The notes beneath the pieces are model-generated. The model did not search any database, was not told the origin of the DNA, and worked only from the letters and a program-made list of their open reading frames with translations. From positions 1 to 64,000 of the forward strand of contig NZ_JMCB01000025.1 in the NCBI RefSeq assembly GCF_000737315.1: a stretch of 64,000 nt of DNA, in the 5' to 3' direction. The DNA is from Hyalangium minutum. Lineage in GTDB: Bacteria; Myxococcota; Myxococcia; Myxococcales; Myxococcaceae. Both the position numbers and the translations under genes were made by a program. Of this stretch, positions 1 to 64,000 are shown one piece after another. Each line of letters starts with the position of its first letter. Position 1 is the first letter of the stretch.

Positions 1-416
1 GCCGCCTCAGCGCCACCGGCGCCGCCACCACCGCCCGCGCCCTCAGCGCCACCGGCGCCGCCCGCGCCCTCACCGCCGCCAGCCGCCGGGGCCTCGCCGC
101 CCTTGGCGCCCTTCTTCCCGAGCATCTCCTCGAGCTGCTGGATGAACTTCTTCAGGCCCTCGACCAGCTTGTTCAGAGAGTCCTCGGAGGTGGCCTCCTT
201 GCCCTCGGCCTTCTCGGCCTTGCCCGCGTGCTTCGCGCCGTGCGCGCCCTTGCCCTCGAAGCTGTCACCCATGAGCTTCTGGAAGAGCGGGTTGCTCTTC
301 AGGCCCTCAAAGGCGCCCTTCAGATCCTGAACCGCCTTGGTGACCTCGGTGGGAGCAGTGCGGGGGAGCGAGGTGATGCCGAAGCCGCCGGTAGGACCCT
401 TGGGAGCGCCGATCAT
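1..416 (-). CDS. Gly/Ala-rich low-complexity hypothetical protein, 3' end runs off the window (absent from the ORF track)
   Basis: ATG at 416 preceded by GGAGA; open frame MIGAPKGPTGGFGITSLPRTAPTEVTKAVQDLKGAFEGLKSNPLFQKLMGDSFEG...LKKFIQQLEEMLGKK then GGAGGAEGAG repeats to the edge. Confidence 0.75.
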   Translation of the reverse strand, partial: MIGAPKGPTGGFGITSLPRTAPTEVTKAVQDLKGAFEGLKSNPLFQKLMGDSFEGKGAHGAKHAGKAEKAEGKEATSEDSLNKLVEGLKKFIQQLEEMLGKKGAKGGEAPAAGGGEGAGGAGGAEGAGGGGGAGGAEA

Positions 417-606
417 GGGAATTCTCCAGTACAGAGGTAGGTGAAGCGGTGGTTGGTGAAGGCTGCGCTGCAACCTTCGCCCTTGTTCTCGTACATGGGG
501 TGATATGTGTTGCTTCTACGCCTACATTTTTTATTCGAGAGCCTGAGAAGCCCTGTGAACACGCAGGCTTGGCGGCTCGATCGCGATCAAAAAATGTCCC
601 AAGTGC

Positions 607-628
607 CCGGAAATTCTCCGGAAAATCT
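607..628. repeat. 11-bp tandem direct repeat CCGGAAATTCT/CCGGAAAATCT in an AT-richer intergenic region; possible regulator binding site
   Basis: two adjacent copies with one mismatch, between the 671-1222 gene end and the start at 416. Confidence 0.4.
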
Positions 629-670
629 GTTTAGCCCGGCCAAAAGATCACAGCCGGGCCGTATGGAAGT

Positions 671-1222
671 TCAGTCCTTGGGTGGATCATCCGAGCGCTC
701 AAGCACGACGCCAAAGGGAACAGTCTCAATGCCGAGGCTTCGGCACTCGCCGATTCGTGACCCCTTGAACCTCTCCTGAAGCAGGAGTTCGTACGTCACT
801 TTGAAGCGACCGCAGAGCTCCGCGAGCATGTCCCCAGGGTGGGCTTCGGAGAGGACGCGGAAGGCCGCGCGGTTGGCCATATCCGCTGCGGCGGCTTGGG
901 CCTCCTCCAAGAGAATTTCACCTTGAAGGCTCCTGACGGGGAGGCCTACCTCGAACTTGCACACGGTGGTGGCGCCTGAATCGCCCTGCGTCATTTGTGC
1001 GTGGATGCAGACGGCACGCCATCCGCCCGCTTGCCCTTTGGCGCGTGGGGGTTTGACGGTCGTCCTGAACCGGAAGTGCTCGGGTGTAATGCGCCCAGTG
1101 ACGGGATTGAGAGGAGAGCGGCCGTGGGTGCATCCCTGCCCGATGAGCAGCAGCACGAGACACAGCCCTGCGAGCACAGGCCTCGCGAGAGGAAAGGCGA
1201 ACCTCTGGGGGTGGAGCTTCAA
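671..1222 (-). CDS. putative lipoprotein, myxobacterial uncharacterised family
   Basis: hydrophobic signal then GQGC lipobox-like Cys; four more Cys in the mature part; ATGA overlap with upstream gene at 1219-1222. Confidence 0.7.
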   Translation of the reverse strand: MKLHPQRFAFPLARPVLAGLCLVLLLIGQGCTHGRSPLNPVTGRITPEHFRFRTTVKPPRAKGQAGGWRAVCIHAQMTQGDSGATTVCKFEVGLPVRSLQGEILLEEAQAAAADMANRAAFRVLSEAHPGDMLAELCGRFKVTYELLLQERFKGSRIGECRSLGIETVPFGVVLERSDDPPKD

Positions 1223-1812
1223 GGTAGGTTGTCGAGCTGCCTATCAAAGAGAGCGTCAAGCAGCGTGGCCTGTTCACCGCTGCCATGAGGGACAAAGAGT
1301 CCTGGTATGCGAACGTTGGCGAGGTGGGTGGGGAAGGGCCGATACCCCAGAACGCGTTCGATACTCTGTGCGAGCGTGACCGTATAGGGCCTGACTTCGT
1401 CCGTTGGGTCGAAGGTGAAGTGAGGCACGTTGGGAGCGCGAGGGTCAGTGTCCGTGATGCAGTATGTGATGTAGAGCGGAGCCAGAACGCTCACAGCAGC
1501 CACTGCGCGGCTGATGCGCTGTGCTCCCTCCGGCGGCGATAGCGTGACAGCCTTGGAGCAGCGGCGGCACGCGGCCATGTAGGGCTGGGTGACATCTCCT
1601 ATTCCACCAAGCTGGCTATCGAGCTCCTCTAGAAGGGTGTCCCACTTCGGCCACTCCATGGCGCGTTTCCAGGCCAACATCCATTGCTGGTGTTGCGGAG
1701 TCTGGGTGTAGGAGGGGACTTCCTGTCTGTAGCCATCTGCCGGATTGAAGTGACCGCAGGGGTAGTAGCGGTGGACAAGGTCGACGAGTTCCTGTTCGCG
1801 CGGGTCATTCAT
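1219..1812 (-). CDS. hypothetical protein (197 aa from MNDPREQ)
   Basis: ATG at 1812 overlaps the GMC stop (ATGA); protein-like composition, ends ATLLDALFDRQLDNLP. Confidence 0.7.
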   Translation of the reverse strand: MNDPREQELVDLVHRYYPCGHFNPADGYRQEVPSYTQTPQHQQWMLAWKRAMEWPKWDTLLEELDSQLGGIGDVTQPYMAACRRCSKAVTLSPPEGAQRISRAVAAVSVLAPLYITYCITDTDPRAPNVPHFTFDPTDEVRPYTVTLAQSIERVLGYRPFPTHLANVRIPGLFVPHGSGEQATLLDALFDRQLDNLP

Positions 1813-3485
1813 GGCCGCCTTGAGCCGCTGGGCTGGGACTTGAGCTTCCGGACGAGGTGGTGGGCCACGCGGAAGCTGTTGGCGGCGATCGTCAGGGTGG
1901 AGGGGACGCTGCCGGCGCTGGGCATGAAGCTGCCGTCCACCACGTAGAGGTTGTTCACCTCGTGGGCGCGGCAATCCTTGTCGAGCACGGAGGTGGCCGG
2001 ATCCGCTCCGAAGCGGCAGGTGCCGTGCTGGAGGATGGTGGTCTCCCCGGCGATGCCCACGCGCTTCATGTCATCCGGGTCCAGGCGCATGAGCACTTCC
2101 TCGCCGCGCTCCACGAGGAAGCGCGTGGCGGCGAAGTCCATGGGGTGGCGGTCCATCGTGATGGCAGCCACGGGCAGGCCGTACTTGTCCTTCACATTGG
2201 GCTCCACGGTGACGTAGGTGCCCGGGGTGGCGAGGAACTCGCCGTACACCTCGAACTGGAGGATGCGCGAGTCGCGGTACTCGCGCATGCGCTCCTTGAG
2301 CGCCTTGCCGAACACGCCCTCCTTGCCGGAGCCCGCCAGGCCTACGGCGGCGAAGATGGGGTTGGGGTGCGTCCACATGAAGCCCAGGGTCCCGCCCTTG
2401 CGGAAGCCGAAGCGGTCATCCGGCATCAGGTAGAAGTCCTGGAGGCTGCGGTTGACGAACGGATCCGGCGCGGAGAGCCAGGGCCGCGAGGCCTTCTGCT
2501 TGGAGAGGCGGAAGGTGGCGCGCGCCTCGCCGAACGAGCTGAACATGAGGTTCTGGCCCACCAGCCCGTTGCCGTTGGCCAGCCCCTTGGGGAAGCGGCT
2601 GGAGGTGGAGTTGAGCAAGAGCCGCGCGCTCTCCACGGCGGTGCAGGAGACGACGATGATCTTCGCGGGCTGTTCCTGCTCCACACCCTCGGGGTCCAGG
2701 TAGACGACGCTCTTGGCGCGCCCCTCTTTGTCCACTTCGATGGAGCGGGCCATGCACTTGGGGCGCAGCTCCACATTGCCGGTGGCGAGGGCGGCGGGGA
2801 TGAGGTTGGCGTTGGTGCCGCTCTTGGCGCCCATCTCGCAGCCGTAGCTGCCGCACAGCGCGCAGTACGCGCACGCCGAGCGCCCCCGGTACGGCTTGCT
2901 GATGATGCCGCGCGCGGTGGTGAGCGGGTGCCACTTCATCTCCGTGCAGACCCGGTCGATCTCCCGAGCGATCGGGTGCACGTCGAGCGGAGGCAGCGGG
3001 AAGGGGCCGCTGCGGGGCTCGGCGAAGGGGTGGGGGCGGGCCTCGCCGGAGACGCCCAGCTCGGCCTCGGCCTTGTCATAGAAGGGGGCGAACTCCTCGT
3101 AGGAGAGGGGCCAGTCGGCGAGGTTGGCGCCCTTCACGTTGCCCAGCGTGGAGCGCAGGCGGAAGTCCACCGGCTTGAGCCGGTAGAAGTAGCCGCTCAT
3201 GTGCACGGTGCCGCCGCCCACGCAGTTGGCCGTCCATGCGGAGTTGGTGCGCTCGTAGCGAGCGCTGGGGCCGGTGCGCACGAGGTGGGGCTCCTCCCAC
3301 GGCAGCGGCATGAAGAAGTTGCGGCGGCTGTTGAGGATCTCGTCGTGGACGAAGTCCTTCGGGTGGTAGTGGGCGCCCTTCTCCAGCACCACGACTTTGA
3401 AGCCCGCGCGGCCCAGCTCCAGCGCCATGGGAGCGCCGCCCGCGCCGCTGCCGATGATGCAGATGTCCACCGGGTCCTTCGTCAT
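1809..3485 (-). CDS. GMC family FAD oxidoreductase (gluconate 2-dehydrogenase flavoprotein-like)
   Basis: N-terminal IIGSGAGG dinucleotide-binding motif, VGGGTVH, C-terminal HGTCRFG and NLYVVDGSFMP. Confidence 0.92.
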   Translation of the reverse strand: MTKDPVDICIIGSGAGGAPMALELGRAGFKVVVLEKGAHYHPKDFVHDEILNSRRNFFMPLPWEEPHLVRTGPSARYERTNSAWTANCVGGGTVHMSGYFYRLKPVDFRLRSTLGNVKGANLADWPLSYEEFAPFYDKAEAELGVSGEARPHPFAEPRSGPFPLPPLDVHPIAREIDRVCTEMKWHPLTTARGIISKPYRGRSACAYCALCGSYGCEMGAKSGTNANLIPAALATGNVELRPKCMARSIEVDKEGRAKSVVYLDPEGVEQEQPAKIIVVSCTAVESARLLLNSTSSRFPKGLANGNGLVGQNLMFSSFGEARATFRLSKQKASRPWLSAPDPFVNRSLQDFYLMPDDRFGFRKGGTLGFMWTHPNPIFAAVGLAGSGKEGVFGKALKERMREYRDSRILQFEVYGEFLATPGTYVTVEPNVKDKYGLPVAAITMDRHPMDFAATRFLVERGEEVLMRLDPDDMKRVGIAGETTILQHGTCRFGADPATSVLDKDCRAHEVNNLYVVDGSFMPSAGSVPSTLTIAANSFRVAHHLVRKLKSQPSGSRRP

Positions 3486-4123
3486 CGGTGGTCTCCGCAC
3501 TCACGCAGGCACTTGGGCCCGTCGTAGCCCTCAGGGGGGGCCATGGCCACGGTGCCCACCGTGTCGAATCCCACGAGGCGCCAGCCCACCCGGCCTTGGT
3601 TGCCGCCGTAGGAGGGGTCTCCCAGGAAGCCCTCCAGTGTCAGCACCATGAGCAGCTCGAAGAAGTGCGCCTCACCGGAGCCCGCGTCGCTGTCCTTGAA
3701 GATGGCGAGCAGCTCGTCCTGCTGCTCGGGGGAAGCGTCCACGAAGCCCTTCTTGAACATGCTGCGCGAGCGCCGCTCCAGCGCCGACAGGCCCTGGAGG
3801 AAGTCGGACTTCATCTGCTTGAGCTCGGGCGTCTGCAGCATCAGGTCGATGTAGGCGGGGACGTTCGCGTCCTTGGCGCCCGGGTCCTCGTCGCGGGGGA
3901 GGATGCGCTCGCAGGCGGCGGCCACGGTGGCGAGCTCCAGGGCGCTGAACGTGCCGTGCGGCGAGGTGCCCGTGGGGGGGGCGGTGACGGGCTTGGGCGC
4001 CTCCTCAGCGGGGCGCTTGCAGGCGGCGGCGCCGAGCAGCACCACGCCGCCGCCGAAGAAGGTGAGCCGCTGGATGAAGGAGCGCCGGGAGAGCCGTCCC
4101 GGAGAGGATCGCTTGCGGGCCAT
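3482..4123 (-). CDS. gluconate 2-dehydrogenase subunit 3 family protein with Tat signal
   Basis: LSRRSFI twin-arginine motif; ERILPRDEDPGA, EGFLGDPSYGGN motifs; ATGA-coupled to the GMC gene. Confidence 0.88.
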   Translation of the reverse strand: MARKRSSPGRLSRRSFIQRLTFFGGGVVLLGAAACKRPAEEAPKPVTAPPTGTSPHGTFSALELATVAAACERILPRDEDPGAKDANVPAYIDLMLQTPELKQMKSDFLQGLSALERRSRSMFKKGFVDASPEQQDELLAIFKDSDAGSGEAHFFELLMVLTLEGFLGDPSYGGNQGRVGWRLVGFDTVGTVAMAPPEGYDGPKCLRECGDHR

Positions 4124-4237
4124 AGGGTGGACAAGCCTAGGCCGGGCCTCCGCCTTTGCAAAACCGATCTCCAGGCGTCTTGGCCGCCCGGGGCTGGCAT
4201 AGGATGACGGGCCTTGGCCGGACACGAAGGAGAACGC

Positions 4238-5548
4238 ATGAGACGGCATTTCCTGGCACTGTGCCTCACGCTCGCCCTGACGGCGTGCAAGGGAGGCGAC
4301 GACACCACGCCCGATGGGGGCGTGAAGCCCGATGGGGGTTCGAACCCGAGCTCCCCCTTCACGAAGCTCACGCTGGACGAGACGGCGAGTGATCTCCAGC
4401 CGCTGTCGCTCGCCGTCGGTCCGGGCGATGTGGTGGGCGTAGCCTACTTCTTCCGTGTCACCCCCACCTCTCCCGACTACGAGATCCGCTACATCCAGGT
4501 GTCGGGTGGGCAGGTGTCTTCGTCGGAGAAGGTGGCGACGGTGCAGCGCGTATACGGGCTGTCCCTCGCGTTCGACTCGAACGGCCGGCCCGCGGTGGCG
4601 TACCTGGGAGGCGGGAGTGATCAGTCCGCCTTCTGGTTCCAGAGTGACACGGCCGTGGCCTTCCGCACTGGTGCCAACCAGTGGACGGAGAGCGTTGCGG
4701 TGCGCAGGAGCAACGAGGCCGCTACCGGTTATGACGTGAGCGATAACGGCTTCCTGGTGGGAATCAATCCGGCGCTCGTCTTCAACGGCACGCAAGCGTT
4801 CGTGGCGTACCGGGACGCGCACAATGGCCAGGGCCCCCAGGGTGACTATGCCGGCAGTGATGTCGAGGTCGCCATCGGTGGCCCGGGCAGCTGGACGGCG
4901 CGCATGGTGCAGATGGGAGCCAACGACAAGCTGGGGCACGGGGGCCACATCAACATGGTGATGGCCAACGGGCAGCCAGCGATGGTGTACGACCTGGTGC
5001 TCGGCAGCGCGGATGGCACGGGCCAAAACGTCCTCTTCCAGCGGCGGAAGGCGGATGGCACGTGGACGACGAAGTACCTGGTGCAGGCGGTGGGCAACAC
5101 GCAGCGGGGCGCGTCGCTGGCGTGGGATCCGGTGCTCGGTTACGGCATCGCTGTGGTGGACCGCTCCGACAGCAAGCTCACCTTCACCGAGTGCAAGGGG
5201 AACACGGCCACTCAGTGCACCGTGGGCTCGGACTGGCTGGCGCCGGACCCGGTGTACCAAGCGGGCAGCGGTGGATGGTACCCCTCGCTGGCCATCGATC
5301 CGGCGACGCATGATCCGTCCATCGCGTTCTACATCTGCTCGAACTCGGCGGGCGCCAACGAGGGCGGGTGCAGCCCGAACGATGACGAGCTTCGAGTGAC
5401 GACCCGCGTCGAGGGCAACTGGCGCGAGGTGCTGGTGGACAGCGAGGGCGGCTGGTCTCCGAAGATGGCGTACCTGTCCACGGGCCAGCGGGTGATCGCA
5501 TACCGGCATCCGTTCACCGGCGCGCTGAAGCTCGCGGTGGAGCAATGA
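4238..5548 (+). CDS. lipoprotein with beta-strand/propeller-like repeats
   Basis: AAGGAGA RBS; MRRHFLALCLTLALTAC lipobox; repeated SLAFD/SLAWD/SLAID motifs. Confidence 0.8.
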   Translation: MRRHFLALCLTLALTACKGGDDTTPDGGVKPDGGSNPSSPFTKLTLDETASDLQPLSLAVGPGDVVGVAYFFRVTPTSPDYEIRYIQVSGGQVSSSEKVATVQRVYGLSLAFDSNGRPAVAYLGGGSDQSAFWFQSDTAVAFRTGANQWTESVAVRRSNEAATGYDVSDNGFLVGINPALVFNGTQAFVAYRDAHNGQGPQGDYAGSDVEVAIGGPGSWTARMVQMGANDKLGHGGHINMVMANGQPAMVYDLVLGSADGTGQNVLFQRRKADGTWTTKYLVQAVGNTQRGASLAWDPVLGYGIAVVDRSDSKLTFTECKGNTATQCTVGSDWLAPDPVYQAGSGGWYPSLAIDPATHDPSIAFYICSNSAGANEGGCSPNDDELRVTTRVEGNWREVLVDSEGGWSPKMAYLSTGQRVIAYRHPFTGALKLAVEQ

Positions 5549-5562
5549 AGGAGCGGAGCCCG

Positions 5563-6075
5563 ATGCGGAAGTTGCTGAGGCTCTCGGGGCTGCTGGTGGG
5601 GTGGGGGCTGCTGGGCTGCGGCGGCTCCAACTCGTTGTCGGGCAGCGTGGAAGAGCTGTTCTCGCTGGAGGTGTCTCGCGTGGAGGTGCTGCGCAACGAA
5701 GAGGCACTCCAGGTGAGCTACTACCGCAATAACGGCCTGGACGTGGACCTGGTGGCGCGCCTCTCGGTGGCCACCGAGGGGCTCGAGCTGAAGCCCGGCA
5801 GCAAGGTGAACCTGGCGGGCAAGACGGACCTCGGGCGGCTCCGGGCCACGGTGGTTCACCTGGCTGCGGGTGAACCCGCGCGCGTCTTCGCCGAGGTGGA
5901 CAAGGGAGACCTGGAGATCGACGAGGGCGGGGGCATCGACCAGCCCACGCGCGGCAACTTCTCCATGTCCTTCAAGAAGGGAGGAGACTACGGCTCGGGC
6001 CGCAGCCTGGAGGGCCGCTTCGCTGGGCTCGCCCTGGATGCGGGCTTCGGGCCGGAGCCCCTCCCGCTGCCGTGA
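5563..6075 (+). CDS. putative lipoprotein
   Basis: AAGGAG RBS; MRKLLRLSGLLVGWGLLGC lipobox; alternative start at 5545 overlaps the upstream stop. Confidence 0.75.
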   Translation: MRKLLRLSGLLVGWGLLGCGGSNSLSGSVEELFSLEVSRVEVLRNEEALQVSYYRNNGLDVDLVARLSVATEGLELKPGSKVNLAGKTDLGRLRATVVHLAAGEPARVFAEVDKGDLEIDEGGGIDQPTRGNFSMSFKKGGDYGSGRSLEGRFAGLALDAGFGPEPLPLP

Positions 6076-6095
6076 ACCCCCGAGAGGAGTGAAGG

Positions 6096-10089
<3,994 letters not shown>

Positions 10090-10107
10090 GCGGAGCGAGG
10101 GCTCCGG

Positions 10108-10752
10108 CTACTGCACGCAGACCTGGGCCAGGCCCTGGGAGACCGGGGACACCTGGGTCCGGGCGTACTGCGCGAGGCCCTCGGCGCCGTTGTCCAGGAG
10201 CATCTGCCGCGCCTGGGCCACGGCCTCGGCCGAGTGCAGCGCCACGGTGTTGCCGACGGCGTCCGTCACGGAGATGGCGCCATCCAGCTCGCCCTGAGCC
10301 TGGAGCACGAGCGCGCCGCTCTCGTCGCGGACGGCCATGCCGTTCTCGAGCAGCTCGAAGTAGCGGACCATGGGAGCCTGGCCCGCGCGCTCCACCTCCA
10401 CCTTCATGACTCCCGAGGCGTCATCCCGCGTGAGGCGCAGCGTCTCCTCGGGGCTGAGGCGGACGATGCGGGTGTGCGAGTCCGGGGCGTCCGCGCTGGC
10501 GGACACGGGGTTGGAGCCGGTCCAGAACTCGATGCTGTTGATGACGAGCGCGTCCACCAGCGTGCCGATGCCGTACACGGGGACGATGGCCATCACCAGG
10601 AACACCGCCCACTGGATGAACTTGTTGGGCGAGACGTTCTTGTTGAACTGCCAGATCGCGCGCGTGAGGGCGAACTGGCCGAAGCACCCGGACACGTGCA
10701 GCGAGAAGAAAGCCACGCACAGCACCGCCAGCAGACGGGAAGCACGCTTCAT
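10108..10752 (-). CDS. DUF3332 family lipoprotein
   Basis: GCFGQFALTRAIW...LVDALVINSIEFWTGSNPV pattern. Confidence 0.8.
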   Translation of the reverse strand: MKRASRLLAVLCVAFFSLHVSGCFGQFALTRAIWQFNKNVSPNKFIQWAVFLVMAIVPVYGIGTLVDALVINSIEFWTGSNPVSASADAPDSHTRIVRLSPEETLRLTRDDASGVMKVEVERAGQAPMVRYFELLENGMAVRDESGALVLQAQGELDGAISVTDAVGNTVALHSAEAVAQARQMLLDNGAEGLAQYARTQVSPVSQGLAQVCVQ

Positions 10753-10781
10753 ACGGGAATACCCCTCCAAGGGACGACGGG

Positions 10782-12146
<1,365 letters not shown>

Positions 12147-12317
12147 GAACGGCGGGGATTCTAGTGGGCTTTCCGGCCGTTGGTGATTTCCCGGAGGTTC
12201 GGAGTGTCCGGGGGGGGGGCCGTTGGGCCTGCTTCCGGGGCAGGCGAGCGGGTTCGTGGTTCCGGGAGCCCCTCGCTCCTTATATAGGGGCAGCGCTCCT
12301 TTCTCCTCGGTGGGTGT

Positions 12318-13532
12318 ATGAACCGCCCGACGTCCCGCGCCCCCGCAGCCCTCTTGGCTCTCGCCTACCTGGCTTTCATCAGCCTCGGCCTGCCGGATGC
12401 GGTGCTGGGGGTGGCGTGGCCCTCGGTGCGGGACAGCTTCCAACTGCCGCAGGCCCTGCTCGGTGCGCCGCTGGCGCTCGCGGCGACGGCCTACTTCATC
12501 TCGGGGTTGCTCGCGGGGAGGCTGATCCAGAGTGTGGGGATTGGCTTGCTGCTCGCGGCGAGCACGGCGACCGTGGCCGCGGCGGTGCTGGGGTTCGCTG
12601 CGGCGCCGGCCTTCCTGATCATCCTCCTCGTAACGCCGTTCATGGGGTTTGGCTCGGGCGCCATCGATGCCGCGCTGAATACCTACGCGGCTCGCAACTT
12701 CAGCCCGAAGCATATGTCCTGGCTCCACGCGGCCTATGCGGCGGGAGCCACGGCGGGCCCGGCCATCATGACGGCCGTGCTGAGCCGAGGGGGCACGTGG
12801 CGGATGGGGTATGGGGTGGTCGGGGGGCTCCTGGCAGCCTTGGTGGTGGCCTTCGTCGCCACGAGGAATCTCTGGGGGAGGGGAGAGCCCACGGCGCAGG
12901 TGCTGGTGGATACGCCTGTGGGGACGGGGCCCGTGCCGCTGGAGGACAAGCCCATCGGGACGTTCTCCGCGCTGCGCAGCGGGCGGGTGTGGCTGCAGAT
13001 CGTGATTTTCTTCTTCTATACGGGGATCGAGGTCTCCGCAGGCCAGTGGAGCTACACACTGCTCACCGAGGGCCGCGGATTGGGCAGCGCGGCGGCGGGG
13101 ACCTGGGTCGCGGTCTATTGGGGTGGGTTGTTGGCGGGGCGGCTCGTGCTGGGCTTCGTGGTCGAGCGGGTGGGGCAAGCGCGGATGCTGCGGTTCGCGA
13201 CGGTGGGCGCGCTCGTCTCGGCGGTGATCTTCGCCATTCCTGGGACGTCCTGGGGGGTTGTGGCACTGCCGCTGCTGTCGTTCTCGCTGGCCTCGATTTA
13301 TCCGGGGCTCATGGCGGAGACGCCTCGGCGGATGGGTGAGCAGCTTGCGCCGCACGCGGTGGGCTTCCAGGTGAGCGCGGCGACATTGGGCGTGGCCGTG
13401 CTGCCCAGCCTCGCGGGCATCTTGAGCGAGCGCTTCGGCCTCGAGGTGATTGGGCCCCTGATTGCCTGCTGCGCCCTGATGCTGCTGGTGCTGCACGAGC
13501 GGCTCATCGCCTTGGCCGACCGGGCGCCTTGA
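12318..13532 (+). CDS. MFS transporter
   Basis: about 12 hydrophobic segments; LGLPDAVLGVAWPS and GAIDAALN motifs. Confidence 0.9.
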   Translation: MNRPTSRAPAALLALAYLAFISLGLPDAVLGVAWPSVRDSFQLPQALLGAPLALAATAYFISGLLAGRLIQSVGIGLLLAASTATVAAAVLGFAAAPAFLIILLVTPFMGFGSGAIDAALNTYAARNFSPKHMSWLHAAYAAGATAGPAIMTAVLSRGGTWRMGYGVVGGLLAALVVAFVATRNLWGRGEPTAQVLVDTPVGTGPVPLEDKPIGTFSALRSGRVWLQIVIFFFYTGIEVSAGQWSYTLLTEGRGLGSAAAGTWVAVYWGGLLAGRLVLGFVVERVGQARMLRFATVGALVSAVIFAIPGTSWGVVALPLLSFSLASIYPGLMAETPRRMGEQLAPHAVGFQVSAATLGVAVLPSLAGILSERFGLEVIGPLIACCALMLLVLHERLIALADRAP

Positions 13533-13637
13533 GTTCGTGGGCTGCGGCCCTCTCTCCGTGAGCGCGGCTGAGGTTCCACGAACCCCGCACGCCGCCCGCG
13601 CGCAGCATGAGGTCGTGCGTGGTAAAGGGGGCGCCGC

Positions 13638-16331
13638 ATGCGCTACCTCGCTCTGCTTCCGCTGCTGTTCTCCTGCGCAACCCCCACACCACCCCCGTCG
13701 CTGTCCGCCACGCCGATTATTCCTCCGACGCCCACCGAGGCGACGCGGACCTGGCGCCAGCCCCAGGCGGTGGTCATCCGCCACGCCACGGTGATGCCCG
13801 CCTCCGGTCCCGCCATTGAGGACGGCGCGGTGTCCTTCGCGGACGGCAAGCTGCTCGCAGTGGGCAAGAACGCCGAGGTAGCCACCCCGCCAGGAGCCGA
13901 GGAGATCGACGGCACCGGTCTCTACGTCACTCCGGGCATCATCGACGCTCACAGCCACCTGGGCGTCTATGCCTCCCCGTCGAGCTTCTCCAACGATGAC
14001 GGCAACGAGGCCACTGCTCCTGTCACAGCCGAGGTGGACGCCGAGCACAGCTTCTGGCCCCAGGACCCCGGGCTCCGGCGCGCGGCTGCGGGCGGCATCA
14101 CCTCTATGCTGGTGCTGCCGGGCAGCGCGAACCTCATTGGCGGGCGCGGCTTCCCCGTGAAGCTGCACTTCGGCCGCACGGCGTCGGAGATGCGGTTCCC
14201 GGGCGCCAAGGACGTGCTGAAGATGGCCTGTGGCGAGAACCCGCGCCGCGTCTACGGCCAGGATCGCAAGGCGACGCCCTCCACGCGCATGGGGAACGTG
14301 GCTGGCTATCGCCAAGCCTTCGCCCAGGCGCGCGACTACCTGAACAAGATCGATGATTGGGAGAAGAAGCGGGAGAAGAAGCCGGACGAGGCCGGCCCGC
14401 CGCCCATGCGTGACCTGAAGCTGGAGACACTGGCGGAGGTGCTGCGCGGCAACATCCTGGTGCAGAACCACTGCTACCGTGCGGACGAGATGGCGGTGAT
14501 GCTCCAGGTGGCCGAGGAGAACGGCTTCACCGTTCGCGCCTTCCACCACGCGCTGGAGGCCTACAAGCTGCGCGACATGCTGGCCGAGAAGCACGTAGCG
14601 GTGGCCACCTGGGCGGACTGGTGGGGCTTCAAGCTGGAGGCGTGGGATGGCATCCCGGAGAACGCGGGGCTCGTGTCGCAGGCGGGTGGGCGGGCGGTCA
14701 TCCACTCGGACTCGGCGTACGGCATTCAGCGGCTGAACCAGGAGGCGGGCAAGGCGATGTGGCGCGCCCGCGAGTCCGGCATCCCCATCCCCGAGGAGGA
14801 GGCCCTCCGCTGGGTGACGCTGAACGCGGCGTGGGTGATGGGGGAGGATGACAAGACGGGCACGCTGGAGCCGGGGAAGATGGCGGACGTGGTCCTGTGG
14901 AGGGGGCACCCGCTGAGCGTGTACGCGCGGGCGCAGCGCGTCTGGGCCGACGGTGTAAGCACCTTTGACGCGGCCCAGGGTGCCGTGGACACGAGCGACT
15001 TCGAGGTCGGCGAGCGCGCGGGCACGGCGGCGAAGCTGGTCGCGCAGCCAGCGGCAGTGCCTGCGCTGCAGGACCTGGGACTGACGGTCCGCTGCGACGC
15101 GCTGAAGGACTCGGCCTGTGCCGAGCGGCTCCCGGTGAGCGCCGAGGCGTGCACGGCCTTCCAGGGCATCACGGTCTTTACCGGCACCGGGTGGCTCAAG
15201 GACGCCTCGGTCGTGGTGGAGGGAGGGAAGGTGACGCGCGTGCAGGCTGGAGCGCTGGGCACGCTGCCCGCGGGCTGCCGAAGCGTGGAAGGGAAGGGGC
15301 GCTTGTTGACGCCGGGCTTCATGGAGTCCTTCTCAGGGCTGGGGCTGACGGAGGTGCTGCAGGAGGAGTCCACGTTCGACTACGGGCCACGCGGTGATGT
15401 GGCGGCGAAGGAGCCCATCCGTGCGGCGCAGCGGGCGGCGGACGCCATCAATCCGGCCTCTGCGCTCTTCCCGGTGGCGCGGCTGGGCGGAGTGACGGCG
15501 GCGGCGGCGGTGCCTGGGGGAGGGTTGGTTCCGGGGCAGAGCGCGTGGGTGGCCACGGACGGCAGCATCCGGCGCTCACCGCTGGCGCTCCACATCAACC
15601 TGGGCGGCGCGGGCCGGGACGCACTGTCCAGTTCGCGCTCCGCGGTGATCGAGCGCCTGCGCGAGCTGCTCTTCGACGCCCGCGAGTACGGCAAGCGCAA
15701 GGCGGACTTCGAGCAGAACCGAATGCGTCACGTGGCGGCGAGCCGGCTGGATCTGGAGGCACTGCAGGAGGTGCTGTCCGAGAAGCTGCCGGTGGTGGTG
15801 TACGCGGATCGGGTGTCGGATCTGCTCGCGGCGCTGGAGCTGGCACGAGAGTACGGGCTCAAGCTGATCCTCGCGGGCGGGGACGAGGCGTGGCTGGTGG
15901 CGAAGGAGCTCGCGGCGGCGAAGGTGCCCGTCATCCTCCTGCCGACCCAGAACCTGCCGAAGGACTTCGACGCACTGAGCAGCCGGTTGGACGCGGCGGC
16001 GCTGCTCCGGGCGGCGGGGGTGAAGGTGCTCTTCTCCACCCTGGGCGAGCCGCACCAGGTCCGCACGCTGGCGCAGGAGGCGGGTAACGCGGTGGCGTGG
16101 GGCCTGCCGCACACGGAGGCGTTGCGCGCCATCACCTCGAACGTGGCGGAGGCCTTCGGGGTGGACGGCGGGCGTGTCGCTCCGGGAGCGGTGGCGGATC
16201 TGGTGCTGTGGAACGGAGATCCACTGGAATCCTCGAGCCGTCCGCTGGGCATGTGGCTCGCGGGTAAGCAGGTGCCGTTGAACAGCCGGCAGCAGGCGCT
16301 CTTCGAGAAGCACCGCACCCTGCCGAAGTGA
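13638..16331 (+). CDS. lipoprotein amidohydrolase with two tandem amidohydrolase domains
   Basis: LLFSC lipobox; domain 1 [10 protein letters not shown]...HCY...HHALE...HSD; domain 2 [10 protein letters not shown]...[19 protein letters not shown]. Confidence 0.88.
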
Positions 16332-16430
16332 GGCGGGGGCGGTACTGCTCCGGTGGTACAGACCGGCCGGGTTCAGCGGAGCACAGTGCCTCGGGCGACG
16401 ACGCCTGTGTTTCCCAAGGAGAGCCCGGCA

Positions 16431-16733
16431 ATGATCTTCATTTCCAAGCAAGAGGTGGTTCGCACCATTCGCGAGATGGCCAGGACGCGGAAGGTGTACT
16501 TCGACAACAGCGGTGCGTTCCTGTTCAACCAGGCTCCGCATCTCAACACGCAGCACGTGATCGACATCCTCTCCACGGCCACGGAAGGGGTCGTCACGGT
16601 GCACGAGGACCGTGCGGACCTGAATAAGTACTCGGTGGTCTCGCCCGTCCAGGACGTGGAGATCTACCTGGACGCGGATCTTCGCAAGGAGTTGACGGTC
16701 CGGGCCATCATGCCGATCGACCACCGCAACTGA
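16431..16733 (+). CDS. small hypothetical protein (100 aa)
   Basis: AAGGAGA RBS, GC3-biased codons, followed by a hairpin. Confidence 0.7.
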   Translation: MIFISKQEVVRTIREMARTRKVYFDNSGAFLFNQAPHLNTQHVIDILSTATEGVVTVHEDRADLNKYSVVSPVQDVEIYLDADLRKELTVRAIMPIDHRN

Positions 16734-16744
16734 GGCCAGAAAGG

Positions 16745-16777
16745 CCGCGGCCGCCCTCACGAAGAGAGCGGCCGCGG
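16745..16777. terminator. GC-rich hairpin between convergent genes
   Basis: CCGCGGCCGC (16745-16754) pairs with GCGGCCGCGG (16768-16777). Confidence 0.6.
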
Positions 16778-16808
16778 TTGCACGCCAGGCCGTGGGGACC
16801 CTGGCGCG

Positions 16809-18449
16809 TCAATCTCCCACGTAGACGCCGATGGAGCCCGTCACCCAGCGCTTGTCGCTGCGCTCGTAACCCATGAAGCCCACGAGGACGCGGCGCTTGC
16901 TGCCCGACATATCGATCTGGATGTCGGAGATGCGCGAGTTGGCCAACTCCACTCCGAACACCGGCACCCCGTAGTGCGCCACGGTGTTGTCCTTCACCCG
17001 GCTGACACCGCCGCCCCAGCTCGCACCCGCCCAGATGCTGCCATTGATCGGGTCTGCGGCCACCGAGGACACCAGGCCTCGGCGATCCGCCAGCTCTGTG
17101 CTCAGCCGGCGCACCACCTGTCCCTCGGGCGTCAGCTGCGCCAGCCCGCGAGAGAAGGAGCCCACCCACACGCTGCCGTCCTTCGTCACCGCGATGCCGG
17201 AGACATGGTCCGAGGTGCGCTCCTCGGGCCGGGGCATGTTCGGCTCGCCGACGGCATCCGGCCAGATGTCCAAGCGGTTCCAGGCGTAGGGCGTGTCCTC
17301 CGTCATCACCTGGGCCTGGAAGTAGTCCGGGTTCTCCATGCTGCCGGTGCTGGTGACGTAGCGGAACCGGGTGGTGCGATCCGAGCCGCCGAACCACACG
17401 TCGCCACTCGGATCCACCCCGACGCCGTAGTACGCGTCCGTGAGCAGCGCGTTGTGCACGCGCCACTGCGACGGATCATTCGGGTAGCGCTCCCGGTCTT
17501 CTCGCTCGTTCGAGTAGACCCACGCATTGAGCGCGGGGTGGACGTGCTCGAAGACGCCGCAGTTGAGCTGTCCGTTGCACGCGGGACGCGGATCGATGTT
17601 CGCGTCGCCCCAGGCGAAGCCGTGGTTGCCTCCGAACCACACGCTGTGCGTCCGCGCGTCATAGGCAATGCGCAGAATGCTGCAGAGCTTCTCGCGGCCG
17701 CGCGGCTCGTCCCGGACGATCTCGGGTCCGGAGAAGATGTCGTAGTGCACCGTATCGATGGTGCCATCCGGCATCAGCATCACCTTGTCCGCATCACCGC
17801 TCTTGTAGCGGGCGGGATCCGGGTGGGATCCATCCCAGTTGGCCTCGCAGTGGTCGTCGCCGTCGCCGGGCATGCCCTCGTAGCCGACGAAGACGGTGTT
17901 GGCCGGCCCACCCGCCACGGAGATGACCTTGAGGTACTTGGGGCCCGGCGGCGTGCCGCCATCCGGCATGTAGCCATAGGGGCGCAGCCCGTCCTCCAGG
18001 GTGTAGCGCCGGAAGCGCGCTTCACCGGACCGGAGCACGAAGAGGCCCTCCTCGCCACCGGCCACCCAGAGGTTGCCGGAGGCATCGGCCGACACCCCGT
18101 AGACCTTCTGCGGTCCGCCCTCGTTCACCCCGTAGAAAGTCCAGCCTTCCGTGGTGGGAGGCGGGACGATGATGGGAGGCGGAGCGGGCGGAGGCGGCGG
18201 AGGCGGCGGCTGCTCCGGCTCCTCGTTTGGAGGTGTTTCCGGATCCGGATTGCCCGTGGTGGGAGTCTCCGGCGGCGGGTTCGTCACAGGCGGCGTCTGC
18301 GGCCCTGGATTCTCCACCACAGGGGGATCGTCCAACCCCGGATTTCCTTTTTCCGACACATCGCGCTTGCTCGTCTCACTGGTGCAGCCCGTCGACCACA
18401 CGAGACTTGCCGCTACCAGCGCCCCTGCCCACCGCCATACACCCCTCAT
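16809..18449 (-). CDS. lipoprotein with Pro-rich linker and beta-propeller repeats
   Basis: VWSTGC lipobox; poly-Pro linker; repeated GVSADASGNLWVAG, GVGVDPSGDVWFG, GIAVTKDGSVWVG blades. Confidence 0.8.
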   Translation of the reverse strand: MRGVWRWAGALVAASLVWSTGCTSETSKRDVSEKGNPGLDDPPVVENPGPQTPPVTNPPPETPTTGNPDPETPPNEEPEQPPPPPPPPAPPPIIVPPPTTEGWTFYGVNEGGPQKVYGVSADASGNLWVAGGEEGLFVLRSGEARFRRYTLEDGLRPYGYMPDGGTPPGPKYLKVISVAGGPANTVFVGYEGMPGDGDDHCEANWDGSHPDPARYKSGDADKVMLMPDGTIDTVHYDIFSGPEIVRDEPRGREKLCSILRIAYDARTHSVWFGGNHGFAWGDANIDPRPACNGQLNCGVFEHVHPALNAWVYSNEREDRERYPNDPSQWRVHNALLTDAYYGVGVDPSGDVWFGGSDRTTRFRYVTSTGSMENPDYFQAQVMTEDTPYAWNRLDIWPDAVGEPNMPRPEERTSDHVSGIAVTKDGSVWVGSFSRGLAQLTPEGQVVRRLSTELADRRGLVSSVAADPINGSIWAGASWGGGVSRVKDNTVAHYGVPVFGVELANSRISDIQIDMSGSKRRVLVGFMGYERSDKRWVTGSIGVYVGD

Positions 18450-18645
18450 AAGCCCCTCACCCCAGATGAAGACAGATGTCGGAGACACCCATTCCCCTGT
18501 CTTCCCTGGCAAGGACAGTGCCAACGCGACCCCTCACGGAAGGAGGGTGGGGCGTCCGTTGCTGGACAGGCGGTGGGTAAGGCACTTCCCACGCAGTGCA
18601 GGCGACTGTCCCGGTCAACCCCCAAACCGTGCTACGCCCTGGGGT

Positions 18646-19350
18646 ATGAGCGGGAACGACGTCCGCGGCCGCACGCCCTTGTCCTTGGTGGCCCAGGAGC
18701 CGGATCTCCATTTCTACATGCAGCGAGCCGGTGAGCGCGGTGGGCCGGTGCTGGTGCTGGGAGCCGCGAATGGGCGGGTCCCCTGGTCGCTGGCCGGGCA
18801 TGGCTTCGAGGCGGTGGGCGTAGACCCTTCCGAGGTGATGATCCGTTCCGCCGAGGAGCGCCGCTCTTCCGAGTCGGCCGAGGTCTCCGCCCGCGTGCGT
18901 TTCATCGTCTCGGACGTACGGGCGCTGCGGCTGGCGGAGCGCTTCCCGTTGGTGCTCGCGCCGCAGCATGCGCTGGGGCTGATGTCGACGCTGGATGATC
19001 TGGACGCCTTCATGGCCACGGTGTGCCACCACCTGGCGCCCGGAGGGACGTTCATCTTCGACGTGCTGAACCCGCCGCGCGAGGCCATCATCCGCGACGA
19101 CGACGACGAGCACGCGCCGCGCGAGCCGCTGGAGCCGCGCCGTCCGCTGTTCGCCCGGCACCTGCGCGAGCGCAGACCGCCCGGAGGCACCGCACCCATC
19201 CGCCGGCTGAAGCTGCGTCACTTCGCGCCCGAGGAACTGGACGAGGCGCTATCCCACTGCGGGCTGTCGCTGCACGAGCGCTATGGTCGCTTCGACGGCA
19301 AGCCGTTCGACTTGCAGGACTCGCGGCAGATCGGCGTGGCGACGCTGTGA
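18646..19350 (+). CDS. class I SAM-dependent methyltransferase-like protein
   Basis: PVLVLGAANGR (degenerate motif I), VGVDPS, SDVRAL, HLAPGGTFIFD. Confidence 0.75.
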   Translation: MSGNDVRGRTPLSLVAQEPDLHFYMQRAGERGGPVLVLGAANGRVPWSLAGHGFEAVGVDPSEVMIRSAEERRSSESAEVSARVRFIVSDVRALRLAERFPLVLAPQHALGLMSTLDDLDAFMATVCHHLAPGGTFIFDVLNPPREAIIRDDDDEHAPREPLEPRRPLFARHLRERRPPGGTAPIRRLKLRHFAPEELDEALSHCGLSLHERYGRFDGKPFDLQDSRQIGVATL

Positions 19351-19360
19351 GCCGCAGTCC

Positions 19361-20050
19361 TCAGCGATCGAACCGGTAGCCCAGGCCGCGGACCGTGAGG
19401 AAGTGTCGCGGGTCCTCGGGATCCGGCTCGAACTTGAGCCGCAGCTGGCGCACGAAGTTGTCCACCGTCCGGGCGCTGCCCTCGTAGTCGAAGCCCCACG
19501 CGCCCGACAGCAACTCCTCGCGCGTGAACGTGCGCCCCGGGTGCGCCAGGAAGTGCGCCAGCAGCTTGAACTCCTGCGCCGTCAGCTCCACCGGCTTGCC
19601 CGCCCGCGACACCGTCCGCGACACCAGCTCCACCTCCACATCTCCGAAGGTGACGGGCGGCGTGCCCGTGAGCGGATAGCGCCGGCGCAGCACCGCCTTG
19701 ATGCGCGCCAGCAGCTCCTGCAGCCCGAACGGCTTCGCCACATAGTCATCCGCGCCCAGGTTCAGGCCGAGAATCTTGTCCATCTCCTGGCCCTTGGCGG
19801 AGAGCATCACCACCGGCGTGTCCCGGCCCCGGCGTCGCAGCTCCTTGAGCAGCTCGTAGCCGTTGAGCTCCGGCAGCATGATGTCCAGCACCATCAGGTC
19901 CGGCGCCTCGTCCATCGCCTTGGCCAGCCCGGTGCGCCCATCCTGGGCCTGCAGCACCTCGTAGCCCTCGATGCGCAGGTTCATGGACAGCCCCGTGAGG
20001 ATGGCCAGGTCATCCTCGACCACCAGGATGCGCTGCGACTTCTCGCTCAT
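19361..20050 (-). CDS. OmpR/PhoB family response regulator
   Basis: [23 protein letters not shown] receiver plus winged helix [13 protein letters not shown]...TVRGLGYRF. Confidence 0.95.
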
Positions 20051-21567
20051 GCCTTGCCCACCGGAAGCTGGAGGGTGAAGCGGCTGCCCTTGCCCACCTC
20101 ACTCTGCACCAGGATGCGTCCGCCGTGCGCCTCGATGATGCGCTTGGTGATGGCGAGCCCCAACCCGCTTCCGTCCGTCTTGCGCGTCAGCAGGTTATCC
20201 ACTCGATAGAAGCGCTCGAAGATGCGCTTGCGCTCCCTGGGAGCAATCCCCACGCCGTTGTCCTCCACCGACAGGCCCACCCACTTGCCCTCTGCCTGGG
20301 CCGAGACGGTGATGCGCTTGTCCTGCCCGCTGTACTTGTAGGCGTTCTGCAACAGGTTGAGCAGCGCCCCCGCCACCGCGTGCCGGTCCGCCTCCACCGG
20401 CGGCAGGCTCGTGGGCACCTCCACCTTCAGCTCCACGCCGCTGTCCAGCCGCTGCGCCCGGAAGGCCGCCACTGCCTCCTCCACCAGATGAGACACCTGC
20501 AGCTGCTCGAGGTGGTACTCCTTGCGCCCGCTCTCGATGCGTGCCCAGTCCAGCACCCGCTCGATGAGCGAGGACAGCCGCTCCGTCTCCCGCGTGAGCA
20601 ACTGGAGCACCTCCTGCGTCTGCGCTGGATCCTTCAGCCGCCCCAGCGCCAGCGTCTCGATGAACATGCGGATGGAGGTGAGGGGCGTGCGCAGCTCATG
20701 GCTCACCAGCGACACGAAGTCTGTCTTCATCCGAGACAGCTTCGCCTCGCGGTACAGCGTGCGGCCCGTGTACACCACGCCCCACGTCAGCGTCAGGTAG
20801 AACAGCACCAGCAGCACTGCGTACACCACCCGGTTGCGCGTGGAGGCCCGCGCCACTGGATCCTCACCCGTGGGCAGCACCACCAGCCGGAAGTCCTGCA
20901 GCGGTGGAGACAGCACCCGCTCGGCCAGCACCGGCGGCCCCAGTGCGTTGGCCCGCGCCTGCACCACCTCGGACATGAGCCGGTTCACCAGGCCCTCACC
21001 CGCCTCTCGTGGCACCGGCAGCAGGGCGAAGCGCACGGGCTCCGGAGACGCGACGTAGCGATCCGCCCGCGCTGCCACCAGCGCCTCCACCTTCGCATCG
21101 GAGAGCTGCACGCCGTGCACCGCATCGCCCGTGCGCTCGGTGGCGATGAGGCGTGGCTGTCCGCCCACCACGAGCGAGAAGAAGGTGCGCTCAGCCGGCA
21201 GGTTTGTCAGGTCCGTCAGCACCGAGGCCAACGTCGCCGAGAGTGCCGCATTCGCGGACTCCACCGCGCCCCCGCGCACCTGAAAGGGCAGCTCGGAGAG
21301 CACCTGCGCCTCGGGCGTCACCAGCACCAGCGTGCCGCCCCGCTCCTCGAAGCGCGTCTGTCGCAGCTCCTGGGGCAGCTCCTCCGCCAGCGCCTCGAGC
21401 GTCCCGTGCCAGGCCGCCTCCAGCCGCTTCTCCACCGCTGCGCGCTCGTTGATGATGGCCACCACCCCGAACCCGGACAGCCCCGCCGACGGGAGCACGA
21501 CCAGCAGGATGAGCAGCGCGAACGTGCGCCGGAAGCTCAAGACGATCGGGGTGGAAGCGCGAGACAC
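20047..21567 (-). CDS. membrane sensor histidine kinase, cognate of the downstream regulator
   Basis: two TM segments; [10 protein letters not shown]-box; [21 protein letters not shown]; ATGA overlap with the regulator. Confidence 0.95.
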
Positions 21568-21825
21568 GTCCCTCTTCCTTTACTCCTGTCCACCGGTGTG
21601 CGCTCGTGTCGTTTCGCACGCGGAGAGGAAACTCCAGGGTGTCCGAGGGCTTACACCGGATGTAGGGAAACATTCGACTTTCCGTGTCGTTCGGTGGCAC
21701 CATGCAGCGGTTGATCAGGGAAGAGGCAGCCGGGCCGGATGCCTCTCCACGGTATGCGCACCGAGCGCCAGGGCCTTCAGGGCCGGGAAGTGGCTGGCAC
21801 GGTGCGGCTTAGGAGGAGACTCCCC

Positions 21826-23853
21826 ATGAAGAAGCGAGTGCTGGCCGCAGCGCTGGTAGCCGTTCTCGGGCTGACCGGCTGCGAGCAGAAGCCTTCCGCC
21901 ACGTACACGCCGCACGCAGGCACGCTGGCATTGAGCCGGGATGACGCGTTCCTGTACGCGGTGGACTCGGACAACGGAATCGTCGCCGTGGTGGACACCG
22001 CCACGCGCTCCAAGGTGGCCGAGGTGAAGGTCGGCCTGCTGCCCGAGCGCATCACCGTGGGCCCGGATGACACCCTCTATGTCTCCAACGTGGGCAGCCG
22101 CAGCGTGTCCATCATCCGCCGGGACCAGTGGACGGAGGCGGCCCGCCTGGACGTGGGCGTGGAGCCCATGGGCCTGGGGCTGTCGGCGGACGGCAAGACG
22201 CTCTACGTGGTGAACAGCGCCATGCTGGAGTCCACCGAACAGGGCTCGCTGATGGCGTTCGATACGGGCTCGCTCAAGCGCCTGTGGGAGCTGCCCGTGG
22301 GCGACGAGCCGCGCGGCCTGGCCATCCTGGAGAACGGCAAGGCGCTCATCACCCTGCACCGCAAGGGCGACGTCGTTCAGGTGGACCTGTCCGACCGCGA
22401 CGACCCCAAGCTCGTCAAGACGGGCACGGACGTCTACCAGCGCGCCAACGCTTCGAAGTTCCGCATGGGGGACGGGCGGCCGGGCGTCGACATTGGCTTC
22501 AGCGGCATGGTTTCGTTCCATCCGCGCGGCATGGATGACCTGACGGTGATGCCGGACGGCAGCCGCGCCTTCGCCACGGCGCGGTGGGCGCGCGAGGATC
22601 CCGTCGTGACGCCGGGCCAGCCCACGCCGCCCCCGGGCGGTGGCGGTGGCAGCCTCTATGGTGGCGGTGGCCCCTGCGGCACGGGCGCCATTGCCTCGCC
22701 GGGCGTCATCACCTTCGACGCGGACACCTCCACTCCGGTGGTGGATGATCTCAACGGCGACGGCGGCGGCTGCGGCGGCGGTGGAGACGACGACAAGGAC
22801 TTCCCGCCCAGCACCATCGTCTCCCCGGACCCCACGCACCCCATCCAGGGCCCCATCGCCACGGCGGTGGACCCCACGGGCGCGTGGCTCTTCGTGGTGA
22901 ACCGCGAGACGAACAACGTCGCGGTGATGCCCACCAACCGCCGCTCGGGCAAGGACGTGGAGTTCCGCTTCCCGGCGACCACCGTGCGCCAGCTGGTGCG
23001 CGTGGGCGCGGGCCCCAACGGAATCGCCTTGTCGCGCGATGGGCTCAAGGCCTACGTGTACAACGCCTTCGACCACACGGTGACGACGCTGGTGGGCGAT
23101 GGCTCCTCCAGCGCGCTCAACATCCGCGAGGAGGGGCCGCGCATCAAGGTGGCCGAGGACGTGCTCTCGCCCGAGGCGGCCATGGGCCGCAGGTTGTTCT
23201 TCTCCGCGATCGACTCGCGGATGACGGCCAACAACGTGGGCGCGGCTTGCGCCACCTGCCACCCCAGCGGGCGTGACGATGGCCACGTGTGGGGCTTCCC
23301 GGATGGTCCGCGTCAGACGCCGACGCTGGCCGGCCGCATGATCACCAAGACGGGCCCGTTCCACTGGAGCGGCGAGTTCCCCTCGCTGCGTGACTTCCTG
23401 GACGTGACGGTGCGCCAGCGCATGGGCGGTGGTGTGGTGGACGCGCAGATGGCGAGCCAGCTGGCCGCCTTCCTGGACGTCATGCCCACGCCGGACAACC
23501 CGTACAAGCGTGACGAGCTGACGGACGCGCAGATCCGCGGCTCGACGGCGTTCCTCAAGGCCGAGTGCAACGAGTGCCACACGGGTGAGACGCTCACGAA
23601 CAACAAGCAGGCCAATGTGGGGACGTTCGTGACCAGCGGCTCCAACCCGGACAACGACGTCGTGCGCCAGCACGGGCTCAACACCCCGTCGCTGCTGGGC
23701 CTGGCGCGCAGCGCTCCTTACCTGCACGACGGCAGCGCGCAGACGCTCAAGGAGCGCCTGCTGCAGACGCGCAGCTCCGATACGCACGGCAAGACGTCGC
23801 GGCTGAGCAACGCCGAGCTGGACGATCTGGTCGAGTTCCTGCGCGTGCTGTAA
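21826..23853 (+). CDS. lipoprotein: YncE/YVTN-type beta-propeller fused to a di-heme cytochrome c (CcP/MauG-like) domain
   Basis: AGGAGG RBS; LTGC lipobox; VKVGLLPERI, LDVGVEPMGL, VRVGAGPNGI blades; CATCH and CNECH heme motifs; TPSLLGL...PYLHDGS. Confidence 0.85.
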   Translation: MKKRVLAAALVAVLGLTGCEQKPSATYTPHAGTLALSRDDAFLYAVDSDNGIVAVVDTATRSKVAEVKVGLLPERITVGPDDTLYVSNVGSRSVSIIRRDQWTEAARLDVGVEPMGLGLSADGKTLYVVNSAMLESTEQGSLMAFDTGSLKRLWELPVGDEPRGLAILENGKALITLHRKGDVVQVDLSDRDDPKLVKTGTDVYQRANASKFRMGDGRPGVDIGFSGMVSFHPRGMDDLTVMPDGSRAFATARWAREDPVVTPGQPTPPPGGGGGSLYGGGGPCGTGAIASPGVITFDADTSTPVVDDLNGDGGGCGGGGDDDKDFPPSTIVSPDPTHPIQGPIATAVDPTGAWLFVVNRETNNVAVMPTNRRSGKDVEFRFPATTVRQLVRVGAGPNGIALSRDGLKAYVYNAFDHTVTTLVGDGSSSALNIREEGPRIKVAEDVLSPEAAMGRRLFFSAIDSRMTANNVGAACATCHPSGRDDGHVWGFPDGPRQTPTLAGRMITKTGPFHWSGEFPSLRDFLDVTVRQRMGGGVVDAQMASQLAAFLDVMPTPDNPYKRDELTDAQIRGSTAFLKAECNECHTGETLTNNKQANVGTFVTSGSNPDNDVVRQHGLNTPSLLGLARSAPYLHDGSAQTLKERLLQTRSSDTHGKTSRLSNAELDDLVEFLRVL

Positions 23854-23867
23854 CCGCGCGCTGGCGG

Positions 23868-23900
23868 GGGAGGGCGCCGCACGGCATCCTGCGCCCTCCC
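23868..23900. terminator. hairpin between convergent genes
   Basis: GGGAGGGCGC (23868-23877) pairs with GCGCCCTCCC (23891-23900). Confidence 0.6.
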
Positions 23901-23915
23901 TCCCAGTAGAGGTCC

Positions 23916-24542
23916 TCAGGGTGAGCCCGCGTCCCCCGTGTCGCTGGGAGGCGGGCCCGCATCTCCCGCATCACGAGAGGCCCCACCTGAGGCAATGTCG
24001 CGAACCGCGTCCAGCGCCGCGGGATTGGCCGCCTGCAGGGCGGTGCGCATCACGTCGACGGCGCGCTCCGGTCCCGTGCCCATCCAGGTGACGACCACGA
24101 CGCACGGTGTGTCGTCGTCCCAGGCCACCACCTGAAGCATGCCCGGGACGGGGGAGCGCCGGGCGGCGGCGCGGCCCAGCGCGGGCACCTCCACCCCGCC
24201 CGCGTTCAAGGTGGGAGCGAGCAACTCGCGCACCTCCACGGAAGGGTCCTTCGGCTCGCAGTTGTAGGAGAGCGACACGGTGGTGCCAGGCTCCGCTGCC
24301 GCGCGGAAGGTGCACAGCGGGCCGCATCGAGCGCACGCCCGGTCCTCCTTCACCGTGAAGCCCGGCAGCACCCACTCGCGCAGATCCGAGGGCAGCATCG
24401 CCTCGCAGCTCGCGCCCGTGGCGGCCCCTGGAGGCGGAGGGGGTGGGGGCTGTCCGGCGTCCGCGGACGCGGAGGGTCCGCTCACCCGGCATGCGCCGAG
24501 CGCCAATGTCAGCACCAGTCCCCGGCCCCATCCGGCCCTCAT
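23916..24542 (-). CDS. putative lipoprotein
   Basis: MRAGWGRGLVLTLALGAC lipobox, Pro-rich linker, several Cys. Confidence 0.7.
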   Translation of the reverse strand: MRAGWGRGLVLTLALGACRVSGPSASADAGQPPPPPPPGAATGASCEAMLPSDLREWVLPGFTVKEDRACARCGPLCTFRAAAEPGTTVSLSYNCEPKDPSVEVRELLAPTLNAGGVEVPALGRAAARRSPVPGMLQVVAWDDDTPCVVVVTWMGTGPERAVDVMRTALQAANPAALDAVRDIASGGASRDAGDAGPPPSDTGDAGSP

Positions 24543-24723
24543 CCCGTCTCGCTCCTCGTCCGGCACTCCGGAACCGCGCGGATGGTAGACCGGAGCGGGC
24601 CCCGAAAGGCCACGGCATTGCGCTTGGTTGCTCTCTGCCGGACGTCTGGGAGGAGGGCAGCCCACCCCCCGGGTTGCTTCGTTCCCTGGTATGGGGTGGT
24701 CTACACTGAACCGGGCGATCCCC

Positions 24724-25554
24724 ATGCGTGCCTTCCTCTCCCCTCTCTTGCTCATGCTCGGCTTGGCAGGCCCTGCGCTGGCGCAGGCTCCCTCGGGTCC
24801 GTCGGCGGCCAACTCCGCGCCCGATGAGTCCTGGCTGAGCTATCCGGGCCCGGAGGCTCCCGCACCTCCGCCCGAACCCCTACCGCCGCCGCTTCCGGTG
24901 CGCACCTCGGGGGGCCGTGTCACCCAGTCCCGGCCACCTCCCGAGCCCCTCAAGCCCAACCGGGTGAGTCTCTACGGAGGGGGTGTCCTGGAGCCGGGCA
25001 GGGTGGGAGCGGGGCTCATGCTTGGCTTCCCCCTGGCCTCGGCGCGCGTCTCGGTGGGAGTGCTGCCCCGCCTGGATGCCGGGATCGGCGTGGACAGCCT
25101 CTACGGCATCATGAACGAGGTGCGCGGCTACGCGCGCTTCGAGCTGGTGCAGGGCGAGGAGGCGCACCTGGCCGTCTCGGTGGAGGGCGGGCACGCCTTC
25201 TTTCTCAGCACGCCGAGCCAGGAGGAGTTCGGGGCGCGCTACTTCACGGGCCGGCGCAACTGGAACGTGGCGCCGGGGCTGGTGGGCTCGCTGCCGCTGG
25301 GCGTGAGGACGCGAGGCTTCCTGGACGTGCGCTACCTCCTCGCCTTCGACACCCAGCCGTTCCAGCGCACGCCGCTGGGCGGGCGGCCAGAGGGAGTGCA
25401 GGTGTCCGGCAACTTCCTGTTCCGCGCGGGGCTCGAGGTTCCCTTCTCCGAGCGCACCTCGTACATCGTCATGGTCGGAGCCAACATCCAAGGTCGTGAG
25501 GAGGACGCTGCCTTCATGCCAGCCGTGGGGGTGGGCGTGGTGACGGGGTTCTGA
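24724..25554 (+). CDS. secreted protein, probable outer-membrane beta-barrel
   Basis: signal peptide ending ALA-Q, Pro-rich linker, alternating beta strands, C-terminal Phe (GVGVVTGF). Confidence 0.65.
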   Translation: MRAFLSPLLLMLGLAGPALAQAPSGPSAANSAPDESWLSYPGPEAPAPPPEPLPPPLPVRTSGGRVTQSRPPPEPLKPNRVSLYGGGVLEPGRVGAGLMLGFPLASARVSVGVLPRLDAGIGVDSLYGIMNEVRGYARFELVQGEEAHLAVSVEGGHAFFLSTPSQEEFGARYFTGRRNWNVAPGLVGSLPLGVRTRGFLDVRYLLAFDTQPFQRTPLGGRPEGVQVSGNFLFRAGLEVPFSERTSYIVMVGANIQGREEDAAFMPAVGVGVVTGF

Positions 25555-25563
25555 GGAGATTTC

Positions 25564-26571
25564 ATGCGTAGCAGCGTCATCGGCTCTGGTTCCTTTGGTA
25601 CGGCCCTGGCCAACTCCCTGGCCGTCAACTGCGAGGAGGTGCGCCTGTGGGGCCGTGACGCGGCGCTCGCCGAGGCCATCAACACCCGCCACGAGAACGC
25701 CACCTACCTGCCGGGTATCCCCTTGTCACCGCGGGTGCTCGCCACGCTGAGCCTGGAGGAGGCGCTGGAGGGCTCGGAGTTGGTGGTGCTCGCCACGCCG
25801 AGCCACGCCACGCGGGACATCGTCTCCCGTGCGCTGCCGTCCCTGCCGCGCCACGCGCCCCTCCTCACGGTGGCCAAAGGCATCGAGAACGAGTCTCTGC
25901 TGACGATGACGGAGCTCTTGGAGGACTGCCTGCCGGAGGAGTTCCACCCGTACATCGCGGTGCTCTCGGGGCCCAGCTTCGCCCGGGAGCTGGCGATGCG
26001 CAGCCCCACGGTGGTCACCATCGCCTCGCACTGGGAGAAGGTGGCGGTGCGTTGCCAGAAGGTGCTGCAGACGGAGACGTTCCGTTCGTACACCTCGAAT
26101 GACGTGGTGGGGGTGCAGTACGGCGGGGCGCTGAAGAACGTCATCGCCATCGCGGCCGGCATCGCGGACGGGCTGGGCATGGGCCACAACGCGCGCGCGG
26201 CCATCATCACCCGCGGCCTGGCGGAGATTACGCGCCTGGCGGTGCGCAAGGGCGGCAACCCGCTGACGCTCTCGGGGCTGTCGGGCATGGGAGACCTGGT
26301 GCTCACGTGCACCGGTGAGCTGAGCCGCAACCGGCGGGTAGGCATGGAGCTGGGCAAGGGGCGCCAGCTGGCGGACGTGCTCGCGGAGATGAAGCAGGTG
26401 GCCGAAGGCGTGAAGACGGCGAAGAGCGCCCGGGACTTGTCGGTGAAGACAGGCGTGGAGCTGCCCATCTGCCAGCAGGTCTACGCCATTGCCTACGAGG
26501 GCAAGGGCGCGAAGCAGGCGGTGGTGGAGCTGATGACGCGCCAGCCGAAGTCCGAGCTGAGCGGCCCCTGA
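25564..26571 (+). CDS. gpsA: NAD(P)H-dependent glycerol-3-phosphate dehydrogenase
   Basis: IGSGSFGTALA, LSGPSFA, GALKNVIAIAAG, GMGDLVLTC...SRNR, AEGVKT. Confidence 0.96.
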   Translation: MRSSVIGSGSFGTALANSLAVNCEEVRLWGRDAALAEAINTRHENATYLPGIPLSPRVLATLSLEEALEGSELVVLATPSHATRDIVSRALPSLPRHAPLLTVAKGIENESLLTMTELLEDCLPEEFHPYIAVLSGPSFARELAMRSPTVVTIASHWEKVAVRCQKVLQTETFRSYTSNDVVGVQYGGALKNVIAIAAGIADGLGMGHNARAAIITRGLAEITRLAVRKGGNPLTLSGLSGMGDLVLTCTGELSRNRRVGMELGKGRQLADVLAEMKQVAEGVKTAKSARDLSVKTGVELPICQQVYAIAYEGKGAKQAVVELMTRQPKSELSGP

Positions 26572-26585
26572 GTCTGCGGAACTTC

Positions 26586-28613
26586 ATGCCTCTGCTTCCT
26601 CCATCCTCCTCCTCGCGACAGGCTCCCACGTGGACTTTCTCCGTGATGTCGCTCGCGGAGAACTCGCCCATCGCCATCATCGAGTGGGATGCCGAGCTGA
26701 AGGTGCGCTTCTGGAACCCTCGGGCGGAGGAGATCTTCGGTTGGACGAAGGAGGAGATGTTCGGCAGGCACCCCTCGGAGAGCCAGCCCTTCGTCCACGA
26801 GCAGGACCTGACCCGAGCCCGGGAGGCCGTCCAGCGCCTGCAGGCAGGCAAGGAGCGCTGGAACTTGTGCCGCTGCCGCAACTACCGCAAGGACGGCTCG
26901 CTCATCCACTGCGAGTGGTACAACTACACGCTCCGGGATGCCTCGGGGCAACTGCTCTGCATTCTCTCGCAGGTGGTGGATGTCACCGAGCGGGACCAGA
27001 CGCTGCTCCAACTGGAGGAGAGCGAGCGCCGCTTCAAGGCCACCTTCGAGCTGGCCGCCGTGGGCATCGCGCACGTGAGCGTGGACGGATACATCGTCCG
27101 GGCCAACACGCGGCTGAGCGAGATCCTCGGCTACGCGCCCGAAGAGCTGACCCTCATCCGCGCCGATGACATCACCTATGTGGGGGATTTGAAGGAGGAC
27201 AAGGCGCAGTCCCGGCGGCTGCTCGAGGGCGTCTTCCCGCGGTACATCATCGAGAAGCGCTACGTGCGCAAGACCGGGGAGCGTGTGTGGTGCACCGTCA
27301 CGGTATCGCTGGTGCGCAAGCCGGATGGCATGCCGGACTACTTCATCAGCGTCATCGAGGACAGCTCCCGGCGGCACCGCGCGGAGATGGAGCGGGATGC
27401 GCTGCTGTCGCGCGAGCACCATGCCCGCACCGAGGCGGAGGAGCTGGTCCGCCGCCGCTCCGCGGAGCTGGCCGCCACGCGCAGCGCACTGGTGCAGGCC
27501 GAGCGCCTGGCCACCGCGGGCCAGCTGGCAGCTGGCGTGGGCCACGAGATCAACAACCCGCTGGCCTATGTGCTGGCGAACGTGACGTACGCGCTGGAGG
27601 AGCTGGGGCGGCTGGACAAGCCCATCCCCGGAGTGGATCTGGAGGAGGTGCGCAAGGCGCTGCTGCAGGCGCAGATGGGCGCCATTCGCATCCGCGACAT
27701 CGTCCGGGACTTGCGCATCTTCGCCCGGGGGGATCCGGAGGCGATTGGGCCCGTGGACGTCCAGGCGGCGTTGGAGTTCTCCATCGCCATGGCGACGCAT
27801 CAGATTCGCCAGCGGGCGCAGCTGGTGCGCGAGTACGCGCCTGTGCCCTTCGTCCGGGCGAACGAGTCCCGGCTGGGGCAGGTCTTCCTCAACCTGCTCA
27901 TCAACGCCGCGCAGGCCATCCCCGACACGGGGACGGCGGAGCACCAGCAGGTGAGGGTCGCCATGCGCCCGGGCGAAGAGGGGTGGGTCGTCGTCGAGGT
28001 GAGCGACACGGGCAAAGGCATCGATCCGGAGCACCTGCCGCACATCTTCGAGCCGTTCTTCACCACCAAGCCCATCGGCGTGGGCACGGGGTTGGGGCTG
28101 TCGGTGTGCCACGGCATCGTCACGGGGCTGGGGGGCCAGCTCCGGGTGGAGAGCCAGCCGGGCCAGGGGACGACATTCCGGGTGCTGCTGCCCGTGGGAG
28201 ACCTGGATTCGCCCGTCCGGTCTCCCGCGCCGCTCCTGGCCGAGCTGCCCAAGGTCAAAGCTCCCCGCCGTGTGCTGGTGATCGATGACGATCCCGAGGT
28301 CCGCCAGGCGCTTGCGCGCATCATCGGCGCGCCGCACGTGGTGGAGATGGCGGAGACGGCGCACGAGGCCCAGGAGCGCCTGCTGACGCACAGAGAGAGC
28401 TACGACGTCATCTTCTGCGACCTGATGATGCCGGAGCTGACTGGCATGGACCTGCACGACGCGCTCGAGACGGTGCGTCCCGAGGTGGTCCGGCGCATGG
28501 TGTTCATGTCGGCGGGGGCGTTTACGGCTCGGGCGGCGCGGTTCCTGGAGGATCACGCGTCGCGGCGAATCGAGAAGCCCTTCGACCCGGTGCGCGTCCG
28601 CGCGTTCCTGTAG
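26586..28613 (+). CDS. cytoplasmic hybrid histidine kinase (PAS-PAS-HisKA-HATPase-REC)
   Basis: two PAS/PAC segments; GVGHEINNPL; QVFLNLLINAAQA; FFTTKPIGVGTGLGL; VLVIDDD...FCDLMMP. Confidence 0.93.
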   Translation: MPLLPPSSSSRQAPTWTFSVMSLAENSPIAIIEWDAELKVRFWNPRAEEIFGWTKEEMFGRHPSESQPFVHEQDLTRAREAVQRLQAGKERWNLCRCRNYRKDGSLIHCEWYNYTLRDASGQLLCILSQVVDVTERDQTLLQLEESERRFKATFELAAVGIAHVSVDGYIVRANTRLSEILGYAPEELTLIRADDITYVGDLKEDKAQSRRLLEGVFPRYIIEKRYVRKTGERVWCTVTVSLVRKPDGMPDYFISVIEDSSRRHRAEMERDALLSREHHARTEAEELVRRRSAELAATRSALVQAERLATAGQLAAGVGHEINNPLAYVLANVTYALEELGRLDKPIPGVDLEEVRKALLQAQMGAIRIRDIVRDLRIFARGDPEAIGPVDVQAALEFSIAMATHQIRQRAQLVREYAPVPFVRANESRLGQVFLNLLINAAQAIPDTGTAEHQQVRVAMRPGEEGWVVVEVSDTGKGIDPEHLPHIFEPFFTTKPIGVGTGLGLSVCHGIVTGLGGQLRVESQPGQGTTFRVLLPVGDLDSPVRSPAPLLAELPKVKAPRRVLVIDDDPEVRQALARIIGAPHVVEMAETAHEAQERLLTHRESYDVIFCDLMMPELTGMDLHDALETVRPEVVRRMVFMSAGAFTARAARFLEDHASRRIEKPFDPVRVRAFL

Positions 28614-28616
28614 GGG

Positions 28617-29087
28617 CTAGTAGCGCTGGTCCTTCTTCTCGGGACCGGCGCCGCGCACGCGCCACATCATCATCTGGCTGGAGCTCATATAGGAGTTGAC
28701 CATGCCCTCCTGCTGCATCTGCTCCAGGAGCTTCACGGTCTTCAGACGATCCAGGCCGATGGCGCGAGCGATCATGTCACCGGGCAGCCCGCTGAGGTTG
28801 CGGCGCAGCTCGTTGACGATGGCGCGCTTGAACTCGTTCTTCGTCAGGCCGTCCATGTCCTGGCTCTTCCAGGCCTGGAAGATGCCCACCACCACCAGCA
28901 GGAGCGTGAGGCCGGCCAGGGCGGGGTAGACGATGTGGCTGTTCTGCTCGAGCATGTCGAAGTACTTCGGCGCCATCGACGATGCGGGCTTCACGTACTG
29001 GGGCGAGTCGTCCCTCCCGGGCATTCCCTCGGGGAGTCCGTCGATTTGCACCAGATGAAGCAGGAGGCTGAGCAGCAGCGTGAGCAC
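28617..29087 (-). CDS. membrane-anchored hypothetical protein with possible C-terminal winged helix
   Basis: GTG start at 29087; TM segment ALAGLTLLLVVVGIF; IARAIGLDRLKTVKLLEQMQQEGMV resembles an HTH/wing. Confidence 0.6.
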   Translation of the reverse strand: MLTLLLSLLLHLVQIDGLPEGMPGRDDSPQYVKPASSMAPKYFDMLEQNSHIVYPALAGLTLLLVVVGIFQAWKSQDMDGLTKNEFKRAIVNELRRNLSGLPGDMIARAIGLDRLKTVKLLEQMQQEGMVNSYMSSSQMMMWRVRGAGPEKKDQRY

Positions 29088-29150
29088 GGGGGGACTGTAG
29101 AAAAGCTTCGGGGGGCCCCGCAACAGGTGCGCTAGCCTGCCACCCGCGCT

Positions 29151-29933
29151 ATGCCCATCGTCAGCCTGCACACGGATTTTGGAGTCACGGATACGTATGT
29201 GGGGCAGATGAAGGCGGCCATCCTGCGGGTGGCACCCACGGCGACCCTGGTGGACTTGACGCACGGCGTCCCTGCCCAGGATGTGCGTGCCGGAGCCTTC
29301 CTGCTCTGGACGGCGGTGGAGGCCTTCCCCGCAGGCTCCTTGCACTTGGCCGTAGTGGACCCGGGGGTGGGCTCAAGCCGGCGAGCCGTGGCGGCTCGTT
29401 CCCGGCGAGGAGATGTGCTGGTGGGCCCGGACAACGGGCTGCTGGTGCCGGCGCTGGAGCAGCTGGGAGGCCTGGACGTGGCCGTCGAGCTGACCGAGCC
29501 AGCGTACTGGGGCCCGCTGCGCTCGCGCACCTTCCATGGAAGGGATCTCTTTGCTCCGGTGGTGGGGCATCTGGCGTCGGGCGTGCCCATCGAGCGGATG
29601 GGGGCTCGCCTGGAGCGGCTGGAGGCGCCGTTCCAGCTGTCTCCCCCCACGCAAGAGGACGGATGCGTGGTGGGGGAGGTGGTGCACGTGGACACCTACG
29701 GCAACCTGATCACCAACCTCCCGAGCGCCTTATTGCCCCCGAGGTTCCGGGTGAGGGTGGGGCTCACCGTGGTGAAAGGCGCGCCCCATCCGCACTACCA
29801 GGCGGTGCATCCGGGAGAGCTGCTGGCATTGGTGGGGAGCGCGGGGTTGCTGGAGCTCTCCGCCCGGGATGGCAGCGCGGCCTCCGTGCTCGGCGCCGAG
29901 CGCGGAGAGCGCGTGCACATCGAACCCGAGTGA
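29151..29933 (+). CDS. SAM hydroxide adenosyltransferase (DUF62; chlorinase/fluorinase superfamily)
   Basis: LHTDFG, VVDPGVG..RR, GPDNGLL, TFHGRD, VDTYGNLITN. Confidence 0.9.
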   Translation: MPIVSLHTDFGVTDTYVGQMKAAILRVAPTATLVDLTHGVPAQDVRAGAFLLWTAVEAFPAGSLHLAVVDPGVGSSRRAVAARSRRGDVLVGPDNGLLVPALEQLGGLDVAVELTEPAYWGPLRSRTFHGRDLFAPVVGHLASGVPIERMGARLERLEAPFQLSPPTQEDGCVVGEVVHVDTYGNLITNLPSALLPPRFRVRVGLTVVKGAPHPHYQAVHPGELLALVGSAGLLELSARDGSAASVLGAERGERVHIEPE

Positions 29934-29964
29934 AGCTCGGGCTGTTCACGGAAAGTCTGGGGGG

Positions 29965-31617
29965 TTACAGCGCGCCGAGGGCCTCGGAGGCACCCTCGGC
30001 GAACAGCGTGGTGTCCGCCTTGGCCAGGAGGGACGTGAGTCCCTCTCGTGTCTGGGCGCTGATGGCCACGCCGCCGCGCGAACGCAGCAGGGCCTCCACG
30101 TCCTCGGCCGGCAGCAGGTCCGCCTTGTTCCAGACCATGAGGCGCGGCTTGTCCATCAGCCCCAGCGAGCCGAGGATGCCCTCCACGGCCTCCACCTGCT
30201 CGTCGCGCGCCAGGTCCGCCGCATCCACCACGTGCAGCAGCAGGCTCGCATCGGCCAGCTCCTCCAGCGTGGCGCGGAACGCGGCCACCAGGTCCTTGGG
30301 CAAATCGCGGATGAAACCCACCGTGTCGGTGATGATGACCTCGCGCTCCTGCGGGAAGCGCAGGCGGCGGCTGGTGGGGTCCAGCGTGGCGAACAGCTTG
30401 TTCTCCGCCAGCACCTCGGCGTTGGTGATGGCGTTGAGCAGCGTGGACTTGCCCGCGTTCGTGTAGCCCACGATGGAGATGACGGGCAGCTCGCGCCGGT
30501 TGCGCTGGGCCCGCCGCACGCTGCGCTCGCGCGAGATGGTGTCGATGCGCTTCTCCAGGTGGGTAATGCGCTCGCGCACCCGGCGGCGATCGATCTCGAG
30601 CTTCGTCTCACCGGGGCCGCGCCCGCCGATGCCACCGGCGAGCCGGCTGAGCGAGTCATCACTCTGCACCAGCCGCGGCAGCCGGTACTTCAGCTGGGCC
30701 AGCTCCACCTGGAGCTTGCCCTCGGCGCTCTGCGCGCGCTGCGCGAAGATGTCGAGGATGAGCTGCGTGCGGTCCAGCACCTTGAGGCTGGTGGCCTCGG
30801 CGATGTGCCGGCCCTGCGAGGGCGTCAGGTCCTTGTCGAAGATGATCAGGTCCACCATGGACTGCATGGAGCGCAGGTTCAGGTCCTCGAGCTTGCCGCG
30901 GCCGATGAGGTAGCGCGGATCCGCCTCGCGGCGCATCTGCAGCACGCTGTCGATGACCTCTACGCCCGCCGTGCGCGCCAGCTCCTTGAGTTCCGCGAGA
31001 CTGGCCTCGGCATGGCCGCGGTTGCCATCCAGGCACACCGCCACGAGGATGGCCTTCTCCCGCCCTCCCACCGCACGCGCGGCGGCCTTGCGGTTGAGCT
31101 CCTCTTCCAGCGCGTCCATCGTATCGATCAGGTCCGGCTGGCCCGTGTGGACGCTGGGCAGCGTGGAGACGCGCCAGAACTCGTTCGCGCCGTTCTCCGG
31201 CACCAGGTGCGCGTAGTGCAGCACCCCGGGAAGACCCTCGCGGCCCACGCCCACGGCGGCCACCATGTCCAGGCGCAGCAGCGCGAGGTCCGTCAGGTCG
31301 TCCTTCGTCAGCGGCTCGCTCTTGAGGTGCGTGTGCACCAGGCGGAGGCCACGCAGACGGACCTGGCCCGCACGGGCGCGGCCGATGTCCGGCAGCTCCA
31401 GCTTGTGAGCATTGCCCACCACCACGTACTCGATGTCGCCCTTGCGGTTGATGAGGACGCCGATCTGGCGGTGGGTCTCGCTCGACAGCTCGGTGAGGTG
31501 GCGGGCGAGCTCCGGCGAGACGATCTCGTGGGGGTCTACTCGGCGGCGGTAGGTGTTGCGCAGGCGCTGCTGCTCGCTCGACTTGAGGCCCAGGGTGTTG
31601 CCGTAGATTTCCTTCAA
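29965..31617 (-). CDS. hflX: ribosome-splitting GTPase HflX, long N-terminal form
   Basis: [45 protein letters not shown]. Confidence 0.96.
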
Positions 31618-31772
31618 ACTTTCCTTCTCCCGCGCGGTTCCGGCCCGCGTCCAAAGCCGTCCCCCCCACTTTAAGGACTTACCGGGCCGGATTCACGGCT
31701 CCAGGGTCCGGAAAAAGGGGACTGGTGTGAACACCCGAGCGGCGCGTCTACTTCCAGCCTAATCTGCGCGCC

Positions 31773-32900
31773 GTGAGCACTTCGGGACGAGAGGCTGTGC
31801 GCGCCGCCCGGCGCGTGGTGGTGAAGATTGGGACGAATGCGCTGACGAACGCCACGGGGCGCTTCAACCGCGCCCACTTCGAGGCGTTGAGCGAGGACCT
31901 GCTCTGGGCCGCCCAGGGCCGCGAGCTGGTGGTGGTGTCCAGCGGAGCCATTGCCCTGGGGGTGGAGCGGCTCGGGTTGCCTGCGCGTCCCAAGGATATT
32001 CCCGGCAAGCAGGCCTGCGCGGCGGTGGGCCAGAGCCGCCTGATGCAGGCGTACGAGGAGGCCTTTGGTCGCGCGGACAAGCGCGTGGCGCAGATTCTCC
32101 TGACCCACGAGGACGTGCAGGACCGGCGACGCTACCTCAATGTGAAGCATGCCCTCGAGAAGCTGCTCGAGGCGGGCGTGGTCCCCATCATCAACGAGAA
32201 CGACACCGTCTCCGTGGACGAGCTGAAGTTCGGCGACAATGACACGCTGGCCAGCCTCGTGACGGGCGTCATCGAGGCAGAGCTGCTCGTGGTGCTCTCC
32301 GACGTGGAGGGCCTCTACACGGCAGACCCGCGCAAGGATCCTCAGGCGAAGCTGCTGACGCAGGTGGACGCGGTGACGCCCGAGCTGCTGGCCCTCGCTG
32401 GAGGCAGTGGCAGCACGGTGGGCACGGGCGGCATGGCCACGAAGATTCGCGCCGCGGCCCGCGTGGCCGAGCGTGGCATCCGCTGCATCATCACCTCGGG
32501 CGCGGTACCTGGGCGTCTGCGTGCGGCGCTCCAGGGGGAGCCCACGGGCACGCTCTTCGAGGCCTCCGAGAACCGCCGCAGCGCGCGCATGGCCTGGATC
32601 GCCCACGCCCTGCGTCCCAAGGGCAAGCTCGTCGTGGATGTGGGAGCTCGCGAGGCCATCGTCGGCGGTAAGCGGAGCCTGCTGCCCTCGGGCGTGAAGC
32701 AGGTGGAGGGAGACTTCGGCCGAGGTGACCCGGTGGACCTGGTGGACGAGCAGGGCACCGCCTTCGCCCGGGGGCTGAGCGCCTACGAGAACAGCGAGCT
32801 CCGCAAGATCGCCGGCAAGAAGAGCTCCGACATCGAAGCCATCCTCGGCTACCGGTACATCGACGAGGCCGTGCACCGTGACGACTTGGCGGTGCTCTAG
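31773..32900 (+). CDS. proB: glutamate 5-kinase with C-terminal PUA domain
   Basis: VVVKIG, VSSGAIALG, INENDTV, FGDNDTL, GTGGMATK, SLLPSG. Confidence 0.96.
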   Translation: MSTSGREAVRAARRVVVKIGTNALTNATGRFNRAHFEALSEDLLWAAQGRELVVVSSGAIALGVERLGLPARPKDIPGKQACAAVGQSRLMQAYEEAFGRADKRVAQILLTHEDVQDRRRYLNVKHALEKLLEAGVVPIINENDTVSVDELKFGDNDTLASLVTGVIEAELLVVLSDVEGLYTADPRKDPQAKLLTQVDAVTPELLALAGGSGSTVGTGGMATKIRAAARVAERGIRCIITSGAVPGRLRAALQGEPTGTLFEASENRRSARMAWIAHALRPKGKLVVDVGAREAIVGGKRSLLPSGVKQVEGDFGRGDPVDLVDEQGTAFARGLSAYENSELRKIAGKKSSDIEAILGYRYIDEAVHRDDLAVL

Positions 32901-32993
32901 CCGCCTGAAGTGACGAATTGGCAGGGAGCAGGGGAGCGCTCAGGCGCCCGCTCGAGTCCCAGGAGTGGGAAGAGCCGTCCCAGAACTGGGACG

Positions 32994-33461
32994 TCAGATG
33001 GGCCGGGGACCGCCGCCGGTGGCGCTGTCGTCCGCCAGGTCCATGAGCGCGCGGAACTCGGGCGAGTCCACCTTCATCAGCAGGAGGGAGACCTCCAGCT
33101 CACCCGGGAACTTGCCCAGTTGCAGTTTGCGCTGCTGACCGTGGAGCAATGCCAGCTCCGAGTGGCCTCGGAGCTCCGGCAGCGTCAGCTCCAGCGAGAG
33201 GTGGTACAGGCCGCCCTCGACGATGGGCGTGAGCACCAGCTGGTAGTCCGGCTGCGGAGCGCCTGGCTTGCGGCGCTCGGCCCGGAGCGTCCGGCCCGTC
33301 TCACCCAGCAGCTTGGGCTGGGCGACCAGCCGGCCCTCGCGCCGCACCTCCAGCGCGAGGTACAGCGGCTCGGCCTCGGCGGTGGCCGGTACGAGGGAAG
33401 TGGTGAGGCCCACCAACGCCAGCCCCAAGAGCATGCTTCTGAGAAGGGAGGTGCGGTTCAC
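32994..33461 (-). CDS. secreted hypothetical protein
   Basis: GTG start with GAGGA RBS; signal peptide ending AEA; beta-rich mature part. Confidence 0.7.
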   Translation of the reverse strand: MNRTSLLRSMLLGLALVGLTTSLVPATAEAEPLYLALEVRREGRLVAQPKLLGETGRTLRAERRKPGAPQPDYQLVLTPIVEGGLYHLSLELTLPELRGHSELALLHGQQRKLQLGKFPGELEVSLLLMKVDSPEFRALMDLADDSATGGGPRPI

Positions 33462-33623
33462 GGTGAGTCCTCGCCAAAGCAACCTTCGCGCCATGTCGGC
33501 CCGGTCCTATTCCCGACACCCTACCCCCGCAGGCGGTTCCGATTGCTTTTTGTAAGGAATAACCCAGATGGAAGGCGAGAGCGAGACCCCCGGGCTCCTC
33601 TGTCTGGTTGCTAAATGTGGGTT

Positions 33624-33639
33624 TGGCGAGCACTTTGCT
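33624..33639 (+). promoter_or_regulatory. candidate sigma54 -24/-12 promoter upstream of the WYL pair
   Basis: TGGCGAGCACTTTGCT: GG at 33625-6 and GC at 33637-8, the canonical 12-bp spacing, with TTGCT -12 element. Confidence 0.55.
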
Positions 33640-33777
33640 TTACCTGCTTGCGCGTTCAGTCAGGTGTGGATATCCGATCCAGACCCACCTGCCATGCACC
33701 CGCCGTCCAACCGCCCGATGCCCATGCCCGCCTTGACCATGCGTACCCGGATTCGCCATCGTCGCCGACCTCCTGAC

Positions 33778-34797
33778 ATGGAACGTACGGAACGCCTCCT
33801 GGATTTGGTTGCCCTGCTGCTCGACGCCCGCGAGCCCATCTCGTGGGCGGAGCTGCGTGAGCACTTCCCCTCCGACTACGGAGGCATCTCGGACGATGCC
33901 GCTGAGCGCAAGTTCGAGCGCGACAAGGCGGAGCTGCTCGAGCTGGGCCTGCCGCTCACCTATATCCAGGGCGACGACGACCGGAAGGACGGCTACATCG
34001 TCGACCGGAGCGCGTACTACCTGCCGGAGGCGAACCTCACCAAGGAGGAGCTCGCGGTGCTCTACGCCGCAGGTAGCGCCGCGCTGGCCTCGGGAGCCTT
34101 CCCAGGACGTGATGACCTGGCGCACGCGCTGCGCAAGATTGGCTTCTTTGCCGGAGATGCGCTGCCTTCACCTCGCGTGCGCATGGAGGTGGGCTCGGCG
34201 CAGAGCGATCCGGAGCTGTCCGCCCGCCTGGAGCAGCTCTGGGAGGCATGTGCCACGCACAAGTGGGTGCAGATCGCCTATGGCTCGCCCAAGCGCGCGG
34301 AGGTGACGGACCGCAAGGTGGACCCGTACGGCCTGGCGCTGCGCCGGGGCGTGTGGACGCTCGTGGGCTACTGCCACCTGCGCCAGGGCCTGCGCTCCTT
34401 CCACGTGCACCGCATCCGCGAGCTGAAGGTGAACACCGCCCGCCCGCGCACGCCGGACTTCGAGGTGCCCGCGAACTTCTCGCTGGACTCCTATGTGGCG
34501 TACTACCCGTGGCAGCACCGCTTCCACGAGCCCATGGAGGTGACGCTGCTGCTGCGAGGAGACGCGGCCCAGCGCGCCGCCAGCCTCTTCCCGGGTGCCA
34601 CGGTGGAGCCGGCCGAGGACCGCGTCCGGGCCCGCCTGAGTGTGACGTACCTGGAGGGCCTGCTGCGCTTCTGCCTGGCGCTGGGGCCCGAGTGCCGCGT
34701 GGAGTCCCCCGAGCCCGCTGTCGCCCGTGTCCGGGAGATGGGCGCGCGCATCCTCGAGCGCCACGCGGTGGCCGAGGAGAGGAAGGTGAGCGCATGA
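33778..34797 (+). CDS. PafB-like HTH-WYL-WCX transcriptional regulator
   Basis: RKFERDKAELLELGLPL (PafB-type wHTH); VDPYGL...WTLVGYCHLRQGLRSFHVHRI (WYL). Confidence 0.88.
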   Translation: MERTERLLDLVALLLDAREPISWAELREHFPSDYGGISDDAAERKFERDKAELLELGLPLTYIQGDDDRKDGYIVDRSAYYLPEANLTKEELAVLYAAGSAALASGAFPGRDDLAHALRKIGFFAGDALPSPRVRMEVGSAQSDPELSARLEQLWEACATHKWVQIAYGSPKRAEVTDRKVDPYGLALRRGVWTLVGYCHLRQGLRSFHVHRIRELKVNTARPRTPDFEVPANFSLDSYVAYYPWQHRFHEPMEVTLLLRGDAAQRAASLFPGATVEPAEDRVRARLSVTYLEGLLRFCLALGPECRVESPEPAVARVREMGARILERHAVAEERKVSA

Positions 34798-35717
34798 GTA
34801 CCGTTCATGAGCGGCTCCGCCGCCTGCTGTTCCTCGTGCCCTACGTCTCCAAGCACCCCGGCGTGTCGGTGGATGATCTGGCCAAGGCCCTCAACGTGAA
34901 GCGCGAGGACCTGCTGGAGGAGCTGGATCTGCTCACCTGCGTGGGCCGTCCGCCGTTCAACCCGGACGACTACGTGGACATCTACGTGGACAATGATCGC
35001 GTCTACGTGGACCTGGATCAGCGCCTGTCCCGCCCTCCGCGCTTGACCGCGGGTGAGGCCGCCGCCCTGGCCGCCGCCGCCGAGCTGTTGCGCCCGGCCG
35101 CCGGAGACGCGCTCCAGAGCGCTCTGCAGAAGCTGGAGAAGATCCTCCCGGCCGGCGCCCGCGAGCGCTATCGGGAGATGTACCGGAAGATCGACGCGTC
35201 CACGGATGCCCCGCAGTCGCTGGGGCCGCTCACGCGCGCCATCCTGGAGCGGCGCGAGGTGACGTTCGACTACGCCAGCCCGGGCCGTCCCTCCGAGCCT
35301 CGGCAGGTGCGCCCGTACGAGCTGCTCAGCCACCGCGGGCAGTGGTACCTCCAGGGCTTCTGCCACACCCGGCAGGACGCGCGGCTGTTCCGCCTGGACC
35401 GCATGGAGAACCTGTCGCTGACGGACACCACCTTCCAGCCGCCGGAGAACGCGCGCGCCGCGGTGCCCAACCCTGCTCGCACGGATGCGGGTGTCCGGGT
35501 GCGCTTCTCCAAGCTGGTGGCGCCGTACGTTACGGAGCGCTTCGGCTCGGACGCCCGGCCGCTGGCCGACGGGGGAGTCGAGGTCCGCGTCGTGAGCGAT
35601 TCGGAGCGCTGGCTGACGCAGTGGGTCCTGTCCTTCGGAGGGGAGGCGGAGGTGGTGGAACCGGCCTCCGCGCGCGCAGCCGTTGCCCGAGCCGCCCAAG
35701 CCTCGCTAGGATTCTAA
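34794..35717 (+). CDS. PafC-like HTH-WYL-WCX transcriptional regulator
   Basis: RLLFLVPYV...LLTCVGRPPFNPDDYVDI (PafC-type); VRPYEL...WYLQGFCHTRQDARLFRLDRM; WVLSFGGEAEVVEP; ATGA overlap with the upstream gene. Confidence 0.88.
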   Translation: MSTVHERLRRLLFLVPYVSKHPGVSVDDLAKALNVKREDLLEELDLLTCVGRPPFNPDDYVDIYVDNDRVYVDLDQRLSRPPRLTAGEAAALAAAAELLRPAAGDALQSALQKLEKILPAGARERYREMYRKIDASTDAPQSLGPLTRAILERREVTFDYASPGRPSEPRQVRPYELLSHRGQWYLQGFCHTRQDARLFRLDRMENLSLTDTTFQPPENARAAVPNPARTDAGVRVRFSKLVAPYVTERFGSDARPLADGGVEVRVVSDSERWLTQWVLSFGGEAEVVEPASARAAVARAAQASLGF

Positions 35718-35724
35718 GAAATCC

Positions 35725-37359
35725 ATGGGCTTCCAGCTGAAGATTGCCGAGGGCAAGGACGCGGGTAAGGAGTTCGAGTTCGATCAGGAGTCCGTCCTGA
35801 TCGGCCGGACTCCCGAATGCGACGTTGTGCTCTACGACGCCGGCGTGTCGCGCAAGCACTGCCGCATCTTCAACGAGGGCAGCGACTTCCTCATCGAGGA
35901 CATGGGCAGCTCCAACGGCACCAAGGTGAACGGAGCGGCCATCACCCGGAAGCAGGCGCTGGCCACCGGGGACAAGCTGACGCTGGGGCCGGTGGTCTTC
36001 GTCTTCGAGGCCATGCTGGATCAGGCCGAGGAGCCCAGCACGGACGCGGGCGTCGACCTGCCCCCTGCGGAGCCCGGCACGGATGCGAACAGCACGCGCA
36101 TCGTCTCCGTGGACAAGGTGAAGCCGCGCGCCAAGAACAAGGGCGAGGCATTCAAGCCCGAGGGCGCGGAGGCCGAGCCGGAGAACCTGGACAAGATCCA
36201 GCGCTCCGCCACGCGTGCTCTGCCCGCGGTGCGGCCGAACCGCCCGGCCACTGGTAACGTTCCGCGGACCTCTGGCTCTTCGGCCGCGGTGCCTCGGGCC
36301 TCTGGTCCGTCAGGCTCCATCGAGCGTGTGAGTGGAGCCTCGCCCGTGCCTCGCCGGTCCGGTGGCAGCGGCGCGGTGGCGCGTGCGGCACCCAAGGAGG
36401 GCGCGCTGTCCGCCGCCGAGAAGGCCCGCATCAAGCGCGAGTCTCCGGGTCCCCTCGCGGCGGCGAAGCTCTTCTGGCTTCAGGCCAGCACCAATGTGCG
36501 CCGCGGCATCCTGGGAGGAGTCGGGGTGCTGGCGCTCGCTCTGGTGGCGACCGCGTACTACTACGTGATCAGCCAGGACATCGGCCTGGGCGGCCCACGC
36601 CGCGGGCCCGAGCCCATGGAGTTGAGCAACAAGGCCATCCCGGACGTGTTCGGTTTGGGCGAGGGCGTCGACTACCCCAAAGCGGACCTGAAGAACTTCA
36701 CCTGGGAGTACACCGCCGCGACGCGCGCGGTGGTCATTCTCCACTTCCAGGCGCAGGGCATCTCCCAGGGCGAGGTGGTGGTGACGGTGAACGGCGTGGA
36801 CGTGGGCCAGGTGCCCGCGGACACACTGGCCAGCCGCGACCGCTCGCTGGAGATCATGATCCCGCCCAACCTGCTCAAGAAGGGCGAGACCAACCGCATC
36901 GTCTTCGACAACACGAAGAACCCGCCGGGCGAGGACGAGTGGCGCATCTGGAACGTGCGCGTGGAGAAGGCGCTGCTGCCGGATCTGCCGCCGGATGAGC
37001 TGGTGGCGAAGGCCAAGGAGGCCTACTCGCGCGGCCGGCTGAACTTCGAGCGCATGGACGTGGGCGCGCGCAACCGCTACGAGGCGTGGAAGTCCTTCCG
37101 CGAGGCGTGGCTGCTGCTGGAGGCCCACCCCGAGCCCAAGCCGGACCTCTACTTCGAGGCCAAGGACCGAATGAAGGACGCGCAGCAGGAGATGGACAAG
37201 ACGTGCGCCAAGCTGCTGCTGGAGACGGAGGGCTACTACAACCAGCGCAACTTCAAGAACGCCCGGGACACGCTGGATCACATCCGCGAGTACTTCCCGG
37301 AGTATGATCAGCCCTGCGCCACGCACGCCGAGAACAAGCGCGCGGAGTACGGCTTCTAG
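35725..37359 (+). CDS. FHA domain, single-TM protein with C-terminal helical (TPR-like) region
   Basis: LIGRTPECDVVLYDAGVSRKH...DMGSSNGT; low-complexity linker; TM GILGGVGVLALALVATAYYYV. Confidence 0.85.
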   Translation: MGFQLKIAEGKDAGKEFEFDQESVLIGRTPECDVVLYDAGVSRKHCRIFNEGSDFLIEDMGSSNGTKVNGAAITRKQALATGDKLTLGPVVFVFEAMLDQAEEPSTDAGVDLPPAEPGTDANSTRIVSVDKVKPRAKNKGEAFKPEGAEAEPENLDKIQRSATRALPAVRPNRPATGNVPRTSGSSAAVPRASGPSGSIERVSGASPVPRRSGGSGAVARAAPKEGALSAAEKARIKRESPGPLAAAKLFWLQASTNVRRGILGGVGVLALALVATAYYYVISQDIGLGGPRRGPEPMELSNKAIPDVFGLGEGVDYPKADLKNFTWEYTAATRAVVILHFQAQGISQGEVVVTVNGVDVGQVPADTLASRDRSLEIMIPPNLLKKGETNRIVFDNTKNPPGEDEWRIWNVRVEKALLPDLPPDELVAKAKEAYSRGRLNFERMDVGARNRYEAWKSFREAWLLLEAHPEPKPDLYFEAKDRMKDAQQEMDKTCAKLLLETEGYYNQRNFKNARDTLDHIREYFPEYDQPCATHAENKRAEYGF

Positions 37360-37458
37360 CCTTCCGTCTGGTCGTGGACATTGCAGTGCCGCAGGTAAGG
37401 CGAGCGCGCCTGCCAGTGGGTTGCCGCGCCGCTGGAGCATCCTCACCCTACCCTTGCC

Positions 37459-38760
37459 ATGTACGAGCAGGGGGTGGGAAGCGAGCGGGTGGGGTTGGCG
37501 CGGATCGACGATCGTCCGGCGCGAGTGGAGTCCAACGTGCGGGCGGGGCAGGGGCGGAGTCCATGCCCGCTCCCCCAGCATGAGGTCGTCTGGAGCCCGT
37601 CGGTTCCCAACCGGCTGCTGGCGCGCTTCTATCTGCCGCGCAGCCACTCGGTGCTCCAGGGGAACTCCTGCCAGCTGTTGAGGGATGGCGTGGAGGCGTA
37701 CCCGGCCATGATCGAGGCCATTCGGAGCGCCCGGCGCTACGTCCGCCTCGAGACGTACATGTTCATCACCGACGCGGTGGGCGAGCTGTTCGGCCAGGCG
37801 CTGGCCGAAGCGGCCGAGCGGGGCGTCCACGTGAAGGTGCTCTATGACGCGATGGGCTCATGGACGAGCCGCCGCGGCGTCTTCGAATCGCTGCGCCAGC
37901 GCGGGGTGGACATCCGCCCCTTCAAGCCCCTGAGCCTGAGCCGGGGGCTGCGCTACCTGATGCGGCGGGACCACCGGAAGATCCTCGTGGTGGATGGGAA
38001 GGTGGCCTTCGTGGGCGGGGTGAACATCTCCGCGCACTGGGCACCACCGGAGGGGCAGGGCGGGGGCTGGCGCGACGACGTGCTGCGCATCGAGGGGCCA
38101 GCGGTGCATGAAATCGAGCGCCGCTTCCTGGCCACCTGGCGCATGGCCTTCCAGGAAGGCTTGGAGCGCGTCCGCTACCGGATGCAGGGGCTGCGGCACC
38201 TGCGGCGGCCGGGGCCTCCCAAGGGCAACGTGTGCCTGACGGTGCTCTCCAGCCGGCGCAGCATCCACCGGGCGTACCTGCACGCCATCTCCCGGGCGCG
38301 GCGGAGCGTGCTGATCGCCGCGGCGTACTTCGTGCCGGATCGGCGCATGGTGGCGGTGCTGCGCGAGGCGGCCCAGCGCGGCGTGGAGGTGAGCCTGCTG
38401 CTCAACGGCCGCAGCGATCACCCCTTCCTGGAGCACTGCACGCGAGCCTTCTACGAGAAGCTGCTCAGCGCGGGCGTCCGCATCTTCGAGTGGCAGCGCG
38501 GGGTGCTGCACGCGAAGACGGCGGTGGTGGACGGCGTGTGGGGCACGCTGGGCTCGTTCAACCTGGAGCGCATGAGCCTGGCCTTCAACCACGAGGTGAA
38601 CGCCGTCTTCGCCGATCCTCAGCTGGGGCGCACGGTGGAGGAGTCGTTCCGCAACGACTGTGGCACCTGCCGCGAGGTGAGCCTGGAGGAGTTCCGCCGC
38701 CGGCCGTTCTGGCAGAAGGTCGTCGAGCGCGTGCTCTACTTCTTCCGGAAGATCCTCTAA
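37459..38760 (+). CDS. phospholipase D superfamily protein, cardiolipin synthase ClsB-like (start uncertain)
   Basis: two HKD motifs HRKILVVDG and HAKTAVVDG; LETYMF, YDAMGS, GSFNL. Confidence 0.88.
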   Translation: MYEQGVGSERVGLARIDDRPARVESNVRAGQGRSPCPLPQHEVVWSPSVPNRLLARFYLPRSHSVLQGNSCQLLRDGVEAYPAMIEAIRSARRYVRLETYMFITDAVGELFGQALAEAAERGVHVKVLYDAMGSWTSRRGVFESLRQRGVDIRPFKPLSLSRGLRYLMRRDHRKILVVDGKVAFVGGVNISAHWAPPEGQGGGWRDDVLRIEGPAVHEIERRFLATWRMAFQEGLERVRYRMQGLRHLRRPGPPKGNVCLTVLSSRRSIHRAYLHAISRARRSVLIAAAYFVPDRRMVAVLREAAQRGVEVSLLLNGRSDHPFLEHCTRAFYEKLLSAGVRIFEWQRGVLHAKTAVVDGVWGTLGSFNLERMSLAFNHEVNAVFADPQLGRTVEESFRNDCGTCREVSLEEFRRRPFWQKVVERVLYFFRKIL

Positions 38761-38916
38761 CCTCGCGGAGGGCTGGAAAGTCCCACGATATCAGAGGCTT
38801 GGGGCCCGAAAAGGGCCTTGTCCGGCCTTTGACCGAGTGCGTAGGAACTCTTTGCAAGCCGCCCTGTGCAGGCTTACAAGACCGCCGACTTCGGACGGGA
38901 AGGACGGCGAACGCAC

Positions 38917-41649
<2,733 letters not shown>

Positions 41650-41675
41650 CGCGAAGCATCATCTGAGTCACAGCT

Positions 41676-41706
41676 GGCCCGGTGTTCCCTCGAGGATCAC
41701 CGGGCC
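41676..41706. terminator. hairpin between convergent acnA and the TIGR02270 gene
   Basis: GGCCCGGTG (41676-41684) pairs with CACCGGGCC (41698-41706). Confidence 0.6.
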
Positions 41707-41721
41707 GTTGTGTTTCTGGAG

Positions 41722-43035
41722 CTACCTGCGGAAGGGGCGCGAGCCGCGGTGGTCTTCCCACCACTGCTGCCACTGATCGATGGCGGCGCGTTGACGGCGG
41801 ATGGGCCAGTCAGGCTCGAAGCCAATGGCCTGCTGGGAGTGGATGCGGAGTTCCTGAGCGGCGCGCTCGCGGACGTCGAAGGGGCTGTGAGGGTCGGCAA
41901 GCTCCTCGACACAGATGCCGAGGGTCAGCGGCTTGCCGCGCCGGAAGCGCTTGGCGCCAGAGAAGCGGGGAGCGTGACCGTCCCACCATTGCGTCCAGGT
42001 GATGGCGTCCGTAGAGGGGAGACGGATCACGCGGCCAGGCTCCGGTCCATCCGCGCCTTCCTCCAGGGCTCGGGCGGTCACGTAGAGGTTGGCGCCTGTC
42101 ATGAGGTTGAGCGCGGTGCCAGCCGCCAGCCGGACTTCGAGCGCATCCGAGGCGAGGTGCTCGATGAGGAAGGGGACGGAGGAGGGGACCCCCAGGATGC
42201 CGAGCGCCGCGATGGCTCGGGGGGCCAGCTTCGGGTGGGCGCAGAGCTTCTGAAGGAGGGGGAGGTCCCCCTCTTCCCCCGCCATGGCGAGTAAGCGGGG
42301 GAACCCGCCGGGCAGGTCGCCACCGGCTTGGCAGGCCTGGCGGCAGTGCTTCAGCGCACGGGGAGAGCCCAGGCAGAGGGCTGCGAAAGCCAGAGATTCC
42401 CACTCCGAGACAGGAACGAACTGGAGCAGGTTCTCAATGGTTGTGACTGCGGGCCGGTAGCCGAGCCGGGCCAGCGCCATGACCGCGGCACTGCGCACCT
42501 CCAGCGAGGCATCCTCAAGCAGGGGGAGAAGCCGCTCGGCAGTGCCTTCATTGCGGCGCCCCAGGATGCGGGCTGCGGTGGCGCGCACCTCGGAGCGCGG
42601 GGAGGCGAGCAGACCGGCCACGCGCTCAGCAATTCGAGGATGCTCGGAGAGCACGAGTACCTCCTCCCAAACATGGAGCAAGTCCGCGGCAGTCTCTTCC
42701 ACCGTGTCTAGCGCCTCGCTCAGTCCATCGGTTCCGTCCTTCTGCTGGAAGGAAATGATGGCGTAAGCTCCCGCAGTGACCTGGGACTCGTCGCCACCCG
42801 CCATGGCTTCCCGCGCTAGCTCAAGAGCAAGAGTGCCTCCCACACGCATTGCATCGACATGTGCTTCAATCCGGTCATCTAGATCGCCGAGCTTGGTCCA
42901 GGGGGAGTCGGGGGCATGCGCACATCGCTTTCGTTGGCCAAGCAGAAACTCAATCTCGGAGAGATGCTCCTCATGAAATGCGAGGAGGAACTTCGCGAGT
43001 CCTGGGTGCTGTGAAAGAGAGGGAAGTGCTTTCAT
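41722..43035 (-). CDS. TIGR02270 family HEAT-repeat protein (T6SS vgrG-cluster accessory); possible TTG start at 43083
   Basis: EEHLSEIEFLLGQR...LDDRIEAHVDAM N-terminus; HEAT-like repeats; C-terminal RFRRGKP...ERAAQELRI. Confidence 0.8.
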   Translation of the reverse strand: MKALPSLSQHPGLAKFLLAFHEEHLSEIEFLLGQRKRCAHAPDSPWTKLGDLDDRIEAHVDAMRVGGTLALELAREAMAGGDESQVTAGAYAIISFQQKDGTDGLSEALDTVEETAADLLHVWEEVLVLSEHPRIAERVAGLLASPRSEVRATAARILGRRNEGTAERLLPLLEDASLEVRSAAVMALARLGYRPAVTTIENLLQFVPVSEWESLAFAALCLGSPRALKHCRQACQAGGDLPGGFPRLLAMAGEEGDLPLLQKLCAHPKLAPRAIAALGILGVPSSVPFLIEHLASDALEVRLAAGTALNLMTGANLYVTARALEEGADGPEPGRVIRLPSTDAITWTQWWDGHAPRFSGAKRFRRGKPLTLGICVEELADPHSPFDVRERAAQELRIHSQQAIGFEPDWPIRRQRAAIDQWQQWWEDHRGSRPFRR

Positions 43036-43122
43036 GTCAGGTGAGTTGATGACACATGCGAGCTTTGTACGCACTCCCCTCAACCTTCTGCGAAGGCTTC
43101 GGGATCAACGGGAGCACTCACC

Positions 43123-44157
43123 ATGACAGGGGAGGTTGTCCTAGGGCTAGGCCTTTGTACCCCCGTGGGAATATCGGCGCAGATGTCGCTCGCATCCATG
43201 CGGGCAGGGATCTTACGCTTCGTGGAAACAGAGGTGGAAGACGGCTTCGACGAACCCGTACGGGCCTCGCGACTTGAGCTCTTGGAGACGTCTCTGACAC
43301 GTACCGAGCGAATGATCCTCCTTGGGCGAGAGGCACTCGCGGAGGTGAGGCATCTGTTCGCGGGAGCACAGGCGAAGCCAATTCCTCTGTATCTGGGAAT
43401 ACCGGAGCCTGGGATAGGCGCAGCGGTAGAGCGAGAACCCCTGCTGGCCGCGTTGCAGGAGGTGGCAGGGGAGCAAGTCAGGTTCATGGAAGTACAAGAA
43501 GGAGGTCGTGCTGCATTCTTCGAGGCGTTGGTTGCTGCACGGGAAGACCTGCGGTCAGGTAGGGCCGGCCATGTGGCGCTGGTGGGGGCAGTGGATTCGC
43601 TATGCGATAGAGTTTCGCTGAACGCACTAGCGGAGGCGAGAGTGCATCTCGGGCCTGAAAATCCGGATGGCCGGATCCCAGGTGAGGCAGCCGGATTTGT
43701 CGTTGTCGCCCGTCCGGGCGGTCCAAAAGCGGTGAGTCGTCAAGCGTTGGGAGTGGTTTTAGGCGCCGAACTGGCGATGGAACCCCTGCCCTTCAGCTGT
43801 CAGGGGCCAAGCCAAGCGGACGGACTGACTAGGTTATTCCGGAACTTGAGCCGAGACCCGGTAGCAGGAGCACGACGCATGGACGCAGTCCTGGCCTGTC
43901 AACCCGGAGAGTCATTCTGGTCCACGGAGTTTTCGAGAGCTTACCTTCGAAACGCGGCATGGATGCCTGAGCCGCTGCGATGGAGGTCTGCAGGAGAGTT
44001 CCTTGGCGATGCGGGAGCAGGGGCGGGTCCTGTCATGTTAGGCGCAGCACTCTCTTGGGCAACTCGACAGGCTGAGCAGTCGCGGACTGTGGTCTATGGG
44101 TGCTCAGATGGAGGACGGGTGGGCGCCTGTGTCGTAGAGACGTTCTCAGCGGGATGA
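43123..44157 (+). CDS. thiolase/beta-ketoacyl synthase-like T6SS adaptor (PRK06147-like)
   Basis: LGLCTPVG...ASMRAGI, GRAAFFEAL, LVGAVDS, IPGEAAGF, GEFLGDAGAGAG; directly upstream of DUF4150 gene. Confidence 0.82.
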   Translation: MTGEVVLGLGLCTPVGISAQMSLASMRAGILRFVETEVEDGFDEPVRASRLELLETSLTRTERMILLGREALAEVRHLFAGAQAKPIPLYLGIPEPGIGAAVEREPLLAALQEVAGEQVRFMEVQEGGRAAFFEALVAAREDLRSGRAGHVALVGAVDSLCDRVSLNALAEARVHLGPENPDGRIPGEAAGFVVVARPGGPKAVSRQALGVVLGAELAMEPLPFSCQGPSQADGLTRLFRNLSRDPVAGARRMDAVLACQPGESFWSTEFSRAYLRNAAWMPEPLRWRSAGEFLGDAGAGAGPVMLGAALSWATRQAEQSRTVVYGCSDGGRVGACVVETFSAG

Positions 44158-44169
44158 AGAGGAGGATCC

Positions 44170-45510
44170 ATGGCAGACGTTTTCGCCAACGGCCGTTCCA
44201 TTCTCCACAAGGGGGATGGCAACACTCACGTCTCGGCACCACCCGATGTTTGCAAAGTGCCGACACCCGGAGGACCTGTTCCTACTCCCTTCGTGAACTC
44301 AGCTCAGGATTCGATGCTCGACAAGGGCAGCCAAACGACGACCATCGAGGGGCACCCGATTGCGCTGGCGGATTCTGAGCTCAGTGTCAGCTCCGGGGAC
44401 GAACCTGGGACGGCTGGAGGCCTCGTGTCCTCCAAGTTCAAGGGGAAGATGGCTTGGAGCGCCGTCAGCACGGACGTCAAGGTCGAAGGCAAGGGAGTAG
44501 CGCGGTTCTTGGATCCCACCCTGCACAACGGCAATACCTTCAACATCTGTTTCATCTCCCGGGGAGGAACCGGGCTGGCGTATGGCGACGATGCGAAGTG
44601 CCCAGCATGCGGGCAGGCTGGACGGAAGCATCGAGTACTCGAGACGCCTCTGGCCAAAGGGGCTGTCGGAGCCATCTTCCTGGAGCTCGACAAGCGCCTC
44701 AAAGAACAGAAACCTTTGATCGAACAACACCGCAAGTTGCGAGCAAAGCGCAAGGCGCTGACAGTCAAGTCAGAGAGAGAAGCCAACGCGGCGTCGTTGT
44801 CTCTAAAGCCAAAAGAAATGCAAAAGCAGCAGTTGATGCTGCTTCGTGAGCAAGCCATCGCGCAGAAGTTGATCGCGAAGCTCCAAGAGATTGGTCCTCA
44901 GATTCATAAGATTGACGGTGAACTCAAGCCTGAGTACGACAAGATAAAGGAGATGAGGCGTAGGTATAAAGCTGAGATAGATAAGATCAGCCAAGAGATG
45001 AATAGGATCAACGAGGAGATTGACCAGAAAAACCCGGTGCTGGACCTCAATGATCAGGAAGGCACATTCGTCGATGGCTACATGGTAGGGGCCTGCATCT
45101 GTAAGTGCGTCGGCAAGGAGCCGAAGATGCTTGCTGCTCGTTCTGGAGCTTCCAATGCGGCGTTCAAGACAGCGGCGTCCGCTGCGGGCTTCGAACCGGT
45201 TGCGGGTTTTAGAATGAGCAGCAACCAGCAGGCGCACATCCAGATGGTGGGGCGTGCCAAATGGGAATGTGCCGCTCCCCAACTACTCTCCTCAGGACGG
45301 GCGGGCGGGCACAATGTGAAGACCATGTCAGAGCGCCTCTATGCGCCGGAGGCACGTCCATCTCCTTCTGTGAGGTACAAACGAACGGATACGAAGGGCA
45401 CGAGGAAGAGAGAGGAGCAGTTCAGCCACGGAGACTCAGTCCCTTCCTGTAAAGAATGCCAGAAACTTATTCCGGAAATGCTTTGCTACAACCGACAGGA
45501 ATGCTCTTGA
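44170..45510 (+). CDS. DUF4150 (PAAR-like) T6SS effector: PAAR-like, Zn ribbon, coiled coil, putative deaminase-fold toxin
   Basis: GGAGG RBS; VFANGRSILHKG...PDVCKVPTPGGPVPTPFVN...GDEPG...DVKVEGKGVAR...HNGN; CPACG; WECAAPQLL...MSE...VPSCKEC. Confidence 0.85.
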   Translation: MADVFANGRSILHKGDGNTHVSAPPDVCKVPTPGGPVPTPFVNSAQDSMLDKGSQTTTIEGHPIALADSELSVSSGDEPGTAGGLVSSKFKGKMAWSAVSTDVKVEGKGVARFLDPTLHNGNTFNICFISRGGTGLAYGDDAKCPACGQAGRKHRVLETPLAKGAVGAIFLELDKRLKEQKPLIEQHRKLRAKRKALTVKSEREANAASLSLKPKEMQKQQLMLLREQAIAQKLIAKLQEIGPQIHKIDGELKPEYDKIKEMRRRYKAEIDKISQEMNRINEEIDQKNPVLDLNDQEGTFVDGYMVGACICKCVGKEPKMLAARSGASNAAFKTAASAAGFEPVAGFRMSSNQQAHIQMVGRAKWECAAPQLLSSGRAGGHNVKTMSERLYAPEARPSPSVRYKRTDTKGTRKREEQFSHGDSVPSCKECQKLIPEMLCYNRQECS

Positions 45511-45513
45511 GTC

Positions 45514-46239
45514 ATGAATAAATTGTTGATGCTCCTCCAGCGCTATGTGCCTGACTATCAAAATCTGATTGAAGGAGTTCATGGGTGGGCATTGGAGGAG
45601 TTGGAGGAGGTCTTGGGACGGCCTCTTCCCGGCTTCTATCGGACCTTTGCCACCTTCATGGGCAAGAGGGCAGGGCCCCTTCTTGAACATGTGCATGGTT
45701 ATGATCCGCTCGAAGTGATGGACTTCTATCAGTTGACCCCTGCGTCATACCTGCCGCCAAAGCGGTTTCTATACGTCTTTGGGGATTCTTCGACGGATGC
45801 CCAGCACTACTGGCTGGATTTGGAGGCCCCATCTGAAGACGAGGATTGCCAAGTGGTGAGGATCCCCTTGGGCAAGGAGGCTTGGAAGACCCGGCTCTCC
45901 CAAGCCTATGTCAGTCTCCAGGAAATGCTTTTCGTGTGGGCAATGAGGTATGTGGGGCTTCCGACCTTTGAATATGACGCAGAATATCTGCTCGACATGG
46001 CCCCACCCGACAGTGAGCAAGAGGTGGAGGGGCTGGCTCATGTCTTTGTGAAGCTTGGTTTTGCTCGACTCTCCTATCCTCGGAGATGCATGCTTTTCGA
46101 GCGGGACGATGCTGGTATTGAATTGTATCGGCATCCCTCTGCTTCTGGGCTTTCTTTCCGGGTAGGCATGCAGGGACGGGAGGAGTTCCGGCGCTTTCAG
46201 GCCATCGTCGAAGACATAAAAGGAATAAAGGCAGTGTAG
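45514..46239 (+). CDS. SMI1/KNR4 (SUKH)-like immunity protein
   Basis: GWALEELEEVLGRPLPGFYRTFATFMG pattern; 3 bp after the effector stop; AT-richer codons. Confidence 0.75.
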   Translation: MNKLLMLLQRYVPDYQNLIEGVHGWALEELEEVLGRPLPGFYRTFATFMGKRAGPLLEHVHGYDPLEVMDFYQLTPASYLPPKRFLYVFGDSSTDAQHYWLDLEAPSEDEDCQVVRIPLGKEAWKTRLSQAYVSLQEMLFVWAMRYVGLPTFEYDAEYLLDMAPPDSEQEVEGLAHVFVKLGFARLSYPRRCMLFERDDAGIELYRHPSASGLSFRVGMQGREEFRRFQAIVEDIKGIKAV

Positions 46240-46285
46240 ACGGCCCGGCAGGTCCTCTATGTGCTGGCGGTCTACAGACTTGAGC

Positions 46286-47326
46286 TCAAAGTGAACCTTC
46301 CCAGGGTTCTAGCTCCCGGACGAGGCTGTACTCGTGCTGGGCCAGCTCTCGGTGGGCGGGAACTGCCGCGCGCCAGATCAGCGTCAGGGTTCGAGCCTCA
46401 GGCTCGAGCAGCACGGCGTCCAAGGCCAACTCCCTGCGGTCCACCCGATGGCGGAACACGGTCTTGGCCAACAATCGATAGCGTGGGAGGGGAAAAGCAA
46501 GCTGCCCATCCGGCGAGAAGCCCGAGAGCACCACCGGCTCTCCTCCCTTCAACCCAGGAGATGCGATGAGTCCTGGTGAAGCTGCATGAAAGAAGTGGGG
46601 ATCAAAGTCACGAGGCCACAGCGGGGCTCGTTGCTCCACCCAGGCCTCGTCATACGTTCCTGCCAGCTGGAGGCGGGGTTGCCAGCTCCGGGCGATAGGG
46701 CCAAAGCCTGCAGGCGCTACGCGATCCGTGGGACTCGAGATCTGCTGGAGGGGATCCTCCAGGTTCGGTAGGGGCTGCTCGACCGCCTCCTTTACAGAGC
46801 CATACAGGCCCATTCCCACAGGGTTTCTTGGCTCGTATGCGAGAGGCTCCTTGCCCGTGGCTGCGGCTACTCCGCCGAAGCTGCGCTCGTAGCGCAGCGG
46901 CATGGACTCGAACGGCCTGGGCGCCGAGGCCTTCAGCCCCAATGCGCCCCGGTACCACACCCGTGTCCCGAAGACGCGGACCCCCTTCTGGCATGCCCCT
47001 ACCTTCACGGCCGCCAGCAATTCCGGCACCGGCTTGCCTCCAGGCGCCCATGCATGACCCGAGACGTAGATGTCCGTTCCTGGCCGGATATAGGCCGTCT
47101 GTCCCTCGTAGCGCAGGCTCGAGGCACCAGGCTCGCCCCAGTAGACGTCCTCCATCACGGGCGGGCGTTGCTCCTCGCTCGGCTTGGGCGGATTTTGAGA
47201 GGGCCGGCCTGCGGGAGGTAACTCGAACCGGCCAGCAACGCAGATGAGCAGCAGCTCCTCGCCCTCCTTGTTCATCGAGGGCAGGTCCACAGCCTTGAAG
47301 CGGGTGAGGTTCTCGAGGTTCGGCAT
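46286..47326 (-). CDS. DUF2169 family T6SS adaptor
   Basis: DVYWGEPGASSLRY...PGTDIYVSGHA, LRYERSFGG, GFGPIARSWQPR...GTYDEAW...PRDFD...FHAA, LDAVLLEP. Confidence 0.92.
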   Translation of the reverse strand: MPNLENLTRFKAVDLPSMNKEGEELLLICVAGRFELPPAGRPSQNPPKPSEEQRPPVMEDVYWGEPGASSLRYEGQTAYIRPGTDIYVSGHAWAPGGKPVPELLAAVKVGACQKGVRVFGTRVWYRGALGLKASAPRPFESMPLRYERSFGGVAAATGKEPLAYEPRNPVGMGLYGSVKEAVEQPLPNLEDPLQQISSPTDRVAPAGFGPIARSWQPRLQLAGTYDEAWVEQRAPLWPRDFDPHFFHAASPGLIASPGLKGGEPVVLSGFSPDGQLAFPLPRYRLLAKTVFRHRVDRRELALDAVLLEPEARTLTLIWRAAVPAHRELAQHEYSLVRELEPWEGSL

Positions 47327-47353
47327 AGGGACTGCGTGTCACCGCCACAGCTT

Positions 47354-49627
47354 TCAGTTCTCGGAGATCTTCGAGGCCTTCAGCACCATGTCCCCAGAGG
47401 CGGTGACTTCGATCTTCCCGCCCTTGATGACCACCTTGCCGTCCTTCTTCACCTGGATGGTCGCGCTGCCCACCTGGAGCGTGAACGAGTCCTCTGCCGC
47501 CAGCACCAGCTCCTTGCCCTGGATGGCGTAGCTCTCCTTGGCCAGCACCTGGTACTTGCCCCCCACGTTGAGCAGGTGGTCCTGATCCACCTTCAGGTTG
47601 CGCTTCTTCTTCACCGTCTCCGATGCGTCCCCGCCCACGCTCAATGTGCGGTTGCCCTTCACCGTTTCGGACTTCTTGGCGCCCACCAGCTCCACCTTCG
47701 CCCCGCCCACCTGCTCGGACTTCAGCCCGCCCACCAGCTCGTTCATCGCCCCGCCCACCGTCACCGCGTAGGCCCCGCCGATGTTCACCGCCTTGGCCAG
47801 GCCGATGTTCTCCGCCGAGGCCAGCGCCACCGACACGCTCTGCGCCCCGCCCACCGTGACGGACTGGTTGCCCCCCACCGATTCCGTGTGGTTGCCCCCC
47901 ACCGTCGTAGAGCGGTTCTTCGTCACGTCCAGGGTCTGGTTGCCCCCAATCACTGAGGAGTCGTCCTTCGTCACCTTCAAGGATTGGTTGCCGTGCACTT
48001 CGCGGCTCCGGTCCTTCTCCACCAGCAGCTTCTCGTTGCCCCCCACCTGCTGGGACTTGTCGTTCTCCACGACGATGTTGAAGTCCTTTTGCGCGTGGAA
48101 GAACACCTCCTCCGAGCCCGCCGCGTCCTCGAAGCGCAGCTCGTTGAAGCCTCCTCCTCCCGGGCTCGAGTTCGAGCGCAGCGTGCTCTTCGTCTTCTCT
48201 CCCGGCAGATCCAGTGGCGGCGGATGGTGGCCGTTGTACACGCTCCCGGTCACCAGCGGCCGATCCGGATCTCCCTCCAGGAACTCCACCACCACCTCCT
48301 GGCCGATGCGCGGCAGGTACAGCGCACCCCAGCCCGGCCCCGCCCACGCCTGGCTCACTCGGATCCAGCACGAGCTTTTGTCGTCTCCCTTGCCCTCCCG
48401 GTCCCAGTGGAACTGCACCTTGATGCGGCCGTGCTCGTCCGTGTGGATCTCTTCTCCCGCTGGACCCACCACCACCGCCGTCTGCGGGCCCGGCAGCCAG
48501 GGCCTCTGTGTCTTCCGCTCCGGCCGAAAGGGCACTGTCTTGCGCAGGCAGGTGAAGTGATTGCGGTACGGCTCGTGCCCGTCTCCCGCGTGGCGCACTT
48601 GCGTGCCTGGCAGCACCTCCGGCTGCGAACCCCGATGCGCCACCGAGAGCACCAGGTATTCGCCGTCGTATGCCCCGGTCGGGTGCTCGGCCAGCTCGAA
48701 CGTGTAGCCCGGGGTCAGCCGTCGGCTGGCGCTCGAGCCTGCCGCCGTCTCCGCCTTGGCTCGTAGTTCCTCCAGACGGATCTTCGAGTAGCTGCGCCCG
48801 GCTCCCACGTCCTCATAGCGGCCCGGGTAGTCGTACACCTCCAAGGCCGCGTCGGCACCATCCGCCGAGGCGTCCGCGCTCAGGTCGCTGCTGGGCCGCA
48901 GGAAGTTGTAGTCCCGCAGCACCACCGCGCCGGGCTGCACCTCCAGCCGGGAGGCGAACTCGTTCACCGCCTCGGCGCCCGCCACCATGAGCCCCTTCTC
49001 GCGGAACACCAGGCGTGACTCGCCGATGAGCGGCTCGTGCACGGAGGGCGCGTCTCCCAGCACCAGCGTGTGGGCACCTTGCTCGTGCTCGAAGAAGTAG
49101 AAGATGCCCTCCTCCTCGAGCAGCCGGGAGATGAAGTCCAGGTTGGACTCGCGGTACTGCACGCAGTACTCGCGCTTGGGGTAGCTCCCGGACAGTGCCA
49201 GCCGGTGCTCCACGCCCGCCTCGCCCAAGAGCTTCTTCACGATGTCCGGCGTGGTCATCTCCTGGAAGATGCGACTGCGGCGCACGTGGCGCTGCGTCCA
49301 CAGCCGTGGCACCACGCGCACCCGGCACCGCTTGCGCTCCGGGCCGCTGCCCTCGTCCCAGCACCGCACGTGGCCGATGAGTCCGTGGATGAAGCGCGCC
49401 GAGCCGTCTCCCAGCTGGATCGTCAGCAGCGCGTCCTGTCCGAGCAGGTCCGCCCCGTTCACCACGATGTCCGGCCCCGGCACCAGGTCGATCTCCGCTT
49501 GGTAGGGTGCCGACAGCGTCTCCTCCACCGTGAAGCCCAGCACGGCCAGCTCCCCGGCCGGGTGGGGACCACATTCGAACTCGAACTCCGCCTGGTTCGC
49601 CGCCAGCGGCGCAGTGGCAATCGCCAT
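47354..49627 (-). CDS. vgrG: type VI secretion spike protein VgrG, no toxin extension
   Basis: EETLSAPY, REYCVQYRESNLDF, GPQTAVVVGP...HTDEHGRIKVQFHWD, WIRVSQAWAG, LPRIGQEVVVEFLEGDPDRP, NELRFED, HAQKD; gp5-like repeats; ends KISEN. Confidence 0.96.
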   Translation of the reverse strand: MAIATAPLAANQAEFEFECGPHPAGELAVLGFTVEETLSAPYQAEIDLVPGPDIVVNGADLLGQDALLTIQLGDGSARFIHGLIGHVRCWDEGSGPERKRCRVRVVPRLWTQRHVRRSRIFQEMTTPDIVKKLLGEAGVEHRLALSGSYPKREYCVQYRESNLDFISRLLEEEGIFYFFEHEQGAHTLVLGDAPSVHEPLIGESRLVFREKGLMVAGAEAVNEFASRLEVQPGAVVLRDYNFLRPSSDLSADASADGADAALEVYDYPGRYEDVGAGRSYSKIRLEELRAKAETAAGSSASRRLTPGYTFELAEHPTGAYDGEYLVLSVAHRGSQPEVLPGTQVRHAGDGHEPYRNHFTCLRKTVPFRPERKTQRPWLPGPQTAVVVGPAGEEIHTDEHGRIKVQFHWDREGKGDDKSSCWIRVSQAWAGPGWGALYLPRIGQEVVVEFLEGDPDRPLVTGSVYNGHHPPPLDLPGEKTKSTLRSNSSPGGGGFNELRFEDAAGSEEVFFHAQKDFNIVVENDKSQQVGGNEKLLVEKDRSREVHGNQSLKVTKDDSSVIGGNQTLDVTKNRSTTVGGNHTESVGGNQSVTVGGAQSVSVALASAENIGLAKAVNIGGAYAVTVGGAMNELVGGLKSEQVGGAKVELVGAKKSETVKGNRTLSVGGDASETVKKKRNLKVDQDHLLNVGGKYQVLAKESYAIQGKELVLAAEDSFTLQVGSATIQVKKDGKVVIKGGKIEVTASGDMVLKASKISEN

Positions 49628-49643
49628 GGTGTGTCTCCTCTGC

Positions 49644-50213
49644 TCAGGCCCCGCGCCGCACCGGGGGAATGTCTTTCTTCAGCTCTCCAGGCCAGCTGCC
49701 TTCCTTCTCGGAGCGGAAGATCTTCCGCCAGGTGCCGTCCTTCGTGAACGCGCCGGGCGGAATCAGCTCGAACGTCTCGTCCGTCTTGGGATGGTGGTAG
49801 ACCCTGACGCCCTCGATGGGCGTATCCGTGTCCCGCGCCCGCTCTACCTCGCCGCGCAGCCAGAGCTCCTCCAGCTTCTTCACCAGCACCGAGTACTCCT
49901 CGGGCGTGGGGGCATCTCCGGGATAGAGCTGCTCGAAGAAGGAGCGCTCGCCGGGGTCCTCCACGCGAGCCCACATCCCTTTGAGCGGAAACTCCGGAGG
50001 AATGTAGCGATAGACGATGTCCGTCTCCTTCTCCCGGTACCACTCCTCGGGCGTGGTGTAGGAGAACAGCTTGCCCACGGGAATGCGCTCGACGGTGCCT
50101 TTCTCCAGCTCCGCCGCCAGCCGCAGCTGGAACTCTTGCACCTCGTCGAGGGCGTTGAACTCCTTGCCAGAGTGCAGCTTGGAGAGGATGGAGCGCTTGG
50201 AAAACAAGCCCAC
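49644..50213 (-). CDS. putative immunity protein for the VgrG-fused toxin, with internal duplication
   Basis: starts 15 bp after the toxin-bearing vgrG stop, AGGAAAGG RBS; two ~65-aa repeats. Confidence 0.7.
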   Translation of the reverse strand: MGLFSKRSILSKLHSGKEFNALDEVQEFQLRLAAELEKGTVERIPVGKLFSYTTPEEWYREKETDIVYRYIPPEFPLKGMWARVEDPGERSFFEQLYPGDAPTPEEYSVLVKKLEELWLRGEVERARDTDTPIEGVRVYHHPKTDETFELIPPGAFTKDGTWRKIFRSEKEGSWPGELKKDIPPVRRGA

Positions 50214-50228
50214 GTGGGTCCGCCTTTC

Positions 50229-52937
50229 CTACAAGAACACCGTCTTGAGGAAGGCACCCGTCGCGGCGCCCCCCTTCTCCAGCACAGTCTTCGGCACATT
50301 GATGAGGATTTGCGTCGCCCCACCCGCGTAGCCCGTACCCTGGCCCGCGACGATGCCCTCGTACACCTTGGTTCCTGCCTTGAGGGTGAAGGAACTCGAC
50401 TGGGAGGCGGCGTTGCCCCACTCGGGGCGCAGCGCCATGCGGATCTTCCCCTCGAGTCCCAAGGGCCGGGAGCCTCCGGTGACCCAGCGGCCCTGGGGGA
50501 AGGCGCCGCCGCCGTGGAGCCGCTCTACCTGCACGTCTTTCGTGAGCACCTTCTCCGTGTACTTGCCATCCTTGAAGGCCTTGGCGTCCTGAGGCGACAG
50601 GGGTCCCTTGTCTCCCTGGTACGTCTTGCCCTCCTTCGCCACCGAGGGATCCAGCACCTCCTGGAAGGACTTGCTCTGGCCGCTGCCGCCGGACTCCTTC
50701 TTGATCTTGCTGCCCTTGAGCTTGAGCTGCGAGCCGTCGACCGTCAGCTCCTTGGCCCAGATCTTCACCGTGCCGGACTTGTCGATGAGCAGTGCCAGCT
50801 CGTCGCCCACCACCACGGCGGCCTCGTCCGCCTTGAACTTCAGCTCCTTCGAGCTGAAGCCTGTCTCCTGCTTCACCTCGGTGAAGGTGTGGCGGCCGGA
50901 CTCGTCTTTGCGATCCTGGCCCGTGTCCTGGAGCAGCTTGCCTTTGACTTCCTCCTCCACCTCGCCGAGCACATCGCTGCCGCGGTTGCCTCCGACCGTC
51001 TCCGACCAGTCGACGCCCACGTCCACCTTCTTCAGTCCGGCGATCTGCTCCAGGCGCGCTCCTCCCACGGCGGTGTTCGACGCCAGCGCCACGTTGATCG
51101 AGTAAGCTGCCCCGATGTTGAGCGCCGCCGCGGCCCCCACGTTGAACGCCACGGCCTGCGTGACGTTCAGGGTGTGGGCCATGCCCACGGTGATGCTCTG
51201 GGAGCCGTCCACTCCCTCGTCGTGGCTCTCCTTGATCCGGGTGTCGCGGTTCCCTGTCACCGTCAGCGTCTGGTTGCCGTCGATGGCGGAGTCATCCTCG
51301 AGCCTCACCGCGAGCGACTGCTGGCCGTGCACCTCGCGAGAGCGATCCTTCTCCACCAGGAGCTGCTCGTTGCCGCGGACGGTCTGCGTCTTGTCGTTGA
51401 GCGTCTCGAGGTTCTCGTCCTTCTGCGCGTGGAGGTAGACCTCTTCCTCTCCCGCCGCGTCCTCGATGCGCACCTCGTTGAAGCCGCCGCCGCCCACGCT
51501 GGAGTCCGTCCGCTGGGTGCTCTTCGTCTTCTCGCCGGGCAGCGCCACCGGCGGCGGGTTGTTCCCGTTGTAGACGGCGCCCACCACCAGCGGCCGGTCC
51601 GGGTTGCCCTCCAGGAACCGGACCACCACCTCCTGTCCCACTCGGGGGATGAAGTTGGCCCCCCAGCCCTCGCCCGCCCAGGCTTGCCCCACGCGCACCC
51701 AGCAGGAGCTCTGTTCGTTGCGCTGTCCCTGCCGGTCCCAGTGGAACTGCACCTTGATGCGTCCGTGCGTGTCGGGCTGAGTCTCCTCGCCCGAGGGCCC
51801 TACCACCGTGGCCGTCTGGATGCCCGCGATGACGGGTGGCCGCGTGGTGCGCCGGGGACGGTAGGGAATGCCCGAGGGCAGTGTGAGGAACTCGTTGCGA
51901 TAGGAGCCCTCTACCGGATGCGCGTCCCCCACCATCTCCTGGCGCTGTCCCTCGTGGCGCACGCGGACCAGCAACAGCTCCCCGTTCAGCTCGTCGTCCG
52001 GGTGCTCCGCCAGTGCGAAGGTGGCTCCCGGCAGCATCCGGTGGCACGTCCCCGCGCACGCCAGCGTCTTCACGCCGAAGCGCTGCTCCTCCAGTCGCAC
52101 CTTGCTCAGCCGCTTGCCCTCGCCCGGCTGCACGTAGTCGCCCGGGTAGTCGTAGATCTCCAGGCCCTGGACTTCCTGCGTCTCGTTGACCTGGGTGGTG
52201 AGGTCCAGCGTGGGGCGCTCGAAGTCGAAGTCCCGGAGCGCCACCTTGTGGGGGAGCAACCGGTGCGCGAGCGCCACCCGAGTGATGTGCTCGCCCACCG
52301 TGGGCGCCTGGCCCGTCTCCGAGCGGAAGAGCAGGGTGGACTCTCCCGCCAGGGGCTCGTGCGCGCTGGCCGAGTCTCCCAGCACCATCACGTGCGAGTC
52401 CGGGCCGTGCTCGAAGAAGAAGAAGAGGCCCTCGGACTCCAGCAGCCGGAGCACGAAGTCCAGGTCTGTCTCCCGGTACTGCACGCAGTACTCGCGCTGG
52501 GGGTAGCTCCCGGACAGTGCCAGCCGGTGCTCCACGTGCCCGGCCTTGAGCACCTGGGCCACGATGTCCGGCACGGAGAGGTTCTGGAAGATGCGGCTGC
52601 GCCTGACATGCCGCAGCTGCCGCAGGGTGGGGGCCATGCGGACGCGGTACTCGGGCCGGCCATGGCGCAGGCCCACGTCCACCACCTCCTCCACCCAGCC
52701 GTGGATGAAGCGCTCGGAGCCCTCTGGGGTTCTCACCGAGAGGGCCGCCTGTGTTCCGAGCAGCTCGTGGGTGTCCAGGGGCTCCAGCGCCGTGGGGAAG
52801 AACTCGACCTGGAAGTCGAACAGCTCGGACAGTGCCTCGTTACCGCTCAGGCGGGTGACGGTGAGGTCCCCCGCCGCGAGGGGTCCTGCCTGGAGCTCGA
52901 AGACCAGCCGATGTTCACGAGCCACTGCTCCCCCCAC
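50229..52937 (-). CDS. vgrG: evolved VgrG with C-terminal TNT/ART-like toxin extension (start 52937 or 52925)
   Basis: full VgrG core (EALSELF, REYCVQYRETDLDF, GRIKVQFHWD, FIPRVGQEV, HAQKD) followed by a ~145-aa extension after SGGSGQSKS. Confidence 0.93.
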   Translation of the reverse strand: MGGAVAREHRLVFELQAGPLAAGDLTVTRLSGNEALSELFDFQVEFFPTALEPLDTHELLGTQAALSVRTPEGSERFIHGWVEEVVDVGLRHGRPEYRVRMAPTLRQLRHVRRSRIFQNLSVPDIVAQVLKAGHVEHRLALSGSYPQREYCVQYRETDLDFVLRLLESEGLFFFFEHGPDSHVMVLGDSASAHEPLAGESTLLFRSETGQAPTVGEHITRVALAHRLLPHKVALRDFDFERPTLDLTTQVNETQEVQGLEIYDYPGDYVQPGEGKRLSKVRLEEQRFGVKTLACAGTCHRMLPGATFALAEHPDDELNGELLLVRVRHEGQRQEMVGDAHPVEGSYRNEFLTLPSGIPYRPRRTTRPPVIAGIQTATVVGPSGEETQPDTHGRIKVQFHWDRQGQRNEQSSCWVRVGQAWAGEGWGANFIPRVGQEVVVRFLEGNPDRPLVVGAVYNGNNPPPVALPGEKTKSTQRTDSSVGGGGFNEVRIEDAAGEEEVYLHAQKDENLETLNDKTQTVRGNEQLLVEKDRSREVHGQQSLAVRLEDDSAIDGNQTLTVTGNRDTRIKESHDEGVDGSQSITVGMAHTLNVTQAVAFNVGAAAALNIGAAYSINVALASNTAVGGARLEQIAGLKKVDVGVDWSETVGGNRGSDVLGEVEEEVKGKLLQDTGQDRKDESGRHTFTEVKQETGFSSKELKFKADEAAVVVGDELALLIDKSGTVKIWAKELTVDGSQLKLKGSKIKKESGGSGQSKSFQEVLDPSVAKEGKTYQGDKGPLSPQDAKAFKDGKYTEKVLTKDVQVERLHGGGAFPQGRWVTGGSRPLGLEGKIRMALRPEWGNAASQSSSFTLKAGTKVYEGIVAGQGTGYAGGATQILINVPKTVLEKGGAATGAFLKTVFL

Positions 52938-52988
52938 GTGCCAGCTTCAACTTCAGCACTGCCCGTCGCGCTGGATATCACACCCAGC

Positions 52989-54389
<1,401 letters not shown>

Positions 54390-54483
54390 GGCGCTCTCCC
54401 TTGCTCCAAACCGGGAGAGCGAGTTAGCCGCGCTCGGGCCGAAAGCCAAGAGCGGTGTTGGGGGAGACGTCACCCCCGGGCGC

Positions 54484-54906
54484 TCAGGCCTCCTTCAGGC
54501 GGGCCCAGGCGGCGCGGTAGCGGGCCAGCCGCTCGGTCTCCTTGGGGCCTACCGTCAGCAGCCGCCGCACGTCCATGTTGTCCTCCAGGTCCGCCAGCTT
54601 CACGCGGCGCGCCAAAGGGTGGGGGCGGACGCGCTCGATGAAGGCCTCGTACGTCTCGCCCTCCCGCTTCGTCAGGCAGTCCAGCGCGCCGAGCACCTCC
54701 TCCGGGTAGCCCAGCTCGCGCAGGCGCTCCAGCGTGTAGGGGGTGTCCTCCACCACGTCGTGGAGGATGGCCGCCATCCGCTCGGCCTCCGTCTCCAGAC
54801 GCATCATCACCCTCAGAGGGTGGAGGATGTAGGTCTGCCCCGCCTTGTCTCGCTGGCCCCGGTGGGCCTCCACGGCGAGGGCGATGGCGTCTTCCAGGGT
54901 GGGCAT
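54484..54906 (-). CDS. small HD-domain protein (RelA/SpoT-hydrolase-like, small alarmone hydrolase type)
   Basis: [32 protein letters not shown]. Confidence 0.85.
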
Positions 54907-54949
54907 GGTGGGAATCTCCGGGCGCCAGCATCCCGCGCCGGGCAGCCAG

Positions 54950-55327
54950 TCACCAGAGGTCCTTCTTGCCACGCAGGGACTTCTTCTGGCCGGTGCGCTT
55001 CTTGGTCTCCAGGCGCCGCTTCTGCGAGCCCTTGGAGGGCTTGGTGGCGCGGCGCACCTTGGGCACGAAGGTGAGGGCCTTGAGCCCCTCGCGCAGCCGC
55101 TCCAGCGCCACGCCCTTGTTCTGTACCTGGCTGCGGCGCTCGGTGGCGGTGACGGACAGCTCGGTGGGTGGGTGGGTGAGGCGCACGCCGCTGGCCGTGG
55201 TGTTGCGGTGCTGGCCACCAGGTCCCGAGGCGATGAAGTACTCCACTTCGCACGCCTTTAGCAGGGCCTCTTCATCGAGCGCGAGGGCTTCCAGGGCGGC
55301 CTGACGGCGGATGGGCGAGGTGCTCAT
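54950..55327 (-). CDS. arfB: ArfB/YaeJ-like peptidyl-tRNA hydrolase (ribosome rescue factor)
   Basis: ASGPGGQHRN GGQ motif, ERRSQVQNK, basic tail RRATKPSKGSQKRRLETKK; no RF1 N-domain. Confidence 0.8.
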   Translation of the reverse strand: MSTSPIRRQAALEALALDEEALLKACEVEYFIASGPGGQHRNTTASGVRLTHPPTELSVTATERRSQVQNKGVALERLREGLKALTFVPKVRRATKPSKGSQKRRLETKKRTGQKKSLRGKKDLW

Positions 55328-55537
55328 GACTGTTCCTAACCTAGCCCCTGGCCGGGCGTTGTGCACCGGGGATGGGGCGGCCTTTCGGGGGCGCATGACC
55401 GAGAGGGGTCTGCTTGTCTGACAGGTTTGGGACGGCCTTGCCGGGAAGGCTAGGCTCGCCGCCCGAGCCCGCGCGACGGGGTGCGTCCCAGGCTCTTCTA
55501 TAAGGAGAGGCCCTTGAGTCAGAGCAGAGCCGGGCGC

Positions 55538-58500
55538 ATGCCGTGGGAGATGGTGGATGTGCTCATTCTCACCGCCCTCCAGGCTGAGTACGACGCCGTG
55601 CTGAAGGAAGACGTCGACGCTCTGCCGGGCAGCTCCTGGGAGCGGCGGATGGGGCCGCTGGGCCTGGAAGTCGCGCTTCGCACCTTCCGTGGGCAGGGCG
55701 GCGGGACGCTCCGTGTGGCCGTGACCCGTCTCCTCGAGAAGGTCGGCGTGGCCCCTGCGTATGCCGCGGCTCCGCTCGTGCGCGTCTTTTCGCCTCGGTG
55801 TCTGGCGATCCGTACTGAGGGCTCCGCGCTTTCCGCGCTCGCGTCCCGGCAAGACATTCCCTACCGGCTGGTGATGAAGGGGACGGTGGAGGGAGCCGAC
55901 CTGGTTTGGAGCGCCAAAGTGCCTCCGATGCAGCGCCCCCAGGAACTTGTTCCGAGCAGCACGGGAGACCTGGAGGCGCTTCTCGCCCCTGGTACCCGAG
56001 CGCCTCCCAAAGATGGAGGGCCCGTGGCGCTGTTGGATGCGCGCCATGCGTCCGTGGACTTCTTCGAGCCGATCCACGCGGAGCTGCTGCAGGACCTCCA
56101 GTCCTGGTGCGGCGAGGACGAGCCCGTCAGTGTCCGGCTCTTCCATGGAGCGGCTGGCACCGGCAAGACGCGTCTGTTCATTGAAAGCATCCAGCGGCTG
56201 CGTGGCCAGGGCTGGCGAGCGGGGTTTCTGCACGAGGCGGTGGAGCCGGACCACTTCGAGGAACTGCTGGCTGCGGCCTCCGAGCGGCCCACGCTCGTCG
56301 TCATCGATCGGGCAGAGAGCCTTCCTCGGCTGGGTGCGCTGCTCCTGTCCGTGGCGCACCGTCGCAAAGCAGGAGGCCCGGGACGCTTCCGACTGGCCCT
56401 CATCGCTCGCGAGGCAGGCGGATGGTGGGAGCTGCTTCAGCGGCGCAGCCTCGAGCTGCGGAAGCTCTTGAAGGATCGCTTGCCGACGGAGGTCGCTTCC
56501 ATCGCTCCCTCGCAGCGCGAGGCGGTCTTCGAGCACGCGGCTCAGCGGTTCGCCTCCCTCCTGGGACGGACGCCTCCGGCCTCCTCGGTGGCAATCTCCG
56601 ATCCTCGCTTTGATCGGGTGCTCCCCCTTCACATGGCTGCGTTGGCCGCAGTCCTCGGGAAGCCTTTCACGCCAGAGTCTCTGAGCGAGGCGCTTCTGGG
56701 CGAAGAGGGGGCATTCTGGGGCTCTCGGGTGGAGGGAGGCGAGCGGCCATTCCAAGAGCTGGTCCTGCGTTCCATCGCTGCGTGGATCCTCACGGGCGGT
56801 GCTTCGACCTCGGAGGATGCGCGAGCGCTGCTCCTTCTGCGAAACCTGTACCCAGGGCTCGCTGCGGAAGCTGGGCACTGGGAGCCAGAGCTGCTCGGTG
56901 AGGCGCTGGTGTTGAGGGCGCTGCGTCGAGAAGGAGCGTCGGCGGGGGATTGGTTGAAGCGGATCCTTGAAGGCGCGGACGCGCGAGCGGCTCGCACCGC
57001 CTTCGAGGTGCTCGGGCGTTTGTCCGCAGAGGCCCCTGAGGCTGGGGAGTGGATCGCGGCGCTGCTTGCGGGTGCTGTCAGCGTGCGGGCCACCGCTGCG
57101 CTGGAAGCGGCGAAGGCGATTGGACAGCGCCCCGCTTACGCTGCCTTGGGCCGTGAGCTCGCCAAGGCCCTTGAGCGCGAGGGCACACCCCTGGTGGCGG
57201 AGTTGCTCGAAGCGTCCGGGCTCCCGGAGTTCGTGGCACCCCTGCGCGAGGTCTCCGTCTGGGTCAAGACCACGCTGCTGAACCACCTCCCTCCGGGCGA
57301 GACTCCGCGCGCACGAATCGAACAAGCGAGGTTCCGTGGCAGCTTGGGCTCATTGCTGGGAATGCTCGGGCGGCGCGAGGAGGCGCTGGGCTTCGTGAAG
57401 GAGGCCGTGGAGCACTATCGCCAGCTGGCTGCCGCGCACCCGGAGGTCTTCCGCGTGGACCTTGCCCTGGGACTGACGGACCTGGGCGTCGTGCAGGGCG
57501 AGCTTGGCCAGCGTGAGGAGGCCCTGGCAGCCATGCAAGAGGCGGTGTCGATCCGCCGCACCCTCGCGGAGGAGTCCCCGAGGGAGTTCCTCCCCATCCT
57601 CGCGGTGAACCTGAATGGCCTCGCCAGGGCTCAGAGCGCCCTGGGTCGCAGGGAGGAGGCCCTGGCCTCCATGCAGGAGGCGGTGAGCCACTACCGCGCG
57701 CTCGCCAAGAAGCGCCCGGAGTCCTTCCTCCCCGAGCTGGCCGCGAGCCTCAACAACCTGAGCTCCATGCAGAGCGCCCTGGGCCACAAGGCTGAGTCCC
57801 AGTCCTCCATCCATGAGGCCGTGGGCCACTACCGCACGATCGCCAAAAAGCACCCCGAGCCATACCTCCCCGAGCTGGCTGGCAGTCTGACGAACCTCGC
57901 CATCGTCCAGGGCGAGCTGGGGCAGCGCGAGGAGGCCCTGGCCCTCGCGCAAGAGTCCGTGGCCCTCTTCCGTCAGCTCATGGAGGCCCGCATCGAGGAG
58001 CACCTGCCTCCGTTCGCGACGAGCCTCACCTGCCTCGCGGGCGCTCTGAGCGCGCTGGGCCGCCGGGACGAGGCGCTCTCCTGGATGCTGGAGTCCGTGG
58101 CCATCCGCCGCAAGCTGGCCGAGGAGCGTCCCCAGTCGTTCCTCGCGGATCTCGCCATGAGCCTGGTCAATCTCAGCGTTTTCCAGAACGAGCTGGGCCG
58201 CCGCGAGGAATCCCTCGCCACGGTGAAGGAGGCCGCCGAGCGCTACCGCAAGCTGGCCCAGGCGTACTCGTCAGCGTACCTCCCCGCCCTGGCCGTCTGT
58301 CTGAGCAACCTCGCGGCGGTGCAGAGCTCCCTGGGCCGCAACGCGGAGGCCCTGGCCTCGGTCCAGGAGGCCGTGGAGTATTACCGCCGGCTCGCCAAGG
58401 TGATGCCAGCCATGTTCCTCTCGCAGCTCGCCGCGAGCCTCAACACCCTCGGCAGCGTGCAGAGCGGCCTGGAGCTGTGGACCGAGGCCCTGGCCTCCGT

Positions 58501-59107
58501 GCAGGAGGGCGTGGAGATCCGCCGCCAGCTCGCCCAGGAGCAGCCCCAGGCGGGACTCCCCGAGCTGGCGCTGAGCTTGAGCAACCTGGGCGCGCTGCTG
58601 AGCGCCCAGGGCCGAGGAGAGGAGGCCCTCGCCGCGCTCGGAGAGGCCGTGGACATCCGCCGCCGGCTGGCCGCGGAGCACCCGCGGGCCTTCCGCTCCG
58701 ACTTGGCCACCAGCCTCAACAACCTGGGCACCCTGCAGGGCACCCTGGGCCGTACTGCGGAGGCGCTGGCCTCGGTGCGGGAGGCGGTGGGCATCCGTCG
58801 CCTGCTCGCCGAGGAGCACCCCGAGGCCTTTCGTCCGGAGCTGGCCGTGAGCGTCGCCACCTTGAGCCAGGTTCAGAAGGTCCAGGGCCAGGGAGCCGAG
58901 GCGCTGGCCTCGCTGCACGAGGCGCTCGACATCATCTGGCCCTTCTTCCTCAAGCTGCCCACCGCCTTCACCGCCTTCACCGGCACCCTCTTTCAGGAGC
59001 TCACCACCCTCCATGCGCAGGTGGGCACGGCGCCGCCCGCCTCCTTGAAGGAGCGCCTGGAGACCTGGAGCGTGATGCTGGAGAAGGCCCGTGCCCGGAT
59101 GCACTGA
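55538..59107 (+). CDS. NLR/STAND-like protein: remnant PNP domain, P-loop NTPase, 12 TPR-like repeats (start may be TTG 55514)
   Basis: VDVLILTALQAEYDAV...LRVAV...PRCLA; GAAGTGKT Walker A; LVVIDRAE Walker B; 46-aa repeats PELAxSLNNL...LG.R.EAL...QEAV..YR.LA. Confidence 0.85.
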   Translation: MPWEMVDVLILTALQAEYDAVLKEDVDALPGSSWERRMGPLGLEVALRTFRGQGGGTLRVAVTRLLEKVGVAPAYAAAPLVRVFSPRCLAIRTEGSALSALASRQDIPYRLVMKGTVEGADLVWSAKVPPMQRPQELVPSSTGDLEALLAPGTRAPPKDGGPVALLDARHASVDFFEPIHAELLQDLQSWCGEDEPVSVRLFHGAAGTGKTRLFIESIQRLRGQGWRAGFLHEAVEPDHFEELLAAASERPTLVVIDRAESLPRLGALLLSVAHRRKAGGPGRFRLALIAREAGGWWELLQRRSLELRKLLKDRLPTEVASIAPSQREAVFEHAAQRFASLLGRTPPASSVAISDPRFDRVLPLHMAALAAVLGKPFTPESLSEALLGEEGAFWGSRVEGGERPFQELVLRSIAAWILTGGASTSEDARALLLLRNLYPGLAAEAGHWEPELLGEALVLRALRREGASAGDWLKRILEGADARAARTAFEVLGRLSAEAPEAGEWIAALLAGAVSVRATAALEAAKAIGQRPAYAALGRELAKALEREGTPLVAELLEASGLPEFVAPLREVSVWVKTTLLNHLPPGETPRARIEQARFRGSLGSLLGMLGRREEALGFVKEAVEHYRQLAAAHPEVFRVDLALGLTDLGVVQGELGQREEALAAMQEAVSIRRTLAEESPREFLPILAVNLNGLARAQSALGRREEALASMQEAVSHYRALAKKRPESFLPELAASLNNLSSMQSALGHKAESQSSIHEAVGHYRTIAKKHPEPYLPELAGSLTNLAIVQGELGQREEALALAQESVALFRQLMEARIEEHLPPFATSLTCLAGALSALGRRDEALSWMLESVAIRRKLAEERPQSFLADLAMSLVNLSVFQNELGRREESLATVKEAAERYRKLAQAYSSAYLPALAVCLSNLAAVQSSLGRNAEALASVQEAVEYYRRLAKVMPAMFLSQLAASLNTLGSVQSGLELWTEALASVQEGVEIRRQLAQEQPQAGLPELALSLSNLGALLSAQGRGEEALAALGEAVDIRRRLAAEHPRAFRSDLATSLNNLGTLQGTLGRTAEALASVREAVGIRRLLAEEHPEAFRPELAVSVATLSQVQKVQGQGAEALASLHEALDIIWPFFLKLPTAFTAFTGTLFQELTTLHAQVGTAPPASLKERLETWSVMLEKARARMH
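57329..58960 (+). repeat. 12 degenerate 138-bp (46-aa) coding repeats forming the TPR-like solenoid
   Basis: counted in the translation, e.g. PELAASLNNLSSMQSALGHKAESQSSIHEAVGHYRTIAKKHPEPYL; end points approximate. Confidence 0.8.
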
Positions 59108-59130
59108 TTTGAGAGGTTTGGTTTCTCAAA
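59108..59130. promoter_or_regulatory. inverted repeat TTTGAGA-N9-TCTCAAA (possible activator site or weak terminator)
   Basis: directly after the NTPase-TPR stop, about 60 bp upstream of the sigma54-like element. Confidence 0.4.
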
Positions 59131-59189
59131 ATGAGTGCCTGGATGCTGCTGTGAGAACATGAGATTAGTAATTTCAGCTGTTTAGGGTG

Positions 59190-59205
59190 TGGCAAGGGGC
59201 TTGCT
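59190..59205 (+). promoter_or_regulatory. sigma54 -24/-12 promoter upstream of the pirin gene
   Basis: TGGCAAGGGGCTTGCT matches TGGCAC-N5-TTGCW with correct spacing, in an AT-rich intergenic region. Confidence 0.7.
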
Positions 59206-59293
59206 TTAGTACAGGTCGTCACGATGGAGAACGGGAGAGCCCGCAACGCCCACCGTGGCAGGGCATCTCACAGGTAGCAGAAAGGAGCACCGT

Positions 59294-59989
59294 ATGATCA
59301 CCCTTCGACCCTCTGAAGCTCGCGGCCACGCCAACCACGGTTGGCTCGATACCTACCACTCGTTCTCGTTCGCGGATTACTACGACCTGGAGCACATGGG
59401 CTTCCGCAGCCTCCGCGTCATCAACGAGGACTACGTGGCGCCGCGCCAGGGCTTCGGCACTCACCCGCACCGGGACATGGAGATCATCACCTACGTGCTC
59501 GGCGGGCAGGTGGAGCACAAGGACAGCATGGGCACCACCAGCGTCATCCGCCCGGGCGAGGTGCAGCGCATGAGCGCCGGCACCGGCGTGCTGCACAGCG
59601 AGGTGAACCGGTTCGACGAGACCCTGCACATGCTGCAGATCTGGATCCTCCCCGAGCGCCGCGGCCTGACGCCCGGCTACGAGCAGAAGGCGTTCTCCGA
59701 GCAGGAGCGCCAGGGGCGGTTCCGCGTGGTGGCCTCGCCGGAAGGGCGTGACGGGTCGGTCGTGGTCCACCAGGACATGACGCTGCACAGCACCTTGCTC
59801 GGCAAGGGCGAGAAGGCCGAGTACACGCTGAAGCCCGGCCGGCACGCGTGGATTCAGATTGCCCGGGGCTCGGGCACGCTGAATGGCGTGGCGGTGAAGG
59901 CGGGCGATGGCGTGGCCATCTCCGACGAGAGCACCCTGGTGCTCACGGCCGGCGAGCCGGTCGAGGCGCTGCTGTTCGACCTGGCCTGA
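59294..59989 (+). CDS. pirin family protein (YhhW-like)
   Basis: AAGGAG RBS; [49 protein letters not shown]. Confidence 0.94.
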
Positions 59990-60013
59990 CAGAATGTCCA
60001 GGAAGTGCGGAGT

Positions 60014-60044
60014 GGGCCCGCGGAATAGATCTTTCCGCGGGCCC
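60014..60044. terminator. 12-bp-stem hairpin after pirin
   Basis: GGGCCCGCGGAA (60014-60025) pairs with TTCCGCGGGCCC (60033-60044). Confidence 0.65.
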
Positions 60045-60106
60045 GCCCGTTTCAGGGGAACACGCACGCGAAACCCGCCTCTTTTCGCCCCCCCTGGAGC
60101 CTGTCC

Positions 60107-61282
60107 ATGCCTCTGAACTTCCTCGCGCGGCCTGTCCTGGCCGCCGCGCTCGCCACCGTTGCGCTCGCTGCTCCCCTGGCCTCCGCCGCCGACGTCCCTG
60201 CCACGCAGGTGACGGAGCAGCCGAAGCAGGCCCGGCCGCAGATCGAGGTCGTCTTCGTCATCGACACGACGGGCTCCATGAACGGGCTGATCGAGGGCGC
60301 CAAGCAGAAGATCTTCTCCATTGCCTCGCGCATCGCCACGGGCAAGCCGACGCCGCAACTCAAGGTGGGCCTGGTGGCCTACCGGGACGAGGGCGACGCG
60401 TACGTGACGAAGCGCTTCGACCTGAGCGAGGACCTGGACACGGTCTTCACCCATCTGCGCAAGTTCCAGGCCGATGGCGGCGGTGACACCCCCGAGCACG
60501 TGGGCCGCGGGCTGGGCGAGGCCGTGTCGAAGATGTCCTGGAGCGACAACCGCGAGACGATGAAGGTCATCTTCCTGGTCGGCGACGCGCCTCCGGCCGA
60601 GCGCGGCGACCAGTGGAACTTCAAGCACTGGGCGAAGCAGGCCAAGGAGCGCCACATCGTGGTGAACACGGTGCGCTGCGGCGCGGATACCGAGACGGCC
60701 ACCGCATGGCGGTACGTGGCCAAGCTCACGGATGGCACGTTCGACAGCATTGGCCAGGAGGGCGGCATGCTGGCGGTGGCCACGCCGTATGACGCGGAGC
60801 TGGCGAAGGTGAACGCGGAGATCGCCTCGAAGACGCTGTACACGGGCTCTGTGGCGGTGCAGGCGGCGAACCGGGACCGTGTGCAGCAGATGGCGGCGCT
60901 GGCTCCCGAGGCCGCGGCCGAGCGCATCAGCTACATGAAGAAGGCCCGGTCGGCGGGCTCGGGCAAGGCGGCTCCGGCGGCGAGCAGCGCGCCGGTGGCC
61001 GTGGGCGGGGCGGTGGACCTGGTGGAGAAGCCCGAGGCGCTGGCATCCGTGAAGGAGGCTGAGCTGCCCTCCGAGCTGAAGGGGCTGAAGAAGGAGGAGC
61101 AGTCGCTGAAGGTGAAGCAGCTCTCTGACGAGCGCAAGGTGCTGGAGGCGAAGGCGGCGAAGCTGGCGGCGGATCGCGACACGTGGCGCGCGAAGAATGT
61201 GGCGGAGAAGAAGGACAGCTTCGACGACAACGTGATGAAGAGCGTCCGCACGCAGGCCGCCGGGTATGGTGTGGCCTACTGA
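60107..61282 (+). CDS. secreted von Willebrand factor A domain protein
   Basis: signal peptide; VFVIDTTGSM MIDAS; VAYRD, GGGDTPE, FLVGDAP. Confidence 0.88.
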   Translation: MPLNFLARPVLAAALATVALAAPLASAADVPATQVTEQPKQARPQIEVVFVIDTTGSMNGLIEGAKQKIFSIASRIATGKPTPQLKVGLVAYRDEGDAYVTKRFDLSEDLDTVFTHLRKFQADGGGDTPEHVGRGLGEAVSKMSWSDNRETMKVIFLVGDAPPAERGDQWNFKHWAKQAKERHIVVNTVRCGADTETATAWRYVAKLTDGTFDSIGQEGGMLAVATPYDAELAKVNAEIASKTLYTGSVAVQAANRDRVQQMAALAPEAAAERISYMKKARSAGSGKAAPAASSAPVAVGGAVDLVEKPEALASVKEAELPSELKGLKKEEQSLKVKQLSDERKVLEAKAAKLAADRDTWRAKNVAEKKDSFDDNVMKSVRTQAAGYGVAY

Positions 61283-62700
61283 GTGCCTCGCTCCCTGGAT
61301 GGGGGTGTGAGGGCCCGCTGTGAGGGCAGTGGGCTCCAGGAGATGAAGCCGTAGGTCCGGGGCTTGGAGGCATCCCCGCCCGTAGCCTCCGTGAGTATTC
61401 CTCCCAGCACCACGCCTCCCGCAGCGGTTGTCACGGCATAGCCGTAGTCGTTCTCGAAAGTCCCATCGTGGTCGGTCCACCGGACGTCCCCAGCGGGGCT
61501 GAAGAGCACACCGGCGACGTCATTCTTGCCCTGGCTCTGGAGCTTCCGGTCCGCTCCCAGCTCCAGCGTCGCGGTGAAGTGCCCCACCATCACCACCTCG
61601 CCGGACGGAGTGAGGGCGAGCGCGTGTCCCGAGGTCAGGGTGGGGTAGCGGTGCCGCCAGAGCTCCTCGCCTCGCTCGGTGAGGTGCGAGATGAAGCCCT
61701 CGAAGCCACCCGCGGAGAAGAGGATCTCACCCGGTTGAGGCTTCACCTCGCCCTGGAAGAGGCCCGTCAGGAACAGGGTGCCGTCGGAGGCGGGGACCAC
61801 GGACTTCGCCATGTCGAAGTTCGGACCTCCGAAGGCTCGGGACCAGAGACAGCGCCCGTCACCTGAGAATGCGGCCAGGAATGCATCCGAGTCTCCCGCG
61901 CTGGTGAGCAGGCCCGCTCCGAAGTCCACCGCACCTGCTGCGGGAGCCGCATTGCTGGAGAAGTGGCCGGTGAGCAGCAAGGTGCCGGAGGGCGCCACCG
62001 CGACGTCCCGTCCGATGTCATCCCCCGCGCCGCCGAAGACCTGCGCCCATCGAGGCGTGCCATCCTGGCCCGAGAGCTTCACGAGGAAGAGGTCATTCAG
62101 CCCAGCGCTGGTGCGAGGGCCAAAGCCCAGGTCCACCTCGCCGTCGAAGCGCCCCGTGACGAAGACGTCTCCCGCGGAGTCATATGCCGCCGAGCGGCAG
62201 TCCGAGCCTCCGGCTCCGCCGAACCTCCGCACCCACTGCACTTGGCCGTCCGCTCCCTTCAGCTTCGCTACGAAGCAGTCGGGGCCCCCTGCTCCAGTCC
62301 GTGCGCCCTCCAGGTCCGCTGCTCCCGTGAGATTGCCTGTGACCAGGAGCGAGCCATCGGCTCCCGCCTCGATGGCCTGGCCCAGGTCGTCGCCGGAGCC
62401 GCCCCAGCGCCGCACCCAGCGCACCCGTGTGTCTGGTCCCAGCCGGGCCACGAAGACATCCTGCCCGCCAGCGGACAGCAGGCGCTGGTCGCGTAGGAAG
62501 GTCTCTCCCTCGAAGGAACCGATGGCGAAGAGGTCTCCGTCCTGAGTCGCGAGCCCGCTGATCTGCGAGCTGCCCGAGCCTCCGAGCTCTACGCGCCACG
62601 GAAGTCCTGGAGGAGGAGAGAGGTACTTCGGGGCCGTCGAGCAGCCGCACAGCCCAGCCAGGATGCCTGCCAGCAGAGACGTGAGACGCGAGGGATTCAC
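61276..62700 (-). CDS. lipoprotein with beta-propeller repeats
   Basis: LCGC lipobox; repeated WVRRFGG...D.G..[VI]A..G....TG.F...D.FV.KL units. Confidence 0.8.
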   Translation of the reverse strand: MNPSRLTSLLAGILAGLCGCSTAPKYLSPPPGLPWRVELGGSGSSQISGLATQDGDLFAIGSFEGETFLRDQRLLSAGGQDVFVARLGPDTRVRWVRRWGGSGDDLGQAIEAGADGSLLVTGNLTGAADLEGARTGAGGPDCFVAKLKGADGQVQWVRRFGGAGGSDCRSAAYDSAGDVFVTGRFDGEVDLGFGPRTSAGLNDLFLVKLSGQDGTPRWAQVFGGAGDDIGRDVAVAPSGTLLLTGHFSSNAAPAAGAVDFGAGLLTSAGDSDAFLAAFSGDGRCLWSRAFGGPNFDMAKSVVPASDGTLFLTGLFQGEVKPQPGEILFSAGGFEGFISHLTERGEELWRHRYPTLTSGHALALTPSGEVVMVGHFTATLELGADRKLQSQGKNDVAGVLFSPAGDVRWTDHDGTFENDYGYAVTTAAGGVVLGGILTEATGGDASKPRTYGFISWSPLPSQRALTPPSRERGTQ

Positions 62701-62738
62701 CCGCTCAGTCTACGCGCATCCTCCCGCAGCAGCGCCGC

Positions 62739-63524
62739 TCAGGCGCGGGCGCGAAGGAACTCGAGCAGCGGCGGGTTGACCGCGTGAGGATGGGTGAGGT
62801 TGGCGGCATGGGCGGCTCCGGGGATGGGAACGAAGGAGGAACTGCCCGACATCATCAGGTGGAGCAGCTCTCCTTGCGCCGGAGGCACGCTGAGGTCCTC
62901 CGAGCCATGGAGGATGAGGGAGGGACAGCGGATGTTCTTGAGCTGCGGGTAGATGTCATCCCGCTCCATGAGGCAGAGCGTGGCGGCGAGGATGTGCGCG
63001 CCCGAGAGCACGCGCCAGCGGCTGAACCAGTGTCTGAAGCGGAACGGCTCTCCGAAGAGCTCGCTGGCGAGGATGTTCAGGAGGGGATCGATGGGACCCT
63101 CGGAGGACCAGATCCTCGCCATGTCCAGGTAGATCTCCCGCAGCTGTGGATCCTCCCGCGTGGCGCGCGTGCCCAGGAGCACCAGGGCCTTCACGCGCTC
63201 GGGGTAGCGCAGCGCGGCGCGCAGGGCGCACTGGCCGCCCAGGTTCACGCCTCCCACCACGGCCTGATCGATGCCGAGGTAGTCGAGCAGCGCAATGCAG
63301 TCATCCGCCGAATCCCAGAGCGAGAAGGGCTTGCCGTCCCAGTGCGTGCGGCCCAGCGCGCGCGCGTCCCACCGGATGATGCGGAACTCCGGCGCCAGCA
63401 CGAGCGCCTGGGGATCGAACATCCGGCTGTCCAGCGGGAAGTCGTGTCCCAGGATGAGCGGGCGCCCAGGCCCGCCCGTGTCTTCGTAGTGGATGTTCTG
63501 GCCGTGCAGCGAGGCAAAGGGCAT
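62739..63524 (-). CDS. alpha/beta hydrolase fold protein lacking the nucleophile Ser
   Basis: IHYEDTGG, WDARALG, GGVNLGG at the nucleophile elbow, LHGSED, GAAH. Confidence 0.82.
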   Translation of the reverse strand: MPFASLHGQNIHYEDTGGPGRPLILGHDFPLDSRMFDPQALVLAPEFRIIRWDARALGRTHWDGKPFSLWDSADDCIALLDYLGIDQAVVGGVNLGGQCALRAALRYPERVKALVLLGTRATREDPQLREIYLDMARIWSSEGPIDPLLNILASELFGEPFRFRHWFSRWRVLSGAHILAATLCLMERDDIYPQLKNIRCPSLILHGSEDLSVPPAQGELLHLMMSGSSSFVPIPGAAHAANLTHPHAVNPPLLEFLRARA

Positions 63525-63707
63525 GCGTGCGGCGACGATGCCCGGGCTACCCCCCGCCAGGGGATACCACTCGAGGCGTATCCCCGCGCGAGCCGTGGCG
63601 CGAGGCTTACGCGCGTCCGAGCGTCTGCCATTGCACGCGCACGGAAGGTCGGCTACGGCGCAAGGCCTTGCCAGCCTCTCTTTCGGGAGCTGCACGGAGG
63701 TACCGAG

Positions 63708-64000
63708 ATGAAGGGAACCATCCTGAAGATCGTCCAGGCAGGAGACCCGGTGCTGCGGCAGCAGGCCCGGGACCTGACTCCCGAGGAGATCTCCAGCCCC
63801 GAGGTGAAGGCGCTCATCGAGCGCATGCGCGACACGATGCGCGACACCCCCGGCGTGGGGCTGGCCGCGCCGCAGGTGGGCGTGAGCCTGCGGCTGGTGG
63901 TGGTGGAGGACCGGGCCGAGTACCAGGCGGGGCTCTCGCCTGAGGAACTGGCCCTGCGCGAGCGCAAGCCAGTGCCCTTCCACGTCCTCATCAACCCACG
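63708..64000 (+). CDS. def: peptide deformylase, runs off the window
   Basis: GGAGG RBS; IVQAGDPVLR, GVGLAAPQVG motif I, VLINP. Confidence 0.93.
   Translation, partial: MKGTILKIVQAGDPVLRQQARDLTPEEISSPEVKALIERMRDTMRDTPGVGLAAPQVGVSLRLVVVEDRAEYQAGLSPEELALRERKPVPFHVLINP

Follow-up and report, generated by a model that had tools for sequence, protein, structure and literature searches.

The reversed block of genes in a vgrG island of Hyalangium minutum is probably an old, single-origin and fixed inverted allele of a synteny type A/Tvp class II island, which was probably exchanged between lineages. Since the same layout has been inherited in at least six related lineages, the block is best regarded as a gene order that was fixed long ago, rather than as the on/off switch that had been proposed in an initial annotation of this DNA. 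The window analyzed here comprises 64,000 nucleotides (positions 1 to 64,000 of contig NZ_JMCB01000025.1, assembly GCF_000737315.1).

Layout of the vgrG island

Gene calls and strands within the island were set by codon-position GC together with Pfam and NCBIfam profile matches. Listed from the first gene of the island onwards, the genes and both junctions are as follows.

50229-52946, minus strand: vgrG with a C-terminal extension of ~300 aa, first gene of the island (Phage_GPD, Phage_base_V, Gp5_trimer_C; TIGR03361, E=7e-184)
49644-50228, minus strand: ORF of 194 aa, 3' of the extended vgrG (GC3 0.87)
47354-49627, minus strand: vgrG (757 aa), spike protein of the cassette (TIGR03361, E=3e-195)
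46286-47326, minus strand: DUF2169 (TvpA) chaperone gene, intact (PF09937, E=5e-95, above the gathering score)
46240-46285, no strand: right junction, convergent gap of 46 nt from the immunity stop to the DUF2169 stop
45514-46239, plus strand: putative immunity gene, SUKH-like (241 aa; SMI1_KNR4, E=0.0017, below the cut-off)
44170-45510, plus strand: DUF4150/Tox-PAAR-like (PIPY) effector (446 aa; PF13665, E=1e-29)
43123-44157, plus strand: thiolase-like PRK06147/TvpD-type accessory gene (344 aa; NF004798 PRK06147, E=1e-48)
43036-43122, no strand: left junction, divergent gap of 87 nt from the HEAT start to the thiolase start
41722-43035, minus strand: HEAT-repeat/TIGR02270-like accessory gene (437 aa; HEAT_2, E=8e-17; TIGR02270, E=1e-37)

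Gene order and strands are those originally described: the extended vgrG, the small ORF, vgrG and DUF2169 are located on the minus strand, followed by the block of thiolase-like gene, DUF4150 effector and SUKH-like gene on the opposite strand, and then by the HEAT gene back on the minus strand. The first two genes had been designated as vgrG-toxin and immunity. Both genes could be called; the designations are conjectural, with no family match for the ~300-aa extension and none in Pfam or NCBIfam for the 194-aa ORF. The latter is conserved at 74-87% on the amino acid level in the lineages L007, L008, and L009, and may be a candidate immunity or accessory gene. The second vgrG, which is 89-95% identical on the amino acid level across the syntenic relatives, is located directly upstream of DUF2169. 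The gap between the two is only 27 nt, and a DUF6484/TvpC gene encoding an OB-fold protein is absent from it. When the DUF6484 proteins of L007 and L009, where this gene is present, were used for tblastn on the window, the beta-prism of vgrG was the sole match. The HEAT protein is 73-80% identical in the syntenic relatives and its start codon, the ATG at 43035, is kept there. Counted from this ATG, the block indeed stands head-to-head with the TIGR02270-like gene over 87 bp. The TIGR02270 match covers profile positions 6-409 of 410 with 129.7 bits, below the cut-off of 206.8, and the PRK06147 match of the thiolase-like protein is likewise full-length (7-342 of 349) with 166 bits, below the cut-off of 342.

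The thiolase-like gene immediately precedes the DUF4150 gene, and its product has 85 homologues, the best of which are 64-69% identical. All homologues of the effector are myxobacterial DUF4150 proteins. An AlphaFold2 model predicts a spike-tip domain at the N-terminus, followed by a long coiled-coil hairpin and by a C-terminal domain of ~160 aa that is rich in Cys and His. No match of the toxin domain was obtained with Pfam at relaxed E-values, a PDB sequence search, two AlphaFold2 models and two Foldseek searches; the fold search with the full-length effector was swamped by coiled-coil matches. A deaminase identity, considered because the H/E/C motifs resemble those of deaminases, was discarded, as their spacing differs and the fold searches lend it no support. 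The 241-aa ORF at 45514-46239 shares 53-64% identity with the ORF found at the corresponding place of L004, L008, L009, L016, and L021 and, judged by sequence, is the putative immunity gene of the effector. The case flags an uncharacterised, putative toxin domain of myxobacteria that is rich in Cys and His.

Orientation of the cassette in related lineages

The locus, which is flanked by genes for aconitase and a class II tRNA synthetase (Asp/Lys/Asn-type), is co-directional in five related lineages (L006, L007, L012, L013, and L014), in which all genes point in the same direction and DUF2169 and the thiolase gene are joined by an ATGA overlap. Homologous cassettes of Archangium gephyra and other Myxococcales are likewise co-directional with an ATGA overlap. 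Relative to this canonical order the layout of the window is derived, as had been assumed. Six lineages have the inverted layout at the aconitase-flanked locus, namely the window, L008, L009/L010/L011, L016-L020, L021, and L022, and all genes are intact in the inverted loci of the relatives. The divergent layout is therefore shared by part of the clade, with five other lineages besides the window. That the inversion is an artefact of assembly has next to no probability, as independent assemblies with this layout from NCBI, ENA, JGI, and Logan agree and the junctions contain no repeats able to mislead an assembler.

The cassettes of the two orientations are of different kinds. The thiolase of the co-directional relatives has 355 aa and is 43-49% identical to the type of the window, which has 344-345 aa, and the toxins differ as well. 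Since these cassettes are non-orthologous, the two orientations do not represent alternative states of a single segment. On the nucleotide level, the homology to the co-directional L006 and L007 (80-86%) ends at position 46299 of the window and begins again at 43011 for L006 and at 42990 for L007. Within the block, the PAAR-like N-domain is the only match, and it is found on the opposite strand. The alignment of the window with L009 is unbroken over the thiolase-HEAT junction. Compared to the window, the other inverted lineages show 37-55% identity in the C-terminal domain of the effector and 53-64% in the immunity protein.

The initial annotation had suggested a possible on/off switch of the toxin by a reversible inversion. 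In such an element, a site-specific recombinase would flip the block, coupling it to the operon (ON) or uncoupling it (OFF). Cassettes of this kind do occur in either orientation at this locus among related genomes, and an inverted repeat of 7 bp brackets the block. However, such phase variation is very improbable, as the layout is common to six lineages, the two orientations carry non-orthologous cassettes and the inverted state has lasted while effector and immunity protein diverged to 37-64% identity. Moreover, all 11 of the 11 independent assemblies showing a junction are inverted, although assemblies collapse minority states. In agreement with the initial annotation, no recombinase, integrase or transposase domain was detected with Pfam among the large ORFs of the 64-kb window, a distant one being possible. 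The repeat itself argues against a switch, too. Its two arms are located at the coordinates originally given.

43109-43115, plus strand: left arm CGGGAGC, overlapping the ribosome-binding site of the thiolase gene
46312-46318, plus strand: right arm GCTCCCG, within the DUF2169 codons for R-E-L, ahead of the conserved LEPWE tail

Two reservations had been attached to this repeat, and both are justified: the left arm lies on the ribosome-binding site of the thiolase gene, and 7 bp can occur by chance. The longest exact inverted repeat between the 120-nt windows at the two junctions is 7 nt, whereas shuffles reach 6.7 nt on average and at least 7 nt in 54% of the cases. Among longer or imperfect inverted repeats bracketing the block only chance-level pairs were found, and the 7-mer pair is missing from the five other inverted loci. 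It had further been argued that re-inversion at the repeat would end DUF2169 as ...VREHSP* with an ATGA overlap onto the thiolase start. The frame ending in ...REHSP* and its ATGA overlap on the thiolase ATG are indeed present. However, DUF2169 of the window ends with ...RELEPWEGSL*, and its orthologues in both layouts end with ...RELEPWE followed by a tail of 3-4 aa. The WEGSL* of the window resembles the WEGPLP* of the closest relative L013. Because DUF2169 keeps this native end in both layouts, a crossover resulting in ...VREHSP* is refuted; at the 7-bp repeat, it would strip the conserved LEPWE tail off DUF2169.

The same observations bear on a recent inversion of the resident cassette, private to the window and with two breaks at or near the repeat. 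Flipping 43.1-46.3 kb gives back the canonical order, and the ATGA as well as the ...SP* frame persist upstream of the thiolase start. However, as a private event this inversion is refuted by the layout of the five other lineages, and the cassette is non-orthologous to that of the closest relatives. Furthermore, DUF2169 and the thiolase gene each carry their own GGGAG-type end/RBS segment, which a conservative two-break inversion would not duplicate. A private inversion is thus hardly credible, and of the past inversion suggested originally the derived layout stands, but not the 7-bp repeat as its crossover site. At the left junction, homology to donor-type cassettes begins at 43110. The similarity to a 3' stub of the donor DUF2169 upstream of the thiolase gene is limited to ~15-20 nt, comprising ribosome-binding site and spacer, and is compatible with a reversed insertion as well as with an inversion by staggered breaks.

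Probable origin, exchange and expression of the inverted cassette

In neighbor-joining trees the six inverted thiolases form one clade, and no inverted cassette is found outside of it. In the sister clade the genes are co-directional and overlap by 4 nt. The thiolase P0051 of Hyalangium gracile is closest to the inverted clade, and its gene shares a contig of 572,755 bp with that of the HEAT protein P0107. As the bootstrap value of the inverted clade is only 56%, a single origin is the preferred reading, but not an established one. Several independent origins, in which distinct 345-aa-type cassettes would each have entered the DUF2169-HEAT interval in reverse, appear unlikely. They would fit the modest clade support and the thiolases of the inverted lineages, which are 64-69% identical to each other and 68% identical to that of the co-directional cassette of A. 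gephyra, so that the inverted cassettes are as diverged mutually as from a co-directional one of another genus and may have been replaced repeatedly. The patchy distribution on the flank phylogeny and the junction gaps, which vary among the inverted loci between 1-66 nt (convergent) and 83-121 nt (divergent), point in the same direction. However, all six members of the clade and none outside are inverted, their breakpoints all occupy the same positions with respect to the stop of DUF2169 and the start of HEAT, and there is no known mechanism for repeated reverse insertion at the same two points.

The layout is at odds with the flank phylogeny: the closest relatives L013 and L012 are co-directional, whereas the more distant L009 is inverted. 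Around the block, GC content and identity define a further feature.

~42600-46650, no strand: variable lower-GC tract comprising the 5' third of HEAT, the block and the 3' part of DUF2169

Its GC content is 0.53-0.62 versus ~0.69 in the surroundings, the dip spanning 42.5-46.5 kb. In a sliding comparison with L013, HEAT is 62-71% identical in its 5' third and 82-90% elsewhere in the gene, whereas L013 and L012 are 84-86% identical throughout. The 5' part of HEAT evolves fast in all lineage pairs, and the reading as a recombination tract is therefore mainly based on this contrast between the window, L013, and L012. By these sequence comparisons it is likely that ~42600-46650 is a recombination tract.

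For the preferred old inverted allele, the following course can be assumed. The region 43123-46239 would be a chaperone-effector-immunity unit consisting of a PRK06147/TvpD-like protein, a DUF4150/PIPY effector and a SUKH-like immunity protein. In one Hyalangium-like lineage, a cassette of the '345-aa thiolase' subfamily may have come to lie in reverse exactly between the DUF2169 stop and the HEAT start, replacing the resident co-directional cassette. The inverted allele would then have been fixed and inherited since, and it probably moved from one lineage to another through homologous recombination whose crossovers lay in DUF2169 and HEAT. The toxin domain of its effector and its immunity gene have diverged strongly. 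The block is presumably a separate transcription unit expressed from the 87-bp gap shared head-to-head with HEAT, and its proteins may still be loaded onto the VgrG encoded on the opposite strand with the aid of DUF2169, so that loss of the operon and of the translational (ATGA) coupling would have been tolerated.

The 87-nt gap is presumed to be a bidirectional promoter region. A sigma-70 promoter scan of 42600-46700 returned no sites, a sigma-54-like pattern is missing from five divergent gaps, and their alignment revealed no conserved motif, the gap being poorly conserved among the lineages. An Rfam search of 41000-53500 gave no matches, and both junctions, folded on both strands, were no better than shuffles (z=-1.2 for the hairpin at the right junction). 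It is conceivable, but rather doubtful, that the two orientations are alleles which have long coexisted in Hyalangium-like populations, the inverted one being regulated separately. Expression of the block could then, for example, be uncoupled from that of the spike operon, or be damped by convergent (antisense) transcription of vgrG-DUF2169. The convergent stops are only 1-66 nt apart.

According to the reading as an old fixed allele, the T6SS chaperone-effector-immunity unit can leave the vgrG operon in reverse and yet stay intact over long periods. As the unit has been kept intact though reversed, operon linkage and the translational overlap of DUF2169 and TvpD appear to be dispensable. A locus with two oppositely oriented cassette alleles, independent of the flank phylogeny, adds to the modes in which effector cassettes are known to turn over; a new regulatory switch is not provided by this case.

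Comparison with known systems

Like fimS- or Hin-type invertons and shufflons, the locus superficially shows a segment that is oppositely oriented in different genomes. In contrast to these elements, it has neither inverted repeats above chance level nor a recombinase in the window, and the assemblies give no evidence for both orientations of the same DNA, the orientation being stable over deep divergence. In agrobacteria, vgrG loci diversify by recombination downstream of the adaptor gene (PMC8546570). The island shares with these loci a conserved vgrG-adaptor backbone, swapped effector-immunity units, a variable tract of lower GC content and a patchy cassette distribution not following the flank phylogeny. 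A difference is that one allele class of the island sits reversed and stays so; the terms looked up in PMC8546570 yielded no account of reversed cassettes.

The closest counterpart is the vgrG1b cluster PA0095-PA0101 of P. aeruginosa (Tse7/Tsi7), whose type is the DUF2169 'synteny type A' (Sachar et al., 2025; PMC11883445). The same cluster is Tvp class II (Monlezun et al., 2026; PMC13373197), and the pef operon of Proteus mirabilis is the same kind of cluster (PMC5714391). Both the P. aeruginosa cluster and the island have VgrG, DUF2169/TvpA, a thiolase-like PRK06147/TvpD, a HEAT/armadillo-type protein and a DUF4150/PIPY effector that carries its toxin at the C-terminus and has an immunity gene downstream. 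By analogy, TvpA and TvpD would be expected to act as chaperones that place the PIPY domain on the tip of VgrG. Of the features of synteny type A/Tvp class II, the island thus contains vgrG, DUF2169, PRK06147, DUF4150 with a downstream ORF, and HEAT, but neither DUF6484/TvpC nor the co-directional operon. Furthermore, its toxin belongs to an uncharacterised Cys/His-rich family and not to Tox-GHH2, and its PRK06147 and TIGR02270 matches are below the curated cut-offs despite their full length. The TvpD-effector-immunity unit of the window is encoded on the other strand, where it converges with DUF2169 and diverges from HEAT, and therefore operon and translational coupling are lost.

Gene content of the island

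Gene calls and strands in the window are based on codon-position GC plus domain searches. Between an aconitase gene and a class II tRNA synthetase gene lies an island in which three plus-strand genes, here called the block (43123-46239), interrupt an otherwise minus-strand vgrG cluster. The GC content of the block is 53-61%, compared with ~69% in its surroundings.

Genes of the island and its borders
38866-41649, plus: aconitase, one border
41722-43035, minus: HEAT-repeat gene (TIGR02270, E=1e-37, full-length, below cut-off)
43123-44157, plus: thiolase-like gene (best family NF004798/PRK06147, E=1e-48, full-length, below curated cut-off)
44170-45510, plus: Tox-PAAR-like (DUF4150) effector (domain search)
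45514-46239, plus: 241-aa ORF (weak SUKH-1 similarity)
46286-47326, minus: DUF2169 (domain search)
47354-49627, minus: vgrG (domain search)
49644-50228, minus: 194-aa ORF (codon-position GC; no family match)
50229-52946, minus: vgrG with ~300-aa C-terminal extension (codon-position GC and domains)
52989-54494, minus: class II tRNA synthetase (Asp/Lys/Asn type), other border

Neither the extension of the first vgrG (50229-51146) nor the following 194-aa ORF matched any family, and together they may make up another variable slot for effectors within this island. The related locus L006 has a PG_binding_1 protein and a 244-aa ORF in place of this module. Just past the tRNA synthetase and HD-domain genes bordering the island, a STAND-NTPase/TPR protein of 1217 aa is encoded (55454-59107), and the aconitase side has a pair of WYL-domain regulator genes (33556-34797), found in sister loci too.

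Two cassette types at one locus

Relatives were sampled as contigs bearing homologues of the HEAT protein, which are 68-86% identical and are labelled Hyalangium or derive from soil metagenomes. Since the aconitase-PLD-FHA-WYL flank is common to all retrieved contigs, they represent the same locus. L006, L007, L012, L013 and L014 are co-directional in the order vgrG-(DUF6484)-DUF2169-thiolase (355 aa)-DUF4150-immunity-HEAT, with an ATGA overlap joining DUF2169 to the thiolase gene. The block is inverted as in the window in L008, L009/L010/L011 (one organism, three assemblies), L016-L020 (one organism, five runs), L021 and L022, and all genes wholly inside these loci are intact. The window and L009 align unbroken over the effector N-domain, the thiolase gene, the divergent gap and HEAT and on into the aconitase gene. 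The layout is real and, as the initial annotation held, derived. DUF6484 (TvpC), which serves for the pre-complex in the published class II model, is present in L007 and L009 and absent from L008, L012, L013 and the window, where only 27 nt (47327-47353) separate vgrG and DUF2169; its presence therefore varies independently of cassette orientation. The cultured species Hyalangium gracile probably carries the inverted allele, judged by two of its proteins: the thiolase-like P0051 is closest to the inverted clade, with 74% identity to L009, and its gene shares a 572,755-bp contig with that of the HEAT protein P0107.

Nucleotide homology between the window and L006 or L007 (80-86%) stops at 46299, 13 nt short of the DUF2169 stop, and restarts within the HEAT gene at 43011 (L006) or 42990 (L007); in between, the sole match is the PAAR-like N-domain, on the opposite strand. 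The window thiolase shares 43-49% identity with the 355-aa type of co-directional relatives, 64-69% with the 345-aa type of inverted relatives and 68% with that of Archangium gephyra, whose cassette is co-directional and sits at an unrelated locus. In neighbour-joining trees all six inverted thiolases fall into one clade (bootstrap 56%), whose sister consists of A. gephyra and the homologue P0001, co-directional with a 4-nt overlap. Orientation therefore tracks cassette type, with no exception in the sample, and co-directional and inverted loci carry different cassettes, not flip states.

It had been proposed that the block has inverted, once or reversibly, at a 7-bp repeat and might act as an on/off switch. 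Both 7-mers are indeed present (43109-43115 and 46312-46318), the coordinates given for the locus hold, and recombinase, integrase or transposase domains were, as noted before, found in no large ORF of the 64 kb. Between 120-nt windows at both junctions, 7 nt is the longest exact inverted repeat, a length at chance level (shuffles: mean 6.7, at least 7 in 54%), and the pair is missing from all five other inverted loci examined. A general search over 6 kb gave 332 inverted pairs, none bracketing the block. The repeat is coincidental and does not qualify as the inversion site. Nor does phase variation agree with an inverted layout common to several lineages and seen in 11 of 11 assemblies with at least one junction visible: it is most probably a fixed, shared allele, not a switch.

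Junctions and history of the locus

Crossover at the 7-mer was predicted to end DUF2169 in ...REHSP*, and this frame, overlapping the thiolase ATG, is found in the sequence. However, such a crossover would remove the conserved LEPWE from DUF2169, and the tails in both layouts, the check suggested in the initial annotation, speak against it: co-directional relatives end in ...RELE(P/H/S)WEELS(S/P/A)*, WEELPK* or WEGPLP*, and inverted loci in WEGSL* (window), WETLPV* or WEEFPL*. The window tail is native and similar to that of L013, the window's closest relative, which places the right breakpoint at or just past the DUF2169 stop codon. The ~15-20 nt 5' of the thiolase ATG are similar to the 3' end/RBS of DUF2169 in donor-type cassettes (window, GGGAGCACTCACCATGA; A. 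gephyra, GGGAGGATGCACCATGA), so that a short segment is present twice, in DUF2169 and in the block. A clean two-break inversion fits this duplication less well than either a staggered-break inversion or a foreign or paralogous cassette inserted in reverse; so short a segment does not discriminate between the latter two.

By its flank genes the window clusters with the co-directional L013 and L012, and L006 and L007 make up another group; the inverted L008 is intermediate and the inverted L009 is farther off. Layout is therefore patchy on the flank phylogeny. Between the window and L013 the 5' third of HEAT is 62-71% identical and the remainder 82-90%, and between L013 and L012 the 5' part is 84-86% identical; the GC dip begins at ~42.5 kb. 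In every lineage pair the two parts bordering the cassette, the HEAT 5' part (42600-43035) and the DUF2169 3' half (46286-46650), evolve fast and the rest of these genes much more slowly, and hence the variable unit is wider than three genes. These parts either move together with the cassette when it recombines or co-evolve with the effector. Alleles were probably exchanged by homologous recombination with crossovers inside DUF2169 and HEAT, which is how vgrG loci are known to diversify (PMC8546570).

The effector and its predicted delivery

AlphaFold2 confidently predicts a long coiled-coil hairpin (aa 160-286, ~125 aa) as linker ahead of a Cys/His-rich C-terminal domain of ~160 aa (aa 287-446; 45028-45510), modelled with moderate confidence as alpha/beta, in which Cys, His and Glu residues are invariant. 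The domain contains the motifs GYMVGACICKC, WECAAP, GH and SVPSCxxC...PEMLC. Homologues of the domain are myxobacterial DUF4150 proteins only, and searches of Pfam, PDB sequences and Foldseek gave no match; it may represent an undescribed, putative toxin family.

According to PMC11883445, PMC13373197 and PMC7714669, DUF2169 (TvpA) is the chaperone placing the DUF4150/PIPY domain on VgrG, a second chaperone is predicted in PRK06147/TvpD, and killing by Proteus mirabilis required all genes of such a cluster. The effector would load onto the VgrG encoded at 47354-49627 for T6SS delivery, and the 241-aa protein would protect kin cells. The head-to-head gap between HEAT and the block measures 87 bp, as initially described, and the block would need its own promoter within or near it; HEAT would need one there too or rely on read-through. 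At the other end, the vgrG-DUF2169 transcript and the putative immunity gene would converge with 46 nt between stop codons (1-66 nt in relatives). Promoter scan, gap alignment, Rfam and folding recognised no promoters, terminators or structured RNAs around the block and junctions. Five terminator-like hairpins with T-runs lie on the minus strand, antisense to the effector gene (44730-44845, 45459-45475) and on the path of vgrG-DUF2169 read-through; with 2.6 +/- 1.6 expected, they may be due to chance in a lower-GC stretch. The locus belongs to a known vgrG cluster type, in a new arrangement. Compared with published clusters of this type, the same loading and delivery would be expected, and transcription is what would differ in the window.

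Follow-up and report, generated by a model that had tools for sequence, protein, structure and literature searches.

The DUF4150 effector encoded in this region of Hyalangium minutum and the gene directly downstream of it very likely form a T6SS toxin-immunity pair, and the toxin domain of the effector is a new, myxobacteria-restricted family within a known effector architecture. Taken as a whole, the protein is best explained, if tentatively, as a T6SS effector with a hydrolytic toxin core, in which water bound to a zinc ion on three cysteines would be activated by a glutamate. The features of the locus are displayed in Table 1; the window is the whole stretch of DNA that was analysed, 64,000 nucleotides long.

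Table 1. Features of the effector locus (positions in the window)
Feature	Position	Strand	Basis or remark
HEAT-repeat protein	41722..43083	-	recurs beside the cassette in other genomes
PRK06147-type ketoacyl-synthase-like accessory protein	43123..44157	+	weak ketoacyl-synt match; gene order
Effector ORF	44170..45510	+	446 aa; PAAR-like tip domain and toxin module
Tox-PAAR-like (DUF4150) domain	44230..44538	+	residues 21-123; PF13665
A-Y-G-D-D junction and Zn knuckle, C144-P-A-C147-G-x5-H154-R-V-L-E158	44578..44643	+	start of the polymorphic module
Knuckle codons	C144 44599-44601; C147 44608-44610; H154 44629-44631	+	
Helical hairpin arm, residues ~160-286, four helices	44647..45027	+	AF2 secondary structure; ~125 residues
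Alpha/beta toxin core, residues 292-446	45043..45507	+	alignment and AF2
Core codons	C367 45268-45270; E388 45331-45333; C427 45448-45450; C430 45457-45459	+	
Predicted cognate immunity protein, 241 aa	45514..46239	+	N-terminal SUKH-like region and C-terminal extension
DUF2169 chaperone (TvpA/Tap2-type) for DUF4150 PAAR domains	46286..47326	-	E 5e-95; PMC11883445, PMC13373197
VgrG spike protein, 757 aa	47354..49627	-	89% identical in L014

As seen in Table 1, the effector lies among genes for its delivery. The initial annotation had proposed a T6SS PAAR-like effector with a C-terminal toxin, and this proposal agrees with the present results: PF13665 is found at the N-terminus (E 1.2e-29; 103 bits against a Pfam cut-off of 31), the PAAR part of PDB entry 8qjc also aligns there, genes for VgrG and a DUF2169 protein are adjacent, and a PRK06147-type gene lies upstream. 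The latter gene stops 12 nt before the effector begins, and the gap holds an AGGAGG ribosome-binding site. Its product shows a weak ketoacyl-synt match (E 0.011), while the homologue P0064 of Archangium violaceum, in which this accessory protein is fused to the effector, scores 7e-6. DUF2169 and PRK06147-type genes directly before a DUF4150 effector represent the Tvp class II order, which the order at this locus fits (PMC7714669, PMC13373197). Homology and synteny show the N-terminal DUF4150/PAAR-like domain to be the part predicted to cap the VgrG spike, and the VgrG, DUF2169 and PRK06147-type neighbours to be its putative loading set, of the usual kind. The cassette of DUF2169, ketoacyl-synthase-like, PAAR-toxin and immunity genes is kept in 18 genomic loci. 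No T6SS core genes were found within the 64-kb window, and the locus is an orphan vgrG island.

The same arrangement is observed in P. aeruginosa, where Tse7 (PA0099) and Tsi7 are accompanied by PA0097 (DUF2169) and PA0098 (PRK06147) (PMC13373197, PMC7714669). Both Tse7-Tsi7 and Tde2/Tap2 of A. tumefaciens share with this locus a DUF4150 PAAR-like N-terminus joined to a C-terminal toxin, as well as VgrG, a DUF2169 chaperone, a PRK06147-type protein and a downstream immunity gene. Unlike the Tse7 and Tde2 loci, vgrG and the DUF2169 gene are inverted relative to the effector here and in the syntenic locus L014. Additionally, the toxin domains of Tse7 and Tde2 are recognised nucleases (HNH-type or Ntox15), whereas the domain described here matches no family.

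The C-terminal strings that first drew attention to the effector were all found in it (GYMVGACICKCVGKEPKMLAARSG, WECAAPQLL, MSE and HGDSVPSCKECQKLIPEML). The flagged span, positions 45076-45510, encodes residues 303-446 and the stop codon; it is real, but it covers no more than half of the unit. The toxin module extends over residues ~141-446, from the YGDD junction, and consists of 3 parts: a zinc knuckle, a helical, coiled-coil arm, and an alpha/beta core. DNA similarity to L014 is interrupted between nt 44591 and nt 46293, and GC drops to 0.52-0.56 across this stretch. Identity to L014 is 82% in the PAAR domain, 47% in the knuckle region, 28% in the arm and 46% in the core. The polymorphic cassette is the toxin module together with the immunity gene (nt ~44591-46293), and residues ~141-446 are shown here to form a single toxin module, which travels with that gene and diverges together with it. 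The AF2 model of residues 120-446, built on a deeper alignment and covering the whole module, has a pLDDT of 94.7 and a pTM of 0.88, which is consistent with the module as one rigid unit; an earlier model of the flagged C-terminal 151 residues alone, from 20 sequences, had a pLDDT of 77.7.

The arm represents a linker that has expanded in this lineage specifically: 28-156 residues are found at its position, and in many relatives just ~30-45. Searches with it gave matches of coiled-coil type only, and the PADLOC and Pfam matches on the effector to LmuB/JetC and ASRP were discarded as coiled-coil similarity and nothing more. The core runs from beta1 (YMVGACIC) and beta2 (MLAAR-SG) through two helices to a helix starting at C367-A-A-P and a strand with E388. 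It then continues into a basic beta-hairpin insert, absent from the shortest relatives, a helix starting at C427-x-x-C430, and a tail with C439 and C445.

The ORF of the immunity protein begins 3 nt past the effector TGA. A SUKH-type immunity gene at this distance had been claimed; the position and a dedicated pairing were recovered, and the SUKH identity is carried by sub-threshold matches. An immunity homologue is found directly downstream in the 17 loci having room for one, and likewise in Nannocystis (hhalign 98.5%) and beside the effector P0067 (hhalign 98.0%). Toxin and immunity protein co-occur down to ~27-30% toxin identity, and spare immunity copies are present in L003 and L018. Homology and synteny show the downstream gene to be the predicted dedicated immunity gene of this effector, and the immunity family as a whole appears to be dedicated to this toxin family.

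Against a SUKH family model the product scores 19.4 bits, compared to a cut-off of 25.4 (E 0.0017). Its homologues match SMI1_KNR4 in 13 of 18 cases (best E 7e-5), SUKH_5 in 4 and SUKH_6 in 1, all below threshold, and the Nannocystis homologues show the same weak matching; a PDB sequence search with the immunity protein gave no match. These proteins resemble SUKH (SMI1/KNR4) immunity proteins in downstream position, in acidity (the median pI of the family is 5.25), in cytoplasmic placement (no signal peptide was seen on inspection), and in SMI1_KNR4, SUKH_5 or SUKH_6 matches over the first ~125 residues. They differ in an extra conserved C-terminal half of ~110 residues and in that all matches fall below the Pfam gathering score. 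Judging from these profiles, the immunity protein probably belongs to the SUKH superfamily. The toxin core is mildly basic and the immunity protein acidic, which agrees with a nucleic-acid target but has no discriminating power.

About 250 relatives of the toxin are known, and every named one is a member of Myxococcota annotated as PAAR-like only. A profile search over 1.84 billion representatives returned 186 matches. In the annotated database, the 151-residue alignment recovered short fragments only, as the search favours targets of a length close to that of the query, and the PAAR-free module alignment was used there instead. A Pfam census of the 87 longer matches among the 186 found Tox-PAAR-like in 61 and eCIS_core in 2. 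PseudoU_synth was seen in none of these 87, and no pseudouridine-synthase architecture appeared among the 186; the suggested resemblance to the N-terminal domain of RluA-type enzymes was not supported.

Conservation was counted in an unfiltered alignment of 247 relatives. C367 is present in 236/236 and A368 in 232/236; position 369 is Ala or Gly in 232/236, Leu in 3 and Glu only in P0067. E388 is kept in 236/241, C427 and C430 in 241/241, and C439 in 228/231. Mean column identity among diverse members is 16%; compared to this value, the near-complete retention of the motif indicates that its residues are conserved far beyond chance. The initial annotation had pointed to two glutamates near the first motif as possible substitutes for the canonical one. 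The first, E366 of ECAAP, is variable (Glu in 70/232), while the second, E388 of MSE, is the one retained, with Leu in its place in the clade of P0092 and P0107. The HG motif noted in the same span has its H420 conserved in the close family only, H381 is present in 63 of 79 members, and no His is invariant in the family.

The zinc knuckle exists in all complete PAAR-linked relatives. In six complete relatives, of which three are linked to an eCIS core, the knuckle is missing together with C311, C439 and C445; the same six retain C367, E388, C427 and C430, and their cores hold 3-4 Cys only. Three cysteines and one glutamate (C367, C427, C430, E388) are the sole ligand set that survives in the eCIS-linked clade. 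A second informative case is P0067, which reads C-A-E-P and F-T-A-R, with Glu at 369 and Ala at 388, a reciprocal carboxylate swap; its second motif is an exact canonical P-C-x-x-C. The swap is known from this one protein sequence, which is identical in two independent assemblies and whose cassette is intact, with a homologue of the immunity gene.

The knuckle-less relatives bear on the readings that place H154 at the active site. A zinc-finger His-Me (HNH-like) nuclease or an H-S-E-type ADP-ribosyltransferase with H154 catalytic is extremely improbable, since these six complete relatives, without H154 and knuckle, keep the rest of the core. The C-P-x-C-G...H pattern, with a strand and then a helix behind it, bears a superficial likeness to zinc-finger HNH motifs, and the order H154...S325...E388 recalls those of ADP-ribosyltransferases; however, the helix after the knuckle has no conserved Asn or His, and no HNH or ADP-ribosyltransferase match was obtained with Pfam or Foldseek. 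Nucleases do occur on other DUF4150 effectors (PMC13373197).

Two other arrangements of the metal ligands were rejected. A treble clef of C144/C147 and C427/C430 with a C367-H154-E388 triad is not compatible with the six relatives that lose C144, C147 and H154 and keep C427, C430, C367 and E388. A C-terminal four-Cys finger (C427, C430, C439, C445) is unlikely because the relatives without a knuckle also lack C439 and C445, and because a helix of 10 residues separates C430 from C439, one at each end.

According to the AF2 secondary structure, C367 and C427 immediately precede helices 368-378 and 428-437, and strand 383-391 comes after the C367 helix via a 4-residue turn. By simple geometry, this turn would place residue 388 beside the N-terminus of the C367 helix. 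The clustering of the cysteines and the placement of E388 are inferred from this predicted secondary structure and not from measured distances. A single catalytic zinc would be held by C367 at the helix N-cap and by C427 and C430 at the N-terminus of the last helix. The zinc-bound water would be activated by E388, on the strand running back along the C367 helix, so that the proton-shuttling Glu would come from a neighbouring strand and not from a C-A-E helix. Such a centre, similar to that of Cys3-type cytidine deaminases, would make the core a hydrolytic deaminase or amidohydrolase, while the knuckle, together with C311, C439 and C445, would represent dispensable structural metal sites. The target would be cytoplasmic, probably either a nucleotide or a nucleobase within nucleic acid, and the immunity protein would block the toxin in producer and kin cells. 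The retention of three Cys and Glu in the eCIS-linked clade and the carboxylate swap in P0067 favour this Zn(Cys)3-water/Glu centre, and a hydrolase of this type is nearly as likely as not.

Cysteine hydrolases, too, typically have an invariant Cys that caps the N-terminus of a helix and precedes small residues. The core could accordingly be read as a thiol enzyme of protease, deamidase, transferase or amidase type, with C367 as the nucleophile, E388 as base or partner, and C427/C430 as a structural or redox pair. C367 is just such an N-cap residue before small residues, no polar residues other than Cys and Glu are invariant across all clades, and no Zn-hydrolase fold was recognised. Nevertheless, this reading is unlikely. 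An invariant His is missing, as the clade without the knuckle has no H154, H381 is found in 63/79 and H420 is variable; no papain-like, NlpC/P60 or other thiol-hydrolase match was obtained with Pfam or Foldseek; and the shifted Glu of P0067 occupies precisely the place that it has in the C-A-E motif of zinc deaminases. Moreover, C427 and C430 are as invariant as C367 and are the sole other cysteines in some members, which a shared three-ligand metal site fits better.

Enzymes of the cytidine deaminase (CDA) fold carry two zinc motifs, [H/C]-x-E at the N-terminus of helix 2, which provides a ligand and the catalytic Glu, and P-C-x-x-C at the N-terminus of helix 3. Known deaminase toxins are delivered by the T6SS and paired with SUKH-type immunity proteins. 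A derived CDA fold, homologous to DddA and SsdA, truncated to beta1-beta2-alpha2-beta3-alpha3 and deaminating DNA or RNA bases, was weighed as a reading of the present toxin. The motifs M-x-G...S-G, C-A-x, a strand and P-x-C-x-x-C are collinear with these elements. As in Cys3-type cytidine deaminases (B. subtilis-type CDA, blasticidin-S deaminase, DddA and SsdA), a Cys-Ala starts one helix and P-x-C-x-x-C a later one, a beta-hairpin with small-residue motifs lies upstream, and one Glu is predicted to be essential; P0067 even has the exact C-A-E and P-C-x-x-C. The Cys3 and Glu core is universal, and, like DddA and SsdA, the protein is a predicted interbacterial toxin, with T6SS delivery and a SUKH-type immunity protein.

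On the other side, all homology tests were negative. No deaminase family was found in a Pfam and NCBIfam scan of the effector, nor in a Pfam scan at E<=10 of 79 members and 5 isolated cores; PDB sequence-profile searches with the toxin module gave nothing; and hhalign gave 0.2% against E. coli TadA and 0.1% against Cdd. Foldseek searches of the PDB with the 151-residue domain model and the pLDDT-94.7 model returned nothing at E<=0.001, and none of the 50 matches listed is a deaminase; the list for the latter model is dominated by coiled-coil proteins. The second CDA motif is present as P-[S/P]-C-x-x-C, with a helix from residue 428 in the model. In the first motif, C-A-[A/G] in 232/236, the Cys and Ala are kept but the Glu is not, so that the defining Glu is missing in >98% of members and is replaced by one on the following strand (E388) instead of two residues past the Cys. 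The chain ends after the CxxC helix, and therefore beta4 and beta5 of the deaminase fold are missing; the AF2 model has no beta4-alpha4-beta5, elements of the three-layer alpha/beta/alpha fold with its five-stranded sheet of order 2-1-3-4-5. Further differences from CDA enzymes are two helices inserted between beta2 and the Cys helix, and the extra N-terminal knuckle, helical arm and C-terminal Cys tail.

Membership of a deaminase-fold clade, as first proposed, was thus not supported by Pfam, PDB profiles, hhalign or Foldseek, nor by a chain in which these strands are missing, while a non-canonical, deaminase-like Zn site received indirect support from the Cys3 and Glu kept across clades and from the Glu of P0067 at C-A-E. 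Descent from the deaminase fold is doubtful on this evidence, and so, to a similar degree, is base deamination as the actual reaction. Against the Zn-hydrolase reading count the lack of a match to any deaminase or other Zn hydrolase, Ala or Gly at the canonical Glu position in the counts given above (232/236), the missing strands, the absence of the beta-hairpin insert in the shortest relatives, the Leu at position 388 in the P0092/P0107 clade, and a carboxylate swap known from one protein sequence.

The core might also be non-enzymatic, either as a zinc-stabilised module poisoning a conserved cytoplasmic machine stoichiometrically or as a mainly structural tip extension of low toxicity. The domain is small and cysteine-rich and has no recognised fold, and its long arm could bind. 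TsaE (MXAN_1813) of M. xanthus, with its partner TsaI, is reportedly antifungal and only mildly toxic to kin; among Myxococcus PAAR proteins whose C-terminal domain is confined to myxobacteria, it is the only one known to have been studied. TsaE was compared to this family by description, and no proteins of M. xanthus DK1622 are among the named matches of the family searches. This reading is very unlikely: a single buried-type Glu kept over ~250 sequences and its reciprocal swap argue for catalysis, and an immunity gene that is closely linked to the toxin, diverges along with it and has orphan copies speaks for real toxicity.

Polymorphic toxin domains are a productive source of new enzymology, and DddA gave the first mitochondrial base editors. 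In predatory, social myxobacteria, T6SS toxins govern kin discrimination, with antifungal activity in one case. The present family is well defined, with ~250 sequences, a high-confidence predicted structure without a PDB neighbour, and a dedicated immunity family. It also provides a natural experiment, in which a catalytic carboxylate moves between secondary-structure elements around a predicted metal site. A protein annotated as 'DUF4150 domain-containing protein' thereby gains a testable active-site hypothesis with specific mutants. A more speculative and rather doubtful proposal is a minimal rewired deaminase (beta1-beta2-alpha-beta3-alpha, with Zn on three Cys and the Glu on the helix or the adjacent strand) that would edit DNA or RNA bases of bacterial, possibly fungal, targets. 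If this were true, the family would represent a new and very small deaminase clade, whose toxins would be mutagenic or poison translation and would be delivered via T6SS and eCIS. With ~150 residues and no accessory zinc sites, the core would then rank among the smallest enzymes performing deamination. If the chemistry were other than deamination, the family would represent a new zinc-dependent toxin mechanism.

The protein encoded by the effector gene contains a Tox-PAAR-like/DUF4150 (PF13665) match at residues 21-123 (E 1.2e-29), and VgrG, DUF2169 and ketoacyl-synthase-like (KS-like) genes lie alongside, which bears out the initial annotation of a DUF4150/PAAR-like T6SS effector. The C-terminal span singled out there, 45076-45510, corresponds to residues 303-446 and reads exactly as quoted. 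Coiled-coil noise aside, residues 125-446 have no match in Pfam, NCBIfam or PADLOC. Additionally, GC content drops from 0.66-0.70 to 0.52-0.56 over 44500-46250.

Features of the effector locus and other genes in the window
Feature	Coordinates	Strand	Remarks
WYL/WCX-domain, FHA/YscD-like and PLD-like (PLDc_2) proteins	33568-38760	+	beside aconitase; unrelated to the toxin finding
HEAT-repeat protein	41722-43083	-	beyond the KS-like ORF
KS-like ORF	43123-44157	+	directly upstream of effector; weak PF00109 match
Effector ORF	44170-45510	+	446 aa
Immunity ORF	45514-46239	+	241 aa; starts 3 nt after the effector stop codon
DUF2169 gene		-	converging on immunity gene; E 5e-95
VgrG gene		-	beyond DUF2169, converging on immunity gene
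ORF after second VgrG	49644-50213	-	189 aa; no Pfam match
Second VgrG	50229-52937	-	902 aa; ~300-residue C-terminal extension without Pfam match

A DUF2169 chaperone, a PRK06147-type protein and a DUF4150 effector form a known gene arrangement (PMC13373197, PMC7714669), for example PA0097/PA0098/Tse7 of P. aeruginosa (PMC13373197), and the window cassette fits this arrangement. The set of HEAT, DUF2169, KS-like, PAAR-toxin and immunity genes is present in nearly all of 18 loci found by tblastn in species-representative genomes. In Archangium violaceum, a single reading frame joins the KS-like homologue to the PAAR-toxin effector (P0064, 722 aa). The KS-like ORF fits the proposed PRK06147 adaptor, or TvpD-type protein. 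The HEAT-repeat gene adjoins the DUF2169/KS-like/toxin cassette in at least 10 of the 18 loci, co-directional in most and inverted in the window and in the syntenic locus L014, which comes from a MAG of a related Myxococcaceae; no description of a role for this protein in T6SS loading was found. No T6SS core genes occur in the window. The second VgrG may be an evolved VgrG, with the 189-aa ORF as its own partner or immunity protein.

The toxin unit is larger than the span first singled out. In the family alignment, invariance extends far to the N-terminal side of residue 303, into the segment A-Y-G-D-D-x-x-C144-P-x-C147-G-x5-H154-R-V-x-E158. The Cys-Cys-His knuckle in this segment is found throughout the superfamily, 28 to 156 residues from the G-Y-M-x-G hairpin, and with spacing so variable the ~125-residue coiled coil of the window protein represents an expanded linker inside one module. 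The AF2 model of residues 120-446 (79-sequence alignment; pLDDT 94.7, pTM 0.88) opens with a long hairpin arm built from four helices. The strands beta1 (304-311) and beta2 (320-324) come next; a pair of helices then leads to the helix that begins at A368, and strand 383-391 and a beta-hairpin (400-417) precede the final helix, which begins at K428. Comparison with L014, whose VgrG is 89% identical, independently confirms the larger unit. DNA similarity, 75-85% in the flanks, stops at nt 44591 and returns at 46293, collapsing exactly from the A-Y-G-D-D junction of the effector to the end of the immunity gene; protein identity is 82% in the PAAR domain, 47% in the knuckle region, 28% in the arm and 46% in the core. 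This break therefore delimits a polymorphic cassette, made up of the immunity gene and the part of the effector gene that encodes the toxin module, beginning at the YGDD junction. By analogy with VENN, the demarcation motif in CdiA, YGDD may demarcate this polymorphic toxin family.

A search with residues 125-446 returned 40 proteins, all sharing the full-length architecture; the named members are all Myxococcota (Myxococcus, Corallococcus, Archangium, Vitiosangium, Hyalangium and Sorangium). Nannocystis, Enhygromyxa and Paraliomyxa joined them when the annotated database was searched with a PAAR-free module profile, and an exhaustive search of 1.84 billion cluster representatives with the C-terminal 151-aa profile gave 186 proteins at E<=0.001. 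The annotations of the named members go no further than 'DUF4150' or 'PAAR-like domain-containing'. Complete cassettes are also found on MAG contigs that bear the labels 'uncultured Bacteroidetes' and 'Alsobacter sp.'; either binning errors or horizontal transfer from Myxococcota into other groups could account for this. M. xanthus TsaE (MXAN_1813)/TsaI, described as an antifungal PAAR protein of the T6SS whose C-terminal domain is confined to myxobacteria (PMC10433427; bioRxiv 10.64898/2026.08.28.747804), may belong to this family.

Wherever a locus has room for it, a homologue of the immunity ORF directly follows the toxin gene. The pairing is kept even in Nannocystis, whose toxin is ~27% identical with a short linker and a different PAAR subtype (hhalign 98.5%), and likewise for the toxin P0067 (hhalign 98.0%). 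The SMI1_KNR4 match of the window protein itself is sub-threshold (19.4 bits; cut-off 25.4 bits). Since 13 of 18 homologues match SMI1_KNR4, four SUKH_5 and one SUKH_6, the N-terminal half is likely SUKH-type. A second, diverged copy lies ~1.1 kb downstream of the first in L003 (8293-8985), and in L018 (134-994) a 51-aa C-terminal toxin remnant precedes an immunity gene that is still intact. Orphan immunity genes of this kind are to be expected in polymorphic toxin systems. The metagenomic P0053 (156 aa) is a chimeric ORF in which the C-terminal part of the toxin, ending at the first Cys motif, is continued by the C-terminal half of the immunity protein, presumably through a deletion fusing the two genes.

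Conservation was counted in 247 sequences selected without a motif filter. C367 (236/236), C427 and C430 (both 241/241) are invariant, A368 (232/236), E388 (236/241) and C439 (228/231) nearly so, and position 369 is A in 218, G in 14, L in three and E in one. E366, the Glu of 'ECAAP', is not universally conserved, nor are H381, H420 and E158. Six complete proteins (P0129, P0133, P0137, P0150, P0153 and P0181) lack the knuckle, C311, C439 and C445 together; this group, to which P0256 belongs as a cluster-mate of P0153, retains C367, A368, E388, C427 and C430, with just three or four cysteines per core. These accessory ligands, lost together, thus form dispensable and presumably structural sites, and C427/C430 are independent of the knuckle. 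The same clade excludes HNH or ART readings based on H154. In P0129, P0133 and P0256 the core sits behind an eCIS_core (PF13699) domain, and long tails of acidic or coiled-coil character come after it; T6SS and extracellular contractile injection systems therefore share this core.

In the proposed mechanism, C367, C427 and C430 would bind a single zinc ion where the N-termini of two helices face each other, with E388 activating the zinc-bound water. P0067 alone has Glu at 369 (W-T-C-A-E-P), and it alone has Ala at 388 (F-T-A-R-Y-F), the alignment being free of gaps; its second motif is the canonical P-C-x-x-C, two independent assemblies encode the identical protein, and its DUF6484/DUF2169/KS-like/toxin/immunity cassette is intact. 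The model places a four-residue turn between the C367 helix and strand 383-391, from which we infer by simple geometry that residue 388 lies beside the N-terminus of that helix; a carboxylate at 369 or 388 would serve one and the same site. A non-enzymatic binder is unlikely, as the Glu is invariant and swappable. A thiol enzyme using C367 is a less probable but still plausible alternative; a conserved His is missing, and the equal invariance of C427 and C430 would be left unexplained. A small clade (P0092/P0107) has Leu at 388, and an additional Cys and an Asp immediately precede its conserved Cys (E-C-D-C-A-A-Y); it may represent a third carboxylate placement or an inactivated lineage.

The hydrolytic centre so formed would work like the Cys3 cytidine-deaminase site; the toxin motifs M-x-G, S-G, C-A-x, strand and P-x-C-x-x-C are collinear with beta1-beta2-alpha2-beta3-alpha3 of the cytidine-deaminase fold. 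As the immunity protein is cytoplasmic, the target would be cytoplasmic too, and charge (median pI 8.1-8.7 for toxin cores, 5.25 for immunity proteins) weakly suggests a nucleic-acid or nucleotide substrate. What was seen initially is confirmed and extended, and its interpretation partly supported. The suggested resemblance to the N-terminal domain of long RluA-type pseudouridine synthases found no support: neither a pseudouridine synthase nor a deaminase domain occurs among 87 longer relatives, 61 of which carry Tox-PAAR-like and two eCIS_core. Placement in a deaminase-fold clade failed every membership test. Even with the cut-off relaxed to E<=10, no deaminase Pfam family matched any of 79 members or any of five isolated cores, among them P0067; PDB sequence profile searches returned nothing; and hhalign gave 0.2% against E. 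coli TadA and 0.1% against E. coli Cdd, aligning only a 13-column PCGHCRQ/PSCKECQK stretch. Foldseek retrieved no deaminase for either AF2 model, although coiled-coil matches crowding the list for the better one temper this negative result. Moreover, the chain stops after the CxxC helix, so beta4-alpha4-beta5 is absent, and the shortest relatives also lack the inserted beta-hairpin. The toxin is therefore proposed to function in the manner of a deaminase, and no membership of the superfamily is claimed for it. The architecture of the effector is ordinary; what is new is the family formed by its toxin domain, for which there is now a specific active-site hypothesis that can be tested.
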